In this document: positions 1 through 64,000 of the stretch, in pieces | How the letters are laid out: each line of letters begins with the position of its first letter | How positions within the stretch are numbered: position 1 is the first letter of the stretch | Source: Patescibacteria group bacterium | Lineage (GTDB): Bacteria; Patescibacteriota; Patescibacteriia; Patescibacteriales; UBA12465 | DNA: 64,000 nt | NCBI GenBank assembly: GCA_028687275.1 | Contig: JAQUAK010000001.1 | Span: 36,213-100,212, forward strand | Direction of reading: 5' to 3' | The notes under the pieces: generated by a model | Told to the model about the DNA's origin: nothing | What the model saw: only the letters and a program-made list of their open reading frames with translations | Database searches by the model: none | Position numbers and translations under genes: made by a program

Positions 1-1080
1 CGGTTAGTTAGATTAATGGAGGAGCATCCAAACTTAAATTTCACTGCTAATATTAGTGGCTGTCTTTTGGAGCGTTTACGAGATGAAGCTTATGTTGATA
101 TTTTAAATTCATTAAAATCTCTGGCAAAATCTGGTCGCTTAGAATTGGTGGGGTCAGCTGCTTATCACGCTTTTCTGCCTTATTTACCAGAATCAGAAAT
201 TATTTATCAAATCAAAAAACAAGAAGAAATTACTTTAGATATATTAGGTATTAATCTTAAGGATGGCGGTTTCTTTTTTCCGGAAATGGCCTACACACCA
301 TCCTTGGCAAAAATAGTTAAGAAATTAGGATACAGGTGGTTAATATTAGATGAGGCTTCTTTGCCTTCAACTTTAACTAATCAGCAGAATGCTTATATTG
401 ATAGCAATAGCGGTCTATTTGTGCTTGTTCGTCAAAGAGAATTCTCTAATGCCTATGCCCCAGATTTAATAAATAATTTATTACTTGAGAACAATCTTCC
501 AGATATGATAGTAACGGCCACCGATGCTGAGCTATATGGCTTACGTCATAAAGACCCTAGTGCTGAACTAGAGAAAATGGCCAAAATAAATGGCCTAGAA
601 ACAGTTACTATTACTAATTATTTTGATAATAGCGATAAATTATCTAAACTTAAATTTCAGTCAGCCTCATGGGAAACGAATTGGCAATTTGATAAGGGGC
701 AGCCTTTTGTTATTTGGCATGAGAAGGGTAATAAGACTCAGTCATTATTATGGGATTTAGCTGAATTGGCCATGAAGTGTGAACAGAAGTTTAAAAATGA
801 TAATAATTATACTTGGTGTCGCTGGCATTTAGATCGTGGTTTAGCAAGTTGTGCTTTTTGGTGGGCTAGTGGTCGTAATTTTTCTCATAATTTTGGGCCA
901 ATTGCTTGGAACCCAGATGAAGTGGAGAGTGGGCTTAATGATTTATTACGCTCCATTCGTTCTATTGAGAATAAAAAATCTTTGAAATATAAAATTAAAG
1001 CTGAAAAATTGGTCAGTGAAATTAGACGCGCTCTTTGGTTAAGACACTGGTCAGAACATTGGTTGGATGATAATGCGTAA
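1..1080 (+). CDS. Glycoside hydrolase family 57-like protein, 5' partial (frame open to window edge)
   Basis: Motifs 'GRLELVGSAAYHAFLP', 'FFFPEMAY' and 'TDAELYG' resemble the GH57 conserved regions (GQLE-type block, catalytic Glu in xPExAY, Asp in DxE). The 15 nt upstream of ATG16 are in frame with no stop, and the N-terminal GH57 block is missing, so the gene probably starts left of the window. Confidence 0.55.
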   Translation, partial: RLVRLMEEHPNLNFTANISGCLLERLRDEAYVDILNSLKSLAKSGRLELVGSAAYHAFLPYLPESEIIYQIKKQEEITLDILGINLKDGGFFFPEMAYTPSLAKIVKKLGYRWLILDEASLPSTLTNQQNAYIDSNSGLFVLVRQREFSNAYAPDLINNLLLENNLPDMIVTATDAELYGLRHKDPSAELEKMAKINGLETVTITNYFDNSDKLSKLKFQSASWETNWQFDKGQPFVIWHEKGNKTQSLLWDLAELAMKCEQKFKNDNNYTWCRWHLDRGLASCAFWWASGRNFSHNFGPIAWNPDEVESGLNDLLRSIRSIENKKSLKYKIKAEKLVSEIRRALWLRHWSEHWLDDNA

Positions 1081-1116
1081 TTATTAAATTTATTTCCGTA
1101 AAATCGGAGTGTATTT

Positions 1117-2160
1117 ATGAATAAAATATTAGCTTTGTTTGATGAAAAAGTTGTTCGCGAACTATTGGAGCGGGAGGTTTTGCCTTTGTATCCTGATTTT
1201 ACTAGAATTTTATCTTTAAAAATTAAACCATATAAAGAGTTTATCTGGACAAGTACCTATCACGTGGTGATTGCTTACCGGGTAACCTTTTTAGATATTG
1301 CTGGTGAGAAAAATAAATTGGAAATAGTTTGTTCGGCTCATAGCAATGAGCCAAGAGAAGTTGTTTTTAAGGTTTTGAAGTATTTAGAGAAAAGCGATTT
1401 AAGCGATGATAATATTGCCTTACCAAGACCATTATTTTTTAGCTCTGAGTATAACGGTACTTTTTATCGTGCGGTTGAGGGTAAGCATTTACTGCGTTTT
1501 ATTAAAGAGGGCAAGAAAATGAAAATTAAAAAGATGATTACGCAGTCAGCGTATTTGTTTACTCGTTTGCATAACTTAGGGTTACCGGAAGATTTAAGTA
1601 TTTTTAGTGATGCCAATCGTTCTTTGCAAACGGTAGTCCCTGGGAGAGATTTGATTGTACATGAGATCCGTGATCGTTTTGGCAATATTTATGTTGACAG
1701 CATTTCTGAGCTCTACGATTATTTTATTGCTGAAGAAAAAAAGTTTTTTAATAGCACTGATAGGCGTTGGTTAATTCATGGCGATGCTCATCCGGAAAAT
1801 ATTATTGCGGCTGGGAAAAATAGAATTGGTTTGATTGATTTTACTGATTTCTGTCCAGCTGATTTCGCTCGGGATATTGGTACGTTTATGCAGCAATTGG
1901 AATATAAAATTATGCGTCATTTTAATGATCAATCTCTAGCATCGGCCATGAAACAGTTATTCCTTAAGTCATATTTAGAATATTCAGGTTTAACGCTCGA
2001 TGCATCTTTGCAAGCCCGAATAGATCTTTATTACAATTGGACGGCTATCCGCACCGCCACTTTCTGGCTTTTAAAGCATGATTGTGAGCCTAATAAGGCG
2101 GCTAATAATATCGATAAAGTAAAAAACAATTTAATTACTAGATGCCACGCTCAGGATTAG
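1117..2160 (+). CDS. Phosphotransferase-family kinase (APH/choline-kinase-like fold)
   Basis: Brenner-type catalytic motif 'LIHGDAHPENII' followed by 'GLIDFTDF' (HGDxxxxN ... IDF/D). GGAG Shine-Dalgarno sequence upstream of ATG1117. Confidence 0.6.
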   Translation: MNKILALFDEKVVRELLEREVLPLYPDFTRILSLKIKPYKEFIWTSTYHVVIAYRVTFLDIAGEKNKLEIVCSAHSNEPREVVFKVLKYLEKSDLSDDNIALPRPLFFSSEYNGTFYRAVEGKHLLRFIKEGKKMKIKKMITQSAYLFTRLHNLGLPEDLSIFSDANRSLQTVVPGRDLIVHEIRDRFGNIYVDSISELYDYFIAEEKKFFNSTDRRWLIHGDAHPENIIAAGKNRIGLIDFTDFCPADFARDIGTFMQQLEYKIMRHFNDQSLASAMKQLFLKSYLEYSGLTLDASLQARIDLYYNWTAIRTATFWLLKHDCEPNKAANNIDKVKNNLITRCHAQD

Positions 2161-2238
2161 CTTAAGAAATATAGCAGACATTAATATCAGGATATAAAGA
2201 GTTGTATCAAAAAATTTAGACTATCTCTATGCTTCCAT

Positions 2239-2267
2239 TTGAGCTTTTATCCAGCTTTTTGTATAAT
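2239..2267 (+). promoter_or_regulatory. Candidate sigma70-type promoter for ftsK (TTGAGC-17 bp-TATAAT with extended TG)
   Basis: TTGAGC at 2239-2244, TG at 2260-2261, TATAAT at 2262-2267, about 43 nt upstream of the ftsK start. Confidence 0.4.
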
Positions 2268-2309
2268 GAAAGCGTAATTAATAATATCTTCGCTATTTAG
2301 CGGGGTTAA

Positions 2310-4871
2310 ATGTTTATGGCTAGAAAAAAGAAAAAATCGGACAATCCTTTTGATAGATTTAATCTGCCCGCCTTTGAGCTTGATGAGAGGGCTAAACGTA
2401 GTATTGTTATTGTTATAATTTTTGCTTTAGGTTTAATTTCCTTGCTCGGTCTTTTTAATATGTCTGGCCAGACCGGAATTTTTTTGTCTAAGTGGTTAAT
2501 TCTTATTTTTGGTTTTGGTAAATGGTTAGTGCCACTCATTTTATTATTTTGGGGCATCTTATTAGTAAGAGATAAAACCGTGGAAGTTAGGTTTAGTGAT
2601 TATTTAGGCCTTTTTCTTTTATTTATTTCTTATCAAACACTTTTTCATTTTTTCTTTGCTCAACAAAAATGGCTAAGTATTGTTAAGGAGGGTGCTGGTG
2701 GTGGGTATATTGGTTATTATCTAAGCACTGCCTTCGACTATGTTTTTGGTTTTTGGGGCGGAGTTATTATTTTAATTTGCTTGCTTTTAGTGTCCTTAGT
2801 TTTAGTGTTTAATACTTCTTTATCTAAATTAATTGGCCGTGAAAGTTTCTTTGGTTCTATTTTTAATGCCATTGCCGGTTCATTTCAAACTTTATTTACT
2901 TCATCGCAGACTGATGAAGATCGGATACGAGCCAAAAAATTAATTGCTGAGGCTCGATCCAGCGTACTTGATTCTTGGCAGAGTAAAGCTGTTGTCGAAG
3001 AAGAAGTAGACGAAGAAATCGAAGATGAAATTGTTGACCTTCAAAGAAAAATTTCAGCGTCGCAGCAAACTAAAAAACAAGAAAAAATTATTATCCCCAA
3101 AAAGAAAATTCGGATTGACATGCCTTTGGAGTTGTTAAGCGCAAAGTCGGGACAGGCCATAGGTGGCGACACTCAGGCTGCAGCTGAAAAAATAAAACAT
3201 ACTTTAGAAAATTTTGGCATCAATGTGACTATGGCGGAAACAAAAGTTGGGCCAACGGTTACGCAATATACATTTAAACCAGCTGAGGGCGTAAAAGTTT
3301 CTCGCATTATTACTTTAAATAATGACTTGTCACTTGCCTTGGCCGCTCATCCAATTCGTATTGAAGCGCCAATCCCGGGGCAGTCGTTAGTTGGCATTGA
3401 AGTTCCAAATAGAACTAAGGCAGTGGTTGGTTTACGTGAAATTTTAGAGGATAAGGTTTTTACTAGCCGTAAGCATAATATGATGATGGCTATTGGTAAG
3501 GACGTTTCTGGGACCTCTTGGATTTACGATTTAACTCGTATGCCTCATTTGTTAGTAGCTGGCGCGACTAACTCTGGTAAGTCAGTTTGTTTAAATACAA
3601 TTATTATTTCTCTTCTGTATCAAAATAATCCGGATGATCTACGTTTTATTATGGTTGATCCTAAGCGAGTGGAATTGCCGGCCTACAATGGTATCCCTCA
3701 TTTACTAACGCCAGTAATTACCGAAGTTTCTAAAACTATTAATGCTTTGAAGTGGTGTTTAAATGAAATGGACCGTCGTTACGATGTTTTGAATAAAGCG
3801 GGTAAGAAAAATATCCAAGGTTATAATGAGAGCAAGCCGGAAGAGAAGATGCCTTTTATTATTTTTATTATTGATGAGTTAGCTGACTTTATGATGACTT
3901 CAGGTAAAGAAATGGAGGCAGCTATTATTCGCTTGGCACAGATGTCTCGAGCTGTTGGTATCCATTTAATCCTAGCTACTCAGCGCCCGAGTGTGGATGT
4001 TATCACTGGTTTAATTAAAGCCAATATACCAGCTCGTATCGCTTTTTCGGTTACCTCTTTAGTTGATTCTAAAACTATTTTAGACGTGAGTGGTGCAGAA
4101 AAATTGCTTGGTCAAGGTGATATGTTGCTAACAACAGCTGAGTTATCTAAACCAAAACGTATTCAAGGCGCTTATGTGAGTGATCAAGAAATTAATGATG
4201 TCATTAGTTATATTAAGGAAAAGAGTGGTGAGGCAGAATATTTAGAGGGCGTAACCGATCGTCAGAAAGTGGCAGGGGTGGCTGGAGTAGGTCTTGATGG
4301 TACTCATGGCGATGAAGATGAATTAATGGAAGAGGCCCAGGAAGTTATTATTAAAGCCGGCAAAGCTTCAACCTCGTTATTACAAAGAAGATTATCAATT
4401 GGTTATGGACGGGCTGCTAAAATTTTAGACATGTTAGAAGATGCGGGTATTATTAGTCCTTCTAATGGCTCTAAGCCTAGAGAAGTGCTGGTTAGTCGGG
4501 AAGAATTAGAAGGTATGCGTAATCAGGGGATAAGTGCGGTGCCTGTTCATAAGCGTAATGAGGCTTCGGCGCCTGGTAGCTATTTGGATGAAGGTGATGA
4601 TGATACACTCGCTTTTACTGAAGATGCGGCTGAGGCGAATGAAGACATTGAAGTTAAAGATGATAAACCAGAAGTTGAGGGAGAAGATTTGGAGGCTGTA
4701 GAGACAACCCCAGACTTCCTGCTTGATGATGATGGCCCAGAAGATGATATTAAAGATGAAAATGAAATTTTAGGTGATATTAAATCTGACTCTGAAGAAA
4801 ATAATAATAAGAAAGATGTAAAGCCGCGGATATTTGATGATGAAGATGGAGGAATGTTTTTCAGTAAATAA
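2310..4871 (+). CDS. ftsK: DNA translocase FtsK/SpoIIIE with N-terminal TM helices, motor domain, gamma winged-helix and an acidic C-terminal tail
   Basis: Several N-terminal hydrophobic helices. Walker A 'GATNSGKS', Walker B 'IIDELAD', 'ATQRPS'. Gamma-domain-like 'ASTSLLQRRLSIGYGRAAKILDMLEDAGII'. The start could be ATG2316 (MARKKKK). Confidence 0.93.
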   Translation: MFMARKKKKSDNPFDRFNLPAFELDERAKRSIVIVIIFALGLISLLGLFNMSGQTGIFLSKWLILIFGFGKWLVPLILLFWGILLVRDKTVEVRFSDYLGLFLLFISYQTLFHFFFAQQKWLSIVKEGAGGGYIGYYLSTAFDYVFGFWGGVIILICLLLVSLVLVFNTSLSKLIGRESFFGSIFNAIAGSFQTLFTSSQTDEDRIRAKKLIAEARSSVLDSWQSKAVVEEEVDEEIEDEIVDLQRKISASQQTKKQEKIIIPKKKIRIDMPLELLSAKSGQAIGGDTQAAAEKIKHTLENFGINVTMAETKVGPTVTQYTFKPAEGVKVSRIITLNNDLSLALAAHPIRIEAPIPGQSLVGIEVPNRTKAVVGLREILEDKVFTSRKHNMMMAIGKDVSGTSWIYDLTRMPHLLVAGATNSGKSVCLNTIIISLLYQNNPDDLRFIMVDPKRVELPAYNGIPHLLTPVITEVSKTINALKWCLNEMDRRYDVLNKAGKKNIQGYNESKPEEKMPFIIFIIDELADFMMTSGKEMEAAIIRLAQMSRAVGIHLILATQRPSVDVITGLIKANIPARIAFSVTSLVDSKTILDVSGAEKLLGQGDMLLTTAELSKPKRIQGAYVSDQEINDVISYIKEKSGEAEYLEGVTDRQKVAGVAGVGLDGTHGDEDELMEEAQEVIIKAGKASTSLLQRRLSIGYGRAAKILDMLEDAGIISPSNGSKPREVLVSREELEGMRNQGISAVPVHKRNEASAPGSYLDEGDDDTLAFTEDAAEANEDIEVKDDKPEVEGEDLEAVETTPDFLLDDDGPEDDIKDENEILGDIKSDSEENNNKKDVKPRIFDDEDGGMFFSK

Positions 4872-4891
4872 TTTAAGCATAGGGATTAAAT

Positions 4892-4917
4892 AAAAAAGGC
4901 CTATTTTGGTCTTTTTT
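4892..4917 (+). terminator. Weak rho-independent terminator after ftsK
   Basis: AAAAAAGGCC / GGTCTTTTTT hairpin (one G-T wobble) followed by a T-run. Confidence 0.4.
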
Positions 4918-4960
4918 GTATAGTTTTTTCTTTTTACCTTTCTTGTTATAATATAAATGT

Positions 4961-6382
4961 ATGTTGAATAAAATAAAAAAATTAATACCAGTAAAAGCTT
5001 TTAAATTCTTACAACCAATTTACCATTTTATTATGGCTTACGTGGCTGCTTTGTATTACAAGTTTCCTAGCCGTAAGTTATTAATAATTGGAGTGACCGG
5101 AACCACTGGTAAAACTACTAGCGTTTATTTATTGTCTCGACTTTTATCTGATAATGGATATAAAGCAGGTTATACTTCAACTGCTCAGTTTAATGATGGG
5201 GAAAAGGAATGGTTGAATGATAAGAAGATGACGATGCCCGGACGTTTTTTTCTGCAAAAGAATTTACGTCGGATGATAAAAAATGATTGTCGAGTTGCTA
5301 TTATTGAAACAACCTCTCAAGGCATTGAACAATTCAGGCATCGTTTTATTAACTACGACTTATTGCTATTTACCAATTTATATCCAGAGCACATTGAGGC
5401 TCATGGGGGATTTGAAAATTATAAGCGTGCTAAGGGTAAGTTATTCGCTCATTTGAAAAAATGTAAGGACAAGTATCTTGATCAGGAAAATAAGGTGGTG
5501 TTGGGCGCTAGCGGATTAAGACAAACGGAGCTACGAAAAATTAAGAAGTCTATTATTGTAAATGGGGATGATGAGCAGGCCGCGTATTTTCTTTCTTTTA
5601 CTGCGGATAAAAAATATGCTTATACTAATAATGATAAGCTATCCATCAAAGATTTAATTATTCAGGCAGAGGAAGAGGTTAGTCCGACACCAGAATTATT
5701 TTTGTATGAACCTTTATTTTCTGGAACAGAAGGTTCTGATTTCCAATTTCTAAATCAACGTTATCACTTGCCGATTCTGGGCTCCTATAATGTTTATAAC
5801 GCCGTGTCTGCTTTGAGTGTCGCTCACGTCTTAAATATTGAGTCTGAAAAATTAGCCCTATCCTTGACTGATATTAAAACGGTTGTAGGTAAGATGGAAA
5901 AGATTGAGGCTGGGCAGGATTTTATCGTCTTAGTTGATTACGCTTTTGAGCCTAAGGCTTTAGCCTCTCTGTATGAAAATCTAAATAATTTTAAGTATCA
6001 GCGTTTAATTCATATTCTTGGCTCAACTGGTGGCGGGCGTGATCAGTCACGACGACAAATTCTTGGTAATCTAGCTGGCAAAGAGGCTGACATTGTTATT
6101 GTAACCAATGAAGATCCTTATGACGAAGACCCCAAAGTAATTATTGAGGCAGTTGCCTATGGAGCTGAAAATGCTGGCAAAAAGGAAAATAAAGATCTAT
6201 TTAAAGTGCTTGATCGGCGCGAAGCTATGGCGCTTGCTTTTAAGCTGGCTCAAAGTGGAGATCTCATTTTAATTACTGGCAAGGGCGCGGAACAGTATAT
6301 TTGTGGGAAAAATGATAGTAAATTAGCTTGGGATGACAGGAAAGTGGCCAAGGAAGAATTAGAGAGAATTAGGCGGAGTTAA
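4961..6382 (+). CDS. murE: Mur ligase family protein, MurE-like (UDP-MurNAc-dipeptide amino acid ligase)
   Basis: P-loop 'GVTGTTGKTT'. 'NLYPEHIEAHGGFENYKRAKGKLF' parallels the MurE 'NLxxDHLDxHGxxExYxxAKxxLF' block. C-terminal 'IVTNEDPYDEDP' occupies the place of the MurE DNPR block. The substrate cannot be told from sequence alone. Confidence 0.6.
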   Translation: MLNKIKKLIPVKAFKFLQPIYHFIMAYVAALYYKFPSRKLLIIGVTGTTGKTTSVYLLSRLLSDNGYKAGYTSTAQFNDGEKEWLNDKKMTMPGRFFLQKNLRRMIKNDCRVAIIETTSQGIEQFRHRFINYDLLLFTNLYPEHIEAHGGFENYKRAKGKLFAHLKKCKDKYLDQENKVVLGASGLRQTELRKIKKSIIVNGDDEQAAYFLSFTADKKYAYTNNDKLSIKDLIIQAEEEVSPTPELFLYEPLFSGTEGSDFQFLNQRYHLPILGSYNVYNAVSALSVAHVLNIESEKLALSLTDIKTVVGKMEKIEAGQDFIVLVDYAFEPKALASLYENLNNFKYQRLIHILGSTGGGRDQSRRQILGNLAGKEADIVIVTNEDPYDEDPKVIIEAVAYGAENAGKKENKDLFKVLDRREAMALAFKLAQSGDLILITGKGAEQYICGKNDSKLAWDDRKVAKEELERIRRS

Positions 6383-6786
6383 GCCCAGTCCACTTTATTA
6401 AAAAATATATTTATTCAACACTAGGCCTGAGATAAGGTGTGTATAAATTGTGTATTGACAAATGTTGACGAATATAATAATATAGATAATACAATCAAGT
6501 ATCAGGCATAATAATAATAAATTTATCGGTAAGGTGTAAAATTTTTTCCTATTCATCAATCCGATTTTTTTTGTATTATTAGCTTGAATTCACTTTATAA
6601 ATAATGATTATTCTAAAGTGATTATAAATAATAGCTGCAATTAAATATAAATTCAATAACTCAAGCTCATTTAAGTTTGAGGTTTTTTTGTTGAAAGCAT
6701 CTATTCTCATCATGATATAAAATTCGGGCCGACTTATCGTCTATCTGCTTGACGGATGATGATTGGTTTGTTGCCCTTACAGCTCT

Positions 6787-9700
6787 ATGCCAAACACGAG
6801 CACAGTAGATAAAAAAATAGCTGAACGTAAATTTTTTACCGATTTTAAGGCCGCCATGCCTTTGCCGGATTTAATTGAAATTCAAAAAGATTCTTATAAG
6901 TGGTTTTTAGAAGAGGGTCTAATTGAATTATTCGATGAAATCAATCCAGTAACTGACTTTATCGGTCGGGATTTAGAGTTATACTTTGAAGATTACTATC
7001 TTGATGAGCCCAAGTTTACCGAGATAGAGAGTCGTTTAAAAAATATTACTTACGAGTCTCCTTTACGTGTTAAGACTCGTTTAGTTAACAAGAAGACTGG
7101 TCAGACGGTTAATCAAGAAGTTTATCTTGGTGATTTTCCTTTAATGACTGACAAGGGAACCTTTATTGTGAATGGCATTGAACGCGTGGTGGTATCACAG
7201 TTAATTAGATCAGCCGGAGTAATGTTTACCGCTGAATTTAGTAAGGGTAAGAAGTGTTATGGCGCTAAAATTATTCCTAATCGTGGCGCTTGGTTAGAGA
7301 TTGAAACTGATTCCAATAAAGTAATTTGGGTACGTATTGACAGAAAGCGTAAGGTGGCGGTAACTTCACTTTTACGTGCTTTTGGCTATGAGACTGATGA
7401 GGAATTAAAGAAATTATTTGCTGACGTTGACTTGGTTAAGGATGCCGATGAATTAAGTTTTATCGAAGCTACTATAGAGAAAGATATTGCCAAAGATGAG
7501 GCTGAGGGCTTACAAGAAGTTTATCGTCGTATTCGTCCTGGTGATTTAGCTTCTGTAGATAATGCTCGTCAATTAATTCATTCCATGTTTTTCCGTTTTG
7601 ATCGTTATGACTTCGGCCGGGTTGGCAGATACAAATTAAATCGTCGCTTTAATTTAGATTTAGCTAATAATAAAGAAAATAGAGTTTTAAGAAAAGAAGA
7701 CTTATTATTAATTGTTAAAGAGGTAATTCGTTTAAATATTACTAAAGAACTAGAAGATGATATTGATCATTTAGGTAATCGTCGTGTTCGGGCAATTGGT
7801 GGTTTAATCCAAAATCGTTTTCGTGTCGGTTTAGCCAGGATGGAACGTATTATTAAAGATCGTATGTCTACTACTGATATTGCGACCTTGACTCCAAATA
7901 AATTAGTTAACTCTCGTCCTGTTATTGGAGTGGTGAAGGAATTCTTCATGTCTTCGCAATTATCTCAATTCATGGATCAAACCAATCCTTTAGCTGAGTT
8001 GGAGCATAAGCGTCGTCTTTCAGCCATGGGTCCTGGTGGTTTGACCAGAGAAAGGGCTGGTTTTGATGTTCGTGATGTACATTCTACTCATTATGGACGT
8101 ATTTGTCCGATTGCTACGCCGGAAGGACCAAATATTGGTTTAGTTGGCCATTTAGCTAGTTATTCCAGACTTAATAGTTATGGCTTTTTAGAGGCGCCTT
8201 ATCGCAAGGTTAAGCATAGTAAAACAGGTAGTCATGTAACTGATGAAATTATATATATTGATGCCTTTGAAGAAGAAAAATATATTATTGTTGACTCTAC
8301 TATACCAACGGATGCCGCTGGCCGTTTTATGCCTACCCGCTATGAAGTAAGAAAGTTTGGTCAGCCAGGAATGGAGGACGTAGATAAAATTGATCTAGTT
8401 GGTGTGGCCGCTAATCAAATTATTTCTATTGCCACTTCGCTTATTCCTTTCATGGAACACAATGATGGACAGCGTTCACTTATGGGAACAAACATGCAAC
8501 GTCAGGCCGTGCCTCTGGTTAAGGCAGAAGCGCCTATAGTTGGTACTGGTGTTGAAGCAAGGGCTGCTCGTGATAGCGGGCATGTGGTGATTGCTAAGGA
8601 GGATGGTATTGTTGTTAAAGCTGACGCCGCTGTGATTGAAGTAGAAAATAAAAAAGGTCAGGTGATTAGATATTCTTTAAATAAATTTTTACGCTCAAAC
8701 TCTTCTACTTGTATTAACCAACATCCATTAGTAATGGTTGGGGACAAAATTAAAGCTGACCAAATTCTATCCGATGGACCGGCGATTGATAATGGTGAGT
8801 TATCTTTGGGTCGTAATGTGCTAGTAGCCTTTATGACTTGGGATGGCTATAACTATGAAGATGCTATTATTATTTCTGAGCGCTTAGTTAAAGAAGATAT
8901 TTATTCCTCAATTCATATTGAAAATTATACAATTGATGTGCGTGATACTAAGTTGGGTCCGGAAGTTATTACCAATGATATTCCTAATATCAGTGAAGAG
9001 AAATTAAAGAATTTGGACGAAGAGGGTATCATTCATATTGGCGCTGAAGTTTCTTCGGGTGATATTTTAGTCGGTAAAATTACACCTAAAGGTGAAACTA
9101 CTCTTTCCGCTGAAGAAAAATTATTACGTGCTATTTTTGGTGAGAAAGCTAAGGATGTGCGTGATTCATCTTTGTATCTTGAGCATGGTGAGCACGGAAA
9201 GGTGGTTGACGTGAAAATCTTCTCCCGTGAAGAGGGTGATAAATTAGCCGCTGGCGTTTTACAATCTATTCAGGTCTCAGTTGCAAACTTACGTAAGGTT
9301 CAGGTGGGTGATAAGATGTCGGGGCGTCATGGTAATAAGGGTGTTATTTCCAAGGTTGTGCCATCAGAAGACATGCCTTACATGGAAGACGGTACGCCAA
9401 TTGATGTCATCTTGTCTCCTTTAGGTATTATCTCACGTATGAACTTAGGACAGTTATTAGAAACTCACTTAGGTTTTGCTGTTCAGAAACTAGGCTATCG
9501 TGTTGCCACTCCTGCTTTAAATGGTATTACCGAAGATCAAATCAGGGGTGAATTAAAGAAAGCTGGTTTACCAGAAGATGGAAAAGTAACTCTTTATGAT
9601 GGCAAGACAGGAGAAGCATTTGATCATAAGATTACGGTTGGTTATAAATATGTTTTGAAATTAAATCATATGGTGGAAGATAAGATTCACCAGAGATCTA

Positions 9701-10131
9701 TTGGTCCATATTCTCTTATCACTCAACAGCCATTGGGCGGAAAAGCTCAATTTGGTGGTCAGCGTTTTGGAGAAATGGAAGTGTGGGCACTTGAAGGTTA
9801 CGGAGCGGCTCATACTTTACAAGAAATGCTCACTATTAAATCTGACGATGTTCCTGGCAGAAGTAAGGCCTATGAAGCTATTATTAAAGGTGAAGAAATT
9901 GAGAAACTTAATGTTCCAGAATCATTCAATGTGTTAATTCGCGAATTGAAAGGTTTAGGTCTAAGCGTTGAGTTGCTTGGTGGCAGTAATGGTCAGCCAG
10001 CCTCAGAAGTTGAGACGGAATTAGACATTGAAGAAAAAAAAGACGCCCGCTTTGATTATGATAAACCAGAAATAGTGGTCGCAGAAGATAGTATAGTGGA
10101 TGCCGAAGATTTGGCCTCTCAAAAAGAGTAA
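6787..10131 (+). CDS. rpoB: DNA-directed RNA polymerase subunit beta
   Basis: Unmistakable beta-subunit blocks: 'GTFIVNGIERVVVSQL', 'KRRLSAMGPGGL', 'GRHGNKGVISK', 'GGQRFGEMEVWALE'. The track ORF starts at a TTG (6763). ATG6787 (MPNTST) is the more plausible start. Confidence 0.97.
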   Translation: MPNTSTVDKKIAERKFFTDFKAAMPLPDLIEIQKDSYKWFLEEGLIELFDEINPVTDFIGRDLELYFEDYYLDEPKFTEIESRLKNITYESPLRVKTRLVNKKTGQTVNQEVYLGDFPLMTDKGTFIVNGIERVVVSQLIRSAGVMFTAEFSKGKKCYGAKIIPNRGAWLEIETDSNKVIWVRIDRKRKVAVTSLLRAFGYETDEELKKLFADVDLVKDADELSFIEATIEKDIAKDEAEGLQEVYRRIRPGDLASVDNARQLIHSMFFRFDRYDFGRVGRYKLNRRFNLDLANNKENRVLRKEDLLLIVKEVIRLNITKELEDDIDHLGNRRVRAIGGLIQNRFRVGLARMERIIKDRMSTTDIATLTPNKLVNSRPVIGVVKEFFMSSQLSQFMDQTNPLAELEHKRRLSAMGPGGLTRERAGFDVRDVHSTHYGRICPIATPEGPNIGLVGHLASYSRLNSYGFLEAPYRKVKHSKTGSHVTDEIIYIDAFEEEKYIIVDSTIPTDAAGRFMPTRYEVRKFGQPGMEDVDKIDLVGVAANQIISIATSLIPFMEHNDGQRSLMGTNMQRQAVPLVKAEAPIVGTGVEARAARDSGHVVIAKEDGIVVKADAAVIEVENKKGQVIRYSLNKFLRSNSSTCINQHPLVMVGDKIKADQILSDGPAIDNGELSLGRNVLVAFMTWDGYNYEDAIIISERLVKEDIYSSIHIENYTIDVRDTKLGPEVITNDIPNISEEKLKNLDEEGIIHIGAEVSSGDILVGKITPKGETTLSAEEKLLRAIFGEKAKDVRDSSLYLEHGEHGKVVDVKIFSREEGDKLAAGVLQSIQVSVANLRKVQVGDKMSGRHGNKGVISKVVPSEDMPYMEDGTPIDVILSPLGIISRMNLGQLLETHLGFAVQKLGYRVATPALNGITEDQIRGELKKAGLPEDGKVTLYDGKTGEAFDHKITVGYKYVLKLNHMVEDKIHQRSIGPYSLITQQPLGGKAQFGGQRFGEMEVWALEGYGAAHTLQEMLTIKSDDVPGRSKAYEAIIKGEEIEKLNVPESFNVLIRELKGLGLSVELLGGSNGQPASEVETELDIEEKKDARFDYDKPEIVVAEDSIVDAEDLASQKE

Positions 10132-10177
10132 TCATTTGCGTTTAAGCTTTAATCAATCACACATTATTTGATAATAT

Positions 10178-13100
10178 ATGTTGAACCCAATTAAAACTAG
10201 CGATTTTAACGCTATTCGTCTAAAATTAGCTTCACCAGAAGAAATTGTTTCCTGGTCTCATGGCGAAGTGACTCGTCCGGAAACTATTAATTATCGCACT
10301 CAAAAACCGGAAAAAGACGGTCTTTTCTGCGAAAAGATTTTTGGTCCGACTAAGGACTGGGAATGTGCTTGTGGTAAGTATAAGAAAATAAGATATAAGG
10401 GAATCGTTTGTGATAAGTGTGGAGTGGAGGTTACTCGTAGCGTTGTGAGACGTGAACGCATGGGCAATATTACTTTGCAAATACCTTGTACTCATATTTG
10501 GTTTTTGCGTGGCATTTCTTCAAAAATCGGCTTATTATTAAATTTAGGCATTCAGTCTTTGGAGAAGGTTATTTATTTTGCTAGTTTTATTGTGATTGAT
10601 GTGGATGAGAATTTGAAAGAAGCTACTTTAGAGCAGATTAAACAAGAACATAAATCAAAGCGTAAGAGTATTGATGGTGACTTTAACCAGCAAATTAAGC
10701 AGATTCAGGAAAGACGCGCTCAATTAATTAAGGAGGGCAAAAACAAAACTGAGGCCGATGCGGAGATTAATAGTAAAATTAAAGCTACTACTCAGGCTAA
10801 AGATGAAAAAGTTGAACAGTTGGAAGAAGATTTTTCTCAGGTTATTAAAGAATTAAAGGATCTTAAGCCACTACTAATTTTATCTGAGCATCAATATCAG
10901 AATTTAAGTTTGAAATTTGGTCATATTTTTGAAGCTGGCATTGGCGCTGAAGCTATTCGTACTTTATTAGAAAGAATTGATTTGAATAAAAGTGTTGCTA
11001 AAGTGGAAGAGAAGTTAATTGACGTGGTGGAATCAAAGAAGGATAAATTAACTAAGCGTTTGAAGCTTTTAAAGAGTTTTCGTAACAACAATTTACGTCC
11101 GGAATGGATGATTTTAACTGTTTTACCAATTGTGCCACCAGATTTACGTCCGATGGTTGCTCTTGATGGTGGTCGCTTTGCCGCTTCTGATTTAAATGAT
11201 TTATACCGCCGAGTCATTAATCGTAATAATCGCTTGAAGCAGTTGATTGACTTGAATGCTCCAGAAGTTATTTGTCGTAACGAAAAACGCATGTTGCAAG
11301 AAGCGGTTGATGCTTTAATTGATAATTCTGCTCGTCATACTAAAACCGTGACTGCTTCAACTGGTCAGAAAAGACAGTTAAAATCTTTAGCTGATGGCTT
11401 AAAAGGAAAACAAGGACGTTTTCGTCAAAACTTATTAGGTAAACGTGTTGACTATTCTGGACGTAGCGTTATTGTGGTTAATCCAAAATTAAATCTTGAT
11501 CAGTGTGGTCTACCAAAAATAATGGCCTTGGAATTATTCAAGCCTTTTATTATCAGTCAATTGATTAAAAGAGAAATTGTGCACAATGTTCGCAGTGCTT
11601 CTCGTTATATTGAAGCTGGGCATGACGAGGTTTGGGATATTTTAGAAGAGACCGTAAAAGAAGCTTATGTGCTTTTAAACCGTGCTCCAACTTTACATCG
11701 CCTAGGTATTCAAGCTTTTAAACCAATTTTAATTGAAGGTAAAGCTTTACAGATTCATCCTTTAGTTTGTACTGCCTTTAATGCTGACTTTGATGGCGAC
11801 CAAATGGCTGTACACGTTCCTTTAACTAAGGAGGCAAAGCATGAGGCGGCAACTTTAATGCTGTCTTCTCATAACTTATTGAAACCGGCGACTGGCGATC
11901 CAATTGTAGCTCCTGGACAAGATATCGTTTGGGGCTCTTATTATATTACTTTAGAAGATCCTGCTAAGAAGGATTTAGTAGATAAAGACTTAAGACGTTT
12001 CTATAATGATGAGGATGCTTTATTGGCTTATGAGAATGGCTTTATTACTTTAAGCGAGCCAGTGATGGTTAAGATTGACGGCATTTTGGTTCGTACAACT
12101 GCTGGCCGCATGGTCTTTAATCAAATTCTTCCTGAAAAACTTCGCTTTATTAATGAAGTCGTTAACAAGAGTAAATTAAAAGATTTGATTAGAGAATGTT
12201 TACGCCTTTATACTGAAGAAGAAACGGTTATCTTCATTGATAATTTGAAAAATAAGGCTTTTTCTTTCATTACTAAATCTGGTTTATCTTGGGGATTTGG
12301 TGACCTACCGACTTTACCAGAGAAGGATCGTTTAATTGATAATGCAAATAAGAGTGTTGATCTTATTCGTGAACAATATGAAGATGGCTTACTCACTGAA
12401 AGTGAACGTTACGCTAAGGTAATTGAAGAATGGACTAATACTAAGGATAAGATTGCTGATATTTGTAAGAAAGGTTTAATGAATATCTTGCCAGTTTATT
12501 CTATGATTGATTCTGGGGCTCGTGGTTCATGGGCTCAGCCAGTACAGATTTTAGGTATGAAAGGTTTAGTTACCTCTCCGTCTGGGGCCATTATTGAATT
12601 ACCAGTTAAGGGTAATTTCAAAGAAGGTTTTGGTGTATTAGAATATTTTATTTCTACTCACGGTGTGCGTAAAGGTTTATCTGATACGGCCTTAAGAACA
12701 GCTAATGCTGGTTATTTAACTAGACGTTTAATTGATGTTTCTCAAGACGTGATTGTAACGGAAGAGGACTGTGGTGATAAGAAGGGAGCTCATTACACCT
12801 TCCTTGAGGCCGATAAAGTTGGTGATGATTTTTATAAGAAAATTATTGGAAGATTCTTGGCACAGGATATTCTTGATAATAAAGGAAAAGTGATTGCTAA
12901 GGCTGGTTCATTAATTAATGATGATGTAGCCAAAGAGTGTCGCGAAAATAAGATTCAAGATTTAGATTTGCGCTCTGTATTAAGCTGTCATTTACAAAAA
13001 GGTGTTTGTGCTAAATGTTATGGCTGGGACTTAGCTTATAACAAGCCAGTTAAATTAGGTTCAGCTGTTGGTATTATTGCTGCCCAGTCTATTGGTGAGC

Positions 13101-14173
13101 CTGGCACCCAGTTAACTATGAGAACCTTTCATTCCGGTGGTGTGGCTGGACAGGATGATATCACTCAAGGTTTGCCTAGAGTTGAAGAAATTTTTGAAGC
13201 TCGTAGCCCTAAGAAAAAAGCTTTAATGGCTGATGTTTCTGGTAAAATTAAGATTGAATTTGCTCAAAAAACTATTAAAGATCAAGATGGTAAAGATATT
13301 GTAGTTACTAATCCTCAGGCTAAAGTTCTTAGTATCGTTTATCGTGGTAAAGAGCAGGATAAATATTACTTCTCAGAAAAGATTAATGAAATGAAATTAG
13401 CCACTGGTATGACTGCTAAAGATAAAAAGAAATTAGTGGTTGAGAACGAAGTTAAGGATGGTGACAAGGTTTCAAAAGGTGCTGTCTTATTTAAGGTTGG
13501 CGCTGAGACGGTTAAGGCAAAAACAGCCGGCGTTGCTAGCGTTGCTGACAAGTATATTAGCGTTTCTAAGGATGTTGATAAGGTTAAAGAATTTTCTATT
13601 TTGAAAGGTACAATGATGATGGTTAAAGATGGTGATGAAATCGAAAAAGGAACTCAGTTGACTGAGGGCAGCTTAGATTTACGTGAATTGTATAAGCTTA
13701 AAGATAAGTTAGAGACACAAAAATATATTATTCGTGAAATTCAGTATGTGTATTCTTCTCAGGGGCAGCCTTTAAATGATAAACACGTAGAAATTATTGC
13801 TCGTCAGATGTTTTCACGTTATTTAATTACCGATTCTGGAGACACCAACATGTTGCCTGGTGAAATTGTTGAAACAGAAGTTTTTGCTCATGCTAATTTA
13901 GAGGTTAAGAAAGCTGCTAAGGCAGATAGACTCTTAATGGGTATTACTAAAGCTTCTTTGACTACCGATAGTTTTTTATCGGCCGCCTCTTTTCAAGAAA
14001 CGCCACGTGTTTTAATTGAAGCAGCTGTTAATGGTAAGATTGACTACCTTGAAGGTCTGAAAGAAAACGTTATTATTGGTTGTTTAATCCCGGCTGGTAC
14101 TGGGTATAAGGGTAAAAAGATTAGAGAAGAGTATGAAGAGATTCAAGCTCAACCAGAAATCGTTAAATCTTAA
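10178..14173 (+). CDS. rpoC: DNA-directed RNA polymerase subunit beta'
   Basis: Zn-finger 'CACGKYKKIRYKGIVCDKCGVEV', catalytic 'NADFDGDQMAVH', 'PEWMILTVLPIVPPDLRP', trigger-loop and C-terminal blocks. Confidence 0.97.
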   Translation: MLNPIKTSDFNAIRLKLASPEEIVSWSHGEVTRPETINYRTQKPEKDGLFCEKIFGPTKDWECACGKYKKIRYKGIVCDKCGVEVTRSVVRRERMGNITLQIPCTHIWFLRGISSKIGLLLNLGIQSLEKVIYFASFIVIDVDENLKEATLEQIKQEHKSKRKSIDGDFNQQIKQIQERRAQLIKEGKNKTEADAEINSKIKATTQAKDEKVEQLEEDFSQVIKELKDLKPLLILSEHQYQNLSLKFGHIFEAGIGAEAIRTLLERIDLNKSVAKVEEKLIDVVESKKDKLTKRLKLLKSFRNNNLRPEWMILTVLPIVPPDLRPMVALDGGRFAASDLNDLYRRVINRNNRLKQLIDLNAPEVICRNEKRMLQEAVDALIDNSARHTKTVTASTGQKRQLKSLADGLKGKQGRFRQNLLGKRVDYSGRSVIVVNPKLNLDQCGLPKIMALELFKPFIISQLIKREIVHNVRSASRYIEAGHDEVWDILEETVKEAYVLLNRAPTLHRLGIQAFKPILIEGKALQIHPLVCTAFNADFDGDQMAVHVPLTKEAKHEAATLMLSSHNLLKPATGDPIVAPGQDIVWGSYYITLEDPAKKDLVDKDLRRFYNDEDALLAYENGFITLSEPVMVKIDGILVRTTAGRMVFNQILPEKLRFINEVVNKSKLKDLIRECLRLYTEEETVIFIDNLKNKAFSFITKSGLSWGFGDLPTLPEKDRLIDNANKSVDLIREQYEDGLLTESERYAKVIEEWTNTKDKIADICKKGLMNILPVYSMIDSGARGSWAQPVQILGMKGLVTSPSGAIIELPVKGNFKEGFGVLEYFISTHGVRKGLSDTALRTANAGYLTRRLIDVSQDVIVTEEDCGDKKGAHYTFLEADKVGDDFYKKIIGRFLAQDILDNKGKVIAKAGSLINDDVAKECRENKIQDLDLRSVLSCHLQKGVCAKCYGWDLAYNKPVKLGSAVGIIAAQSIGEPGTQLTMRTFHSGGVAGQDDITQGLPRVEEIFEARSPKKKALMADVSGKIKIEFAQKTIKDQDGKDIVVTNPQAKVLSIVYRGKEQDKYYFSEKINEMKLATGMTAKDKKKLVVENEVKDGDKVSKGAVLFKVGAETVKAKTAGVASVADKYISVSKDVDKVKEFSILKGTMMMVKDGDEIEKGTQLTEGSLDLRELYKLKDKLETQKYIIREIQYVYSSQGQPLNDKHVEIIARQMFSRYLITDSGDTNMLPGEIVETEVFAHANLEVKKAAKADRLLMGITKASLTTDSFLSAASFQETPRVLIEAAVNGKIDYLEGLKENVIIGCLIPAGTGYKGKKIREEYEEIQAQPEIVKS

Positions 14174-14190
14174 TTCTGTCAATATTGATA

Positions 14191-14220
14191 AAAATCCCTC
14201 CCTTTTGGAGGGATTTTTGT
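14191..14220 (+). terminator. Rho-independent terminator after rpoC
   Basis: ATCCCTCC (14194-14201) / GGAGGGAT (14207-14214) 8-bp perfect stem, 5-nt loop, then TTTTT. Confidence 0.8.
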
Positions 14221-14301
14221 ATTTTAGGCTGTTAATTTTGTTAGAATCTTAGTATAATGAGAGTAGATAAATTTAAGTAGGGACCGACATTATTATTAAA
14301 T

Positions 14302-15813
14302 TTGATGTATAGTTCAAAAAGTAAATTACGAATATTTTGGCTAGGATTAGTAATTTTAATATTATTATTTTTGTTGTGGCAAAAGGTGTCCCCAAGGGGT
14401 GAGTGGACCTGTGAGCAAAACTTTAGTAGTAATTCTTTTAATATCTTGCCTGGTGTTTTAGGCGGAAAAGACTGTTTATCTAAAGTTTCTCCAGCAGACA
14501 GGGTTATTAGTAGCAATAATGGACCATTGCTAGTTTTAGCTGATCCAGTCTATTTTTCTGTTTTTACTCCTCGGGCCTTTAGTCGAGCTGAAGTTAGTAT
14601 TACTTATCGCCCACATTTGAGTTCGGCCACTCCTATTATTGAAGCTGGATTTTTGGCAGATAATAAGCTGTGGCGTTATGATTTAAAACCGGTATATAAT
14701 TTATGGCTGGAGCAAGATTTGGTTAATTGGTCGTCTTTATCCATAGATAATCTTCATCTTTTTCAGAGAGAGAAGAAGTTTGATTCCATTTTTGACTTCC
14801 TTGATGCTTGGCAAAATAATACCAGCACAGTTTGTTCGTCGCCAAATTGTCTGGCGGTTTATAATTTTGATTTAAAAGATTTTCCTCCAGCTATTAATTT
14901 AGATTTGTTAAATAAAAATACAAAATCACTTATTTTCCCTTATACACTTCGCGGCTCTCATCAGTTTTATTTCTATCTAAGTGGAGAAGATTTGAATTTA
15001 TCTGGTGAGTTACTTGACCGTAATGAAGGTAAGGACAGAGATGACGCTGAGTTATCAATTTATTATGGTCAAAAAAATATAGCCTCACTGTTAGTTAAGG
15101 ACGATGGAGTAGAAATTGAAGGTAGTGGTGACGATGGGCCTGCTAAATTTTTTACTATCAATCGAGATAATTTAAAGCCAGGTTTATATCGCCTTGACTT
15201 TAGGGCTAGCGATGATTTAATGATTAATAATTTGAATATCAATTCTCAGTACTTTTCTGCTTTACATAAAGTTTGGTTAGAAGATGATGGCCCGATTGAT
15301 TTAGTCACAGATGCTTCATATTTGCAGGTAAAAGCTTTTAACCCAGCTGCTCTGCAAACACTTACCTTTAACCAGGCGGCCCTAGAAATTGAAGAGATTT
15401 ATACTCAGTATGAAATTAGGGGCGGAGAGCAGGGCGATTCTTGGTACAACATTCATCTGAATAGAGGGGGTGTAATTTTAGAAAATAACGGCGTCTTCGC
15501 CTTAGAAGGAGAATTTATTTTAAACCCCAATTATCCACGTTTAGATCGCTCTACAGATTTAACAACAAGCTTGGATTATATATTAGCTGATTATGAATTA
15601 GCACAGGCTTTGCCTGATAATTGGTTACAAAGTAATCTGGATTTTTCTACTGCTAATTTTTACAGAGAAAAAGGTAATTATAATTTAATTTTATCCATTC
15701 CTGGTTTGAAATCAGACCAGGCTGCTTCGGGATATTTAGAAATAAAAGAAATAAAAATTCGTTTTTATGGGAACAGTTTGTGGTTTAAAATAAAGAACTG
15801 GTTAAATCTATGA
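14302..15813 (+). CDS. Hypothetical membrane-anchored protein (single N-terminal TM, large extracytoplasmic domain)
   Basis: Long ORF with ordinary composition. N-terminal 'LRIFWLGLVILILLFLLW' anchor. No motif I recognise. Heads a cluster with a GT2 and a PMT/TPR glycosyltransferase. Confidence 0.6.
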   Translation: MMYSSKSKLRIFWLGLVILILLFLLWQKVSPRGEWTCEQNFSSNSFNILPGVLGGKDCLSKVSPADRVISSNNGPLLVLADPVYFSVFTPRAFSRAEVSITYRPHLSSATPIIEAGFLADNKLWRYDLKPVYNLWLEQDLVNWSSLSIDNLHLFQREKKFDSIFDFLDAWQNNTSTVCSSPNCLAVYNFDLKDFPPAINLDLLNKNTKSLIFPYTLRGSHQFYFYLSGEDLNLSGELLDRNEGKDRDDAELSIYYGQKNIASLLVKDDGVEIEGSGDDGPAKFFTINRDNLKPGLYRLDFRASDDLMINNLNINSQYFSALHKVWLEDDGPIDLVTDASYLQVKAFNPAALQTLTFNQAALEIEEIYTQYEIRGGEQGDSWYNIHLNRGGVILENNGVFALEGEFILNPNYPRLDRSTDLTTSLDYILADYELAQALPDNWLQSNLDFSTANFYREKGNYNLILSIPGLKSDQAASGYLEIKEIKIRFYGNSLWFKIKNWLNL

Positions 15814-15986
15814 AAAAGAATATAATTTTCAAGGAATTTTTTTATTTTTTTAGCGCTTTACTAGCCTTGGCTTTTTTAGTGGAGATAATTTTCCCGGGTT
15901 TATTTATTTTATACTTTAATTTAGCTTTTTTAACCGTCGCTTGGTTAATTTCGGCTTTACTGACTCTATTATATGTACGCCAATAA
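15810..15986 (+). CDS. Unlisted 58-aa two-TM micro-protein ([58 protein letters not shown])
   Basis: My own translation; it is below the ORF-track size cut-off. Its ATG overlaps the upstream TGA stop (cTATGA) and its 3' end overlaps the GT2 start by 14 nt. It has two hydrophobic segments. Confidence 0.45.
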
Positions 15987-16686
15987 AAAAGTAATTGTAG
16001 TTTTACCAGCTTATAATGCCGCTAAGACTCTAGAAAAAACTGTAGCGGATTTGCCAACTTTAGTTGATGAGATTATTTTAGTAGATGATGCTAGCCATGA
16101 TAATACTGCAGAAATTGCTGAAGAATTAGGTTTATTTGTTTATCGTCATCAAAAAAATGGTGGTTATGGGGCTAACCAGAAGAGTTGCTATCGCCTAGCC
16201 CTAGAGAGAGGAGCAGACATTATTGTTATGGTTCACCCCGATTATCAGTATGATCCGAGATTAGTTTCTTATTTTGCTTCTTTTATTGCTGATGATTATT
16301 TTGATGTTATGCTTGGCTCACGTATTCGTAGCCGTCGGGAAACATTAGCCGGGGGAATGCCTGTTTATAAATATTATTCCAATCGTTTTTTAACCTTTTT
16401 TGAAAATTTGGCTACCGGTCAAAATTTATCAGAATGGCATACGGGGATGCGTGCTTATTCAGCTGCAGTTTTACGTAGCTTGAAATTAGAGAAGACTAGC
16501 AATGATTTTGTTTTTGATACACAAGTATTATTGCAAATTGTGGCTCGTAAATGGCGAATTGGCGAAATACCAGTACCAGTGAGATATTTTTCAGAGGCAT
16601 CTTCTATAAATTGGAAACGTAGTTTGAAATATGGTTTACAAACACTTCTGCTAGCCCTGAAATATATCATACGGAAGCCCTTATAA
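15973..16686 (+). CDS. Family 2 glycosyltransferase (polyprenyl-phosphate sugar synthase-like)
   Basis: '[16 protein letters not shown]', '[11 protein letters not shown]' and the 'HPDYQYDP' region are typical of GT2/Dpm1-like enzymes. Confidence 0.8.
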
Positions 16687-16688
16687 TT

Positions 16689-18281
16689 ATGAAGAAAGAT
16701 TTTTTTAAAAAACATTTTTTTATAACTGGCTGGCTAGCAACCTGGCGGCCTTATTTTTTATTGTTAGTTCTTATTTTTTTAGTTTATGGTCGATCATTGT
16801 TTTTTGATTTAACTTTTTTAGATGACAACACTTTAATTTTAGATAAGCAGGAAATATTAAGTGATATTAGCAATCTATCTTCAATTTTTACCACTGATGC
16901 TTTTTTTTCAGAAAACCGTTTGTATTATCGACCAATGTTGAACGTTTCTTTTATGTTTGACGCCCTGTTTGGTTCTTTAAATTACGCTGTTTACCACCTT
17001 TCTAATATTATTTGGCATTTTCTGGCTGTTGTTTTAAGCTTTGCTTTATTATCCCGTCTTTTTAAGCGAAAACAATTAGCCTTTTTATTAGCTGTTATTA
17101 TGGCTGTTCATCCCGCCCTATCTCAGGCAGTCGCTTGGTTACCAGGTAGAAATGATTCTCTGGTTACTGTTTTTGCTATATTGTCTTTTTGGTTCTTCTT
17201 AAATTTTTTAGAAAAGGAGAAAATTAGTAATTTTATAGCGCTATCTTTATTTTTCTTTTTATCTCTACTGAGTAAAGAAACAGTTATTTTTTTACCACTA
17301 CTCTTTATTGCTTATTTTTTCATATTTAGGTATGACTGGAGGGTTAAGGGTAGGAATTTATTATTAAGTTTACTCGGTTCAGGTACGGTGATGTTTATTT
17401 GGTTTTTATTAAGAGATGTAGCTCTTCGTGGTGGGCAAATAAATTCAACTAGTGCTTTTATTTCTATTTTAGAAAATTTATTACCATCGGGTGCGATGAT
17501 GGCTAAGATATTTTTGCCTTTTAATTTATCCGGCTTACCAGTGGCAGTTGATACTAGTTATATTTATATTTTAATAATTTTACCAATTTTAATTTTCCTA
17601 TTTATTTTTTCTAAATATAAAGATTGGCGCTATATCCTTTTTGGTTTTTTCTGGTTTGGCATTTTCTTTTTCCCTCCTTTTATTATTGCTGAGGCCGCTC
17701 CCTTCTTACTAGAGCATCGTTTGTATTTGCCCTATCTTGGTTTAGCTATTGCAGCCTTTGGGTTTAGCGAATTAAGATCTTTCTCTTGGGTAAGGAAAAG
17801 GCATCTGCTTATAGCCGCGATACTTACACTTTTTTTTGCTGGTATCAGTTTTTTTCATATTGGTATTTTTTCTGATCGTTTAACTTTTTGGGAGTCAGCT
17901 GCAGCTTCGTCTCCTCACTCCCCCTTAGCTCAAAAAAATCTAGGGGCAATGTATTATTTAGATGGCAACTTAGATAAGGCCGAGATTCGTTTCCGTCAAG
18001 CCTTAAATCTCAATCCTGATGAAGCTATGGTTCATAATAATTTAGGAGCTATTTATATTGATCGTGGTGATTTATGGCGAGCAGAAGCAGAACTAAATAA
18101 AGAATTAGATTTATATCCAAATTATGATATTGCGTTATTTAATTTAGGACGGGTGTATTATCAGAGAAAAGAATATCAGTCGGCTGCTTTATTATGGCAA
18201 AAAGCTTTGCAAGCAAATCCGCTTAATTATCAGGCTCAGCTAAGATTACAGGACTTGCAAGCTGAAAAAAAGGAAAAGTAA
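16689..18281 (+). CDS. Polytopic membrane glycosyltransferase-like protein (GT-C/PMT/ArnT-like) with C-terminal TPR repeats
   Basis: About 10 or more hydrophobic helices. The C-terminus has TPR-like repeats ('AQKNLGAMYYLDGNLDKAEIRFRQALNLNPDEAMVHNNLGAIYIDRGD...'). This architecture is typical of TMTC/PMT-like enzymes. Confidence 0.65.
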   Translation: MKKDFFKKHFFITGWLATWRPYFLLLVLIFLVYGRSLFFDLTFLDDNTLILDKQEILSDISNLSSIFTTDAFFSENRLYYRPMLNVSFMFDALFGSLNYAVYHLSNIIWHFLAVVLSFALLSRLFKRKQLAFLLAVIMAVHPALSQAVAWLPGRNDSLVTVFAILSFWFFLNFLEKEKISNFIALSLFFFLSLLSKETVIFLPLLFIAYFFIFRYDWRVKGRNLLLSLLGSGTVMFIWFLLRDVALRGGQINSTSAFISILENLLPSGAMMAKIFLPFNLSGLPVAVDTSYIYILIILPILIFLFIFSKYKDWRYILFGFFWFGIFFFPPFIIAEAAPFLLEHRLYLPYLGLAIAAFGFSELRSFSWVRKRHLLIAAILTLFFAGISFFHIGIFSDRLTFWESAAASSPHSPLAQKNLGAMYYLDGNLDKAEIRFRQALNLNPDEAMVHNNLGAIYIDRGDLWRAEAELNKELDLYPNYDIALFNLGRVYYQRKEYQSAALLWQKALQANPLNYQAQLRLQDLQAEKKEK

Positions 18282-18314
18282 TAATTTAAAAAATCAGAAT
18301 ATAATTCGTTTAGT

Positions 18315-19946
18315 ATGTCATATTTGAAAAGATTAATTGGTCGTCCTATTACCACTATCACTGCTGCCGCTGCTTTGGTGGCTTCGTTTTCGGTAGCTTC
18401 ACGCTTTTTAGGAGTAATTAGGGATCATATTTTAGCTGGTAGTTTTGGCGGTGGCCTTGAGTTAGATATATATTTTGCTGCTTTTAGAGTGCCAGATTTT
18501 ATTTATAACCTAATCGTTTTAGGTGCTTTATCAGCGGGCTTTATTCCTATTTTTTCAGAGATGATTAAAAAGGCCGTTATTGATGTTAATGGTAAGGAGA
18601 AAATAGTTAAATTGGCTAATAATATTTTTAATGCCTTGTTGTTATTAATTATATTTTTATCAATTCTAGGTATTTTATTTGCTGATACTCTGACGGCCTG
18701 GGTTGCTCCTGGTTTTAGTGCTGAGGCTAAAATACAAACAGCTAATTTAACTAGAATTATGTTTTTGTCTCCTGTCTTTTTAGGTATGTCAGGTGTCCTG
18801 GGAGGCATTTTACAGAGCTATAAGCGTTTTTTCGTTTATTCTTTATCGCCTGTGTTCTATAATTTGGGTATTATTTTTGGCGCTTTAGTTCTCGTGCCTA
18901 ATTTTGGTTTACCTGGTTTAGCCTGGGGGGTTGTGTTAGGGGCATTCTTACATTTTGCTATTCAGCTGCCAACCATTTGGCAACTTGGCTTTCGCTATAA
19001 ATTCTATTTAAATTGGCGGGATAAAGGTTTATTGCAAATAGCTAAAATGATGGGCCCACGTACTTTATCTTTGGCAGTTTCACAAATTAATTTAGTAGCG
19101 ATGACGGCTTTGGCCACCACTTTAGATAGCGGCTCTTTAGCTATTTTTAATTTTGCTAATAATTTACAATCTTTTCCTTTGGGGGTTTTTGGTATTTCTT
19201 TTGCAGTAGCTGCTTTTCCATTTTTATCAGAAAATGCTTATAATATGGAAGAACTTAAAGCTCGTTTTTCTTCAACTATTCGTCAGATATTATTCTTTAT
19301 CGTTCCGGCTTCGGTTTTAATTATTACTCTCCGTGCTCAAATTGTTCGCGTTATTCTCGGTAGTGGTGCTTTTAACTGGCGCGATACGGTTTTAACTATG
19401 GATACTTTAGGTTTTTTTGCTCTTAGCTTATTTGCGCAGGCCACTATTCCTTTATTAGTTCGCATGTTCTATGCTCGACGTGATTCTTGGACACCATTTT
19501 ATTTAGGTCTAATATCAGTGTTTATTAACATCGGTTTAGCTTATTTCTTACGTCAGTATTTTGGCGTTGCTGGTTTGGCCCTAGCCTTTTCTATTGCCAG
19601 TATCTTTAATTTTCTTATGCTTTGGCTATGGCTTTATGTTAAAGTTGGCTCTTTGGACATTGATAAAATTTTTAATTCCTCTCTCAAATTTATTGTGGCT
19701 GCCATGGGCGCTGGTTTAGCCGTTCAGATTTTGAAATTTTTAATTTGGCCTTATATTAACATGCAAACATTTGCTGGTGTTTTTATACAATTAATAGTAG
19801 CCGGCGGCGGCGGCTTATCAGTTTATATATTGCTGTGTTATTTATTTAAGAGTGAGGAATTATTGGCTGTGTTAAGCATTTTTAAACGTCGTTTGCCTTG
19901 GAAAAAGACAGTTTTAGCTGATCAAGGGGAAGCGCGTGGGCTTTAA
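18315..19946 (+). CDS. murJ: Lipid II flippase MurJ/MviN
   Basis: N-terminal 'SRFLGVIRDHILAGSFGGGLELDIYFAAFRVPDFIYNL' is the MurJ signature region. About 14 TM helices. Confidence 0.88.
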   Translation: MSYLKRLIGRPITTITAAAALVASFSVASRFLGVIRDHILAGSFGGGLELDIYFAAFRVPDFIYNLIVLGALSAGFIPIFSEMIKKAVIDVNGKEKIVKLANNIFNALLLLIIFLSILGILFADTLTAWVAPGFSAEAKIQTANLTRIMFLSPVFLGMSGVLGGILQSYKRFFVYSLSPVFYNLGIIFGALVLVPNFGLPGLAWGVVLGAFLHFAIQLPTIWQLGFRYKFYLNWRDKGLLQIAKMMGPRTLSLAVSQINLVAMTALATTLDSGSLAIFNFANNLQSFPLGVFGISFAVAAFPFLSENAYNMEELKARFSSTIRQILFFIVPASVLIITLRAQIVRVILGSGAFNWRDTVLTMDTLGFFALSLFAQATIPLLVRMFYARRDSWTPFYLGLISVFINIGLAYFLRQYFGVAGLALAFSIASIFNFLMLWLWLYVKVGSLDIDKIFNSSLKFIVAAMGAGLAVQILKFLIWPYINMQTFAGVFIQLIVAGGGGLSVYILLCYLFKSEELLAVLSIFKRRLPWKKTVLADQGEARGL

Positions 19947-20018
19947 AAAAGGACTTGCTTGAGCTCTTAAATAATGTTAAGGTGTCCCTAGCAAATATAA
20001 AATAATATATTTTTTAAA

Positions 20019-21824
20019 ATGAGCGAATCTAGTAATAAAATCCGTAATTTTGCCATTCTTGCCCATATTGATCATGGTAAGTCTACTTTGGCTGACCGTA
20101 TGTTAGAAATAACTGGGACAGTTGATAAAAGGAGGATGAAGAATCAAATTTTAGATGGTATGGACATTGAAAGAGAGCGGGGCATTACCATTAAATTACA
20201 ACCAGTCACCATGCAATATCAAGGTTATCAACTAAATTTAATTGATACTCCGGGGCATGTTGATTTTTCATATGAAGTTTCTCGATCACTGGCAGCGGTA
20301 GAAACAGCCGTCTTATTAGTTGACTGCACGCAGGGTATTCAAGCACAGACTTTAGCTAATTTATATTTAGCTCTAGAACAAGATTTAAATATTATCCCAG
20401 TGGTAAATAAAATTGACTTACCAGCTGCTAACGTAGAAAAAACTAAGGCTGAAATTGTTCGTTTGCTTGGTTGTAGTGAGGATGAAATTTTATCTTCATC
20501 TGGTAAGACGGGTGAAGGTGTTGAATCAATTTTGCAAGCAGTTATAAATCATGGTCGGTCACCAAAGAAAGAAGAGGGTTCGATTTCTCGTGCCCTAATT
20601 TTTGATTCTAAATACGATGAGTATAAAGGGGTGGTTGCTTTTATTCGTATTTTTGAAGGAGAGCTTCGTAAGGGCGATAAGATAAGATTGTTGGCTACCG
20701 ATGCTCACAGTGAAGCTTTAGATGTTGGTGTTTTCAAGCCAGAGTATCATTCTACGGGCTCTTTGCAATCGGGAGAAATAGGCTATGTGGTGACCGGCTT
20801 TAAACAAGTTGGTGAATGTCGCGTTGGCGATACTTTAGTCGTTGGCAGTAGCAAGGAGAAGGTTATTCCCTTAGCTGGTTATAAAGAAGTTACGCCGATG
20901 GTGTTTGCGGGCATCTTTCCGCGTGAAGGCAGTGACTTTGAAGACTTACGTGAAGCCATGGATAAATTAAAACTGAATGATGCCGCTTTATCTTTTGAAC
21001 CGGAACGATCTGATGCCTTAGGTCTTGGTTTTCGCTGCGGTTTTTTGGGGCTTTTACATTTAGAAATATTCCAAGAAAGATTAAGGCGAGAATATGGACT
21101 TGATTTAATTGTGACCGTTCCTAGTGTAGCTTATAAAGTTCTGACTCAGAATAAAGAAGAATTAATTATTAGAACTCCTCAACGTTTACCTGACCCAAAT
21201 GAAATTTCTATAATTGAGGAGCCCTGGGTAAAGCTAGATGTTATTACTCCACAAGAGTATATTGGTAATATCATGAGCTTATCACAAGAGAAGAGGGGTG
21301 TTTATAAGAATACGGAATATATTTCGGCCGGCAGCGAAGAGGCCAGAGCTATTTTGCATTATCATATGCCCTTATCAGCTATTTTGACTGATTTTTATGA
21401 TAAGATAAAAAGCGTTTCGGCTGGCTACGCTTCTATTAACTATGAATATTTAGAGTATCGTCCGGCTGATGTTGTACGGATGGATATTTTAGTAGCTGAA
21501 GATCAAATTGAGGCCTTAGCTACTATTGTTTATCGTGATGATGCTTATCGTCAGGGTAAAGCTATTGTTGATATTTTAAAAGACACTTTGCCTCGTCAGA
21601 TGTTTGCTTTAAAGATACAGGCAGCGCTTGGAGCTAAGGTTATAGCCGCTGAACGTATCTCGGCTATGCGCAAAGATGTTACCGCTAAGCTCTATGGTGG
21701 CGATGTTACTCGTAAGCGTAAATTGTTAGAAAAACAAAAGAAGGGGAAAAAGAAAATGATGGCTGCTGGTAAAGGTAGTGTTGATATTCCACCTGAGGCT
21801 TTTGTTAAAATCTTAAAAAGATAA
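20019..21824 (+). CDS. lepA: Elongation factor 4 (LepA)
   Basis: 'IRNFAILAHIDHGKSTLADRML', 'DTPGHVDF', 'NKIDL' GTPase motifs, plus the LepA C-terminal domain 'LYGGDVTRKRKLLEKQKKGKK'. Confidence 0.96.
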   Translation: MSESSNKIRNFAILAHIDHGKSTLADRMLEITGTVDKRRMKNQILDGMDIERERGITIKLQPVTMQYQGYQLNLIDTPGHVDFSYEVSRSLAAVETAVLLVDCTQGIQAQTLANLYLALEQDLNIIPVVNKIDLPAANVEKTKAEIVRLLGCSEDEILSSSGKTGEGVESILQAVINHGRSPKKEEGSISRALIFDSKYDEYKGVVAFIRIFEGELRKGDKIRLLATDAHSEALDVGVFKPEYHSTGSLQSGEIGYVVTGFKQVGECRVGDTLVVGSSKEKVIPLAGYKEVTPMVFAGIFPREGSDFEDLREAMDKLKLNDAALSFEPERSDALGLGFRCGFLGLLHLEIFQERLRREYGLDLIVTVPSVAYKVLTQNKEELIIRTPQRLPDPNEISIIEEPWVKLDVITPQEYIGNIMSLSQEKRGVYKNTEYISAGSEEARAILHYHMPLSAILTDFYDKIKSVSAGYASINYEYLEYRPADVVRMDILVAEDQIEALATIVYRDDAYRQGKAIVDILKDTLPRQMFALKIQAALGAKVIAAERISAMRKDVTAKLYGGDVTRKRKLLEKQKKGKKKMMAAGKGSVDIPPEAFVKILKR

Positions 21825-21844
21825 TTAATATATTGTTTAAATTT

Positions 21845-21946
21845 ATGAAAAGACGTAAAAAAATTATTAAAGTTGCCTGGACCATCATGTCAGTTATCAT
21901 TATTATTTCAATGATTATCTTTACTTTTGGAGCAACCTTTTTCTAA
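21845..21946 (+). CDS. Unlisted 33-aa single-TM micro-protein (MKRRKKIIKVAWTIMSVIIIISMIIFTFGATFF)
   Basis: My own translation. Basic N-terminus followed by one hydrophobic helix. It fills the lepA-recJ spacer and resembles short basic-plus-TM peptides seen in other bacteria. No search was possible. Confidence 0.35.
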   Translation: MKRRKKIIKVAWTIMSVIIIISMIIFTFGATFF

Positions 21947-21952
21947 ATTGAT

Positions 21953-23770
21953 ATGCATAAGAATTGGAAGATATCGGAAGCATCACCAGTAGAATTGAAA
22001 CAATCTTTACCTGAAGTTGAAGCTTTATTGGTTGATATTCTTTGGAATAGAGGTTTAGAGAGCGCGGAAGCTATTCGCGCTTTTTTAAGCGATGATATTG
22101 ATTCAGCTTTAAGCTTGGATATATCGGGTAATGGCAGCTTAGTCTTTTATAACCCTTTTCTCTTTAGGGATATGCAGGTGGCTGTTGATTTAATTATTAA
22201 ACACATTAAAGAAGGTAATAAAATTATTGTTTATGGTGATTATGATGCTGACGGTGTAACTTCATCCGCTGTTTTATCAGAAGCTTTAATCACTTTACAC
22301 GCTAGGACAGAAGTTTATTTACCCGATAGAGTCAGCGAGGGCTATGGCTTGAATAATGAGGCCTTAACACAATTACACGCTCAAGGGGCTAAATTAATTA
22401 TTACCGTTGATAACGGCATTAGAAATAAGAAAGAAGTTGAATTTGCTCAGAGTCTAGGCCTAGATGTGATTATTACTGACCACCATGTCTTGCCCGAAAA
22501 TAGAGAGGACTTACCTAATTGCCCCATTATTGATCCGGCTGATGCTAGCGATACATATCCTTGGCCATTTTTAGCTGGAGTAGGTGTAGCTTTTAAATTA
22601 GTTTCAGCTATTTTGCAGCAATCAAAATTAGAGGCTGAACAGAAGCGCTTAATTGCTGAAAGATCTTTAGACTTAGTTGCCGTTGGGACTATTGCTGATA
22701 TGGTTAGTTTGCTAGGAGAGAATCGTTGGTTAGTTAAGAAGGGCTTAGCAGTCCTTAATCAGAATCGTCGACTTGGTTTAAGAGAAATTTTTAAAACAGC
22801 TAAGATTGCTATTGATAAGCCTTTGGAATCTTGGAATGTTGGTTGGCAACTGGGGCCGCGTTTAAACGCTGCTAGTCGGGTTGGTCATGCTAATAGCGCT
22901 TTTGCTTTGATTGTCGCTGATAAAGAAATTGAGGCTAAAGAGTTAGCCTTTGAATTAAATTCTCGCAATCAGGAAAGACAGCAAATTACTAAAAATATTA
23001 CTAAAGATGTCGAGAAGCAAATTGATGTTAAAAATTTACCTAAAATTATTATTGGACTTGCCCAAGAGGATCAATTTTGGAATGAAGGCGTGATTGGCTT
23101 AGTCGCTGGTAGAATATGTGAAAAATATCATCGTCCCACCTTAATTATTACTCGTATTGTGGAGGAGGCTGAAATGGATCAAAGGAATGAACAAATTAAA
23201 GCGACTAAACTAAGTTTTAAGAGCTCTGGTCGATCCATTGAAGGTTTTAATTTAATTGCTGCCGTTGAAGAGTGTTCTCAATACTTAGATAAATATGGTG
23301 GACATCCAATGGCCTGTGGCTTTTCTGTGGTTAGCGAAGAGAAGTTAAATAATTTTAGGGAGGCTATTTCTAAAGTAGCTGAAGCTAAATTAACCCCAGA
23401 GATGTTAGTACCACAATTAAAGCTTGACGCTGAACTTGATTTTGTTAGTCTAAATTTAGAATTAGTAGGCGCTATTAATACCTTAGCCCCTTTTGGTCAG
23501 TATAACTTACAACCAAGATTTGCTAGTAAAAATCTAGTTATTAATGATATTGTCTTAATGGGTAGCGAAAAACAGCATATTAAATTACGTTTATCTAGTG
23601 TTGATAACCCAACTTTAGCTTCTTTTTGGGCGATTGCATTTGGCTCAGCGGATGAGTATAAAGAATTAAAAATCGGTGATACAATAGATTTAGCCTATTA
23701 CTTAGACATCAATGAATTTAATGGTCGTCGTGAAGTGCAATTAAAAATTATTGATTTTAAAAAAATATGA
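21953..23770 (+). CDS. recJ: Single-stranded-DNA-specific exonuclease RecJ
   Basis: DHH-family motifs 'VYGDYDADGVTS', 'ITVDNG', 'ITDHH', and DHHA1 'GGHPMACG'. Confidence 0.92.
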   Translation: MHKNWKISEASPVELKQSLPEVEALLVDILWNRGLESAEAIRAFLSDDIDSALSLDISGNGSLVFYNPFLFRDMQVAVDLIIKHIKEGNKIIVYGDYDADGVTSSAVLSEALITLHARTEVYLPDRVSEGYGLNNEALTQLHAQGAKLIITVDNGIRNKKEVEFAQSLGLDVIITDHHVLPENREDLPNCPIIDPADASDTYPWPFLAGVGVAFKLVSAILQQSKLEAEQKRLIAERSLDLVAVGTIADMVSLLGENRWLVKKGLAVLNQNRRLGLREIFKTAKIAIDKPLESWNVGWQLGPRLNAASRVGHANSAFALIVADKEIEAKELAFELNSRNQERQQITKNITKDVEKQIDVKNLPKIIIGLAQEDQFWNEGVIGLVAGRICEKYHRPTLIITRIVEEAEMDQRNEQIKATKLSFKSSGRSIEGFNLIAAVEECSQYLDKYGGHPMACGFSVVSEEKLNNFREAISKVAEAKLTPEMLVPQLKLDAELDFVSLNLELVGAINTLAPFGQYNLQPRFASKNLVINDIVLMGSEKQHIKLRLSSVDNPTLASFWAIAFGSADEYKELKIGDTIDLAYYLDINEFNGRREVQLKIIDFKKI

Positions 23771-24168
23771 AATTAATTATTCATAGTGATGGCGGAGCAA
23801 GGGGTAACCCTGGTCCAGCTGGTATTGGCGCTTGCCTTCATAGCGAAGACGGGGCATTAGTTGCCGAGGTTTCTGCTTTTTTGGGAATAGCTACTAATAA
23901 TCAGGCTGAGTATCAGGCTTTAATTGCCGGTTTAAATAAGGCTTTAGAATTAAAGGCGGAGGCAGTTGATTGTTTTTTAGACAGTGAACTAATAGTAAAA
24001 CAAATTAACCGTGAGTATAAAGTTAAGAATAAGGAATTAGCCCCTCTATTTTTGCAAGTCTATAATCTCCTTACCAAATTTAAACAATATAAATTTACTC
24101 ATATACCAAGAGAACAGAATAAAGAAGCAGACAGGCTCGCTAATGAAGCGATGGATCGAGGAGAATAA
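23767..24168 (+). CDS. rnhA: Ribonuclease H (type 1, RNase HI-like)
   Basis: 'HSDGGARGNPGPAGIG', 'TNNQAEYQALI', 'DSELIVKQI', 'NKEADRLAN' match the DEDD active-site blocks. The start overlaps the recJ stop (ATGA). Confidence 0.85.
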   Translation: MKLIIHSDGGARGNPGPAGIGACLHSEDGALVAEVSAFLGIATNNQAEYQALIAGLNKALELKAEAVDCFLDSELIVKQINREYKVKNKELAPLFLQVYNLLTKFKQYKFTHIPREQNKEADRLANEAMDRGE

Positions 24169-24190
24169 TATAATTTTAATTATATTTATA

Positions 24191-24222
24191 AAAAGCTATC
24201 TTTACAGATAGCTTTTATTTTT
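24191..24222. terminator. Bidirectional hairpin terminator between convergent rnhA and the por/pilin operon
   Basis: AAAAGCTATCT (24191-24201) / AGATAGCTTTT (24206-24216), 4-nt loop, with A/T runs on both sides. Confidence 0.75.
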
Positions 24223-24223
24223 A

Positions 24224-25552
24224 TTAAGGGCTGCATGACCACTTGGGTGTTTCTTGATATTGAAAGTGCCACCATTCGCCACAATATCTTTTCCACCCGG
24301 CTGCTTTCATAATTTCTTGTAGCTTGGTAACATCACTATCTTTATAGTCAGCGAAAGCCGCACTGCCCATTTTTTGACACGAAGCAGATCCTTTTATGCA
24401 AACATCAATTGCTTGGCCACTACGATGACCACCGCAACCACCAGGTCTGGCTACATATTTAGCTGCTATTGAGGCATCGTTATTATACTTAGTCATAGCT
24501 CTGTCCCATAGCGCTTGCTGGTGTTCAGCAGTTCTAAAAGCACTGGTGACATGTAATTCTACTCCCATTTTTCTAGCCTCTTCAACAGCCTTCACTAATC
24601 CTTCGACGCCAACCGTTGTTAGTATTGGCGTTTGAGCACTAGTGCTGACAATTCCTTCTATATTTTTTAAATCATTATTATTAGCACAATTGGAGGATGA
24701 ATTGTTAGTGCTATCGCTGCCGTTAATAATTGGTTGAATGTAGATGCCCTCGAGCATTTTAAGAGAAATTGATTTCATGGATATAAGATCAGGATTAATC
24801 TGGACTAGCAAGATATAAGAACCAAATAATATCATTAAACCAGTAATGCTGCCTAAGATTAAACTTTTGGCTTGGGTTATTTTAGAAACATCGCCGCCAG
24901 AAACTAGCCAGAGTAATCCGCCAGCCATCAGAACAACGGCGGCTAAAATCCCGCCGATACCTAAGCCGTAGTTGTAAACAAAGGTTATATATTGAGCAAT
25001 CCAAGGGATGGCACAGTCGCCGGTATTATCAGGGCCTGTACATTCAGCCGTGCTTAAGGTTAGCCCGTCAATTGGAATCTGTAATTGGGGGATGGTAAAT
25101 TTGGCTTTTTCAACGTGAGTATCAACACCCGGGCAGCAGCATGTATAATCAGTTGTCCTTCCTCCGTAAGATGTAGTAGAAGAAGGTTTTTTGGCGGGAT
25201 CACAATCATCGCCTCCTGTCTCGTCTGCTTGACAAGCCTGACTCCAACTACCAGCAGTGGCTTGCACTCCTCCGCCACCTGTGCCCGGTGTATAATATTT
25301 TGGCTTCCAACTACAACTGTAATTAATTTGAGGTTGACAACAACAGACTTTGTTATCAGAGAGTAATCCAGCTTCACAGTTTTGATAAGGGGCTTCAACT
25401 TTACCTCCATTAACCAAGCAGGTACTAACTAGTGGGTTGTCATTTTTTATTTCTACAGAGCAATTTAGCAGCGTTGTTGTTTTTGCTAGGGTGCTGTTAG
25501 GCAGAATTAAAAACAAGGCAATTAATAGTAGGGCAAAAATCAGTTTTTTCAT
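24224..25552 (-). CDS. Exported fusion protein: signal peptide, Cys-rich ectodomain, VirB2/TrbC-like pilin two-helix module, and M15 (VanY-like) zinc peptidoglycan peptidase
   Basis: Signal peptide 'MKKLIFALLLIALFLILPNSTLA'. 14 Cys in aa 31-180, including two CCC triplets. Pilin-type hairpin 'IGGILAAVVLMAGGLLWLVSGGDVSKITQAKSLILGSITGLMILFGSYILL' (aa ~185-258, nt 24779-25000). M15 blocks 'VTSAFRTAEHQQALW', H-x6-D 'HRSGQAID' (nt 24404-24427) and 'EWWHFQY'. The start overlaps the porB stop by 4 nt. Confidence 0.75.
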   Translation of the reverse strand: MKKLIFALLLIALFLILPNSTLAKTTTLLNCSVEIKNDNPLVSTCLVNGGKVEAPYQNCEAGLLSDNKVCCCQPQINYSCSWKPKYYTPGTGGGGVQATAGSWSQACQADETGGDDCDPAKKPSSTTSYGGRTTDYTCCCPGVDTHVEKAKFTIPQLQIPIDGLTLSTAECTGPDNTGDCAIPWIAQYITFVYNYGLGIGGILAAVVLMAGGLLWLVSGGDVSKITQAKSLILGSITGLMILFGSYILLVQINPDLISMKSISLKMLEGIYIQPIINGSDSTNNSSSNCANNNDLKNIEGIVSTSAQTPILTTVGVEGLVKAVEEARKMGVELHVTSAFRTAEHQQALWDRAMTKYNNDASIAAKYVARPGGCGGHRSGQAIDVCIKGSASCQKMGSAAFADYKDSDVTKLQEIMKAAGWKRYCGEWWHFQYQETPKWSCSP

Positions 25553-26427
25553 AGTTTAAAAAGTTTTAGATTTTTATCGGCTAAAGCTTGAATTTGTTTA
25601 ATTTCTGCTTCGGACAGATGTTTAAATCGACCCTGGATAGATAAATAGTCACTGACCGGCAGGGCTTTGAAGTTTTTGTTAATGCTAGAATTACTTAATT
25701 CACCATTTGTATATTCTAATAATGGGTAAAGAGCCGTTTGAACTGCTAAGCGAGCACCTTCTCCAGCTTGGTTTGTTTTAATTTTCCAGCCAGGAACACA
25801 GGGGCTAAGAATTTGAATGTATGAAGGTCCTGGTGTCGCTAAAGCTTTTTTAACTTTATTAGTAATATCATCAGGGAAGGCAGTTGTGCTTTGTGCAACA
25901 TAATTAAGACCATGGGCTAAAGCAATTTTAAGCATGTCTTTTTTCTGTTGATTGGAGCCAAAGCTTTTTTCACCAGCTGGGGTAGTAACAGTGTTAGCCC
26001 CCCAAGGAGTTGAGCCGGAGGCTTGGATGCCTGTATTAGAATAAGCTTCAGTATCATAACAAATATAAACAATTTCTTCATTCCTTTCCCACATGCCACT
26101 AATCAAACCAATTCCAATATCATAGGTAGCGCCATCTCCAGCCTGAATAACAACTTTAGTTTTTTTCTTTTTTTTCTTTAAGGCTGCTTTGATGCCACTA
26201 GCAACGGGGGCGGCGTTTTCAAATAAAGAATGAATCCAGGGGAGTTGCCAAGAACTTTGGGGATAGGCAGTTGTAGTTACCTCTAAACAACCGGTAGAGC
26301 TAATTAAGATGGTGTCATCAGTTAAAGCCCTCATGACAGATTGGGCGGCACTTAATTGACCGCAGCCAGCGCAAGCATTATGACCGGGACTAAGGAAGGA
26401 ATTAAATTTTTTTTTATTTGTCGACAT
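25549..26427 (-). CDS. porB: Pyruvate (2-oxoacid):ferredoxin oxidoreductase beta subunit (TPP-binding)
   Basis: N-terminal 'GHNACAGCG', TPP motif region 'QAGDGATYDIGIGLISG', length typical of PorB. Confidence 0.9.
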   Translation of the reverse strand: MSTNKKKFNSFLSPGHNACAGCGQLSAAQSVMRALTDDTILISSTGCLEVTTTAYPQSSWQLPWIHSLFENAAPVASGIKAALKKKKKKTKVVIQAGDGATYDIGIGLISGMWERNEEIVYICYDTEAYSNTGIQASGSTPWGANTVTTPAGEKSFGSNQQKKDMLKIALAHGLNYVAQSTTAFPDDITNKVKKALATPGPSYIQILSPCVPGWKIKTNQAGEGARLAVQTALYPLLEYTNGELSNSSINKNFKALPVSDYLSIQGRFKHLSEAEIKQIQALADKNLKLFKL

Positions 26428-26436
26428 ATCAATTTT

Positions 26437-27438
26437 TTAATTTCTTTCATCATAGCAGCAATAGAGGCCCGTTCCGCAACTTCTACCTCCTTGGTCATGA
26501 AAATTGTGGTCGCCATTACAATGAATACCGCCAAGATTAATATATCCTTCGGAAGTGCATTTTGCTTTTCTGTCTTCATTGCCACAAGGCTCTCCTTCTC
26601 CGCCTTTATTGTACCAGGCTATCTTATCGTAACAATAGCATACACCAAGTCCACTTTTCTCAAAACAGTCATCGCCGTCTTCTGTGTCTTCTTCTTGACA
26701 AACATCTGTGGTTGGACAGCTGCCGAAATTGCCAGAGGCATAGGCGCAACCGGTATTATAAAAATTTGCTGTTGGGCAATTATCAGACATAGTGGCGGCA
26801 CAACTTAGGACGGTGCCATTATTGGCTATTGAAACGCAGCACCCAGGTAGAGAACACTTCGTTCCTGCACTGCCGATATTGTAATAGCGATCACCATTTA
26901 GTCTATCGTAAGTTTTTTGCATAAATTTACCACCATTTACCTGACATTCTTTATCAGTGGTCATTGCTGCTTTGCTGGTATATTGGCAGCAACCTATATT
27001 AATTGGTTCAATGTTTGTAAGGGTTTTTATTCTAAAATTAATTAAGTCAGGATTCACTGTATTTAAAATAATCCAAGCTCCAAATAATAGGCCGATGCCA
27101 GAAATACTACCGATAATTAAACCTTTGGCTTGAGTAATTTTATCACTACTACCACCTGAGGCTAACCAAATTAAGCCCCCGGCCATTAAGACTACTGCTG
27201 CTAAAATTCCACCAATAGCCAATCCATAATCATAAAAAGCTTTAATTAGCTGACCGATATAAGTCGTACTTCTTGCGGTCATGGTAGTAGTAGCATTAAA
27301 ACCAGGAATGCCAATTTGAGGCTCAAAAACAATTGGATCACCAATAGCAGACTGGGCTGGCATTAGTCCTAAAAAAGAGAAGGCGATTAAACTAACTAGG
27401 GCAAATTTTATAAAATTCAGGGCTTTATTTTTCTTCAT
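26437..27438 (-). CDS. Exported protein: signal peptide, VirB2/TrbC-like pilin two-helix module, and C-terminal Cys-rich ectodomain (20 Cys)
   Basis: The track ORF (to 27519) overlaps porA. ATG27438 (MKKNKALNFIKFALVSLIAFSFLGLMPAQSA) gives a signal peptide and a 4-nt gap after the porA stop. Hairpin 'IGGILAAVVLMAGGLIWLASGGSSDKITQAKGLIIGSISGIGLLFGAWIIL' (nt 27031-27258) is about two-thirds identical by eye to the 24224-25552 protein. 20 Cys in aa 150-328. Confidence 0.7.
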   Translation of the reverse strand: MKKNKALNFIKFALVSLIAFSFLGLMPAQSAIGDPIVFEPQIGIPGFNATTTMTARSTTYIGQLIKAFYDYGLAIGGILAAVVLMAGGLIWLASGGSSDKITQAKGLIIGSISGIGLLFGAWIILNTVNPDLINFRIKTLTNIEPINIGCCQYTSKAAMTTDKECQVNGGKFMQKTYDRLNGDRYYNIGSAGTKCSLPGCCVSIANNGTVLSCAATMSDNCPTANFYNTGCAYASGNFGSCPTTDVCQEEDTEDGDDCFEKSGLGVCYCYDKIAWYNKGGEGEPCGNEDRKAKCTSEGYINLGGIHCNGDHNFHDQGGRSCGTGLYCCYDERN

Positions 27439-27442
27439 ATTA

Positions 27443-28597
27443 TTACCAGAATTTAGTTTGTGTCCGCTTAGCGGACTTAATAATATTTTTAATTGTTTCA
27501 ATATTAATATCACGACCACCTAGGCCAACAATATGATTGCTAGAGACTCCTTTAAAGCCAGATAGACTAGACATAACATCACTGTATAATGGTCCATTGG
27601 CGCCACTAGACATAGCTTTTTCAATAATGGCGACATTTTTACAGTTAGCAATAATCTTTTTAACACTCTTGGCAGGAAAAGGTCGGTAGGATCTGATTTT
27701 TAAAATTCCAGTTTTTTTATCTTTTTTTAAGCATTCCTTAATTGTGCCTACGATGGACCCCATAGCGATTAAAAGTGTTTCTGGATTTTTTGGTCCACAG
27801 TACTCAACTAGACCATCGTCCAGCAAGGCTTTGATTGGGGACTCACTTGGCAATACTTTTTTCCAGTCTTTATAGTTTTTTGGAAAAACCTGGAGAATAT
27901 TTTTTAAATCTTCATCAATACGTCTTTTTTCTAACCAGAAATGATCAGGGGTAAATAAAGCCCCTAGAGTCACTGGTCTTTCAGGATTTAAATATGTGCC
28001 TAAGGCTGGTTTATAGGCAGGGAGATATTTTTTTATATCTTTTTTGCTGGGGATAATAACACTTTCAAAAGAATGGGTAAGGATGAAGCCATCAATATTA
28101 ATAGCTGCTGGCAAATTAAATTCTTCCGCTAGCTTATAGGCAATGACGTGTAAGTCTACAGCTTCTTGATGATTTTCGGCAAATAACATTATCCAGCCAG
28201 CGTCACGCATAGCCATGGCATCACTATGATCATTCCAGATATTTATTGGGCCACCGACCGCTCGATTGGCAATAGTCATAACTAGAGGTAGGCGTAATCC
28301 AGAGGCATTGTATAAAACCTCCATCATTAGTAATAAACCTTGAGAGCTGGTAGTGCTATATACTCGACTGCCAGTAGCACTGGCGCCAACAACAATAGAG
28401 GCGGCTGCAAATTCGCTTTCGGCAAGCAGATATTCATAATTAGCTTTGCCTTGAGCTTTAAATTTTGCTAAGTCCTCGACGATATGAGTTTGGGGAGTGA
28501 TTGGATAGGCAGAAATTACATCTGGTTGGATGTTGGCCACTGTTAAAGACACCGCTCTTGAGCCTTCTAAGAATTGAGTTTTAAGATTATTTTTCAT
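27443..28597 (-). CDS. porA: Pyruvate (2-oxoacid):ferredoxin oxidoreductase alpha subunit
   Basis: 'EGSRAVSLTVANIQPDVISAYPITPQTHIVE' N-terminus and overall length are typical of PorA. Ends '...TKFW'. Confidence 0.9.
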   Translation of the reverse strand: MKNNLKTQFLEGSRAVSLTVANIQPDVISAYPITPQTHIVEDLAKFKAQGKANYEYLLAESEFAAASIVVGASATGSRVYSTTSSQGLLLMMEVLYNASGLRLPLVMTIANRAVGGPINIWNDHSDAMAMRDAGWIMLFAENHQEAVDLHVIAYKLAEEFNLPAAINIDGFILTHSFESVIIPSKKDIKKYLPAYKPALGTYLNPERPVTLGALFTPDHFWLEKRRIDEDLKNILQVFPKNYKDWKKVLPSESPIKALLDDGLVEYCGPKNPETLLIAMGSIVGTIKECLKKDKKTGILKIRSYRPFPAKSVKKIIANCKNVAIIEKAMSSGANGPLYSDVMSSLSGFKGVSSNHIVGLGGRDINIETIKNIIKSAKRTQTKFW

Positions 28598-28601
28598 AGC
28601 T

Positions 28602-28880
28602 TTACTCTTTTTCCATTAATATCGCCTTGACTGGGCATTCGCTCGCACAGAGTCCGCAGCCCTTGCAATAATCATAATCAACTTCGGCTTTTAATTTACC
28701 TTCTTTATCAAGTTTCATTAGCATACAGGCGTCGGGACACATTTTAACGCAGCGTGAACAACCAATACAAAGATTTGGATCAATAATTGGTTTTTCCGTG
28801 CGCCAATCTCCAGTTTTATTATTTAAAGCTGATCCGGGTTGAGTTACTGGATTTTTAATTTTATTATTTTTTAGAGACAT
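28602..28880 (-). CDS. porD: Pyruvate:ferredoxin oxidoreductase delta subunit (2x[4Fe-4S] ferredoxin-like)
   Basis: Two cluster motifs, 'CIGCSRCVKMCP' and 'CKGCGLCASECP'. 92 aa. Confidence 0.9.
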   Translation of the reverse strand: MSLKNNKIKNPVTQPGSALNNKTGDWRTEKPIIDPNLCIGCSRCVKMCPDACMLMKLDKEGKLKAEVDYDYCKGCGLCASECPVKAILMEKE

Positions 28881-29430
28881 AGTTATAGGCAGCCGTGATG
28901 GCGGATTGATTTTTTTTGATTAAAGATTCTCCTTTATCAGCAAATTTTTCGGCAACAGTTTGCAGTAAGGTTTTTAGTTTAATAATTTTATTATGTTTAA
29001 TAAAGGCTCCGAGAATAACAGTGTTAACTATATTCTTGCCCAATAAATTTAAGGCTATATCTGTGGCGGGAGTGCTGTAGATATTGTTTGACTTTATTTT
29101 GTTTTTTAAAAGTTTGCTAATTTCCTCTGCTTCTAGGGGGCTATTTACAATCAGTTGTGTTGTTCTTTTGAGCCCAAGTAAAACTTCTTTCTCATTAAGA
29201 AGACTAGCGTCTTGCACAATTAAAATATCAGGTACTTGTACCTGTTCTCTAGTAATAATAGCTTCGTTATTAATGCGAACAAAGGATTGGATGGGAGCGC
29301 CACTTCTTTCTACGCCGAAGGCAGGAAAAGCTTGAGCAAAATACCCTTCATTAAAAGCAGCTAGAGCTAAAAGCTCAGCGGCTGTTACCACTCCTTGCCC
29401 GCCGCGACCATGAATACGAACTTGTATCAT
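28864..29430 (-). CDS. porG: Pyruvate:ferredoxin oxidoreductase gamma subunit
   Basis: 'IRIHGRGGQGVVTAAELLALAA' N-terminus is typical of the gamma subunit. Overlaps the porD start by 17 nt. Confidence 0.9.
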   Translation of the reverse strand: MIQVRIHGRGGQGVVTAAELLALAAFNEGYFAQAFPAFGVERSGAPIQSFVRINNEAIITREQVQVPDILIVQDASLLNEKEVLLGLKRTTQLIVNSPLEAEEISKLLKNKIKSNNIYSTPATDIALNLLGKNIVNTVILGAFIKHNKIIKLKTLLQTVAEKFADKGESLIKKNQSAITAAYNYVSKK

Positions 29431-29444
29431 AATAGTTGTGTTTT

Positions 29445-30197
29445 TTATTGCGCTAACAGGCCGTCAAGGATGTTGGTGAAATATTCTTCTGGGTAATGGC
29501 CAGTAATTTTGTAGCGATTAATAAACCAAGTGGGAGTACCAGATAATCCTAGCAGTTCAGCGTCAGAAAAATCATCATTAAGACGGTATAAATAAGTTTT
29601 TTCATCCAGACAAGTGGAGAAATCAGTGGTGTTCAATTTAAGCTCACCGGATAAGTTTTTTAATTTATCTGTTAGGGCGGTGCCGGCTAGAGGTATTAGT
29701 TCATCTTGCCTAGCAAAAAGTAAATCATTCATTTCCCAAAATTTATTTTGCACGCCAGCACAATTACCGGCTAAGGCTAATTCAATTGAGTTGGTGTGTA
29801 GAGGGTAGTCACGAAAGGTAATGCGAATACTATCACCATATTTATTAGCTAAATTACGCACAACCGGAGCCGATTCTTTACAATAGGGGCAAGCATAGTC
29901 AGAAAAAATGACAATTTTTATCTTGGCATTAATTGGCCCTAGGCTATAGTTTTCTCCTCGGCCATCAATCGCTTGTGTAATTTTCTGTATTTCCGCGTCT
30001 TGATTAAGCTCTGTTTGATTGTTTTGAATATCTTTAACTTGACTAATAACATAATTAGTCGATGCGATTATGACCAATAAAATAATTAATCCTAAAATGA
30101 TGGCAATTATCCCCCACCATTTTTTATACCAAGGGCGGAGCTTATTTTTATGCCTGCCTTTCATTTCTAAATATTCAATGCGTTCATTTAAACTCAT
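29445..30197 (-). CDS. Membrane-anchored DsbA-like thiol:disulfide oxidoreductase
   Basis: N-terminal TM 'WWGIIAIILGLIILLVIIAS'. Thioredoxin-fold active site 'CPYC' in 'FSDYACPYCKE'. DsbA-like C-terminal 'GTPTWFIN'. Ends 14 nt upstream of porG. Confidence 0.8.
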   Translation of the reverse strand: MSLNERIEYLEMKGRHKNKLRPWYKKWWGIIAIILGLIILLVIIASTNYVISQVKDIQNNQTELNQDAEIQKITQAIDGRGENYSLGPINAKIKIVIFSDYACPYCKESAPVVRNLANKYGDSIRITFRDYPLHTNSIELALAGNCAGVQNKFWEMNDLLFARQDELIPLAGTALTDKLKNLSGELKLNTTDFSTCLDEKTYLYRLNDDFSDAELLGLSGTPTWFINRYKITGHYPEEYFTNILDGLLAQ

Positions 30198-30257
30198 ATA
30201 TTTAATTGAAAAAAGATGTTTTTTTCTTTATACTTAATAAGCATTTAATTTGATTAT

Positions 30258-30266
30258 ATTATATCA
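30258..30266 (-). promoter_or_regulatory. Candidate extended -10 element (TGATATAAT) for the dsbA-por-pilin operon
   Basis: The minus-strand sequence reads TGATATAATATAAT, about 60 nt upstream of ATG30197. No good -35 element. Confidence 0.3.
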
Positions 30267-30316
30267 TATGCATCGTTTTGTGGCTATTTGCTTGTCATTA
30301 GCGTTAAAATTTATTT

Positions 30317-31075
30317 ATGAAAATTATTTCTTGGAATATTAACGGAATTAGAGCAGTTTTAAAAAAGGGCTTTATTGATTTTTTAGAGCAAGAAAAGCCA
30401 GATATTGTCTGTTTGCAGGAGACTAAAATTGATGATGATACTCGACTCAGCTTGAATTTAGAATTTGATGGCTATCAATCTTTTTGGCATGGGGCTAAGA
30501 GGCCTGGCTATAGCGGAACTGCTATTTTAGTTAAAAGTAGCTTGAAGTATAGCGTTAAAAATGGCTTCGGTTTTCCAATTTATGATCAAGAGGGCAGGGT
30601 ACAAATTTTAGAATTTGAAAAAGCTTATTTGTTAAATGTTTATTTTCCCAATGCTAATCAAGAATTAAGTCGTTTGCCCTATCGCTTGGCTTTTAATGAG
30701 GAATTGCTTAAATTCATTCAAAAACTTGAGCAGAAAAAGCCAGTTATTATCACTGGGGATTTTAATGTTGCTCATCAGGAGATTGACTTAGCTCGACCTA
30801 AAGCCAATGAAGGTAGTGCCGGTTTTACCAAAGAAGAAAGATCTTGGTTTTCTAAGCTTATTAACGCTGGATATTTAGATTCTTTTCGCTTGCTTAATCC
30901 TGATAAAATCCAGTATTCTTGGTGGAGTTTTAGGGCGGCAGCACGCTCACGCAATGTCGGTTGGCGGATTGACTATTTTGTAATTTCCGCTAAACTTAGA
31001 AAAAAGATAAGTAAGGCTTTTATTTTAGACCAAGTGCAGGGATCGGACCATGCACCGGTTGGAATTGAGCTTTAA
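30317..31075 (+). CDS. xth: Exodeoxyribonuclease III (AP endonuclease)
   Basis: 'SWNINGIRA', 'CLQETK', 'GDFNVAH', 'GSDHAPV' match ExoIII/APE1-family blocks. Confidence 0.93.
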   Translation: MKIISWNINGIRAVLKKGFIDFLEQEKPDIVCLQETKIDDDTRLSLNLEFDGYQSFWHGAKRPGYSGTAILVKSSLKYSVKNGFGFPIYDQEGRVQILEFEKAYLLNVYFPNANQELSRLPYRLAFNEELLKFIQKLEQKKPVIITGDFNVAHQEIDLARPKANEGSAGFTKEERSWFSKLINAGYLDSFRLLNPDKIQYSWWSFRAAARSRNVGWRIDYFVISAKLRKKISKAFILDQVQGSDHAPVGIEL

Positions 31076-31084
31076 ATAAGATAT

Positions 31085-33505
31085 ATGTACGATCATCGTC
31101 AAATTGAAAAGAAGTGGCAAGAGCAATGGGTGAATAGTCATTTATATCAAATTCAGGATGATAAGTCTCTTCCTAAATATTATGTTTTAGACATGTTTCC
31201 TTATCCCTCTGGAGAAGGTTTGCATGTTGGTCATCCTAAAGGCTATATTGCGACTGATATTATTGCTCGTAAAAAGAGAATGGAAGGCTTTCAAGTTTTA
31301 CACCCAATGGGTTGGGATGCTTTTGGCTTGCCAGCTGAAAATTATGCTATTAAAAATAAAGTCCATCCTAAAGTGGCCATGGATAAGAATATTAAAAATT
31401 TCAAGCGTCAATTAAATTTATTGGGCTTTTCCTATGATTGGAGTCGAGAGATTAATACCACTGACCCCAGTTATTATCGTTGGACACAGTGGATATTTTT
31501 ACAAATGTGGCGCAAGGGTTTAGCCTATGAATCTTTTGCTCCGATTAATTGGTGTCCATCTTGTCAGACCGGTTTAGCCAATGAGGATTTAGAGGATGGT
31601 CATTGTGAACGTTGTGGAACTTTAGTAGAACAACGCCCGATGCGTCAGTGGGTTTTAAAAATTACTGATTATGCGGACCGTTTATTAACAGACCTAGATA
31701 AATTACCTGACTGGGAGGAAGCGATTAAAGAAATGCAACGCAACTGGATTGGACGCAGTGAGGGGACAGAAATAGAATTTAAGATTAGCAATTCTGAAGA
31801 TATAATAACGGTTTTTACCACTCGAGTTGATACAATTTTTGGTTGCACTTATGTTGTGCTAGCCCCTGAAAATGAATTAGTGCAAAAATTGAAAGCAAGT
31901 ATAAAAAATTGGTCGGAAGTTGAAAAATATATTGAAGAAGTTAAAAATAAAACTGATTTACAGCGGACAGATTTAAATAAAGAAAAAACGGGCATGGTTT
32001 TAGACGGCGTGCTTGCTATCAATCCTTTTAATCAAGAAAAAGTGGAGGTTTATGTAGCTGATTACGTCTTAAATTCCTATGGCACTGGAGCGGTAATGGC
32101 CGTGCCTGCTCATGATGAGCGTGATTTCGAATTTGCAGAAAGGCACAATCTTCTTATTCGTCGGGTTATAGTTGATGAGAGTAAAAGGGTTGATTTCGAA
32201 ATCGCTTACACAGATGATGGTGAATTAATTAATTCAGGAGATTTTTCTGGTTTAAGCTCTAAGGAGGCGCGTGAGAAAATGTCTGATTATTTGGTGTCGA
32301 TTAACAAAGGCAGAAAAAAAATAAATTATAAAATTAAAGATTGGGTTTATTCTCGTCAGCGTTATTGGGGTGAGCCGATTCCTTTAATTCATTGTGATAA
32401 GTGTGGCGTAGTCGCGGTGCCGGAAGAAAACTTACCGGTAATTTTACCAGAGGTTGAAAGTTATCAGCCGACTGGCACAGGCGAATCACCTTTAGCAGCT
32501 ATTACTGACTGGGTAAATGTAGACTGTCCTCAATGTGGTGGCCAGGCAAAAAGAGAAACAAACACCATGCCACAATGGGGTGGCTCTTGCTGGTATTATC
32601 TACGTTATCTTGATCCTAAAAATGATCAGGACTTAGTGGCGAGCGATAAGGATAAATATTGGTCTCCAGTTGACCTTTATGTCGGCGGTGCGGAGCATGC
32701 TACTCGTCATCTTATTTACGCTCGTTTTTGGCATAAGTTTTTATTTGATATTGGTGTCGTTAATTATGATGAGCCTTTTACTCGTTTAAAGCATGTTGGT
32801 TTAATTATGGGTGAAGACGGTCGTAAAATGAGTAAGCGCTGGGGTAATGTTATTAACCCTGACGACATGACTGAGCGTTTTGGAGCTGATGCCCTACGTA
32901 TTTACGAAATGTTTATGGGCCCCTTTGACCAAGCTGCCGCTTGGAACACTAATGGTTTATCGGGAACGAGAAAGTTTTTAGAAAAGGTGAATAATACTTC
33001 CTTTGATCTATCTATTAAAGAAGATAGAAAGATTGTTTCTCTACTACATAAGACTATTAAGAAAGTGAGTGAAGATATTAATGAATTCCATTTTAATACC
33101 GCTGTTTCTGCTCTGATGATTTTAATCAATGCTATTACTGAATATAGACAAGCTAAACAGTTATCTCCTTTAACTAGGGAGCAGTGGGACTCTTTCTTGC
33201 AAATCTTATCTCCCTTTGCCCCTCATTTAAGTGAAGAATTATGGTCTCAGAATGGGCATGAGTCTAGTATTTTTCTATCTAGTTGGCCTATTTATGAAGA
33301 AAAATTAATAAAAGACGAAGTGACAAATTATATAATTCAGGTTAATGGTAAGCTAAGAGCACAAATTGAGATGCCAGCTGAGGCTAGCGAAGATGAAGTT
33401 ATTACTAAGGCCAAGGCTGATGTTAATGTTGTAAAATGGTTGGAGGGAAAAGAAATAAAAAAAAGTATTTATGTGTCTGGACGTTTAGTTAATTTTGTCG
33501 TTTAA
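31085..33505 (+). CDS. leuS: Leucine--tRNA ligase
   Basis: HIGH motif 'HVGHPKGY', KMSKS motif 'KMSKRWGN', CP1 editing domain blocks, Zn-type Cys pairs. Confidence 0.96.
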   Translation: MYDHRQIEKKWQEQWVNSHLYQIQDDKSLPKYYVLDMFPYPSGEGLHVGHPKGYIATDIIARKKRMEGFQVLHPMGWDAFGLPAENYAIKNKVHPKVAMDKNIKNFKRQLNLLGFSYDWSREINTTDPSYYRWTQWIFLQMWRKGLAYESFAPINWCPSCQTGLANEDLEDGHCERCGTLVEQRPMRQWVLKITDYADRLLTDLDKLPDWEEAIKEMQRNWIGRSEGTEIEFKISNSEDIITVFTTRVDTIFGCTYVVLAPENELVQKLKASIKNWSEVEKYIEEVKNKTDLQRTDLNKEKTGMVLDGVLAINPFNQEKVEVYVADYVLNSYGTGAVMAVPAHDERDFEFAERHNLLIRRVIVDESKRVDFEIAYTDDGELINSGDFSGLSSKEAREKMSDYLVSINKGRKKINYKIKDWVYSRQRYWGEPIPLIHCDKCGVVAVPEENLPVILPEVESYQPTGTGESPLAAITDWVNVDCPQCGGQAKRETNTMPQWGGSCWYYLRYLDPKNDQDLVASDKDKYWSPVDLYVGGAEHATRHLIYARFWHKFLFDIGVVNYDEPFTRLKHVGLIMGEDGRKMSKRWGNVINPDDMTERFGADALRIYEMFMGPFDQAAAWNTNGLSGTRKFLEKVNNTSFDLSIKEDRKIVSLLHKTIKKVSEDINEFHFNTAVSALMILINAITEYRQAKQLSPLTREQWDSFLQILSPFAPHLSEELWSQNGHESSIFLSSWPIYEEKLIKDEVTNYIIQVNGKLRAQIEMPAEASEDEVITKAKADVNVVKWLEGKEIKKSIYVSGRLVNFVV

Positions 33506-33525
33506 TTTTATTTACCAAAGAGTAT

Positions 33526-34380
33526 ATGGAAAATATTGCTGCTAAAACTAAAGAACTTTGTCGTATTTATGATATCAAGCCTGCTCGCAGCAAGGGCCAG
33601 AATTTTCTAATTAATGACGGTATTTATAAAGCGATTGTAAATGCTGCTAAAATAGATGAGAAAGACACGGTACTTGAAGTGGGTCCAGGGCTTGGTTTTT
33701 TAACAGCTGAACTTTCTAAAAGGGCGGCGCGAGTGATCGCAGTTGAGCTAGATGATAAGTTGGCTGGTATTTTGACGATTGCGATTGATTCTCAGGGAGT
33801 AGAAAATGTAGAGATAATTAATCAAGATATTTTAAACTTTAATCCAGCGGAACATTTTTCGACTGATGAACCTTATCGTATTGTTGCCAACTTACCTTAT
33901 AACATAACCTCCATTTTTTTACGTACTTTTTTAACTTCAGCGCGTCCACCAAAATCATTAGTTGTGATGTTGCAAAAAGAGGTGGCAGAAAGAATCATTA
34001 CGACCGCGCCTGATATGACCATGTTGTCTTTATCAGTACAGTACTATGGCGCTCCAAGTATTGTTAAGATTGTTCCAGCTTCGGATTTTTGGCCAGCGCC
34101 AGCCGTAGATAGTGCGATTTTGCATTTTTCTTATAATCGCCCCATGCCCACTCCAGAATCATTAGCGATTGATAAAAATTTTTTTCGGATTGCTCGTATT
34201 GGCTTCAGTGCTAAACGTAAAATGATGAAAAATAATTTAATGGGAGGGCTAAAATTAAGTGCTGAGAAGGTTGAAAAAGCTTTGTTGGAGGCGGATATTG
34301 ATTTAAAGACTCGGGCTGAAGATTTAAGCTTAGAAAAATGGCAGCGTTTAGTTGCGAGCATCACTCCTTTTGTGTTATAA
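33526..34380 (+). CDS. rsmA: 16S rRNA (adenine1518/1519-N6)-dimethyltransferase RsmA/KsgA
   Basis: 'KGQNFL', SAM motif 'VLEVGPGLGFLT', 'ANLPYNITS'. Confidence 0.93.
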   Translation: MENIAAKTKELCRIYDIKPARSKGQNFLINDGIYKAIVNAAKIDEKDTVLEVGPGLGFLTAELSKRAARVIAVELDDKLAGILTIAIDSQGVENVEIINQDILNFNPAEHFSTDEPYRIVANLPYNITSIFLRTFLTSARPPKSLVVMLQKEVAERIITTAPDMTMLSLSVQYYGAPSIVKIVPASDFWPAPAVDSAILHFSYNRPMPTPESLAIDKNFFRIARIGFSAKRKMMKNNLMGGLKLSAEKVEKALLEADIDLKTRAEDLSLEKWQRLVASITPFVL

Positions 34381-34429
34381 TTTTAGTAATCTAGTTTTTC
34401 TCGTTGTTAATAAAACGCTAAGATTACTT

Positions 34430-35074
34430 ATGCCTAAAAATTTAAATGACCCATTAAATAATGAGAATCGTCCCTCATTTTTAAAAAGTTTACCCAAACC
34501 ACAACGGATTGCTTTTTTAAGCTTGTCTGTTATCAGTTTGGGTATTATTGTTTTATGGGTTTGGCAATTTAATAATCGCCTTTCTAGCCCTTTTTATATA
34601 CCTACAAATCAGCAGTCTAACATTACTACTGATACCAGTGAATTTGAAATTGCTTTACTAAATTTCGACACTGATAGTGATGGCTTAACTGACACGGAAG
34701 AAAGAAGCCTGTATGGCACATCGCCTTATTTAGAAGATACCGATAGTGACGGAATTTCTGATCGTGAGGAAATTGAAAATGGTACTGATCCTAATTGTGC
34801 TACTGGTCAAGATTGTAGCGGCGCCATTGCAGTTACTCCTACTGTTAGTACAACTACGATAGTGACTTTGCCGAGTAACGACACCGCTATGAGTGATAGT
34901 GGCAGTGAGGATAATTTACAGCTCATGATGTCTGGACAGGCTGATGTAGCTCAATTGAGAGCTTTGTTACTTGATAGCGGGGCTGATGCTACCATGTTAC
35001 AGCAATTAAGTGATGAGGAATTACTTAAAGCCTATCAGGAAATGTTGGCTGGTCAAGAGACTAGCGCTCAATAG
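34430..35074 (+). CDS. Membrane-anchored protein with thrombospondin type-3-like Ca-binding repeats
   Basis: The track ORF starts at 34352, inside rsmA. ATG34430 (MPKNLND) is more plausible. TM 'IAFLSLSVISLGIIVLWVW'. Two 'DTDSDG(L/I)(T/S)D.EE' repeats at nt ~34661-34800. Confidence 0.65.
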   Translation: MPKNLNDPLNNENRPSFLKSLPKPQRIAFLSLSVISLGIIVLWVWQFNNRLSSPFYIPTNQQSNITTDTSEFEIALLNFDTDSDGLTDTEERSLYGTSPYLEDTDSDGISDREEIENGTDPNCATGQDCSGAIAVTPTVSTTTIVTLPSNDTAMSDSGSEDNLQLMMSGQADVAQLRALLLDSGADATMLQQLSDEELLKAYQEMLAGQETSAQ

Positions 35075-35115
35075 TTTATTTATTATTTTTTTGAAGATTT
35101 TTAGCGGGAAATATT

Positions 35116-38100
35116 ATGAAAAACCGATCAAACTCTTTTTTCACACGGCAAAAAGTAGTCAGTCTGATTATTTTGTCTTTTTTTGCTACCTCACTTTTTG
35201 TCTTAGCTCCAAGTCCTGTAAATGCACAGACTGATGCTAACCAGGCGGTGAATAACGTGTTAACACCAATTTGGGCCTTTCTTAAGAAGGCTTATGAAAA
35301 GGGAGGTGCTTCAGCTTTTCAAAAAACTGTTAGAACCGCTTTAAATAAAGTTGCTTTTGATACCGCTACTTGGCTTGGCTCTGGCAAAGAGGGCCAAAAA
35401 CCAATGTTTGTTGATAATTTCTGGGGTTATATTGGAAGTATTGGCGATGAGGCTGCCGGCCAGTTTATTGAAGATGCGGTTAGTAATTGGAACAGAAATG
35501 ATTGGGATAATAGTGAGTCTGATAAAACTGCTTGTCAACAACCATATGCTCAATGTTTAGCTAGCTGTGACCCTGAATTTAGCTCTACTCCTCTGGATGA
35601 AGAGGATGATTGTAAAAATAAATGTAATTCTACTTACGCTACCTGTTTAAATAAATCATCAATTGATGCTGGTGGAACTACGACAACTGGTCGTGATGGT
35701 GTTACTAGTCGACAGTCTAATAATACAGTGTCCGTTTGTCAGCCATCATCCATTGACGCTAAGTTAAGAATTGCCATGGGCTTAGTTGATTATAATCGTC
35801 CTCAGGCTCCAAACTGTAGCGCCTCGGAGTTGATTAGTAATTGGGGCGATTATGCTGAACGCATGACTGCTTTTAAAGATCCAGATTTTTTAGATAATTT
35901 TTCTAATCTTTTCAATCCAGTTTCTAATGATTTGGGTATTTATTATACCCTACGCACGGACATGACTAAGACTATAGATGATAATTTGATAAAGACTGAA
36001 AAGAAGTTGATTGCCGACGGTGGTTGGTTGGATATGCAAGATATTGCTGGTAATTTGGTAGGAATGCCTGGTGATGCGGAAACTAAAGCAGAGATAGCTG
36101 AACAGGGATATATCAATAATATGGCGACTTTCTCCGGAGACGCTTTAATTGACGCGGCTAATGTTTTCTTGAACCAATTAGCTATGACTGCCTATAGTAA
36201 GTACATGAGTAATTTAGGTAAAGTTGCTTCTAGTAATAGTTCAAGTATAAATAATCCGAATTCTGACCCTAATATTCGCTACGGTGAGGCAGCTGTTAGA
36301 GAAAGCGCCGCTAGTATTATTGAGCCTGACTTTGGCGTTAGAGCTGATTACGATATTTTATCAACTTTAAGCATGTGTCGTGATCGTGAAAATCCAGGAC
36401 CAACTGACTGCGTGATTGATGATAAGTTAATGCAAGCAATTACTGAGAAGAAAACTGTGGCCGAGGCGGTAAAAGATGGCTATTTACATAAAAATTGGTT
36501 ATTTAGTACTGATTATCTCGAGGGTAATTATAATTTGCGTAACTTAGAAATTATGCGCAAATATCGCTTGATTCCGGTTAGTTGGGAGGTGGCCGCCGCC
36601 GCCAATAAACAGGCCAGCTTAATTGATTTGATATCTTGCTTTAGTGCTAGTGATGATTATAACGAGTATAGTTCTAACTTTAATGTTGGTAATCAGACTT
36701 GGTGTCGAAATTTAGTCGATCCTAATTGGGTCTTAAAAGCACCTTTAAATTATTGCGCTAAGCAGGGCTATAGTGCTCAAATTTTTGATATTTCCGTTAT
36801 CCCAACTGGAATTGACGGGCAGGCTGATACTATTCAAATTACTCGTGCGGATGATTACTGCGCCGATGAGCAAAGCTGTATTCAAGAACGGGCTGATGGT
36901 AGTTGCGAAGCTTATGGTTATTGTCAGTCGGAGAGACGTACTTGGAGTTTTGATTCTAAATCATGTGAGCCGATTAACAATACTTGTAGTTCCTTTATTA
37001 ACACTAGCAGCAATCAACGTACTTCCTATTTAGAAAATACTTTAGATTATGCTAATTGTAATGCTGATAGCGTCGGTTGTAAGCGTTATTCTTTGTTTGG
37101 CATTTATGATACTGACAGTGGGCAGGTTAATTGGTCTGAGAGTACTAATAATAGTACCTATTTTAATAATAATTTAAGTAATTGTTCTCCAACTGATGAA
37201 GCTTGCACTGAAATGATTAGAGTAAAACCAGGCTGGGGTTTGAATTTAGTTATGGGAGCTGATTTTGCTAATGATAATATTGGCGATGCCATGAATAATT
37301 CACAGATAAATAAGTATTGGAATATTTGGTCGCCTGGTAATAAGGAGGCAGAAATTATTAGCGCCTCTGATTTAGATAGTAACTATAGTGGTAAAGTTTT
37401 ATTTTTAAAGTCGGCGAGCAATGCCGCTAGCTCGACTATAGGAGTTTTTTCTGATAACGCCGTGTCTCTAATCCCTGCCAATTTTAATATCTTATCCGAT
37501 GAAACCTATACTTTAAGTGCTGATGTCTATATTCAGAGTGGAGATAAGGTGCATCTTGTTTTAGGGGGTGATTATTTAGCGGCGGTAGAGACTCGCGATC
37601 AGGGTGTTTGGCGACATATTTCCGTCACTCGTAACCTTAAAGACAAACCTCTCTCAGAAATGGATTTCTCAGTGGTTGGTTATAGTAATGGCTCTGAAGT
37701 TGCTTTTGGGGTTAGAAATATAAAACTTGAAATGACCGCTTGGGACTCTGGTTTTTCTAATTATGGTAGCTTCAAAGTTTATGAGCAATTAATACCTTCT
37801 TATTTAGCAAGTGCTTGTTATGTGAATGCTGATCCAGGCAGCCCTGATTATCGTTTAAAAACTGACGCGCCTTCAATTTGTAAGGATTATGCTCGTCAAT
37901 GTAATCGTGAAGAGGTTGGTTGCGAGAGTTATAAAGAAGCTAGTACTGGCTTTACAGTAGCAGCGCAGGCAGTTTCTTCAGATTATTGTGACGCAAGTTG
38001 CAATGGTTATGATTTATATGTCTCTAAGTCTAGTTATTTCTATTCTCCATATGCCGAAAAAATGATTCCAGAAAATAGTAATGTTTGTGGAGCTGAAGCG

Positions 38101-41100
38101 GCTGGCTGTAGTGAATTCACTAATTTAGATGCAGTCGCTGCTGGCGGCGAAGGCTTAGAATATTATACTGAATTAAAACAATGTATTAAGCCTAGCGACA
38201 GTTGTGCGGATTTCTATACTTGGGTTGGCACCGAAGAAAGCGGCTATCAGTTAAAGACATTATCCTTAAAGAAGGATAATAGCGGAAACCCAGCCGTGAC
38301 AACTGATGATTCTCAGATTTGCAATCAAGCAATCTTTAATTTAACTCCTGACGACCCTAATTTTAATGCGGATTGTCGTCAGTTTTATAATAAAGCGGGT
38401 AATATTTCTTATCACTTATCTGCTTACACTATTACTTGCTCAGAAAATTGTCATGCCTATCGTTTGACGGAAAATAATATTGATAGCACTGTCAGTCAAG
38501 CTAATTGTAGTGGTAGTGATCGTTCTTGGAATGCAAGCAGCTCTGTCTGTTATGTTTGTAAAAATGGTGGCATTTGGAGTGGACAGGATCAAGCTTGTGT
38601 ATATCAAGCTATACCAAATGAAGGTAAGAAATGTTCCGCCCGCCAGAATGGTTGTCGTGAGTATAATGGCAGCTTAGGCAACAATATCAGAATGATTGGT
38701 GTTTATAGTTTTGAAAACGGCTTAGACGGTTGGGTGGGGCAGTGCGGAGATGCTGCTATGAGCTCGCAGGTGGTCAACACTAATAATGGACGCTCTCTTT
38801 TATATGATAGAGGTGCTAATATTAATGGTTCCACACAAGCAACTGACTGTGAAGGTTCTAGTGCTTCTTGGTTAGATAAATTCTTGACTGGCGCCAATGC
38901 TAGCTTTGCTCACATTAGCAAGACTCTTGGTTCTAGTGTTGTCCAAGGAGGAGCTTATAATATTAAATTTACCGCTAGTGCCTCTGCTAATACTAATGTG
39001 CAAGTAGCCTTAATGAATGGCCAGGGAGAATTAAGTTATTTCAATACCAGCGATATCAATGCTAATGGTAGTTTTATAGTTAGCGGTGATAACGAATGGC
39101 GTACTTATGAATTAAATTTATCCAACCTAAATCATACAGTTGATAGCAAGGAGACTCTGGTAGTTATGGCGGATCGTGATTTTTACTTAGATAACTTTAT
39201 TTTGACGGCTATTACCGACCGTTATTACTTAATTAAAAATACGAGTAATATTCCTGATGTTTGTTACTATGATATGCTTGATAATTATCAAGGATCTGAC
39301 TATAACTTAGGCTGTTCTCTCTACCATGATCGCGCTGGCAGTAATCATTATTTACGTCAATTTAGTAATTTGTGCCAAGATTCAGCTGTTGGTTGCGAAT
39401 TAATGATTAATACTGCTAACTATAATGATTACAAGTCCGGTATTTGGCAGGATACAAATGATAATGGGGCTTGTGATACCGGTGAAGAGGAGTGTGTTAA
39501 GGTTAATGGTGATAGCTTCTTCTACGCTATTTATGATGAATCTAAGCGCTGTAATAGTGCTGATTTAGGTTGTTCTCGTTTAGGCGAATCTTTATCAACT
39601 GGTACTAATTACGATTGGAGCGATGTCTTTAAACGTAATAATCCAAATAACTACGATAAGACTTTATGTGCAGCAGCTGACGCTGGTTGTGAGGCCTGGA
39701 ATTATGCCGATGGCTCAGGTATTTCCTATTTCAAGAATCCAGGTAGTGATGCCTGTGTCTACCGTATTAGTTCTGATCCTACTAGACCAGGCAAGGCTTG
39801 GTATAAGGTTCCGGTCATGCGTTGTGATTTAGACAGTAGTGGTAAAATTGATGGCACTGAGATTGGCAAGCCAATTTGCGCTACTAATTCCGATTGTACC
39901 AATAACAGTGCTTGTCTAGTTGATAATAACGATTATGATTGCCCAGTCTCCTATTTTAAAACTTTTGGGTTTGGTGGCGGTGGTAATCAAGTGCCAACTC
40001 CATCGGAGTCAGCTGCTTTGTGTGAGTCCGCTAATTCTGGTTGTAGTGAATATATTGACCCAGTCAGCATCTTTGCTGAAAATGTAATTTTGGATCCAGC
40101 TAGGGAAAATGGTAGTAGTAGTTGGAGCGGTAATCCTCCTCAACAAAATATTGTGATTGAGCCTAATAAAGTTTATATTTTTTCTGTTAATGCTCCAGAA
40201 AGTTTAGTGTCCATGGATTTTAATGTCAGAATCACTTTTCCAGTCGGGGTTTATGTTTTACAAGAAGATAATAATTTGAGTACTATTGCTAGCACTACTC
40301 TAACAATTCCGTCTGAACAACCTAGTAAGAGAATAATGTTCCATTCTCGTACTAATACAAGCGCCACTGTTAGTGGGGCGTCATCTAATTATGAAATTCT
40401 ATTAAAAGCAGCCGTTTTAGATTATCAGTTTAAACAAAATATTGATAAGACTAGTTGTAATGGTATCGTTAATTTCGATAACGGCTGCGTCTTGTTTAAT
40501 GAGCGTTCCATAAATGGTGCACAAGGAGTATTGTCTTTAAGCGGCGGCTGGAATGCGGCTGCTAGTAAAGATGGTCAAACCCCCGTCTTATGTAGTAGTG
40601 GTGATTGTAGCGCTAATCAATTGATTAAAGTTCGTCCTGATCGCGTTTGTTCTTCTTGGCTTGATTGTTTAACCTATGCCATTAACCCTGAAACACAGGA
40701 GAAAACTTGCTATGCCCTTGGTTTATGTAATCAATTAAATGACAATAATGAATGTAGTAATTTTGTTGCTACGACTGAGGTTAAATTGCCAAGTAACGAT
40801 GTTAATATTAATAAATTGACTGGCTATTCTTTATTGAATAAATATAATTTAGCCTCAATGAAGGAGGTTGGTTTAAATACAGGCGCACATTATAATTTTG
40901 AAGCCGGCACTCAGTCGCTAGATTGTAAGAATGATCTTGGTGGTAGTTGCGTCTTTGATCAAGGCTTAGTAGCTGATAGTATTATTAATTCGCCAAATAA
41001 TTCGCCAACTGATTATCCAGCTGAAGGAGCTGCTTATTTACGCGTCATGGTTGGTCAACAGACATCTCCACATTCAGTTAATTCACCAATAAGCGTTCAG

Positions 41101-43323
41101 TCTGGTCAAGATTATTATTTAAATTATTTAGTTAATACTAAGGGTAGTGGCTACGAAGCTAAGGTTTCTATTTATGATAACGCTCGCTTAAACTCTGACG
41201 CTATAGCCACCGCCACTTCCAGCGCTACTAATGGTTGGGAGCGTAAAGTCTTTAAATTTAATGTGGCACCTTCTACTAAATCAATTAACATCTACTTAGG
41301 TGCTAACAATGTTGATAATAAAGAGGAGCGCTATGTCTATTTTGATGACATTAACATTGAGCCAGTTTTGCAAGTAGCAAATAATGAATATGTTGCTAAG
41401 GAGTGTCGTTTGTATCCAAGTCAGGATGCAACCTCTTGTACTAGTAAGAATAGTCAGGTGGTAAGTGATGGTTTAGTTGGTTATTGTTTGCAACACGACC
41501 CAGCTAATAGCGATGTGTGTTTGGTCTGGTATCCAGTTGATGAAATTAGTTCGGCTTCTAAATCGGGCCGCTCTAATCTTGGTTATCAAGGAGCTTTCCC
41601 CTTAAATTATTGTACTCAGGCTAATGGTAATTTTGATTTAGTAGAAAAAAGAATTTCAATTAGATTAGATGATGCTCATAGCACGGATGAAAATGAATGG
41701 GGGGATGATAAGTGTGTAATTTCACCTGGGTGTGCCGGAGATCAGAATTATAATACAATGATTGAGCTTAATAATGGCGATGTTTCAGCCTGGCTTCGTG
41801 TTTATTGCGTCCCTGATCCAAACAAACTTCTATTTGTTACTAGTAAAAAATTGTTTGGCGGCGCGGACGCTTGTAGAGATAAATATTTATATGAGGGTTG
41901 GGGAGTTTATGATGGCTTAAAATATATTCAGTCAGGACAGTATATACCTGATAATTGTGGTAATAATTGTGATGTTCATTGCGAGACGGGCACTTGTAAA
42001 AACTTAGATGAAGCAACGTCAGTCAATCCAAATATTCGAGTCTTTAATTATGATTATCCAACTGTTGACGAAGAACAGCTTAAATTAATTTCCTCTTCTG
42101 ATCCAGATGATGCGTTCTATCCAACCTGCAATCAGTTTGTACAAGTAGTTGATGCTGCTGGTAATAATAAAGCTTGGACGGGTCGTACTAGCAAAACCAG
42201 TATCTATCCTTTTAACACGCCTCTATTCTTCCGTTACAACAACACTTATTATGGGCCGGGCTGTTATTTGGAGGGTGCGGGTGAGTGTATGGAATACTGT
42301 ACTTGTGATAATGGTTGTGTCTGTGACCCTATTCATGGTGATCATTGCCAAGGTTCTTGTGCAGGCAAGCTTGTCGGTGACTGTAAGTATTATGCTGGCG
42401 CACCAGTATCTTGTGATACGCCTGGAGCAATCCCTTATCCCGGTGGCTCTGATTTTAATATGACTGCCTATGGTCGTAATCGAAGCTTAGTGCCATTTGG
42501 TGCCGCCACTTTTCCAGATAACTTTAATATTTTAGCTAGTGAACCGGTTAAGTTTTTGAATCAATATTCTAGTAAGATTGATCAAAAAACTTTTGCGGGC
42601 AGACCCTATGGCTGTTCCGGCGTTGGTTGTGATAACATTGGTTATTGCAGTTTAAATCCAAATGTAATGTGTCTGCTCGATACCACTACTAGTGCCAATA
42701 CTTCTTTAGTCAATCAAAAATCTTGTGGTAGCTCTAATGGCACCTGTATTCCTTTATGGAACGGTGACAATATTTCGACTGATACTAGTTTTAAAGCAGA
42801 TAATGTTTTGAGGAATATCTTCAATACGTCTTTTGGTGAATTTAACTATAATAATCAACTTGGTACTTATGATAATATGAGTGGTAATAATTACCCGGTT
42901 ATTTATACGGATGATTATACTCCTACCGTACGATGCTCTACAATAAATAATCATTTATCTACAAATGATGGCAATTATAATACTTATAACTGTGCTATTT
43001 GGCCACGTGTTAGTAGTGTTAAGTTAGATGGCTTTAATGTTCCCACAACTATTAATCCTGGCATTCACGTCTTAAGCTTTAATACCATTGTTGACACCGA
43101 ACAACAACCACTAAAGGACTTAATTATTGATTGGGGAGATGGCTCAGTTCAAAATCTTGTTAATCAAGATCATCATCCAGATGCTAACTCGCCACATAAG
43201 GTTTATCATTATTATGCTAATAGTGTTAATAACGCTGCCATTAAGATTAAAGTAACTGATAATTGGAACACCTTCTGTTGTGTAAGGAATAATAGCTCTT
43301 GCAGCGCTGCTAACTGTCCTTAA
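35116..43323 (+). CDS. Giant (2735 aa) secreted cysteine-rich multidomain surface protein with a C-terminal PKD-like domain
   Basis: Uninterrupted 8.2-kb ORF. Signal peptide '...LFVLAPSPVNA/QT'. About 110 Cys by hand count. Recurrent C-x5-G-C-x2-[YFWLM] motif. Four segments that look like CBM4/9-type beta-sandwiches ('FENGLDGW...YLDNFIL', 'NFEAGT...YFDDINIEP'). 'DWGDGS' PKD hallmark at nt 43129-43146. Confidence 0.8.
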   Translation: MKNRSNSFFTRQKVVSLIILSFFATSLFVLAPSPVNAQTDANQAVNNVLTPIWAFLKKAYEKGGASAFQKTVRTALNKVAFDTATWLGSGKEGQKPMFVDNFWGYIGSIGDEAAGQFIEDAVSNWNRNDWDNSESDKTACQQPYAQCLASCDPEFSSTPLDEEDDCKNKCNSTYATCLNKSSIDAGGTTTTGRDGVTSRQSNNTVSVCQPSSIDAKLRIAMGLVDYNRPQAPNCSASELISNWGDYAERMTAFKDPDFLDNFSNLFNPVSNDLGIYYTLRTDMTKTIDDNLIKTEKKLIADGGWLDMQDIAGNLVGMPGDAETKAEIAEQGYINNMATFSGDALIDAANVFLNQLAMTAYSKYMSNLGKVASSNSSSINNPNSDPNIRYGEAAVRESAASIIEPDFGVRADYDILSTLSMCRDRENPGPTDCVIDDKLMQAITEKKTVAEAVKDGYLHKNWLFSTDYLEGNYNLRNLEIMRKYRLIPVSWEVAAAANKQASLIDLISCFSASDDYNEYSSNFNVGNQTWCRNLVDPNWVLKAPLNYCAKQGYSAQIFDISVIPTGIDGQADTIQITRADDYCADEQSCIQERADGSCEAYGYCQSERRTWSFDSKSCEPINNTCSSFINTSSNQRTSYLENTLDYANCNADSVGCKRYSLFGIYDTDSGQVNWSESTNNSTYFNNNLSNCSPTDEACTEMIRVKPGWGLNLVMGADFANDNIGDAMNNSQINKYWNIWSPGNKEAEIISASDLDSNYSGKVLFLKSASNAASSTIGVFSDNAVSLIPANFNILSDETYTLSADVYIQSGDKVHLVLGGDYLAAVETRDQGVWRHISVTRNLKDKPLSEMDFSVVGYSNGSEVAFGVRNIKLEMTAWDSGFSNYGSFKVYEQLIPSYLASACYVNADPGSPDYRLKTDAPSICKDYARQCNREEVGCESYKEASTGFTVAAQAVSSDYCDASCNGYDLYVSKSSYFYSPYAEKMIPENSNVCGAEAAGCSEFTNLDAVAAGGEGLEYYTELKQCIKPSDSCADFYTWVGTEESGYQLKTLSLKKDNSGNPAVTTDDSQICNQAIFNLTPDDPNFNADCRQFYNKAGNISYHLSAYTITCSENCHAYRLTENNIDSTVSQANCSGSDRSWNASSSVCYVCKNGGIWSGQDQACVYQAIPNEGKKCSARQNGCREYNGSLGNNIRMIGVYSFENGLDGWVGQCGDAAMSSQVVNTNNGRSLLYDRGANINGSTQATDCEGSSASWLDKFLTGANASFAHISKTLGSSVVQGGAYNIKFTASASANTNVQVALMNGQGELSYFNTSDINANGSFIVSGDNEWRTYELNLSNLNHTVDSKETLVVMADRDFYLDNFILTAITDRYYLIKNTSNIPDVCYYDMLDNYQGSDYNLGCSLYHDRAGSNHYLRQFSNLCQDSAVGCELMINTANYNDYKSGIWQDTNDNGACDTGEEECVKVNGDSFFYAIYDESKRCNSADLGCSRLGESLSTGTNYDWSDVFKRNNPNNYDKTLCAAADAGCEAWNYADGSGISYFKNPGSDACVYRISSDPTRPGKAWYKVPVMRCDLDSSGKIDGTEIGKPICATNSDCTNNSACLVDNNDYDCPVSYFKTFGFGGGGNQVPTPSESAALCESANSGCSEYIDPVSIFAENVILDPARENGSSSWSGNPPQQNIVIEPNKVYIFSVNAPESLVSMDFNVRITFPVGVYVLQEDNNLSTIASTTLTIPSEQPSKRIMFHSRTNTSATVSGASSNYEILLKAAVLDYQFKQNIDKTSCNGIVNFDNGCVLFNERSINGAQGVLSLSGGWNAAASKDGQTPVLCSSGDCSANQLIKVRPDRVCSSWLDCLTYAINPETQEKTCYALGLCNQLNDNNECSNFVATTEVKLPSNDVNINKLTGYSLLNKYNLASMKEVGLNTGAHYNFEAGTQSLDCKNDLGGSCVFDQGLVADSIINSPNNSPTDYPAEGAAYLRVMVGQQTSPHSVNSPISVQSGQDYYLNYLVNTKGSGYEAKVSIYDNARLNSDAIATATSSATNGWERKVFKFNVAPSTKSINIYLGANNVDNKEERYVYFDDINIEPVLQVANNEYVAKECRLYPSQDATSCTSKNSQVVSDGLVGYCLQHDPANSDVCLVWYPVDEISSASKSGRSNLGYQGAFPLNYCTQANGNFDLVEKRISIRLDDAHSTDENEWGDDKCVISPGCAGDQNYNTMIELNNGDVSAWLRVYCVPDPNKLLFVTSKKLFGGADACRDKYLYEGWGVYDGLKYIQSGQYIPDNCGNNCDVHCETGTCKNLDEATSVNPNIRVFNYDYPTVDEEQLKLISSSDPDDAFYPTCNQFVQVVDAAGNNKAWTGRTSKTSIYPFNTPLFFRYNNTYYGPGCYLEGAGECMEYCTCDNGCVCDPIHGDHCQGSCAGKLVGDCKYYAGAPVSCDTPGAIPYPGGSDFNMTAYGRNRSLVPFGAATFPDNFNILASEPVKFLNQYSSKIDQKTFAGRPYGCSGVGCDNIGYCSLNPNVMCLLDTTTSANTSLVNQKSCGSSNGTCIPLWNGDNISTDTSFKADNVLRNIFNTSFGEFNYNNQLGTYDNMSGNNYPVIYTDDYTPTVRCSTINNHLSTNDGNYNTYNCAIWPRVSSVKLDGFNVPTTINPGIHVLSFNTIVDTEQQPLKDLIIDWGDGSVQNLVNQDHHPDANSPHKVYHYYANSVNNAAIKIKVTDNWNTFCCVRNNSSCSAANCP

Positions 43324-43439
43324 TCTTTTCTAATATTAGGCTTATTATCTGCATTATATTGACTTATTTACATTAATATTGTATATTAACAACAATAGTT
43401 AATTGAAAATCGAATACTCACCTCAAAAAAACATACGCC

Positions 43440-43874
43440 ATGAAAAATTTACTGATTGTTTCGTTGATTGCGTTATTTTTTATCTCATGTGAAAAAGATA
43501 ACACTTTGGGGCCAGCCCCAAACCCAGATCCCGATCCCGAAACCGTTTATAAAACGGAGATTACAATAAACTTTGTTATTCCACCAGGTGTGATGTTGCT
43601 TGGTGGAGACAATATGTGGGTTCTACGCTCCGATGAGGAGCAGATTACTAACCGCATCCAAACGGAGTTTCCTACCATGGTAATTGTCTTAACAGGCGAT
43701 TCTGTTAAGAACAATATGCATAAAAAATGTTACATTTTCGGGAGGTTCGCTAAGAGAATTGAAAGCCTTAACTACAGCTATGATTTCCGCAAGAGCTTCA
43801 CAATGGAGGAAAAAGTGACTATAACCCTCACGGTTTCCGCTGATCGCCTAGCTGAGGAACATTTCGATCCCTGA
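43440..43874 (+). CDS. Small lipoprotein (hypothetical)
   Basis: Lipobox 'LIALFFISC' followed by a 'PAPNPDPDPE' linker. Its codon usage is richer in C/G-ending codons than its neighbours. Confidence 0.55.
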   Translation: MKNLLIVSLIALFFISCEKDNTLGPAPNPDPDPETVYKTEITINFVIPPGVMLLGGDNMWVLRSDEEQITNRIQTEFPTMVIVLTGDSVKNNMHKKCYIFGRFAKRIESLNYSYDFRKSFTMEEKVTITLTVSADRLAEEHFDP

Positions 43875-43900
43875 AATTTTCATGGGGCTCAAACAAAATA

Positions 43901-43929
43901 GCCCGCTTCTACAAAGAGGCGGGCTTTTC
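43901..43929 (+). terminator. Strong GC-rich rho-independent terminator after the lipoprotein gene
   Basis: GCCCGCTTCT / AGAGGCGGGC 10-bp stem (one G-T wobble), ACAA loop, then TTTTC. Confidence 0.75.
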
Positions 43930-43935
43930 ATATAT

Positions 43936-43965
43936 AAAAATCGACCATAGTCTGGCCGATTTTTT
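43936..43965 (-). terminator. Probable terminator for gltX (imperfect hairpin with flanking A/T runs)
   Basis: ATCG-A-CCA / TGG-C-CGAT hairpin. The minus-strand reading is followed by TTTTT. Confidence 0.4.
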
Positions 43966-43987
43966 ATCTTTATCTTGTTTAAAATAA

Positions 43988-45661
43988 TTAAAGATTATTT
44001 AGTCTTTTCATAATTCTTTCTTCTCCCATGGCCTGCATAATAGCGCAAAGATTTGGTGTTTGCAGGCGTCCAGTTAATAAGAAGCGTAGTAGTTTTGCCA
44101 CTGTTCCCACCTGTCCTTTGTATTTACTAGTGTCAGCTTGATACTCTTTATTACTAGCAGCGTAACCGTGTTTAGCGGCGGTATCTTTTAGCTTATTAAA
44201 CCACTCCTCTTGATTATCTTGAGTATTGTAGACAGATAGAAAATCTTGAATAAGCAATTTGGCTGTCTCTGGGCTAATTTCATTCATTAATTCTTTTTTT
44301 AGGCTTGCATCTAAAATAAAGTTATCATCATAGAAATAACTTATTTCTGCACTTATTTCCGACCAACGACTAATATCTTTCCTAGGTTTAACGGCGCCCT
44401 CACGCTCAATGTTAAATATTTTTTTAGCGTAGCTTTCATCTGTTTGTAGACGTTTAGCTAGACTGGTATCAAATTCTTGAGCCCACTTTAAACTACTAAT
44501 ATAGACTTCTTCGGCGCTAAGTCTAGCAATTATATCTTTACTAATATCAGTTAACTTTATTAAATCAAATAAAGGTCCATTTGATTTGGCTAATTTTTTT
44601 AAACTCAATTTAAATTCAGAATTATGTATTTCTGCGTTTTCGCGACGCCAATCTTCAAAATTAGAGTTGGCTAGGTTGAGTAAATATTCAATTACCGCTT
44701 CTTCAGGATAGCCGGCTTTTTTGTAGTAGGCTAAATTAGCCTCTTCATCTTTACGCTTACTTAATTTTCTTTTATTAACTCCCTCCATTTTTTGAATAGG
44801 AGCTAAATGAGCATAGACAGGTGCTTCCCAGCCGAGAGTTGCAAATAGTTGTAGGTGGAGAGGTAGGGAGGGAAACCACTCATTGCCACGAACAACATGG
44901 CTAGTTCTCATTAAATGGTCATCAACGGCGTGGGCAAAATGATAGGTTGGCAGTCCATCTGCTTTCATAATAACAATGTCTTGGTCATTTTCTGGCATTT
45001 CACGACGGCCGACTAATAAGTCATTTACTATTACTTTATTATTAAAATTACCTGGAGATTTCAAGCGGATAACTGGTTTTAGGCCTTTATCTAGAGCCTC
45101 TAAGACTTCGTCAACGCTTTTATTGCGCCAGACGGCAAAATGACCGTAGTAACCACTGCGTTCGCCCATCACTTCTTGTCGATTGCGTAATTCTTCTAAT
45201 TCTTCGGTGCTAGCAAAACAAGGATAGGCCCTTCCTTTAAGCAATAGGTCTTTTACATAAGAATGATATATTTGAGCGCGCTCACTTTGTTTATAGGGGC
45301 CGTAATCACCTATTTCTTTGTTATCTTTATTAAGCCCTTCATCGTTAAAAATACCATATTGATTAAGGCTCTTGGCAAATAATTCGGCCGTACCAGCAAC
45401 TTCACGTTTTTTATCTGTGTCTTCAATGCGCAAAATAAAGATGCCGCCGCTTTGATGAGCAAATCTTTCGGAAATTAAAGAAGCATATAGGCCACCAAAA
45501 TGCACAAAGCCGGTGGGGCTAGGTGCTACACGGGTTACCATTGCTTCGGGAGCTAATTTCCTGGGCGGATATTTTATTTCTAAATCTTCAGGGCTTGCTA
45601 AAGGCTCGGGAAAAAGCTTTTTTATTACTAAATCGTAATTATTATCCATAAATTTAAGCAT
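43988..45661 (-). CDS. gltX: Glutamate--tRNA ligase (long form)
   Basis: 'VTRVAPSPTGFVHFGG' (HIGH-type), 'LRIEDTDKKRE', 'KLSKRK' (KMSKS-type). 557 aa with a C-terminal extension. Confidence 0.9.
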   Translation of the reverse strand: MLKFMDNNYDLVIKKLFPEPLASPEDLEIKYPPRKLAPEAMVTRVAPSPTGFVHFGGLYASLISERFAHQSGGIFILRIEDTDKKREVAGTAELFAKSLNQYGIFNDEGLNKDNKEIGDYGPYKQSERAQIYHSYVKDLLLKGRAYPCFASTEELEELRNRQEVMGERSGYYGHFAVWRNKSVDEVLEALDKGLKPVIRLKSPGNFNNKVIVNDLLVGRREMPENDQDIVIMKADGLPTYHFAHAVDDHLMRTSHVVRGNEWFPSLPLHLQLFATLGWEAPVYAHLAPIQKMEGVNKRKLSKRKDEEANLAYYKKAGYPEEAVIEYLLNLANSNFEDWRRENAEIHNSEFKLSLKKLAKSNGPLFDLIKLTDISKDIIARLSAEEVYISSLKWAQEFDTSLAKRLQTDESYAKKIFNIEREGAVKPRKDISRWSEISAEISYFYDDNFILDASLKKELMNEISPETAKLLIQDFLSVYNTQDNQEEWFNKLKDTAAKHGYAASNKEYQADTSKYKGQVGTVAKLLRFLLTGRLQTPNLCAIMQAMGEERIMKRLNNL

Positions 45662-45847
45662 TGCTTTACTATTCTTAAATTACCTTATTCATCTTAAAAA
45701 GTAAAGAAAAATTTATTAATTATAATATCATTTTTACTTTCTTTTTTATTGTTTTTATTGTAAAATAATAATAAGAATATGATTTTTAAAAATTGTCTAT
45801 TTGCGCTATACTAAGATTAATAGAGTCTTAATTTTAAATCTCTCTTT

Positions 45848-46420
45848 ATGCCTCTTGATGATCAATTGATTCGCAATCAAACAGATACGACCAATGAACC
45901 CGATAGTAGCGCTGATAAGGCTGGGGCTCTGAATCGAGCTAAGCGCGGTGAGCTTGAAGGTGGAGAGGCAACTGATTTCCGTTCTAGTCGTATGAGTGCC
46001 ATCAGAGCTAAGGCGGGTAAGTTGAAGGCCAAGTTATCAATTGGACAGAAAAGTTTTAGTGCTGCTACTAGCAAAATACTTCAATCAGCCTGGCGTAATA
46101 TAGTTATAAGTTTCGGTTTTTCATTTCTCTATGTCTATGCTCACTTATTTTTGCAACAAATTTTTGGCAAGAATCTCTTTGCTCCACTGGGCTCAGAATG
46201 GCGTGATCGTCCTGGCTTAACAATCGAGGAGAGAGAAAGAATGGGTGTGCCTTTTAAATTAATGGAATCGTTTGGAGTTGGTTGTTTAACTATTGTTCTA
46301 CTGATTGCTATAATTTTTGCCTTTTCCATACCAGCCTTAATTATTGAGGTGGTTACAAATCCTTTACGTACTTTTGTTTCATTTTTTAAAGAATTTTTTA
46401 GCTGGTTAACGGGCAGCTAG
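45848..46420 (+). CDS. Hypothetical membrane protein, first gene of T4SS-like block 1
   Basis: Polar, basic, probably disordered N-terminal ~75 aa, then 2-3 hydrophobic helices. Lies 15 nt upstream of the VirB6-like gene. Confidence 0.5.
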   Translation: MPLDDQLIRNQTDTTNEPDSSADKAGALNRAKRGELEGGEATDFRSSRMSAIRAKAGKLKAKLSIGQKSFSAATSKILQSAWRNIVISFGFSFLYVYAHLFLQQIFGKNLFAPLGSEWRDRPGLTIEERERMGVPFKLMESFGVGCLTIVLLIAIIFAFSIPALIIEVVTNPLRTFVSFFKEFFSWLTGS

Positions 46421-46435
46421 ATACTAGCTTAATTT

Positions 46436-49069
46436 ATGAGCTTAAAAATATTTAATTTTTTGAAAAAATATAAACTAGTTTTACTAGTTCTTTTAGTTTT
46501 TTCGCTTAGTTTTGTTATCGCTCCATCCTCTTTAGCTGGCACCTTCGGTGATTGGGCGGGGGAAGTGGTGGGCGGTATTATTTATGTCTTTATCTGGACC
46601 CTTGGGCTAGTTTTAATCTTAGTCATGAAGGGCTTATTACTTATCGCCACTTATCAGAATTTTATTAATTCGGGTGCTGTTATAGAAGGTTGGGTGGTGG
46701 TGCGTGATTTGGCCAACATGTTCTTTGTGGTGATTCTCTTAGTTATCGCTTTCGCCACTATTTTACACTTAGAAGAATATAATTATAAGAAATGGCTACC
46801 AAAATTAATTTTGATGGCTGTTTTGATTAATTTTTCTAAAACAATTTGTGGTTTAATGATTGATGTCGCTCAGATTATCATGTTGACCTTTGTTAATGCC
46901 TTTAAGGATGTGGCGGGAGGTAATTTGGTTGATATGCTTGGCATTAAATCAATTGTGACTATCGCTAACGAAAGTGATGACATCGGCTTTTGGGCGATTG
47001 TTGGCGCCTATATTCTAGGTCTGATATATATGATTGTGGCCTTAGTCGTTATTACCACCATGATGATGGTCTTGGTAATGCGCCTAGTCATGATTTGGAT
47101 ATATGTTGTTTTATCGCCTCTAGCTTATCTATTATCAGCTTTTCCTGGTGGACAAAGCTATGCTAAGGAATGGTGGAGCGAGTTTATTAAAAATTTAGTG
47201 GTTGGACCAGTCTTAGCTTTTTTTATTTGGCTCTCCTTTGCCGCCCTACAGACAGGTTCATATAGTACTATTAATGATGTAGTGGGCTCATCAGCAACTT
47301 CAACGGAGGAGTCCTCTGCCTTTGCCAACTCTATTAGTGGTAATGCTAGTGGTTCTAATAAAGCGGGTATGGCGACAGAAGCATCTACTCCTGGCGTTTT
47401 AATTAAATTCGTGATTGGCATTGGCATGTTAATTGGTGGTTTAAAAATTTCTCAACAGATTGGTGGTGCCGCTGGTTCGGTGGCAGGCAAGGGGATGAGT
47501 CAGCTCTCATCTATGGGCGCAGCTACAGCTGGATTTAGTAAGAAATGGGCGGGCAAGATTGTCAGCGGAGATAACATGCTTGCTCGTAAGACAATGAAGG
47601 GTGCTGGCTTTGACTTTAGGCCAACTTCAATCGTTACAGCTATTAAGGCTGGTTATAATAAAACCAAGCAGGATGATAATGATGAGATTAGGACTAAGGG
47701 TGTTAAAAATCTAGATAGAGGAGGATTCAGGGCTGTTTTGGGGGGCGTTGGTGCTGGTCAAGATTGGGCAGATAACTATACTAGTGGATTCTTAGGCTTA
47801 AAGGGAGTGGCCCATGGAATTAGAGAAATGACGGCGCGCCCAATTATGCGTAAAGTGAAAGGTAAGCAATTAGATGAAGAGCAAGCACAGTTGGAAACAT
47901 TAAAAGATGAGAGGGAAACATATATTACCACCAAAGATCATGCGGCCGAGCAAACCTCTATTAATGATAAAAAGAAGGACGTGTCTGCCATGGATAGAGA
48001 TATAAATGATATTAATATACGTATTAGTTCTGGCACTTCACAGGCTGGTGACAGTGAGAAGCTTAAGCAAATGCAAACAAAAAGAGATGAGGTTCAACAG
48101 AGCGTGGATGATAGGCAAAAGAAATTGGACGGTCGTACCGTGGATGATGCTAAATATGATGAGTATAGCGATAAGATTACCGCACAAGAGGCCTCCGTTA
48201 ACAATACTAAGGAGAGTCTTTCTCGTATTGCCACTCCTAAGGCTCTTGAAAGTCGTGGTGAATATCGTAAAATTATTAATGATCGTAAGGCTAAGTATAA
48301 GGATGTTACTAACTCAGACGAATTACTTCAATTATATGAAGACGCAGTTAGAAGAAAGAATAAGTTCGATCAGGTGGCTATTGTGGAGAAGCTTTCTAAT
48401 GACGGCAACTTAAATGAAATTCTAAGAACCAAGGGCTACGCCTCCAATGCTGTCGGCATGGTGTCTTTCTTGAATAATGATAAGAATGAAAAGGGTGAGA
48501 GGAAGGGTCTTAATGCTGGTCTTGGTGGTCAGGAGATTTTGCAATTACAAAATGATTTATCTGAGTCAGAAGAAAGAGTTGGTCATTGGGAAATGGCTAA
48601 AACAGTCGGTGTTAATGCTCATGGTAAGATGGAAAGCTTAGTTAAGAAGAAGACTAGCAATGGCAATGTTGAGAAAGATGCAAATGGTAAAGAGGTTTGG
48701 GATGACGAGCAGCATGTAATTGCGGCTGCATCTGAGGTGGCTAAAATGGATCCACAGAAAGTCGTTATTCAGCTCAATCGCTTAGCTTATGGAGGAGAGG
48801 ATGCTAATGGTAAGTTTAAACTGTCAAATTTAGGTAAAGTTTTGGTTAAAATGCTTGATCAAAATGGTACTTTTAAGGCACAGGAAGGTAGAATAAATCA
48901 AAATATTGCTGTTAACTTAACCTCAGGTGATACTTTGGATGAACTTATAAAGATGGGTATTAGCAAGATTAGTTTGGATTCTTTGCAAAAGAGAGGCAAC
49001 CCTGATGGTCAATCTTTAGATCCGGCTATTATTATTGATGCCTTAAAAAAAGCCGGTTATATTTCATAA
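46436..49069 (+). CDS. VirB6/TrbL-like polytopic membrane protein with a ~500-aa soluble charged (coiled-coil-looking) C-terminal extension
   Basis: Signal/anchor plus about 6-7 TM helices in aa 1-350, with the loose VirB6/TrbL pattern ('FFVVILLVIAFATIL', 'LMIDVAQIIMLTFVNAF', 'MVLVMRLVMIWIYVVLSPLAYLLSAFPG'). The C-terminal half is rich in K/E/D/Q heptad-like sequence. Confidence 0.6.
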   Translation: MSLKIFNFLKKYKLVLLVLLVFSLSFVIAPSSLAGTFGDWAGEVVGGIIYVFIWTLGLVLILVMKGLLLIATYQNFINSGAVIEGWVVVRDLANMFFVVILLVIAFATILHLEEYNYKKWLPKLILMAVLINFSKTICGLMIDVAQIIMLTFVNAFKDVAGGNLVDMLGIKSIVTIANESDDIGFWAIVGAYILGLIYMIVALVVITTMMMVLVMRLVMIWIYVVLSPLAYLLSAFPGGQSYAKEWWSEFIKNLVVGPVLAFFIWLSFAALQTGSYSTINDVVGSSATSTEESSAFANSISGNASGSNKAGMATEASTPGVLIKFVIGIGMLIGGLKISQQIGGAAGSVAGKGMSQLSSMGAATAGFSKKWAGKIVSGDNMLARKTMKGAGFDFRPTSIVTAIKAGYNKTKQDDNDEIRTKGVKNLDRGGFRAVLGGVGAGQDWADNYTSGFLGLKGVAHGIREMTARPIMRKVKGKQLDEEQAQLETLKDERETYITTKDHAAEQTSINDKKKDVSAMDRDINDINIRISSGTSQAGDSEKLKQMQTKRDEVQQSVDDRQKKLDGRTVDDAKYDEYSDKITAQEASVNNTKESLSRIATPKALESRGEYRKIINDRKAKYKDVTNSDELLQLYEDAVRRKNKFDQVAIVEKLSNDGNLNEILRTKGYASNAVGMVSFLNNDKNEKGERKGLNAGLGGQEILQLQNDLSESEERVGHWEMAKTVGVNAHGKMESLVKKKTSNGNVEKDANGKEVWDDEQHVIAAASEVAKMDPQKVVIQLNRLAYGGEDANGKFKLSNLGKVLVKMLDQNGTFKAQEGRINQNIAVNLTSGDTLDELIKMGISKISLDSLQKRGNPDGQSLDPAIIIDALKKAGYIS

Positions 49070-49072
49070 CTT

Positions 49073-50041
49073 ATGTCTATAATTGATAATCTACAAAATC
49101 CAGAATTAATTCAAAGCTTAGATGGCTTATCTAAGATGATTTTTGAACAGGACTTAATAGTTGAGGCAGGAGAATTAATAGATACTATTAATGATATTAA
49201 TAGGCGTAATCCTGAATTAAAAAGAGAGGCTCCTAAGTTGTATGACATTTATCAAACTTACTTAGCTAAGGCTAAATTTGTTTACTTGCCGAAATTAGGG
49301 GAGATTGATATTCTGGAGTTAATGGAAAAACATTTTCAGCTTATTTTCGATGAGCCGCTGTTTGATATCTATGAAAAAATCAAGGATTATTTGAAGGGAG
49401 TGGATAGCTTAGAGGCGCGAGATGAATTTAAAAAGAAGGTTAGAGATGCGCTATTAAAAAATAATTATAAGATTGGTGAAAATAAGATTAAACTTGGCTC
49501 TTTAATGCAAGAACCACGTATCTCAAACTGGTTGAAAGATTATTATGCTAAATTAGGTATTGATAGAGTCGATACTTTAGCCTCTAACCAGTATTTAGTT
49601 AATGATGTTAACTCTAAAAACTTAAGTGATGAAGATAGGTCAAAAATTAAAATACTAGTTTCTTTTTTTGAAAAATTAAAGAGATCTTCTGGCGATCGTG
49701 GTGGCCTAGAGGAGAGCTTTGTAGCTATATTGCCAGATAATAAAGTTGGTATTATTGATGGCGGTGTACCTAGAAAAATAGATCAGAGCTTAGAGCATAT
49801 CATTGAAGATATTATGGCTAATGAGAGTAACAATAACATTGATGATGATTTTTTTATTGAAACTGATGACGTCAACCTATCATCAGAGACGGCTCCTATA
49901 AAGGAGCCAAATAATACACCTCTTATGGTTCTGTCTTCAGCTTTAGAAAATTATTCTCCTTCTTCTTTAGAATATAAAGCTATTAAACAAGAAATTGCTC
50001 GTTTACGTAAACAGAAAAATAATGATGAACAAGAAAAATAA
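49073..50041 (+). CDS. Hypothetical soluble protein (T4SS-like block 1)
   Basis: Begins 3 nt after the VirB6-like stop. Ordinary composition with an acidic/polar C-terminal third. No motif recognised. Confidence 0.5.
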   Translation: MSIIDNLQNPELIQSLDGLSKMIFEQDLIVEAGELIDTINDINRRNPELKREAPKLYDIYQTYLAKAKFVYLPKLGEIDILELMEKHFQLIFDEPLFDIYEKIKDYLKGVDSLEARDEFKKKVRDALLKNNYKIGENKIKLGSLMQEPRISNWLKDYYAKLGIDRVDTLASNQYLVNDVNSKNLSDEDRSKIKILVSFFEKLKRSSGDRGGLEESFVAILPDNKVGIIDGGVPRKIDQSLEHIIEDIMANESNNNIDDDFFIETDDVNLSSETAPIKEPNNTPLMVLSSALENYSPSSLEYKAIKQEIARLRKQKNNDEQEK

Positions 50042-50981
50042 GGCAGTCGTAGTGGTGGCGGGCTCAATTGCCTTTGATGTAGTGATGAATTTTCCTGGAC
50101 GTTTCTCAGCTCATATTATTCCTGGAAAAATTCATGATCTTAGTCTCAGCTTCGTCCTCAACCGTCTCACGCCCGGCTTCGGGGGTACTGCTGGTAATAT
50201 CGCCTATAATTTAGCGCTCCTAGAAGAGCGCTCATCTATTTTAACAGCCGTTGGTGCTGATTTTTTAAGTTACAGAAAACATTTATCTGATATGGGTGTT
50301 GATTTAAAGGCAGTTACAGTGGATGATAAAAATACTTGTGCGTCTGCTTTTATTATCACTGACTCAGCTGATAATCAAATTTCTGGTTTTTATCCCGGAT
50401 CTGAGGCTTTAGCTAAATTTAAGGTTCTTGATAAAACTGAAATTTCTTATTTAATAATTTCTCCAGATAATAAAAAGAGGATGATGGCTGCTCAAAAGTG
50501 GGCTAAGAAAAGAAAAATAAAATATATCTTTGACCCTGGTCAGCAAGTTGTTAATTTTAATCAAGAGGAGTTAGAGTTAATGATTAGCGGAGCTGAAATT
50601 GTAATTGGTAATGATTATGAGATTGAAATTATTAAACAAACTTTAAAATTGAAGTCAGTTAATTTAATTAACTCTGCCAAAAGCTTAATTATTACTAAAG
50701 GTTCTCAAGGTTCGGAAATAGTGACACAGGGTAAGCATACTTTAATTCCGGCTGTAAATACTGATAAAGCGCTTGATCCTACTGGCGCTGGCGATGCCTA
50801 TCGAGCCGGCTTGATTAAGGGTTTGTCTTTAAATTTAGATTTAAAACAGGCGGCTTATTTAGCTTCGGCGGTGGCAGTGTATGCGGTTGAAAAAAAGGGA
50901 ACCCAAAATCATAAATTTACTTTAAATACTCTAAGAAAACGTCTTAAAAGTAATTTTAATATTAGCTTAGAATTAACTTGA
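50022..50981 (+). CDS. adoK: PfkB-family kinase, probable adenosine kinase (mycobacterial AdoK-like)
   Basis: 'AGSIAFDVVMNFPGRFSAHIIPGKIHDLSLSF' closely parallels my recollection of the M. tuberculosis AdoK N-terminus. PfkB signature 'DPTGAGDAYRAG'. Sits next to ahcY and metK. Start taken at the internal ATG pair (MMNKKNK); the track start at 49995 lies deep inside the previous gene. Confidence 0.65.
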   Translation: MMNKKNKAVVVVAGSIAFDVVMNFPGRFSAHIIPGKIHDLSLSFVLNRLTPGFGGTAGNIAYNLALLEERSSILTAVGADFLSYRKHLSDMGVDLKAVTVDDKNTCASAFIITDSADNQISGFYPGSEALAKFKVLDKTEISYLIISPDNKKRMMAAQKWAKKRKIKYIFDPGQQVVNFNQEELELMISGAEIVIGNDYEIEIIKQTLKLKSVNLINSAKSLIITKGSQGSEIVTQGKHTLIPAVNTDKALDPTGAGDAYRAGLIKGLSLNLDLKQAAYLASAVAVYAVEKKGTQNHKFTLNTLRKRLKSNFNISLELT

Positions 50982-51009
50982 CGGACGGCGTCGATGCGAT
51001 TAAAATAAT

Positions 51010-52272
51010 ATGAATATGAAAATAAATTACGATATCACAGACATCAAGCTAGCTGAGGCTGGTAAGAAAAAGATTGAATGGGCAGAACGGGACATGCCTG
51101 TTTTAGCTAGTATTAATAAAGAAGTACTAAAAAACAAGCCGCTTAAGGGTATTAAAATTGCCGCTTGTTTGCATGTAACGGCAGAAACAGCTAATTTAAT
51201 GCGTGTTTTTAAGTCGGCTGGAGCTGAGGTTCTTTTAGTTGCTTCTAATCCTTTATCAACTCAAGATGAAGTGGCGGCAGCTTTAGTAAAATATTATCAA
51301 ATCTCTGTTTTTGCTCGTCATGGTGAAAATCGTGATATTTATTATCGCCATTTAAAGGCCGCTCTTAATGCTCATCCACACATCACTTTAGATGACGGGG
51401 CGGATTTAGTTTCCTTGCTCCATCATGATTATAAAGAACAAGCTGGGGAGATTATCGCTAGCTTAGAAGAAACAACTACGGGTGTTATTCGTCTACGGGC
51501 TTTGGATAAATCAGGTAAACTTTTATTGCCAGTAGTAGCGGTTAATGATGCTAAGACTAAGCACATGTTTGATAATCGTTATGGTACTGGTCAATCGACT
51601 CTGGATGGCATTATTCGGGCAACTAATATGCTAATTGCTGGCAAGACAGTTGTCGCTGCTGGCTATGGATGGTGTGGTCGTGGTTTTGCTAATAGGGCTC
51701 GTGGTTTAGGCGCTAAAGTTATTGTGACTGAGGTAGATGAAATTAAAGCTTTAGAAGCGGCTATGGATGGCTTTGAGGTGATGCCTATGAAGGAAGCGGC
51801 TAAGGCAGCTGATTTAATCTGTACTTTAACTGGAGATTTACATGTGATTGATAAAGAACACTTTAAATTAATGAAGGACGGGGCGATGGTTTGTAATTCT
51901 GGACATTTTGACGTAGAGATAAATTTAGAAGCTCTTAAAAAAATGTCTACTCAAGTACGTTCAGTGCGTCCTCATGTAGATGAATATCTAGTTCAGGGAA
52001 AGAAAATATATGTTTTGGCTGAGGGGCGTTTAGTAAATTTAGCGGCCGCCGAAGGACATCCGGCTAGTGTTATGGATATGAGCTTTGCTACCCAAGCTTT
52101 AAGCGCTTTAGCAGCGGTTAAGAAGGGAAGGTTAAATCCAGGAGTGTATGAAGTATCTGAGGCAATTGAAAATAAGATTGCTCATATTAAGTTAAAGTCC
52201 ATGGGCATGTCGATTGATAAGTTGACGGCCGAGCAAGAGAATTACTTAAATTCTTGGGAAGCAGGAACTTAA
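51010..52272 (+). CDS. ahcY: S-adenosyl-L-homocysteine hydrolase
   Basis: 'LEETTTGV', NAD-binding '[26 protein letters not shown]', 'GHFDVEI', '[16 protein letters not shown]'. Confidence 0.95.
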
Positions 52273-52341
52273 TATTTGTATTGATTTTTGTAGCTTTTTA
52301 CAATATATGTTGTAATTATGTACAACTAAATTATAGAATTT

Positions 52342-53505
52342 ATGTCTGAAAATAATATTAAATTAATAACTTCTGAATCAGTAACCGAAGGTCATCCTGA
52401 TAAGATTTGTGATCAAATCAGTGATGGTATTTTAGATGAGATGTTAGCTACTGACCCTGACAGTCGCGCGGCAATAGAATGTTTTTGCACTAACGGTTTA
52501 GTGGTTGTCGGCGGTGAGGTTAGTACTAAGAATTATGTAAATATTGACTCAACCGTTAGAAGAATTTTAAAAGACATTGGTTATAATTCACCTGATTCTG
52601 GTTTCGATTGTGATAATGTAGGAATCATGTCGGCTCTACATGAACAAAGCCCAGAAATTTCTCAGGGTGTAAGTGAGGGGATGGGAGAGCATTTAGATCA
52701 AGGAGCTGGCGATCAAGGTTTGATGTATGGTTATGCCGATAACGAAACATCTGAATTCATGCCCTTGCCAATCACTTTAGCTCATCGCTTAACTAGTCGT
52801 TTAGCCGAGCTGCGTAAAAATGGGGAATTGGCATATCTACGTCCAGATGGTAAAAGTCAGGTTACCGTTGAGTATCATGACGATAAAGCTAAACGAGTTG
52901 AAACAGTGGTGATAGCCGCTTGTCATCAATCAAACATAAGTTTAGAACAAGTACGGGCTGATATCTTAGCTAGAGTAATTAAACCGGTACTTGGTGATTT
53001 GTTGGATGAACAAACTAAAGTATTTATTAACTCTACCGGCGTCTTTACTTTGGGCGGACCGGCCGCTGATACCGGCTTAACTGGAAGAAAGATTATTGTT
53101 GATACTTATGGTGGCTTAGCTCGTCATGGCGGTGGTTGTTTTTCTGGTAAAGATGCATCTAAGGTTGATCGTAGTGGTGCTTATATGGCTCGCTACGTCG
53201 CTAAAAATATTGTTGCTGCTGGATTAGCGGATAAATGTGAATTGCAAATTGCTTATGCCATTGGCGTGGCTGAGCCAGTAGGCATATATATTGAAACTTT
53301 TGGCACTAACAAGATTGAAGAACTCAAAATCTTAGAGGCGGTTAAGGAGAATTTTGATTTTAGACCAAAAGCAATTATTGAAAAATTATCTTTAAAGAAA
53401 CCAATATATTTACAAACAGCTGCTTACGGACATTTTGGTCGTCCAGAGTTTACTTGGGAGCAGACGGATAAGATTAAAATATTACAAGCCTATTTACAAG
53501 AGTAA
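52342..53505 (+). CDS. metK: S-adenosylmethionine synthase
   Basis: '[18 protein letters not shown]', '[12 protein letters not shown]', '[16 protein letters not shown]'. Confidence 0.96.
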
Positions 53506-53509
53506 TAAT

Positions 53510-53536
53510 AAACGCGGTTTTTAGCCGCGTTTTTTG
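53510..53536 (+). terminator. Rho-independent terminator after metK
   Basis: ACGCGG (53512-53517) / CCGCGT (53525-53530) stem, then TTTTTT. Confidence 0.65.
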
Positions 53537-53548
53537 TTCTGATTAATT

Positions 53549-53962
53549 ATGAAAACAGTTTTAGCCTCTGGCACTTTTGATCTTTTTCATCCCGGGCATG
53601 CCGCTTATTTACAACAAGCAGCCACTTTGGGGGATTATTTGATTGTAGTAGTAGCTCGTGATGTTAATGTCCAAAAAATTAAGAATAAACAGGCTGGACA
53701 GGGGGAAGAGATAAGGAGAAAAAAAATTAATGACTTCTTAACATCATCTTCCTTGCCAGGCAGGGCAGTTCTCGGGTTTAAGGGAGAGCGCTTAGCTGTT
53801 ATTAAAAAGTATAAACCAGATATTATTGCTCTTGGTTATGATCAGTCGGTCAGTGAAAAAAAATTGCAGGCGGAAATAGAATTATTAGGTTTAAAAACAA
53901 AAATTAAACGTCTTAAATCGCATTATCCAGAAAAGTATAAGACTAGCTTAATGATAAATTAA
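53549..53962 (+). CDS. Cytidylyltransferase-fold nucleotidyltransferase (RibL-type FMN adenylyltransferase-like)
   Basis: 'GTFDLFHPGH' (the HxGH nucleotidyltransferase motif) at the N-terminus. 137 aa. Confidence 0.65.
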   Translation: MKTVLASGTFDLFHPGHAAYLQQAATLGDYLIVVVARDVNVQKIKNKQAGQGEEIRRKKINDFLTSSSLPGRAVLGFKGERLAVIKKYKPDIIALGYDQSVSEKKLQAEIELLGLKTKIKRLKSHYPEKYKTSLMIN

Positions 53963-54156
53963 TTAAAAAAATAAAATTTATTTTTAATTTTAATGAGCTA
54001 AAAAGTTTAGATGAAAATAATAGTGAAAAAGTACCAGCAACCAAAGTGGTGGTTGAACTTTTTCGCCATAGTTTTAAGGAAAACGACGATATTGAATGGG
54101 CTTATTTTAAGAAGAAATTTTATATCACACAGAGTAGTTCGATTACAACCCTTTAA
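53947..54156 (+). pseudogene. 70-codon open frame without an ATG/TTG start (only an internal GTG); possible gene remnant or non-canonically initiated small gene
   Basis: My translation: LNDKLIKKIKFIFNFNELKSLDENNSEKVPATKVVVELFRHSFKENDDIEWAYFKKKFYITQSSSITTL*. Protein-like composition, followed by a hairpin terminator at 54181-54204. Confidence 0.25.
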
Positions 54157-54180
54157 GCTAAGTAGTAATGCACTTTATTG

Positions 54181-54204
54181 ACCGTCTCTTTTAAGGCGGT
54201 TTTT
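54181..54204 (+). terminator. Rho-independent terminator
   Basis: ACCGTC / GGCGGT stem (one G-T wobble), 8-nt loop, then TTTTT. Confidence 0.5.
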
Positions 54205-54240
54205 AATTGTTTTTTAGATTTTTTTCAGCCTTTTCTCGCT

Positions 54241-54269
54241 TTCCAATTTTAGGGAAAATATGCTAAAAT
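54241..54269 (+). promoter_or_regulatory. Candidate promoter for T4SS-like block 2 (TTCCAA-17 bp-TAAAAT with extended TG)
   Basis: TTCCAA at 54241-54246, TG at 54261-54262, TAAAAT at 54264-54269, about 58 nt upstream of ATG54328. Confidence 0.4.
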
Positions 54270-54327
54270 GGAGATAATGTCTGTAGTGGATTTTTTAATT
54301 TATATATTTTGATTTTTTCTCGCTTGA

Positions 54328-55941
54328 ATGTTCGATTATTTGCAACAATTTAATAAATTACCTAAAGAATTAAGAGAAAAAGTATCTTCACCGGCGGCGA
54401 TGGACGTTTTGTCGTCTTTAGAGAGTAAATATCAGGTTAATCTAGCCATGTTAGTGATGCAGATAATGGTAAAACAGGTTTTAATGAAAGACTTAACTGC
54501 TTATCTGATTACAGAAATGTCTTTAAGTTCAGAGCAGGCTCAGTCTCTAAATCAGGAATTACAAGAGAAAATATTATTTTCAGTCGCAACTTATCTTGGT
54601 TTAAAAATCGCGCCACCTTTAAGTCCAGAGGATAAAGAGTTAGAGCAGTTAATGAAGGATAATGCAATTATTCTACCAAGTTCAGATTTAATGAGTCGTT
54701 GCCGTCAGATTATCTTGACTTATCGCAAGGGGGTAAGAACGAAGATGGACACTAGGGCGGCTTTAGAACGTAATATTAATCAAGGCGGTTTGGGTTTAGA
54801 TGCGGTAACGGCTGAGAGATTATTACGCGCCCTAGATTTACCAGTTAAACCTCAGTTACCAGTAGCAGAAATGCCCAAGGCATCAGCTGAATTGAGTAAC
54901 TTAATTGATCAACAAGAAGGAGCTGCCTATAATTTAAAATCAGCTATTGCTAGCGGTCAGATAAAAACTCCACCGGCACTGGTTAATAAGTTTAAACAGA
55001 CTGTATTAGATACTAAGCACGAAATTGAGGCGACTGAAGATGAATTAGAAATTGCTGCGCCTAAGCCTAGGCTTTTATTGCAAGAAGAAAAAGATAATAC
55101 TCCAGAAAAAACAGTTAAGCCAAATGATGATGTTAAAACTCAGCTTGAGTCAGAAAAGGATCTCAAATCTATTAATCCAGAGGCTCAGACTGAAGTTAAA
55201 ATTTTAGAGCCAAGTATCCCTAGTGTTCCGATTACTCCAATTGTTACGCATGATTCTGAGCCGGCAAGACCCTTGTCTTCAGGTATTGATAGTGAGACTG
55301 ATGAAGACAGAGCAGCTAAGTTCGCTGTCGCTACTAATGCTAAACTCAAGACCGAAAGCATCGAGGCTTTAAAGCCGGTAGCTGCTACTAATACCAATTT
55401 TAAGAAAGAACCTTCGGAGCTATCTGGCTTATGGGCTAAATTATTCAAAGAAAAAGCGTCGGTGGCGATGGCTGCAAAAAATAAAGCTAATTCTTTATCC
55501 AGTAATCATTTAGAAGAGGCGGTTAGGGAAGCGGTTCAAGCATCTACTCAATCTTCGCGTCCAGCAGCGAGTAGTGATTCTCGCACACGCATAGAGGATG
55601 TAAAGTTTCGTCCAAAAGTAATGGGTCCTTTAGAGGAATTGCGCTATTTGGATTTAGTAAATTTTCGCCGTTTAGGTGCTACCCCTAAAGACATCACCAC
55701 TAAGATTGTTAATAAGATTCATTTATTAGAGAAAGATGGTTATGATCGTATGGTTGAGGGTGTAAAAGCTTGGCGTCAGAGTCCGGTTAATCGTTTATAT
55801 ATACGTTTAGCTCAGGAGGCAGTGGTTAGTGGCCTAACTTTAAAAGAGGCAGTGGCTAAGAGACAGGCTGATCAGAAAGAAAGTTTAAGTATGGCGGAGC
55901 TGGAAGCGATTGTAGCCATGAATAATCAATTAATGTTCTAA
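54328..55941 (+). CDS. Hypothetical protein (helical N-domain, long low-complexity linker, conserved-looking C-domain), first gene of T4SS-like block 2
   Basis: Long ORF ending 1 nt before the PrgI-like gene. The middle ~200 aa are P/E/K/T/A-rich. No TM helix and no recognised motif. Confidence 0.5.
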   Translation: MFDYLQQFNKLPKELREKVSSPAAMDVLSSLESKYQVNLAMLVMQIMVKQVLMKDLTAYLITEMSLSSEQAQSLNQELQEKILFSVATYLGLKIAPPLSPEDKELEQLMKDNAIILPSSDLMSRCRQIILTYRKGVRTKMDTRAALERNINQGGLGLDAVTAERLLRALDLPVKPQLPVAEMPKASAELSNLIDQQEGAAYNLKSAIASGQIKTPPALVNKFKQTVLDTKHEIEATEDELEIAAPKPRLLLQEEKDNTPEKTVKPNDDVKTQLESEKDLKSINPEAQTEVKILEPSIPSVPITPIVTHDSEPARPLSSGIDSETDEDRAAKFAVATNAKLKTESIEALKPVAATNTNFKKEPSELSGLWAKLFKEKASVAMAAKNKANSLSSNHLEEAVREAVQASTQSSRPAASSDSRTRIEDVKFRPKVMGPLEELRYLDLVNFRRLGATPKDITTKIVNKIHLLEKDGYDRMVEGVKAWRQSPVNRLYIRLAQEAVVSGLTLKEAVAKRQADQKESLSMAELEAIVAMNNQLMF

Positions 55942-55942
55942 T

Positions 55943-56377
55943 ATGCAACAGTTTACCGTTCCACAATTTATTGATGTTGAAAGCAAGATCATCGGACCAA
56001 TTACGACGAGACAGTTTTTGATTTTTCTGGGTGCGGCTATTATTATTGGTATTAGTTATAAAATTTTTGATTTTGCTTTGTTTCTAACCGTAGCTATTGT
56101 TATCTTTGCCGTTGCCGGAACTTTTGCTTTTTTAAAAATTAATGGCAGACCCTTTCATTTCTTCGTTTTAAATTTAATTCAAACTTGGCGTCGTCCTAAT
56201 TTACGTGTCTGGAATCATATTTTGGGTTTTGTGGATAGTCCCGATGCGGTTATTGTAATTAAAGAAGAAAAACAAATCCCCACTAAAGAAGTATTTAAAT
56301 CTTCACATTTAGCGGATTTGGCTTTGGTGGTTGACACTAAAGGCCGTTATCGTGGTGGTGATGATGAACAAGTTTAA
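55943..56377 (+). CDS. PrgI-family (VirB3-like) small T4SS membrane protein
   Basis: N-terminal 'FTVPQFIDVESKIIGPITTRQFLIFLGAAIIIGISY' followed by a second TM matches the PrgI-family pattern as I recall it. Positioned just upstream of the VirB4-like gene. Confidence 0.6.
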   Translation: MQQFTVPQFIDVESKIIGPITTRQFLIFLGAAIIIGISYKIFDFALFLTVAIVIFAVAGTFAFLKINGRPFHFFVLNLIQTWRRPNLRVWNHILGFVDSPDAVIVIKEEKQIPTKEVFKSSHLADLALVVDTKGRYRGGDDEQV

Positions 56378-56381
56378 TTTT

Positions 56382-57071
56382 ATGTCTGAAAAAAATAGTC
56401 TTGTGCGCAACAAAGTAAACGTTTCCACTCAGCAATATTTAGACATTGCTGAGATTAAAGATGACGTTGTGATTATGAAAGATGGTACTTTGCGTGCAGT
56501 CTTATTAGTTTCTAGTATCAATTTTGCGTTAAAGAGTGAAGATGAACAGAATGCCGTTATTAATTCCTATGTGATGTTTTTAAACAATCTGAGCTTTATG
56601 TTAGAGATTGTAATTCAGTCACGTGAATTAGATATTGATAATTACATTACTTACTTACAAGAGAAGGAAAAACAACAGATAAATAAGTTATTAAAAGTAC
56701 AAACTTCAGAATATATTGAATATATTAAAGAACTGACCTCTTTGGGTAAGATTATGAATAAGCGTTTTTTCGTGGTTGTGCCTTATAATCCCTTAAGTGA
56801 TAGTCATAAAGGTTTTTTTTCTCTTTTAGGCGAGGCTTTAAAGCCAGCAACTTCCATTAAGTTAAAGGATAAGAGTTTTAATCGTTATAAGGAAATGCTT
56901 AATCGTCGACTTGATAGTGTCATTGGTGGAATGGAATCAATGGGAGTAAGTACTGCACGTTTAGACACACAAAGTTTAATTGAGTTATATTATAAGACTT
57001 ATAATCCCGAGACGGCCAAAAATCAGGATTTAGCTGATTTGAAAAAATTAAGAGTAGACACTAATAACTAA
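56382..57071 (+). CDS. Hypothetical T4SS-associated protein (pattern reminiscent of a VirB4/TraC N-terminal domain)
   Basis: The track start at 56331 overlaps the previous gene. ATG56382 (MSEKNS) lies 4 nt after its stop. 'YLDIAEIKDDVVIMKDGTLRAVLLVSSINFALKSEDEQ' parallels the sort of N-terminal segment seen in VirB4-like proteins. Weak call. Confidence 0.4.
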   Translation: MSEKNSLVRNKVNVSTQQYLDIAEIKDDVVIMKDGTLRAVLLVSSINFALKSEDEQNAVINSYVMFLNNLSFMLEIVIQSRELDIDNYITYLQEKEKQQINKLLKVQTSEYIEYIKELTSLGKIMNKRFFVVVPYNPLSDSHKGFFSLLGEALKPATSIKLKDKSFNRYKEMLNRRLDSVIGGMESMGVSTARLDTQSLIELYYKTYNPETAKNQDLADLKKLRVDTNN

Positions 57072-57079
57072 TCCTTCCT

Positions 57080-58969
57080 ATGGTTAATTTTAATAGAGAC
57101 AATGGTAAACAAAAAATAACTCTCAATACTCCCATTAGTTTATCTTCTCGGTCAAAGGAAAGGGCTATCGAAGCCGATCCAGAGATGACTAGAGAAATAA
57201 TCGAGGAAGAGAAGGCTTTTCGACGTGGTGTTTTGACGGTGCGAGATATTATTTCTCCTGCTAGTTTACAGGTTCATCCAAACTATCTAAGTTTGGGCTC
57301 TAAATTTGTGCGCACCATGTTCATCATTGCTTATCCGCGTTATATTAGTGTCGGCTGGTTTGCGCCAATCATCAATCTAAATCTCACTTTTGATGTTTCC
57401 ATGTTTTTCTATCCAGTTAAAAGTGCGGTTATTTTAAAACAATTAAAAAATAAGGTTGGCGCCTTAGAGGCACAGATTATTTCTGATGCTGAAAAGGGCG
57501 CTGCTCGTGATCCTTTACGTGAAACAGCCTTACGCGATATTGAATATTTACGTGACGCCTTAACTCAGGGAACAGAAAAGTTTTTTCAATTTTCACTTTA
57601 TGTTACTTTATACGCTGATAATTTAGAAGAGTTAGACCGCATGTCTGACCAGGTAGAAGATATCTTTGGCTCACGCTTAGTTTACTCTCGTCGGGTTTAT
57701 TTTCAGGCGGAACAAGGCTTTAACTCTACTTTACCCCTGGGTAATGATGAGCTCTATATTACTTTTAACATGAATTCCTCACCGATTGCCTCTTCTTTCC
57801 CCTTTATTTCTAGTGAGTTAACCAGCGATCGTGGTATTTTATATGGTATTAATCGCCATAATAATAGTTTAATTTTGTTTGATCGTTTTTCTTTACAGAA
57901 TGCTAACTCAGTTGTATTCGCTACTTCTGGTGCAGGTAAATCCTATGCAATTAAATTAGAAATTTTACGTTCTTTAATGTTGGGCGCAGAGGTGATTGTA
58001 ATTGATCCGGAGTATGAGTATAAGCATTTAGCAGAGGCTGTTGGTGGCACCTATGTGAACATCTCTTTAGCTTCAGAAAATAAAATTAATCCTTTTGATT
58101 TGCCTCGGGCTATCGGCGGAGAAGCTAAGGCTAAGGATATTATTCGTAGTGCGGTTATTACTTTGAAAGGTTTGGTGCGTTTAATGTTAGGTAAATTAGA
58201 TTATGATGAAGATTCAATTGTTGATCGAGCTTTATTAGAAACTTATGCTAAGAAAGATATAACTCCTGATTCTGATTTATCTACAATTGAACCACCAGTG
58301 ATGACTGACTTTGAGCAAGTTCTTGATGGTATGGAGGGCGGCTCTGACCTGGCTTTGCGTTTGAAAAAATATACGGAAGGAACTTTTGCTGGTTTGCTAA
58401 ATAGCACTACTAATGTCGAGATGAATAATCAATTGGTATGTTTTTCGGTACGTGACTTAGAAGATGAGCTTCGTCCTTTAGCTATTTACACTATTGTTAA
58501 TTATATTTGGAATACCGTACGTAGTGAAATGAGAAAACGTATTTTGGTAATTGATGAAGCTTGGTGGATGATGCAAAATGAAGATAGTGCTAAGTTTATT
58601 TTTGCTCTAGTGAAACGTTGCCGTAAATATTATTTAGGAGTAACGACGATTACGCAGGATGTAAATGATTTTTTAACCTCTCCTTATGGTAAGGCAATTG
58701 TAACTAACTCCTCTTTGCAGATATTATTAAAGCAATCGCCGGCGGCTATTGATTTAGTGCAAAAAACTTTCCTTCTCACCGAAGGCGAGAAATATTTGTT
58801 GTTGGAATGTGGCGTCGGCGAAGGCATTTTCTTTGCTGGTAATAAGCATGTGGCCATGAAAATTGTTGCTTCTTATGCGGAAGATCAATTAATTACTTCT
58901 GACCCACGACAGCTATTAGAGATTGAAGAGGCAAAAAAAGAATTTGATGAAAGTTTAAATCAAGAATAA
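57080..58969 (+). CDS. VirB4/TraC/PrgJ-like T4SS ATPase
   Basis: Walker A 'FATSGAGKSY' (nt ~57917-57946), Walker B 'ILVIDEAWWM' (nt ~58541-58570), 'ITQDVNDF' sensor-like block. Size and N-domain are typical of monoderm VirB4 homologs. Confidence 0.85.
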   Translation: MVNFNRDNGKQKITLNTPISLSSRSKERAIEADPEMTREIIEEEKAFRRGVLTVRDIISPASLQVHPNYLSLGSKFVRTMFIIAYPRYISVGWFAPIINLNLTFDVSMFFYPVKSAVILKQLKNKVGALEAQIISDAEKGAARDPLRETALRDIEYLRDALTQGTEKFFQFSLYVTLYADNLEELDRMSDQVEDIFGSRLVYSRRVYFQAEQGFNSTLPLGNDELYITFNMNSSPIASSFPFISSELTSDRGILYGINRHNNSLILFDRFSLQNANSVVFATSGAGKSYAIKLEILRSLMLGAEVIVIDPEYEYKHLAEAVGGTYVNISLASENKINPFDLPRAIGGEAKAKDIIRSAVITLKGLVRLMLGKLDYDEDSIVDRALLETYAKKDITPDSDLSTIEPPVMTDFEQVLDGMEGGSDLALRLKKYTEGTFAGLLNSTTNVEMNNQLVCFSVRDLEDELRPLAIYTIVNYIWNTVRSEMRKRILVIDEAWWMMQNEDSAKFIFALVKRCRKYYLGVTTITQDVNDFLTSPYGKAIVTNSSLQILLKQSPAAIDLVQKTFLLTEGEKYLLLECGVGEGIFFAGNKHVAMKIVASYAEDQLITSDPRQLLEIEEAKKEFDESLNQE

Positions 58970-58986
58970 ACTTAGTTTAAAAATAT

Positions 58987-59601
58987 ATGAATAACAACAA
59001 AAAATTAGGGATTTTTATTATCGTTGTTGGCTTACTTCTCATCGCCGCTATTATTTACTTTATCTTTATGCCTAATCGTACAGCTACGATTGAGACTCCA
59101 CCAGTTGATAATAACCCTTTAGTACAATTGCCAGCTGTCATTGAAACTAGTAGCACTACTCCAGGCGATCGTCCGCGTTATAAGGAGTATGATCTTAGCC
59201 AAGAAGCTGAGCACAAGACTAATGGTGATGATCTAGCTAAATTAGCATCTGCTTTTGCTGAGCGCCTAGGTTCTTATTCTAATCAGTCTAATTATAGTAA
59301 TTTTGAAGATTTAAATATTTTTATGACCGCTTCCATGCGTGATTGGGCTAAAAATTATGTAGAAAATACCCGTCGAGACAATCCCTACAATGGAACTTAT
59401 TACGGCGTGACCACTAAAGCAGTTAGTACAGAAGTTGTTGACTTTAATGATGCTCAAAGTAGCGCTGAGGTTGTCGTAAGCACACAAAGAAGGGAAACAA
59501 CTCTTGATGGTGGTGAAAATAATTATCAACAGAATTTGCGCCTTACTTTCATAAAAGAAGCTGACCAATGGTTAGTCGATGGCGCTTATTGGCTTAAATA
59601 A
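58987..59601 (+). CDS. Bitopic membrane protein, possible VirB8-like (NTF2-like C-terminal domain)
   Basis: N-terminal TM 'LGIFIIVVGLLLIAAIIYFIF', a linker, then an alpha+beta-looking domain ending 'LRLTFIKEADQWLVDGAYWLK'. Its position after VirB4 matches PrgL/TcpC-type proteins. The fold assignment is inference. Confidence 0.35.
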   Translation: MNNNKKLGIFIIVVGLLLIAAIIYFIFMPNRTATIETPPVDNNPLVQLPAVIETSSTTPGDRPRYKEYDLSQEAEHKTNGDDLAKLASAFAERLGSYSNQSNYSNFEDLNIFMTASMRDWAKNYVENTRRDNPYNGTYYGVTTKAVSTEVVDFNDAQSSAEVVVSTQRRETTLDGGENNYQQNLRLTFIKEADQWLVDGAYWLK

Positions 59602-59603
59602 AT

Positions 59604-60950
59604 ATGGCAGTGAAGAAGGTGTATGTATGTTCGCATTGCGACGCCCAATTTCCGAAATGGAGTGGGCGTTGTTTGGAATGTGGTTCATGGGGGACTTTAG
59701 ATGAGAATATTAGCGATAGTCAAACTGAAAAGAAAGAGGCGGCTAAAAAAGTCGGTGACGCCACTGTCTTAGATTTACGCTCTTTAAAAGCCGGTCCAGA
59801 AATTAGAATGAAGAGTGGTTGGGAAGAGATTGATCGGGTTCTAGGTGGGGGCTTATTACCAGGTTCTCTATTACTCTTAAGTGGTGAACCAGGTATCGGC
59901 AAGAGTACGCTCGCGGCTCAATTAGCAGACACTTTAAGCGGCAAAGGTGAGGTTTTATATGTTAGCGGTGAAGAATCAGCTATCCAAGTAAAATCTCGCT
60001 TAGAAAGGTTAAAATGTGACTTAAGTCGCCTGCGTTTTATTGGTGAAACCAGTGTTGAAAAAATTGCTGGAGCTGCTATTAAGATGAAGCCTAGTTTAGT
60101 GGTGGTTGATTCTATTCAAACTGTTTATTCCTCTTTAATTCCTTCGGAAGCGGGTAGTTTAAGCCAGATTAGAGCGGTGGCAGTTAAATTTTTAGAGATT
60201 GCTAAAGAATATGGAATTAGTGTCCTTCTAATTGGACATATTACTAAAGATGGCCAAGTGGCTGGGCCAAAATCTCTGGAGCATATTGTTGACACGGTCT
60301 TGTCTTTAGAAAATGAACCAGGTAGTAATTATTGTCTATTGCGGACTAGTAAGAATCGTTTTGGCTCAGTTAATGAATTAGGTGTTTTAGAAATGACTGG
60401 CACTGGCTTTATTGAAGCGAAAGATCCTAGCTCAGTTTTTCTAGGAGCTGGTGCTACCGCTATTCCGGGTTCTGTTATTGGTTGTGTCTTAGAAGGAAGC
60501 CGGCCCTTCTTGGTTAATATTCAAGCTTTAGTTACACGGACAGTCTTTGGTTATCCGCAACGTAAGGCCAGCGGTTTAGACATTAATCGCTTGCAAGTTT
60601 TAAGTGCAGTTATTGCCAAGCGTAGTCAGATTAATCTGGTTACTCGTGATATTATTTTAAATGTAGTTGGTGGTTTAAAGATTAATGACCCCGCCCTTGA
60701 TTTAGCTGTCTGTGCGGCTATTATTTCTTCTTATTTGAATAAATCATTGGCTCCTGGCATGGTAATTATCGGCGAAGTTGGCCTTGGCGCTGAGCTTCGT
60801 CCAGTTTTCCGTTTGGAACACAGGCTTAAAGAAGCAGAAAAATTGGGCTTTAAAAGTGCTATTGTGCCCGCTGGAGTTGAATATAAGTCGGGTAAGCTAA
60901 AATTGCTAAAAATTAGTAATTTAGGAGAATTGGTTGATTTAATGAAATAG
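59604..60950 (+). CDS. radA: DNA repair/recombination protein RadA (Sms)
   Basis: Zn-finger 'CSHCDAQFPKWSGRCLECGSW', Walker A 'GEPGIGKST', 'KNRFG' motif, Lon-like C-domain. The ATG lies 2 nt after the preceding stop. Confidence 0.95.
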   Translation: MAVKKVYVCSHCDAQFPKWSGRCLECGSWGTLDENISDSQTEKKEAAKKVGDATVLDLRSLKAGPEIRMKSGWEEIDRVLGGGLLPGSLLLLSGEPGIGKSTLAAQLADTLSGKGEVLYVSGEESAIQVKSRLERLKCDLSRLRFIGETSVEKIAGAAIKMKPSLVVVDSIQTVYSSLIPSEAGSLSQIRAVAVKFLEIAKEYGISVLLIGHITKDGQVAGPKSLEHIVDTVLSLENEPGSNYCLLRTSKNRFGSVNELGVLEMTGTGFIEAKDPSSVFLGAGATAIPGSVIGCVLEGSRPFLVNIQALVTRTVFGYPQRKASGLDINRLQVLSAVIAKRSQINLVTRDIILNVVGGLKINDPALDLAVCAAIISSYLNKSLAPGMVIIGEVGLGAELRPVFRLEHRLKEAEKLGFKSAIVPAGVEYKSGKLKLLKISNLGELVDLMK

Positions 60951-60972
60951 TTTTTATCCCCAGAAAACAGTA

Positions 60973-61001
60973 TTGACAAGATATTAAAAAAGTGCTATAA
61001 T
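60973..61001 (+). promoter_or_regulatory. Consensus sigma70-type promoter (TTGACA-17 bp-TATAAT, with TGc extended -10)
   Basis: TTGACA at 60973-60978 and TATAAT at 60996-61001 with an exact 17-bp spacer, TG at 60993-60994. The best promoter match I found in the window. Confidence 0.6.
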
Positions 61002-61030
61002 TCAGTCATCGTACCTTGAAAAAGAAGGTT

Positions 61031-61082
61031 TTAAAGGTTTATACAGATTGATCAGTTTTGGTCAGGCTATATAAACCTTTAA
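61031..61082 (+). promoter_or_regulatory. Long imperfect hairpin in the 5' leader of the 61093 gene
   Basis: TTAAAGGTTTATA (61031-61043) pairs perfectly with TATAAACCTTTAA (61070-61082). Inner stem TGATC (61049-53) / GGTCA (61060-64). No T-run follows, and no obvious Shine-Dalgarno sequence precedes ATG61093. Confidence 0.5.
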
Positions 61083-61092
61083 CACTTATACA

Positions 61093-61491
61093 ATGAAAAA
61101 AGTAGCAATGAGCTTATTCGTAGCAGGCATACTGTCTGCAATCATTTTGATGGCTGGAGTTTTCTTTCTCTTTATTCATATTTTTCAGGAAACTCCTGGG
61201 ATTACAGAGGAAGCGCGCTCTGCGGGGAGTTTCCTCATTTTTATCAAGAACCCCGTGGTTCTGATAGTGCTTACAATTTTGGCGGTCTACTCTATCATTA
61301 TTGGTAGTCTTGCTCAGTATAAGCAGGGTATTAAAAACCCGAGATTCTTAATGAGAGCATTAGAATGTCGTGGCATTAAATTGCCCTTGCTATTTCTAGC
61401 GCTGATCCCATTGTCAATAATTAAATTGGCAAATGTAGTTCATCGTCTATCAAAGAATTTAATGCAAGATTTTGTAGAATATCTAGCATAA
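61093..61491 (+). CDS. Hypothetical small membrane protein (3-4 TM)
   Basis: Hydrophobic helices 'MSLFVAGILSAIILMAGVFFLFIHIF', 'VVLIVLTILAVYSIIIGSLA', 'LPLLFLALIPLSII'. Has its own promoter and terminator. Confidence 0.55.
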   Translation: MKKVAMSLFVAGILSAIILMAGVFFLFIHIFQETPGITEEARSAGSFLIFIKNPVVLIVLTILAVYSIIIGSLAQYKQGIKNPRFLMRALECRGIKLPLLFLALIPLSIIKLANVVHRLSKNLMQDFVEYLA

Positions 61492-61514
61492 TCTCATTAT
61501 TCTTTAACGTCTTT

Positions 61515-61545
61515 TGCCCCCTTTCAACTTGGGGGCATTTTTTTA
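61515..61545 (+). terminator. Rho-independent terminator
   Basis: TGCCCCC / GGGGGCA stem, 9-nt loop, then TTTTTTTT. Confidence 0.75.
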
Positions 61546-61565
61546 TCCAAAAATTATTATTATAA

Positions 61566-61594
61566 AATAAAAAACCCCCGTTATTGACGGGGGT
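61566..61594 (-). terminator. Rho-independent terminator for the minus-strand 88-aa gene
   Basis: The minus strand reads ACCCCCG-TCAATAA-CGGGGGT followed by TTTTTT. Confidence 0.7.
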
Positions 61595-61612
61595 CTCTGG
61601 CTCAAGTTAATC

Positions 61613-61879
61613 TTAATTTAATTCAGGCCGGGGTAATCTTTGTCTTTTTGTTTTGCTGGTTGTTTTTTCTTTGCTTCTTTTTTCAAAGATTTTTTTAATC
61701 TTTGTTCTGTCTTTTTCAGACAGTTGCAACTCATGCAGAGTAATCTTTTGTGGCGGTCTTTTGTCGTCACAATCGCTGCAGTTTCTTGCATTTTTTACCA
61801 AAATTGTTCCATTCTCTTTGAAGATGTCTTCGTGTTCGAAAGCAACTTCAATGCCTTGAAAGTCTGCGTAGTAACACAT
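61613..61879 (-). CDS. Hypothetical 88-aa protein with a basic C-terminal tail
   Basis: Normal composition, in contrast to the F/C-rich plus-strand shadow ORFs. Has its own minus-strand terminator and a candidate TTGACA-17-TAGTAT promoter at 61925-61953 (minus). Confidence 0.5.
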   Translation of the reverse strand: MCYYADFQGIEVAFEHEDIFKENGTILVKNARNCSDCDDKRPPQKITLHELQLSEKDRTKIKKIFEKRSKEKTTSKTKRQRLPRPELN

Positions 61880-61956
61880 TTCGTAATGTTTTAAGTGAAT
61901 ATTATGTTAATTAACTGTAATTATATACTATATATTTTATTCATTTTTGTCAAATA

Positions 61957-64000
61957 TTACTCTAAATGTGTTTCGTTAGTATCGTTTTTAATTAGACGTT
62001 CTTTGATTAAGGGGTGTTTATCTAATTCTGGGTCGTTTTTAATCAATTCGCTGGCGGTAATTTGGGCCTTTTTAATTAGTTCGTGATCAAATAAAGAGGC
62101 AATTTTAAGCTCAGGAAAGCCGCTTTGTACCAGGCCATATAAGTCACCAGCGCCACGTAAGTGGAGGTCCATTTTGGCTAAGGAGAGGCCGTCGTTATAT
62201 TTACTCAAGGCCTGTAGTCTTAAGGCAGTTTTTTGACTCTGGTTGTCTTGACTGGCTAATAAAAGGCAGTATGATTGTTCGCTGCCACGGCCAACGCGAC
62301 CACGAAACTGATGCAACTGAGCTAGTCCAAATCTTTCCGCGCCTTCAATTAACATGACACTAGCATTCGGCACGTCTACTCCAACTTCAACTACGGCTGT
62401 AGCTACTAAAATATTAATTTTACCTTCAGCAAAATCTTTCATTACCTTTTCTTTGTCGGCGCTTTTTAAGCGTCCGTGGACGAGGCCAATGTTTAATTGG
62501 GGGAAAATATCATTTTTTAAATGTTTATATTCGGTAGTAGCTGATTTTACCCCCAATTTATCAGACTCATTTACTAAAGGACAAATTACAAAAGCTTGTT
62601 GCCCTAAATTAACTTTCTGAGCGATAAAATCATAGGCTTGTTGGCGATTATCTTCAGAAATTATTTTGGTAATAATAGTTTTACGATTTTTTGGTAGCTC
62701 TTTAATTAGAGAAATATCAAGATCGCCGTAAATAGCCAAGGCTAATGAACGGGGGATAGGAGTGGCTGTCATGGATAGAAAGTGGGGCCAGAGTTCTCCA
62801 CTTTGTTGTAGTTTTTGTCTTTGTTTGACGCCGAAACGATGTTGTTCATCAACAATCACTAAAGCTAAACGGGGAATAGTGTAATTTTGGATTAAAGCTT
62901 GAGTGCCGATAATAATTTCTGCTTCATTAATTATCTTTTGTCGACGATCATCTTTTTTCTTAGGTAGTTCAAAATTAGCTTCAGCTTGACTACCAGTTAG
63001 AAGAGCTAATTTGGTATTAAAGGGAATAAGTAGCTTGCTTAGACTAGTATAATGTTGACTGGCTAATATTTCAGTTGGTGCCATTAGAGCCCCTTGATAT
63101 TTATTAATAGCCACATTAAACAGAGCCATGGTAGCAACTACGGTTTTGCCTGAGCCAACATCACCCTCAAGTAATCTGGACATGGGTGAATTTTTATCAA
63201 TATCTTGTAGAATTTCCCAAGCGGCATTTTTTTGACCAGCGGTGAGATTGAAGGGTAGTTGACTAACAAATTTCCTAGTTAGCATTTCCTGGAAAAGAAC
63301 TTTAGGGGCTGGCTTGTTCTGTAGTTCTTGTTTTAGAATTTGTGAACGTAACTGTCTTAAAAATAATTCATCAAAGCCAAGCCGTTGACGAGCTTGTTTG
63401 GCTTCCTCTAAATTCTTAGGGAAGTGGGCCTGTATAATGGCTTCGTTAATTGATAATAGTTTTAATTTTTTTCTAATATCTTCAGGCAGCCACTCTTCTA
63501 TTTTAGTAGCGGCCGCAAGAGATTGTTTTATTAAAAAACGTATTTGTTTTTGAGTTAAATTAGAGCTAAGTGAATATACTGGCACTAAACCTTGGGTGTG
63601 GATTAATTGCTCATCACCTGCTTTTTCATATTGTGGGGCCACCAAACTTAGCTGTCCGTAATTTTCGGCCGTTTTACCCGCCAAAGAGACTCTATCACCT
63701 GCTTTAAGATTTTGGGCAATAAAGGGTTGGTTAAACCAGACAACTTTAATTGTCCCTGTATTATCACTAACTAAAGCCTCAGTTAATTGTCGCTTTTGTC
63801 TAGAACTACGTTTATTCTGAATTAATTCGATGACGCCATTGATGCTAACATTTTGCCCTACCATCACTTGATTGATTGGTGTTGACTGACTGAAATCATC
63901 ATAGCGAAAAGGGAAATATAAAAGCAGGTCTTGGACTGTTTCCAGGCCCAGTTTTTTTAAGTGTTGGGCCGTGCTTTGGCCAACTCTATTTAAGGCTGAT
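61957..64000 (-). CDS. recG: ATP-dependent DNA helicase RecG, 5' partial (continues past the right edge)
   Basis: 'GDVGSGKT' Walker A, 'VDEQHRFGV', 'ATPIPRS', 'QLHQFRGRVGRG'. Upstream of the track start the frame stays open and encodes '...LNRVGQSTAQHLKKLGLETVQDLLLYFPFRYDDFS', the usual RecG N-terminus. Confidence 0.93.
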   Translation of the reverse strand, partial: SALNRVGQSTAQHLKKLGLETVQDLLLYFPFRYDDFSQSTPINQVMVGQNVSINGVIELIQNKRSSRQKRQLTEALVSDNTGTIKVVWFNQPFIAQNLKAGDRVSLAGKTAENYGQLSLVAPQYEKAGDEQLIHTQGLVPVYSLSSNLTQKQIRFLIKQSLAAATKIEEWLPEDIRKKLKLLSINEAIIQAHFPKNLEEAKQARQRLGFDELFLRQLRSQILKQELQNKPAPKVLFQEMLTRKFVSQLPFNLTAGQKNAAWEILQDIDKNSPMSRLLEGDVGSGKTVVATMALFNVAINKYQGALMAPTEILASQHYTSLSKLLIPFNTKLALLTGSQAEANFELPKKKDDRRQKIINEAEIIIGTQALIQNYTIPRLALVIVDEQHRFGVKQRQKLQQSGELWPHFLSMTATPIPRSLALAIYGDLDISLIKELPKNRKTIITKIISEDNRQQAYDFIAQKVNLGQQAFVICPLVNESDKLGVKSATTEYKHLKNDIFPQLNIGLVHGRLKSADKEKVMKDFAEGKINILVATAVVEVGVDVPNASVMLIEGAERFGLAQLHQFRGRVGRGSEQSYCLLLASQDNQSQKTALRLQALSKYNDGLSLAKMDLHLRGAGDLYGLVQSGFPELKIASLFDHELIKKAQITASELIKNDPELDKHPLIKERLIKNDTNETHLE

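What the first reader, a model, noticed from the sequence alone, without database searches (positions are those of the whole stretch)
26437..27438. Paralogous pilin-like module with permuted domain order; conserved at protein level but diverged at synonymous sites
Seen: aa ~61-136 of this protein (nt 27031-27258) and aa ~185-258 of the 24224-25552 protein (nt 24779-25000) align without gaps. They are about two-thirds identical by eye, for example 'IGGILAAVVLMAGGL(I/L)WL(A/V)SGG' and 'KITQAK'. The underlying codons differ at many third positions. The Cys-rich parts also share a 'C-x-VNGGK' motif ('ECQVNGGKF' and 'TCLVNGGKV'). However, the Cys-rich domain is C-terminal to the hairpin here and N-terminal in the paralog. 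Inference: this is an old duplication kept under purifying selection, with domain shuffling that keeps the Cys-rich domain extracytoplasmic in both proteins. The C-terminal 180 aa (20 Cys, including CC pairs and 'CYCY') have no family I can name.
Basis: seen in the sequence. Interest (0 to 1): 0.6.

Follow-up and report, generated by a model that had tools for sequence, protein, structure and literature searches.

The report
Pilin-like surface protein pair, Patescibacteria
Two neighbouring genes of an uncultured Patescibacteria genome share an old, well-conserved copy of a secretion-system "pilin" membrane hairpin that carries different cysteine-rich or cell-wall-cutting domains on the cell surface; this is a variant of a known pilin gene array, not a permuted domain.

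Summary
Protein B (26437-27438, minus strand, 333 aa) and protein A (24224-25552, minus strand, 442 aa) share an ungapped two-helix module. Synonymous sites are saturated (pS 0.83, dN 0.34).

The module is Pfam PF18895, the VirB2-like "T4SS_pilin" family. Paralogous arrays of this family are already described in Patescibacteria.

The "permuted domain" reading is not supported. B's C-terminal 20-Cys domain and A's N-terminal Cys-rich modules are not detectably homologous (pairwise z=1.1; hhalign E 0.74 and 0.15). Cys-rich modules do sit on either side of the hairpin elsewhere in the superfamily.

New findings:
- B's Cys-rich domain is a small family (135 representatives among 1.84 billion proteins). 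Its AlphaFold2 model is confident and has no match in PDB or BFVD.
- Proteins at A's position carry interchangeable peptidoglycan hydrolases.
- The order DsbA-porG-porD-porA-B-porB-A is conserved in most of 76 Falkowbacteria-like species.
- A VirB4 type IV secretion cluster lies 30 kb away in the window.

Most likely these are DsbA-folded surface proteins derived from pilins. I rate it a new variant of a known kind, of moderate interest.

The parts
29445..30197 (-). Membrane-anchored DsbA-like thiol:disulfide oxidoreductase (250 aa, CPYC motif). First gene of the putative operon.
   Evidence: PF13462 Thioredoxin_4 76.1 bits and PF01323 DSBA 47.3 bits. 'ACPYC' is visible in the translation. It lies directly upstream of the hairpin genes or POR genes in about 70 related loci, including those without POR.
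30258..30286 (-). Best sigma-70-like promoter match on the minus strand, upstream of the DsbA gene.
   Evidence: TAGCCA-17-TATAAT with an extended TG, 10 of 12 matches. This is a consensus match only.
28864..29430 (-). porG, the pyruvate:ferredoxin oxidoreductase gamma subunit.
   Evidence: PF01558 POR, 125.6 bits.
28602..28880 (-). porD, the delta subunit (two 4Fe-4S ferredoxin motifs).
   Evidence: PF00037, PF14697 and related families.
27443..28597 (-). porA, the alpha subunit.
   Evidence: PF01855 226.5 bits and PF17147 78.3 bits. Its stop codon lies 4 nt before the ATG of B.
26437..27438 (-). Protein B (333 aa): signal peptide, VirB2-like hairpin, then a 20-Cys ectodomain. This is the finding.
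   Evidence: PF18895 29.3 bits, above the 26.6 cut-off. NCBI names the identical protein 'pilin' (P0001). Full-length homologues have 32-56% identity.
27349..27438 (-). B aa 1-30: predicted Sec signal peptide (MKKNKALNFIKFALVSLIAFSFLGLMPAQSA).
   Evidence: Hydrophobic segment at aa 5-32 ending in AQSA. The AlphaFold2 model has a helix at aa 3-23. No signal-peptide predictor was available, so this is an inference.
27055..27264 (-). B aa 59-128: helix-loop-helix transmembrane hairpin, the module shared with A.
   Evidence: AlphaFold2 helices at aa 59-93 and 98-128. Nearly all invariant positions among 148 homologues lie here. BLASTP to A gives E=6e-31.
26440..27003 (-). B aa 146-333: extracytoplasmic, beta-rich 20-Cys domain with no named family and no known fold.
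   Evidence: About 13 invariant and 4 nearly invariant Cys. Domain model pLDDT 85, pTM 0.72. No Pfam hit at E<=0.1. No PDB sequence hit at E<=10. No Foldseek hit in PDB or BFVD. 135 representatives at E<=0.001 among 1.84 billion proteins.
25549..26427 (-). porB, the beta (TPP-binding) subunit, separated from porA by gene B.
   Evidence: PF02775 82.4 bits. There is a 9-nt gap after B and a 4-nt overlap with A.
24224..25552 (-). Protein A (442 aa): signal peptide, two 'C...C...C...CCC' modules, VirB2-like hairpin, then a VanY/LAS peptidase.
   Evidence: PF02557 VanY 40.8 bits (cut-off 25). PF18895 19 bits, below the cut-off. NCBI names it 'D-alanyl-D-alanine carboxypeptidase family protein' (P0060).
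25004..25483 (-). A aa 24-183: N-terminal Cys-rich region (14 Cys). Its conserved module is C-x-W...C...C..KP...CCC.
   Evidence: Alignment of 51 homologous N-terminal regions. Not homologous to B's C-domain by hhalign or HMM.
24782..25003 (-). A aa 184-257: the hairpin paralogous to B aa 60-133.
24251..24607 (-). A aa 316-434: VanY/LAS zinc D,D-peptidase domain with its catalytic motifs present.
   Evidence: PF02557 and PF01427. Motifs SAFR337, H376-x2-G-x-A-x-D383 and E426-x2-H429.
24191..24216 (.). Stem-loop (11 pairs) between the converging A and RNase H genes, a likely terminator.
   Evidence: This is a consensus match only.
55943..59601 (+). Context: core of a Patescibacteria-type type IV secretion system. 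It comprises a PrgI/VirB3-like gene, a TrsD-like gene, the VirB4 ATPase and an NTF2-like 204-aa protein, followed by radA and recG.
   Evidence: PF12666 PrgI 32.6 bits. NF045971 VirB4-like CD1110 family 360 bits, above the 325 cut-off, and a TrsD match at E=8e-7.

Best explanation
B and A are two anciently duplicated members of the VirB2-like PF18895 'T4SS pilin' family. In both, the small pilin hairpin has become the membrane-embedded core of a much larger surface protein.

Proposed steps:
1. Each protein is exported by a cleavable signal peptide.
2. The two conserved helices insert as a hairpin, with the short basic loop (SGGxxxKITQAK) in the cytoplasm. Everything N- and C-terminal of the hairpin therefore lies outside the cell.
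3. The Cys-rich ectodomains are oxidatively folded by the membrane-anchored DsbA encoded at the head of the same seven-gene operon.
4. B displays an orphan, beta-rich domain of about 190 aa with ten likely disulfides. This is probably a binding or structural module.
5. A displays Cys-rich stalk modules plus an active-looking VanY/LAS D,D-peptidase. It probably trims or cleaves peptidoglycan, either the cell's own wall around the secretion system (a VirB1-like role) or the wall of a host cell.

Shown: homology, purifying selection, domain content, synteny, and a type IV secretion system in the same window.

Inferred: topology, disulfide formation, co-transcription, enzymatic activity, and any link to the secretion system.

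The interleaving with the pyruvate:ferredoxin oxidoreductase genes is best read as an old insertion fixed in a tightly packed operon, not as a functional partnership.
For: Homology and selection:
- Hairpin homology E=6e-31, z=33.
- dS saturated, dN 0.34.
- Two positional orthologue lineages across 76 species.

Family assignment:
- B passes the PF18895 cut-off.
- 65 of 73 A-type proteins hit PF18895 at E<=0.001.
- The hairpin profile retrieves canonical small PF18895 proteins of 96-207 aa, down to E=7.5e-36.
- The hairpin profile aligns in register with Agrobacterium VirB2, weakly (P=0.003). The VirB2 sequence was recalled from memory, so this is only a lead.
- The best pilin-like fold hit is the Aeropyrum conjugation pilus 8dfu, TM 0.67 on the target length but E=3.

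Topology: signal peptide plus two helices.

Disulfides:
- Cys counts outside the hairpin are predominantly even and the Cys are conserved.
- DsbA lies directly upstream in about 70 loci, including the six that lack POR.

Hydrolase role:
- VanY motifs are intact in A.
- At A's position, relatives carry VanY/M15, NlpC/P60, 3D, SLT, Amidase_2, Amidase_5 or C39-like domains.

Secretion system in the genome: VirB4, PrgI and TrsD lie at 55.9-59.0 kb.

Operon: gaps of 4 nt, 9 nt and -4 nt, one good promoter match upstream of DsbA and one stem-loop after A.

Literature:
[quoted passage not shown] - A pilin array is essential in Ca. Southlakia epibionticum (PMC10633639).
Against: - A and B are two to three times longer than typical PF18895 proteins.
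- They are not next to the secretion genes. The gap is 30 kb here, and no secretion gene lies within 7 kb of the array in any of the 76 loci.
- A alone is below the PF18895 cut-off.
- No PF18895 member has a solved structure, so 'pilin' is itself an annotation-level inference.
- Nothing here shows disulfides, surface exposure, peptidase activity or transcription.
- The function of B's ectodomain is entirely unknown.
- Hairpin conservation (57-61% within lineages) is higher than a plain membrane anchor would need. This hints at an interaction, such as polymerisation or docking, that this explanation leaves open.
Confidence: 0.55

Rival explanations
1. Decorated pilus. B and A are true polymerising subunits, major or minor, of a type IV secretion pilus. 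The hairpins pack into a VirB2-type filament, and the Cys-rich domain and the peptidoglycan hydrolase are displayed along or at the tip of the fibre. The result would be an enzymatically 'armed' pilus that contacts and breaches the host wall.
For: - The hairpin is far more conserved than the ectodomains, and nearly all invariant residues lie in it.
- A VirB4 secretion system is present, and no PF18895 gene was found among the secretion genes of this window that were scanned against Pfam (the larger ORFs).
- In VirB2/TraA filaments both termini face outward (established knowledge), so fused domains would be external.
- Patescibacteria secretion systems are thought able to make conjugative-type pili, and pilin arrays are essential (PMC12857230, PMC10633639).
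Against: - A 16-20 kDa domain on one terminus (B) or both termini (A) of every subunit is sterically demanding for a tightly packed VirB2-type helix.
- The genes are 30 kb from virB4 and sit in a housekeeping or metabolic operon.
Confidence: 0.2
2. The same Cys-rich domain was moved from one side of the hairpin to the other after duplication, and 'C-x-VNGGK' is its surviving signature.
For:
- Both sub-modules have six Cys.
- Module mobility across the hairpin is real elsewhere in the family.
Against: - Pairwise z=1.1.
- Profile-profile E=0.74 and E=0.15, with probabilities below 1%.
- HMMs of B's modules miss A.
- The VNGGK string is not conserved in either family. A-type relatives read CIDTFK, CSSRGQ and CALKEK at that position.
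- A's conserved module has a different Cys pattern (C-x-W...C...C..KP...CCC).
Confidence: 0.08
3. Functional partnership with pyruvate:ferredoxin oxidoreductase. The Cys-rich domain binds metal or Fe-S clusters, and the hairpin proteins tether or couple POR to the membrane, for example for electron disposal.
For: - B lies between porA and porB, and A directly follows porB, in most of 76 species, with tight or overlapping spacing.
- The domain has 20 conserved Cys.
Against: - Six related genomes lack POR but keep DsbA plus 2-4 hairpin genes at the same chromosomal site. One further locus (L069), which also lacks porG, porD and porA, keeps only a porB remnant, so the hairpin genes do not depend on POR.
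- The Cys-rich domain is on the opposite side of the membrane from POR.
- The DsbA neighbour points to disulfides.
- A-type partners are cell-wall hydrolases.
Confidence: 0.04
4. Composition artefact. The similarity only reflects two hydrophobic transmembrane helices.
For: The region is hydrophobic and rich in Gly and Ala.
Against: - z=33 against residue shuffles.
- E=6e-31 with compositional adjustment.
- The polar loop and flanks (YxYG, SGG..KITQAK, NPDLI) are conserved across 148 proteins.
Confidence: 0.01

Closest known systems
VirB2-like pilin arrays of Patescibacteria (Pfam PF18895 T4SS_pilin). Described in Quinonero-Coronel et al. 2025 (PMC12102498). Includes the essential array of Ca. 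Southlakia epibionticum (Wang et al. 2023, PMC10633639).
   Same: - The same Pfam family.
- A signal peptide followed by a two-helix hairpin.
[quoted passage not shown]
- A genome with a VirB4/PrgI/TrsD secretion system next to radA and recG, as reported for class ABY1.
   Different: - A and B are 333 and 442 aa, against roughly 100-200 aa for typical members.
- They carry large disulfide-rich ectodomains, and A also carries a peptidoglycan hydrolase.
- They lie 30 kb from virB4 inside a DsbA-POR operon.
- They are single-copy positional orthologues conserved across about 70 species, not a variable array.
- Hairpin identity (60-64%) exceeds the 54% maximum reported within arrays.
VirB1-type peptidoglycan hydrolases of type IV secretion systems in monoderm bacteria (TraG of pIP501, PrgK, TcpG). 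These are multidomain SLT/CHAP enzymes, often membrane-anchored.
   Same: The A-type proteins are membrane-anchored, extracytoplasmic cell-wall hydrolases in a genome with a secretion system. Across species their catalytic domain swaps among SLT, 3D, NlpC/P60, M15 and amidase types. This is similar to the mixed hydrolase domains of VirB1 analogues.
   Different: - The anchor is a VirB2-like hairpin, not a single transmembrane helix.
- The window's enzyme is a VanY/LAS D,D-peptidase, not a lytic transglycosylase or CHAP enzyme.
- The genes are not in the secretion cluster.
- No functional link has been shown.
F-type conjugation thiol-disulfide proteins TrbB and TraF (DsbA/DsbC-like proteins encoded with pilus assembly genes).
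   Same: A thioredoxin-fold oxidoreductase is encoded with pilin-family genes. The window's DsbA gives weak hits to PF13728 TraF (24.1 bits, cut-off 23) and TIGR02738 TrbB (25.6 bits).
   Different: - It is far below the TrbB cut-off of 132 bits.
- It fits general DsbA/Thioredoxin_4 much better.
- Its presumed substrates here are the pilin-fused Cys-rich ectodomains themselves.

Membership tests
PF18895 T4SS_pilin (VirB2-like pilins of Patescibacteria and monoderm bacteria) | Score at or above the Pfam gathering cut-off of 26.6 bits. | tested here: met
   B scores 29.3 bits at aa 61-127. A alone scores 19.0 bits, below the cut-off. A is nevertheless homologous to B at E=6e-31, and 65 of 73 A-type orthologues hit PF18895 at E<=0.001.
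PF18895 T4SS_pilin (VirB2-like pilins of Patescibacteria and monoderm bacteria) | N-terminal signal peptide followed by two long hydrophobic helices joined by a short basic loop. | tested here: met
   AlphaFold2 helices at aa 59-93 and 98-128, with the loop SGGSSDKITQAK. The hydrophobicity scan finds a signal segment and two transmembrane segments in both proteins.
PF18895 T4SS_pilin (VirB2-like pilins of Patescibacteria and monoderm bacteria) | Small protein consisting essentially of the hairpin (about 100-200 aa). | tested here: not met
   B is 333 aa and A is 442 aa. Hits retrieved with the hairpin profile are 96-207 aa.
PF18895 T4SS_pilin (VirB2-like pilins of Patescibacteria and monoderm bacteria) | Encoded in or near a VirB4-containing secretion gene cluster. 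| tested here: inconclusive
   VirB4, PrgI and TrsD are in the window at 55.9-59.0 kb, about 30 kb from B. No secretion gene lies within 7 kb of the array in any of the 76 related loci.
PF18895 T4SS_pilin (VirB2-like pilins of Patescibacteria and monoderm bacteria) | Polymerises into an extracellular pilus. | not testable with these tools
   No solved structure of any family member exists. No multimer prediction was available.
Canonical VirB2/TrbC/TraA conjugative pilins (PF04956 and relatives) | Detectable sequence or fold homology to an experimentally characterised pilin. | tested here: inconclusive
   No PF04956 hit at E<=0.1. hhalign of the hairpin profile against A. tumefaciens VirB2 (sequence recalled from memory) gives P=0.003, probability 9.8%, in the correct register. 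Against F TraA there is nothing. Foldseek to the A. pernix conjugation pilus 8dfu gives TM 0.67 but E=3.
Patescibacteria 'VirB2 array' as defined in PMC12102498 | Two to eleven pilin genes in tandem or separated by one non-pilin gene, with divergent paralogues. | tested here: met
   B and A are separated only by porB. Relatives have 2-4 such genes at the locus.
VanY / LAS zinc D,D-peptidases (PF02557, PF01427), for protein A | HMM score above the cut-off, plus the zinc and catalytic motifs H-x(6)-D and E-x-x-H and the SxxR substrate motif. | tested here: met
   PF02557 40.8 bits (cut-off 25) and PF01427 30.5 bits (cut-off 27). Motifs SAFR337, H376RSGQAID383 and E426WWH429. Activity was not tested.
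DsbA-like oxidoreductase, for the first gene of the operon | Thioredoxin fold with a CxxC motif and extracytoplasmic anchoring. | tested here: met
   PF13462 76.1 bits and PF01323 47.3 bits. 'CPYC' and an N-terminal hydrophobic segment (WWGIIAIILGLIILLVIIAS) are visible in the translation.
Any named family or fold for B's C-terminal Cys-rich domain | A match to Pfam, NCBIfam, PDB sequences or PDB/BFVD folds. | tested here: not met

The most novel reading that the evidence does not exclude
In Falkowbacteria-like Patescibacteria, a conserved DsbA-led operon may make two VirB2-derived subunits that build an 'armed' secretion pilus or surface array. One subunit displays an orphan ten-disulfide fold as a host-recognition module. 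The other displays a swappable peptidoglycan hydrolase that supplies the VirB1 function these genomes otherwise lack and breaches the host wall. Co-transcription with pyruvate:ferredoxin oxidoreductase would tie expression of this host-attack apparatus to central fermentative metabolism.
Probability: 0.15. Interest if true: 0.75.

Novelty: new variant of a known kind. Interest (0 to 1): 0.45.

Why it matters
Patescibacteria make up a large share of bacterial diversity and live on other cells. Their type IV secretion system and its pilin arrays are essential in the one system tested genetically, yet what the pilins do is unknown.

This locus shows that the pilin hairpin has been reused as a platform for large, disulfide-stabilised surface domains and for interchangeable cell-wall hydrolases, serviced by a dedicated DsbA.

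Three testable consequences follow:
- It gives a concrete candidate for the 'missing' VirB1 function in these genomes.
- It gives a compact orphan fold, confidently modelled, for structural work.
- It provides a conserved synteny marker (DsbA-porGDA-B-porB-A) for this clade.

The proteins are already labelled 'pilin' and 'D-Ala-D-Ala carboxypeptidase family' in NCBI.

Tried and rejected
- **Paralogues in the window.** tblastn with both proteins and both hairpins found none. The weak hit at 61111-61179 (a 132-aa membrane ORF) has E=0.2-1 and no Pfam or NCBIfam match. The rest of the 593-kb source contig could not be read.
- **Internal repeats in B's Cys-rich domain.** hhalign of sub-modules m1, m2 and m3 against each other gave E=0.29-0.52, so there are none.
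- **Disulfide map.** Model coordinates are not exposed. Covariation of Cys presence and absence in the 43-sequence alignment was dominated by alignment noise and was discarded.
- **By-eye resemblance.** 'GCCEKKD...' modules N-terminal in some A-type proteins (L015_2 and others) looked like B's first sub-module. The m1 HMM did not detect them, so this was dropped.
- **Single-sequence hairpin search.** It returned nothing because too few index words were shared. The profile search worked.
- **POR-coupling hypothesis.** Considered and rated unlikely, because POR-less relatives keep the DsbA-hairpin array.
- **DsbB/VKOR partner for DsbA.** None was recognised among the window ORFs scanned. ORF 43440-43874 is a lipoprotein-like protein, not VKOR.
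Full report
**What is at the coordinates**

The window is AT-rich, about 37% GC. It comes from an uncultured Patescibacteria genome. The product of 26437-27438 (minus strand) is identical to an NCBI protein named 'MAG: pilin [Patescibacteria group bacterium]', carried on a 593-kb contig (P0001). Its closest relatives are mostly MAGs labelled Candidatus Falkowbacteria or Patescibacteria group.

I call the 333-aa product of 26437-27438 'B' and the 442-aa product of 24224-25552 'A'. The ORF listing entry for B starts at a GTG at 27519 inside porA. The ATG at 27438, 4 nt after the porA stop, is the start used in public annotation, and it gives a typical signal peptide.

**Checking the observation**

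- The ungapped register is B61-136 with A185-260, with 49/76 identical (64%). It extends to 53/89 identical.
- BLASTP with compositional adjustment gives E=6e-31.
- The Smith-Waterman score is 261, against 35.6 +/- 6.7 for 2000 shuffles (z=33). The stated refutation, composition-driven similarity, therefore fails.
- At the DNA level only 16 of 53 conserved residues keep the same codon, and third positions are 36% identical. Nei-Gojobori gives pS=0.83, beyond saturation, and dN=0.34. dN/dS cannot be given a number, but it is clearly far below 1.

**What the shared module is**

B aa 61-127 matches Pfam PF18895 (T4SS_pilin) above the gathering cut-off. A matches the same model below it. AlphaFold2 models B aa 59-93 and 98-128 as two long helices joined by the loop SGGSSDKITQAK. 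Both proteins start with a signal-peptide-like segment.

A profile of the hairpin retrieves canonical small PF18895 proteins of 96-207 aa, down to E=7.5e-36.

Links to experimentally characterised pilins are weak.
- hhalign against Agrobacterium VirB2, with the VirB2 sequence recalled from memory, gives P=0.003 in the correct register.
- There is nothing against F TraA.
- The best pilin-like fold match is the Aeropyrum pernix conjugation pilus, with TM 0.67 but E=3.
- No family member has a solved structure.

The literature already describes VirB2-like pilin arrays in Patescibacteria. [quoted passage not shown] One such array is essential in Ca. Southlakia epibionticum (PMC10633639; reviewed in PMC12857230). 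The core of the finding is therefore a known kind of thing.

**Testing the 'permuted domain' claim**

Outside the hairpin, BLASTP finds nothing significant; the best extra segment has E=0.96. Further tests agree.
- B145-333 against A24-183 scores 49, against 40.8 +/- 7.3 for shuffles. 15% of shuffles score at least as high.
- I extracted 148 hairpin proteins from 76 related loci and built family alignments from them.
- hhalign of 43 B-type C-domains against 51 A-type N-domains gives E=0.74, probability 0.06%.
- The two sub-modules that carry 'C-x-VNGGK' give E=0.15, probability 0.4%. The motif is not conserved among A's orthologues.
- HMMs of B's three sub-modules do not hit A.
- A's conserved N-terminal module has its own signature, C-x-W...C...C..KP...CCC.
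- A also has a C-terminal VanY/LAS peptidase domain.

The two proteins therefore have different architectures around a shared hairpin. They are not a permutation of one architecture.

Modules do cross the hairpin in the wider family, however. B's last sub-module (...CYxxxCWxGxGxxGEPCGN...GGRxCGxGLxCC) occurs in repeats N-terminal to a hairpin in P0120, P0176, P0184 and P0190. L073_1 has an m1-like module on both sides of its hairpin.

**B's Cys-rich domain**

- Thirty-four full-length homologues with 33-56% identity share 13 invariant and 4 nearly invariant Cys.
- A profile search of 1.84 billion representative proteins finds only 135 members at E<=0.001. In almost all of them the domain directly follows a hairpin.
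- The domain-only AlphaFold2 model is confident (pLDDT 85, pTM 0.72) and mostly beta.
- It has no match in Pfam or NCBIfam, in PDB sequences, or by Foldseek in PDB or BFVD.

**Genomic context**

The minus-strand genes from 30197 to 24224 are, in order:
- a membrane-anchored DsbA (CPYC motif);
- porG, porD and porA;
- B;
- porB;
- A.

The spacers between porA, B, porB and A are 4 nt, 9 nt and -4 nt. There is one good promoter match upstream of DsbA and a stem-loop after A.

This order, a pilin-family gene between the alpha and beta subunits of pyruvate:ferredoxin oxidoreductase and another after beta, recurs in about 65 of 76 species-level genomes. In those genomes B is only 29-57% identical.

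Six relatives lack POR but keep DsbA followed by 2-4 hairpin genes at the same site, next to ExoIII and LeuRS. One further locus (L069), which also lacks porG, porD and porA, keeps only a porB fragment. The stable unit is therefore DsbA plus hairpin genes. POR is a passenger that was lost in some lineages.

Hairpins group by position. All 68 genes upstream of porB cluster with the upstream group, and 55 of 57 downstream genes cluster with the downstream group. The duplication is therefore older than this clade.

Cysteine counts follow the same split. B-type proteins have about 0 Cys before the hairpin and typically 20 after it. A-type proteins have 6-16 before and 3-20 after, predominantly even numbers.

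**What sits at A's position in relatives**

Of 73 A-type proteins, 65 hit PF18895. Their C-terminal domains rotate among peptidoglycan hydrolases:

| Domain | Members |
|---|---|
| VanY | 11 |
| Peptidase_M15 | 8 |
| Peptidase_M15_4 | 2 |
| NlpC/P60 | 8 |
| 3D | 6 |
| SLT and SLT_3 | 3 |
| Amidase_2 | 1 |
| Amidase_5 | 1 |
| C39-like | 2 |

The window's A has the LAS motifs intact: SAFR337, H376-x2-G-x-A-x-D383 and E426-x2-H429.

PMC12102498 notes that most Patescibacteria with VirB2 homologues lack a recognisable VirB1. A hydrolase fused to a pilin hairpin is an obvious candidate for that role. I found no paper describing such fusions.

**A secretion system is present in the window**

- A PrgI/VirB3-like gene lies at 55943-56377.
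- A TrsD-like gene lies at 56331-57071.
- VirB4 lies at 57080-58969 (NF045971, 360 bits, cut-off 325).
- An NTF2-like 204-aa protein lies at 58987-59601.
- radA and recG follow. This is the context reported for class ABY1 (PMC12102498).

The pilin-like pair is about 30 kb away from this cluster, not inside it.

**Most likely mechanism**

Both proteins are exported through Sec. The hairpin inserts with its basic loop in the cytoplasm, so every flanking domain is outside the cell.

The co-encoded DsbA oxidises the cysteines. B then exposes an orphan disulfide-rich domain, probably for binding or structure. A exposes Cys-rich modules plus a D,D-peptidase that acts on peptidoglycan.

Whether the hairpins stay in the membrane or polymerise into a decorated pilus is open. 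The unusually strong conservation of the hairpin argues for some specific interaction. The size of the appended domains and the distance from virB4 argue against a simple major-pilin role.

I put 0.55 on the surface-anchor reading, 0.2 on the decorated pilus, and little on a functional link to POR.

**Verdict**

The novelty is that of a new variant of a known kind. The known kind is the Patescibacteria VirB2-like pilin array. The variant features are the large disulfide-rich and hydrolase-bearing ectodomains, the dedicated DsbA, and the deeply conserved interleaving with POR genes. Interest is moderate.

Noticed in passing
window 54328-63867: A Patescibacteria-type type IV secretion cluster. 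It contains a 537-aa protein with no family, a PrgI/VirB3-like gene (55943-56377), a TrsD-like gene (56331-57071), VirB4 of the CD1110 family (57080-58969) and an NTF2-like 204-aa protein that may be a VirB8 analogue (58987-59601). radA (59604-60950) and recG (61957-63867, minus strand) follow. No PF18895 hit was found among the cluster ORFs scanned against Pfam.
   Followed up: partly
window 45848-50041: Three consecutive genes without any Pfam or NCBIfam match. They encode a 190-aa protein with C-terminal transmembrane segments, an 877-aa protein with a polytopic N-terminal half and a long hydrophilic tail (VirB6-like in layout), and a 322-aa soluble protein. They may be further secretion components.
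   Followed up: partly
window 27301-27330 (B aa 37-46) and 25069-25098 (A aa 152-161): A conserved motif, F-x-(I/P)-P-Q-(I/V/L)-x-I-P-(G/I/x), lies 20-40 residues upstream of the hairpin in both the A and B lineages. The Pro equivalent to B P40 is conserved in at least 90% of 148 proteins. The AlphaFold2 model is unconfident there (pLDDT about 50). It could be a processing or docking site. In A-type proteins it separates the N-terminal Cys-rich modules from the hairpin.
   Followed up: no
L018, L023, L035, L036 (two genes between porA and porB); L016, L022, L053, L078 (two genes after porB): Local tandem duplications of the B-type or A-type gene occur in some species, so the array still expands and contracts within the conserved frame.
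   Followed up: partly
L029, L056, L072, L073, L079, L082; L069:8135-8305: Six relatives lack all four POR genes but keep DsbA followed by 2-4 hairpin genes at the same chromosomal site. A seventh locus (L069) also lacks porG, porD and porA and keeps only a short porB remnant. This suggests secondary loss of pyruvate:ferredoxin oxidoreductase in some lineages.
   Followed up: partly
window 34352-43323: A TSP3-repeat protein (240 aa) is followed by a giant 2735-aa protein whose only hit is a CBM_4_9 carbohydrate-binding domain. This pair lies in the same position, next to RsmA, LeuRS and ExoIII, in distant relatives. It is probably a conserved giant surface protein.
   Followed up: no
L017-L019, L021-L023, L028, L030, L031, L034, L039, L049 and others: Many public MAG contigs carrying this unmistakably Patescibacteria-type locus are titled 'uncultured Gammaproteobacteria bacterium'. 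A few are titled Bacteroidota, Lutibacter or Thermoplasmatales archaeon. These look like mislabelled records or contaminated bins.
   Followed up: no
window 43440-43874: A 144-aa ORF with a lipoprotein-like N-terminus (MKNLLIVSLIALFFISC) and a proline-rich linker. It has no family match.
   Followed up: no
P0120 (655 aa), P0184 (546 aa), P0176 (380 aa): More distant hairpin proteins carry long N-terminal trains of different Cys-rich modules. P0176 and P0184 have two hairpins in tandem. P0120 ends in a LAS-peptidase-like segment (SCHYGG...YAVDF...HIHISV). This shows a wider, modular 'Cys-rich train, hairpin, hydrolase' architecture.
   Followed up: partly

Follow-up and report, generated by a model that had tools for sequence, protein, structure and literature searches.

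A Recurrent Two-Cysteine Motif Specific to a Giant Protein Family of Patescibacteria

An 11-residue motif, C-x5-G-C-x2-[YFWLM], recurs non-randomly in a giant protein encoded in the window (the whole 64-kb stretch of DNA analyzed). The motif Cys are absolutely conserved, the motif is restricted to a single protein family, and in its variable copies the two Cys are gained or lost as a pair. The best explanation, to which we assign a probability of about 0.6, is a structural role peculiar to this family, in which intramotif disulfide loops staple the connectors of a giant secreted or surface protein.

The Giant Protein and Its Motif Copies

The motif-bearing open reading frame (ORF; window positions 35116-43323, + strand) translates to 2735 aa, 110 of which (4.0%) are Cys, and its product is identical to NCBI MAG protein PHE20_00340 (“Patescibacteria group bacterium”). 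The predicted signal peptide comprises a basic n-region, a hydrophobic stretch (VVSLIILSFFATSLFVLA) and a site between VNA and Q, with residue A37 invariant across 30 orthologs; read by eye, it suggests that the giant protein is secreted or displayed at the surface.

35116..35226, + strand: predicted Sec signal peptide or N-terminal anchor, aa 1-37, read from sequence

Members of this uncharacterised family are about 2,400-3,450 aa long and occur in 415 GTDB species genomes, among Falkowbacteria, Buchananbacteria, and related Patescibacteria. Cys is the best-conserved residue class of the giant protein (mean column identity 0.85). Aromatic residues at position +3 after Cys are enriched across its whole length.

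A regex scan of the translated ORF returned exactly eight strict matches, whose sequences and positions agree with those listed in an earlier note on this DNA:

37057..37089, + strand: strict copy 1, CNADSVGCKRY, aa 648; C648, G654 and C655 in 229/229 homologs, Y658 in 223/229
37900..37932, + strand: strict copy 2, CNREEVGCESY, aa 929; both Cys in 229/229 homologs
38086..38118, + strand: strict copy 3, CGAEAAGCSEF, aa 991; Cys and Gly in 229/229 homologs, F1001 in 228/229
38632..38664, + strand: strict copy 4, CSARQNGCREY, aa 1173; adjoins beta-sandwich domain 2 on its N-terminal side
39373..39405, + strand: strict copy 5, CQDSAVGCELM, aa 1420; regex and homolog alignment
39550..39582, + strand: strict copy 6, CNSADLGCSRL, aa 1479; regex and homolog alignment
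39667..39699, + strand: strict copy 7, CAAADAGCEAW, aa 1518; regex and homolog alignment
40021..40053, + strand: strict copy 8, CESANSGCSEY, aa 1636; N-terminal to a beta-rich region, aa ~1650-1780

Strict copy 2 is preceded by C922, giving C-x6-C-x6-C. Three relaxed variants that the same note had named were likewise found, at aa 690, 1023, and 1453, and the relaxed and variant copies are as follows:

36964..36996, + strand: relaxed copy CEPINNTCSSF (Thr for Gly), aa 617; both Cys in 229/229 homologs
37183..37215, + strand: relaxed copy CSPTDEACTEM, aa 690; adjoins beta-sandwich domain 1 on its N-terminal side
38182..38214, + strand: relaxed copy CIKPSDSCADF, aa 1023; regex and homolog alignment
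39472..39504, + strand: relaxed copy CDTGEEECVKV, aa 1453; two Cys gained or lost together across homologs
40924..40956, + strand: C-x7-C variant CKNDLGGSCVF, aa 1937; N-terminal to the Pfam CBM_4_9 domain, Cys covary

At aa 690, Gly stands before the second Cys in 210/229 homologs. A further C-x6-C-x2-hydrophobic match, CGSSNGTCIPL, lies at aa 2537.

Recurrence and Repeat Character

The strict motif occurred on average 0.06 times, and at most three times, in 20,000 composition-preserving shuffles, none of which reached the eight copies observed; the frequency is thus far above that expected of a sequence of the same composition. Shuffling gave 4.4 C-x6-C pairs (17 observed) and 1.0 relaxed motifs (13 observed). 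Gly precedes the second Cys in 8/17 C-x6-C pairs (p = 9e-6), and a hydrophobic or aromatic residue follows at +3 in 8/8 (p = 1e-6). Six-frame translation of the 64-kb window revealed no strict motif in other frames or genes.

Copies lie 26-250 residues apart with no regular head-to-tail period. As proposed earlier, they do not form a nucleotide-level tandem repeat: TRF found no tandem array in the giant gene, and DNA-level likeness between copies came down to a single 15-nt match (GCSEF vs. GCSEY). A solenoid or beta-helix tandem repeat protein was rejected on the lack of a tandem array and the copy spacing of 26 to 247 residues. Pooling the copies gave the consensus L-C-[SN]-A-x-x-[VA]-G-C-[ERS]-E-[YFWLM], and the loop residues are kept at each site while differing among sites (CNADSAGC at 648 vs. 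C.DSAVGC at 1420). In hhalign comparisons, in-register profile-profile similarity among copies covered only about 11-31 columns (probability ≤92%). Copies 690, 1173, and 1636 align mutually in register over 29-38 columns that take in the opening strand of the next domain (probabilities 6-68%), with copy 1636 matching copy 690 in register and at the start of that domain. The “module” of the earlier note is a genuine, non-random recurrent element, but the term is generous for similarity of only about 11-22 columns around the motif.

Conservation and Pairing of the Cysteines

Across the eight strict copies, not one of the 16 Cys is missing from any full-length homolog (229/229), even at ~25% identity, and the motif Gly is kept in 175 to 229 of the 229, depending on site. 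The +3 residue is site-specific in the homolog alignment and always hydrophobic or aromatic. When a 32-column motif profile was run against 1.84 billion proteins, the best 150 of the 760 matches were all members of the giant-protein family, most with 7-10 copies; a scan of this kind had been suggested with the original observation.

Two sites vary across homologs. Both Cys of 1453/1460 are present in 154, neither in 70, and only one in 5 (phi 0.95), and each changes about 28 times on a rough tree; the corresponding counts at 1937/1945 are 125, 101, and 3 (phi 0.97). Within each pair, each Cys is the reciprocal best covarying partner of the other; the Fisher statistics ignore phylogeny. Because all surrounding Cys are invariant, the Cys of these two pairs should bond only to each other, and their joint gain and loss argues indirectly for an intramotif disulfide. 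Strict copies never vary, so the argument is carried over to them by analogy.

Bonding outside the motif is the first alternative. Disulfides would then link neighboring copies or regions in a ladder of ~30-residue units (617/648/690, 991/1023, 1420/1453/1479/1518), or form an intermolecular lattice or cross-links to a partner. Copies often occur in runs 26-42 residues apart, which suits such a ladder, and covariation in the N-terminal block of six Cys runs across a hairpin (140 with 177, 147 with 170) despite its C-x6-C spacings. The C-x6-C pairs 140/147 and 170/177 thus probably bond across the hairpin and not within each pair, so this spacing alone is no proof of an intramotif bond. Low model confidence would also be natural for regions that need a larger context in order to fold. 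Against this, 1453/1460 and 1937/1945 are lost together beside invariant Cys, which under cross-pairing would strand unpaired partners, and copies 1173 and 1636 are isolated, with no neighboring copy as a possible partner. On balance we regard bonding outside the motif as unlikely.

Flanking Domains and Predicted Structure

The motif copies sit in Cys-rich stretches separating beta-sandwich domains, in keeping with the earlier description of a motif between larger domains. Three such domains were delineated:

37270..37752, + strand: beta-sandwich domain 1, CBM4/22-like, aa ~719-879 (AlphaFold and Foldseek)
38680..39222, + strand: beta-sandwich domain 2, CBM-like, aa ~1189-1369 (AlphaFold and Foldseek)
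41023..41298, + strand: Pfam CBM_4_9 (PF02018), aa 1970-2061; 30.9 bits vs. gathering cut-off 25.9

Domains 1 and 2 were modelled by AlphaFold with pLDDT 75-89, domain 1 at 80-89, and matched the CBM22/CBM4 structures 4xuo, 4xup_E, 1dyo, and 2y6j in Foldseek (probability 1.00, TMt 0.6-0.7), so that, as modelled, both have the CBM4/CBM22 beta-sandwich (jelly-roll) fold. Domain 2 also has a weak profile match to the laminarinase CBM4 structure 1gui, and many orthologs likewise have precomputed PF02018 matches. The four CBM-like domains of the giant protein are highly diverged from one another. Copies 690, 1173, and 1636 stand directly N-terminal to the two modelled beta-sandwiches and to a third stretch read as one.

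Confidence at the motif sites themselves was low: in neither AlphaFold model did any of the eight strict sites reach pLDDT 50. Copy 1453 is the only one inside a confidently modelled stretch. At 10/12 sites in both low-confidence models, the inter-Cys loop is irregular and a beta-strand begins from or just after the second Cys. The motif had been described as not assignable to a named repeat family, and our searches bear this out. Pfam and NCBIfam matched no named Cys-rich family in the whole giant protein, be it EGF-like, Myxococcus cysteine-rich repeat, TSP3, DPY, furin-like or another, and in 47 orthologous motif regions of 290 aa every Pfam match was sub-threshold noise. The best sub-threshold match was Dumpy_DPY (16.1 bits vs. 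cut-off 27) at C1588-C1600, away from the motif copies, and EGF_integrin appeared at E = 0.06 in 1/47 orthologs, sub-threshold and off the motif sites. Sequence and profile searches of the PDB with the motif or motif-rich region returned no match, and the best Foldseek E-value for the aa 1375-1665 model was 2.

The loops might alternatively be displayed for recognition, as site-specific peptides that bind a ligand on a host or prey surface, the disulfide doing no more than constrain the epitope. Residues conserved per site and different between sites are compatible with this, CBM-like domains fit an adhesive role, and attachment has been proposed for large Cys-rich extracellular CPR proteins (PMC4736985). 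Adhesin binding loops are, however, usually lineage-variable. The loops here are built from small side chains (Ala, Ser, Gly) and stay strongly conserved while overall identity ranges over about 25-80%, which is more typical of packing constraints; we therefore find a recognition function quite improbable.

Gene Neighborhood and Redox Setting

Two genes upstream of the giant gene bear on its surroundings:

29445..30197, − strand: membrane-anchored DsbA/thioredoxin-like oxidoreductase, CPYC active site; candidate disulfide catalyst
34352..35074, + strand: small transmembrane protein with a bacterial TSP3 (Ca-binding) repeat; PF18884, E = 7e-10

The DsbA-like gene lies 5 kb upstream of the giant gene and is also present in the syntenic locus of a 45%-identical ortholog; a preprint reports that MdbA-like oxidoreductases are enriched in CPR bacteria (bioRxiv 10.1101/335083). 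The TSP3 membrane-protein gene precedes the giant gene in 73/78 related loci, and in the loci examined the gene for this small membrane protein lies between ksgA and the giant gene. Pyruvate:ferredoxin oxidoreductase (POR) genes in the window make the organism look anaerobic, and the redox state at its surface is consequently uncertain.

This anaerobic-type metabolism, like the absolute invariance of the motif Cys, would suit reduced thiols that bind metal (Zn, Fe, or Cu) or serve as redox-active or sensor sites. A two-Cys site nevertheless falls short of the four ligands usual for structural Zn, the pooled profile has no accompanying conserved His or Asp, and no Pfam metal-binding domain was matched; C-x6-C is also, to our knowledge, not a known metal-binding spacing. 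With the signal peptide and the nearby DsbA-like oxidase also weighing against it, a metal or redox site appears very unlikely. Chance recurrence in a sequence that is simply rich in Cys, Gly, and Tyr, to which the 4% Cys and protein-wide +3 aromatics might point, is refuted by the shuffles (0/20,000 with eight copies) and by the positional conservation of every copy in 229/229 homologs.

For the intramotif disulfide loop, the following picture may be drawn. In each copy the two Cys, seven residues apart, would bond together and close a ring that spans eight residues and is built of small ones; the Gly that almost invariably precedes the second Cys would allow a tight turn. The second Cys would open a beta-strand, with the aromatic or hydrophobic side chain at +3 packing into the adjoining fold. 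The loops would thereby act as covalent staples that stiffen and protect the Cys-rich connectors, and those at aa 690, 1173, and 1636 may close off a CBM-like beta-sandwich at its N-terminal end. Bond formation would take place outside the cytoplasm, the putative catalyst being the DsbA/MdbA-like CPYC oxidoreductase with its membrane anchor, whose gene lies 5 kb upstream. Of the loop proposed in the earlier note, the disulfide closure gains indirect support from the invariant Cys, their coupled gain and loss, the signal peptide, and the nearby CPYC enzyme, while the bond at the strict sites is itself something we infer; the suggestion of a knot found no evidence.

Comparison With Known Systems

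EGF-like, laminin-EGF, and Dumpy DPY modules are likewise short disulfide-closed units between larger domains, thought to stiffen the very large secreted proteins of the extracellular matrix in which they occur. They pack 4-8 Cys into 20-45 residues, with several disulfides in a defined topology and units arrayed in tandem, whereas the C-x5-G-C motif is a single two-Cys loop (with a putative disulfide) of 11 residues at irregular spacing. The beta-helical antifreeze proteins of Tenebrio are solenoids of strict 12-residue tandem repeats (TCTxSxxCxxAx) with intra-coil disulfides. They resemble the proposed disulfide loop in a short-range Cys-Cys bond of similar span bracing a beta-rich, small-residue repeat, and differ in that our copies, 26-250 residues apart, have no tandem periodicity in DNA or protein. 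Likeness to CBM4, CBM9, and CBM22 (Pfam CBM_4_9, Foldseek) concerns the flanking domains and not the motif; we know of no such module with an N-terminal C-x5-G-C-x2-aromatic cap.

Another parallel is with the large Cys-rich extracellular proteins of Peribacteria, giant and signal-peptide-bearing, for which rigidity or attachment was proposed (Anantharaman et al., 2016, PMC4736985). Shared features are an origin in CPR bacteria, giant size, a signal peptide, several per cent Cys, and a disulfide-forming protein in the same genome, whereas the Peribacteria proteins belong to another lineage, have about 7% Cys, and are encoded in a multi-gene cluster (PMC4736985). Their reported likeness to Myxococcus Cys-rich repeats is only weak, and no C-x5-G-C motif was described (PMC4736985).

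Implications

The motif is a real, family-specific structural detail that brings no new mechanism. As a simple signature it makes one deeply conserved family of giant secreted proteins recognisable from sequence, predicts reliance on extracytoplasmic oxidative folding via the nearby DsbA/MdbA-like enzyme, and marks out fragments suited to mapping disulfides or solving structures. CPR/Patescibacteria are believed to spend their lives attached to other cells, yet almost none of their surface machinery has been characterised. More tentatively, the loop could be an undescribed mini-module and the signature of an uncharacterised giant envelope protein at the core of an episymbiont surface or host-contact apparatus; if so, eight invariant disulfide staples would let a chain of ~2,700 residues stand as a rigid extracellular structure.

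A Recurrent Cysteine Motif in a Giant Protein

A regular-expression scan of the window returned exactly eight strict copies of the motif C-x5-G-C-x2-[YFWLM], at the amino acid and nucleotide positions claimed for them in the earlier note, together with the three relaxed copies quoted there. All eight fall inside a single 2735-aa ORF (window 35116-43323, + strand), hereafter the giant protein, and six-frame translation showed no strict motif elsewhere in the 64-kb window. The copies, named here by the residue number of their first Cys in the giant protein, are 648, 929, 991, 1173, 1420, 1479, 1518, and 1636. Shuffled sequences of the same composition held a mean of 0.06 strict copies and none of 20,000 reached 8, so the motif is commoner than chance. 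As the earlier note said, the copies are not a nucleotide-level tandem repeat; no DNA tandem repeat was found in the gene.

The broader spacing is likewise over-represented: composition-preserving shuffles (20,000) predicted 4.4 C-x6-C pairs against 17 observed, and 1.0 copies of the relaxed form C-x6-C-x2-[YFWLMV] against 13 observed. In the giant protein the most frequent gap from one cysteine to the next is six. Gly precedes the second Cys in 8 of the 17 C-x6-C pairs (p = 9e-6), and in all eight of these Gly-bearing pairs the +3 residue, counted from the second Cys, is hydrophobic or aromatic (p = 1e-6). An aromatic residue at +3 is also enriched after cysteines across the whole protein (24 of 109, vs. 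a 10% background; p = 2e-4), which indicates that C-x-x-aromatic is general to this protein's disulfide-rich regions and not confined to the eight copies.

Conservation and Reach of the Motif

The giant protein has an identical counterpart, annotated as hypothetical, in a Patescibacteria MAG. Full-length homologs share 40-80% identity with it and measure ∼2,600-2,900 aa; where their source names them, they are called hypothetical. Remoter members (25-35% identity), among which is a Buchananbacteria protein, reach 3,450 aa. A GTDB scan found relatives in 415 species genomes, mainly Falkowbacteria or Patescibacteria where titles were informative, many titles being otherwise labeled or uninformative. 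Literature searches turned up no description of the family or the motif, only broad remarks about Cys-rich surface proteins of CPR bacteria and about MdbA-like oxidoreductases.

Cys is the residue class conserved most in the giant protein. Across 30 orthologs the cysteines of the 13 C-x6-C-x2-hydrophobic copies vary little or not at all, and an alignment of 229 full-length homologs retains all 16 strict-copy Cys in every sequence (229 of 229). The Gly of these copies is retained in 175-229 of the 229, depending on the site, and at +3 each site has its own characteristic residue (Y at 648, F at 991, M at 1420, L at 1479, W at 1518), in every case a hydrophobic or aromatic one. The pooled profile reads L-C-[SN]-A-x-x-[VA]-G-C-[ERS]-E-[YFWLM], with information limited to positions 0 to +10. 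When 53-residue windows centered on each copy were compared profile against profile, in-register matches covered just 11-31 columns, so the copies share only a short element. Three of them, 690, 1173, and 1636, mutually align over 29-38 columns, reaching the first strand of the next domain, which points to a loop joined to a first strand at the three domain starts concerned. Because an HMM built from the eight strict copies recovered only aa 617 among the relaxed ones, at ∼0-1 bits, the relaxed copies are tied to the strict ones by pattern and conservation rather than by profile score.

Searching 1.84 billion representative proteins (E ≤ 1e-3) with a 32-column profile, built from the eight copies in 12 orthologs, yielded 760 matches. 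The best 150 of these 760 were all homologs of the giant protein, either giant proteins themselves or apparent fragments, most with 7-10 matched stretches, and the 110 full-length proteins among those 150 averaged 7.8 strict copies. Scanning other proteins with the motif thus led back to the giant-protein family, and as far as seen among the best 150 of the 760 matches the motif is a signature of that family alone. As in the earlier note, it could not be assigned to a named repeat family: Pfam and NCBIfam scans detected no Cys-rich family, the motif region matched no Pfam family at all, and PDB searches by sequence and by profile, whether the query was a fragment, the full-family profile, or the 32-column motif profile, found nothing usable.

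Domain Layout and Structure Models

The N-terminus carries a predicted signal peptide in which a basic n-region and hydrophobic core precede the site VNA|Q, whose A37 is invariant among orthologs. In the Pfam scan CBM_4_9 alone exceeded threshold (aa 1970-2061), and the NCBIfam scan of the protein gave no match. An AlphaFold2 model of aa 540-1700 (28 sequences; mean pLDDT 53) was confident only for two beta-sandwiches, at aa ∼719-879 and ∼1189-1369, which resemble CBM22 and CBM4 modules (Foldseek, TMt 0.6-0.7). Motif copies sit in the Cys-rich stretches separating the beta-sandwich domains, and copies 690, 1173, and 1636, as well as the C-x7-C variant at 1937, each lie just N-terminal to a beta-sandwich or beta-rich domain.

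The earlier note had suggested inspecting predicted structures at the motif sites. All eight strict sites scored <50 in this model, as did those inside a second model of aa 1375-1665 (47 sequences; mean pLDDT 51); relaxed copy 1453 is the sole copy in a confident stretch (pLDDT 82-86). At 10 of 12 sites in these low-confidence models, DSSP assigns an irregular loop to the stretch separating the two Cys, at times with one helical turn, and a beta-strand bearing the +3 aromatic that begins at the second Cys or shortly beyond it. Foldseek of the motif-rich model (aa 1375-1665) against the PDB found no match (best E = 2). Elapor1, the top match of the longer model, aligned over 982 columns at an rmsd of 37 Å and was regarded as noise.

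Three further regions were observed. DLDSSGKIDGTE, at aa 1571-1582 (window ∼39826-39861), fits the canonical EF-hand Ca-binding loop D-x-D-x-S-G-x-I-x-x-x-E within a moderately confident model stretch, with weak Pfam EF-hand matches in 4 of 47 orthologs. A cluster of 10 Cys within ∼50 residues (CYLEGAGECMEYCTCDNGCVCDPIHGDHCQGSCAGKLVGDC...; aa 2383-2433, window ∼42262-42414), whose cysteines are present in only ∼10% of homologs, appears to be lineage-specific and lies where the protein varies most (aa ∼2200-2450). The well-conserved C-terminal ∼90 residues (aa ∼2640-2720, window 43000-43323; …IDWGDGS…HxYHYY…VTDNWN) look PKD-like by eye and had no Pfam match.

Gene Neighborhood

The neighbors of the giant gene are mostly housekeeping genes (leuS, rsmA/ksgA, gltX), with the following exceptions.

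Genes near the giant gene (window coordinates)
29445-30197, - strand: DsbA/thioredoxin-like protein, membrane-anchored at its N-terminus and with CPYC as active site, 5 kb upstream of the giant gene
34352-35074, + strand: small transmembrane protein with a bacterial TSP3 (Ca-binding) repeat (PF18884, E = 7e-10)
45848-46420, + strand: membrane protein, 190 aa, no Pfam match; homologs in 43 of 78 related loci, which span only 3 kb each side
46436-49069, + strand: membrane protein, 877 aa, several N-terminal TM segments, no Pfam match; in 36 of the same 78 loci of 3-kb flanks

The TSP3 gene directly precedes the giant gene, the two abutting or overlapping, and a homolog holds that place in 73 of the 78 related loci examined among the best matches; its true start is probably an internal Met (MPKNLNDP...). 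Theirs is a conserved gene pair, and the small protein may act as a partner in the membrane or as an anchor. A syntenic ortholog locus, 45% identical, preserves the order POR, DsbA-like, Exo_endo_phos, leuS, ksgA, TSP3 protein, giant gene, with a DsbA-like gene in the same position. Downstream, past gltX, the 190-aa and 877-aa membrane proteins may be part of the giant gene's envelope locus.

Cysteine Pairing and Alternative Readings

Invariance deprives the strict copies of any covariation signal; variation is found in the relaxed and variant ones. For 1453/1460, both Cys are present in 154 homologs, neither in 70, and a single one in 5; for 1937/1945 the counts are 125, 101, and 3. Each pair consists of reciprocal best covarying partners (phi 0.95 and 0.97, respectively), and on a rough UPGMA tree 1453/1460 changed state in concert ∼28 times. 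Since all surrounding Cys are invariant, the only available partner of each such Cys is the other one of its pair. Ortholog Cys counts are mostly even, and CPR bacteria are reported to be enriched in MdbA-like oxidoreductases (bioRxiv 10.1101/335083); together with the signal peptide and the DsbA-like CPYC neighbor, this is compatible with extracytoplasmic structural disulfides.

We favor, at a probability of about 0.6, a reading in which the two Cys of each copy bond to one another and close a ring of eight residues. The Gly before the second Cys would enable the turn, the +3 aromatic would anchor the strand that comes next, and the copies would jointly act as staples, both in the Cys-rich connectors and at the N-terminal ends of the CBM-like domains, in a very long extracellular protein. 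The earlier proposal of a disulfide-closed loop module between domains stands in part: the inter-domain Cys-rich setting and the covariation of relaxed pairs favor it, but a shared element of 11-31 columns is short for a module.

Cross-pairing between copies, or intermolecular disulfides, is unlikely. A symmetric six-Cys block, C140-x6-C147-x3-C151...C166-x3-C170-x6-C177 (window 35533-35646), occurs as a unit in about half of the 229 homologs; there 140 covaries with 177 and 147 with 170, so that C-x6-C spacing alone is no proof of an intra-pair bond. This block suggests an antiparallel hairpin with three disulfides, distinct from the C-x5-G-C motif. Constrained ligand-binding loops are a still less probable reading, metal or redox sites are improbable, the metal-binding reading having been weighed and rejected, and chance recurrence, rejected on the shuffles, is next to nil.

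Beta-helical antifreeze proteins carry intra-coil disulfides, comparable to the loop proposed here, and EGF-like and DPY modules are, as proposed for the motif, small disulfide-stabilized spacers within large extracellular proteins. The motif belongs to none of these families, however: it has no HMM match, is a single two-Cys loop, and is irregularly spaced. The motif finding is real and cleanly delimited, yet it is a structural detail, of a protein for which we infer a surface, attachment or envelope function from its CBM-like domains, its EF-hand-like loop, its conserved Ca-binding TSP3 membrane partner, and the precedent of large Cys-rich surface proteins in Peribacteria (PMC4736985).
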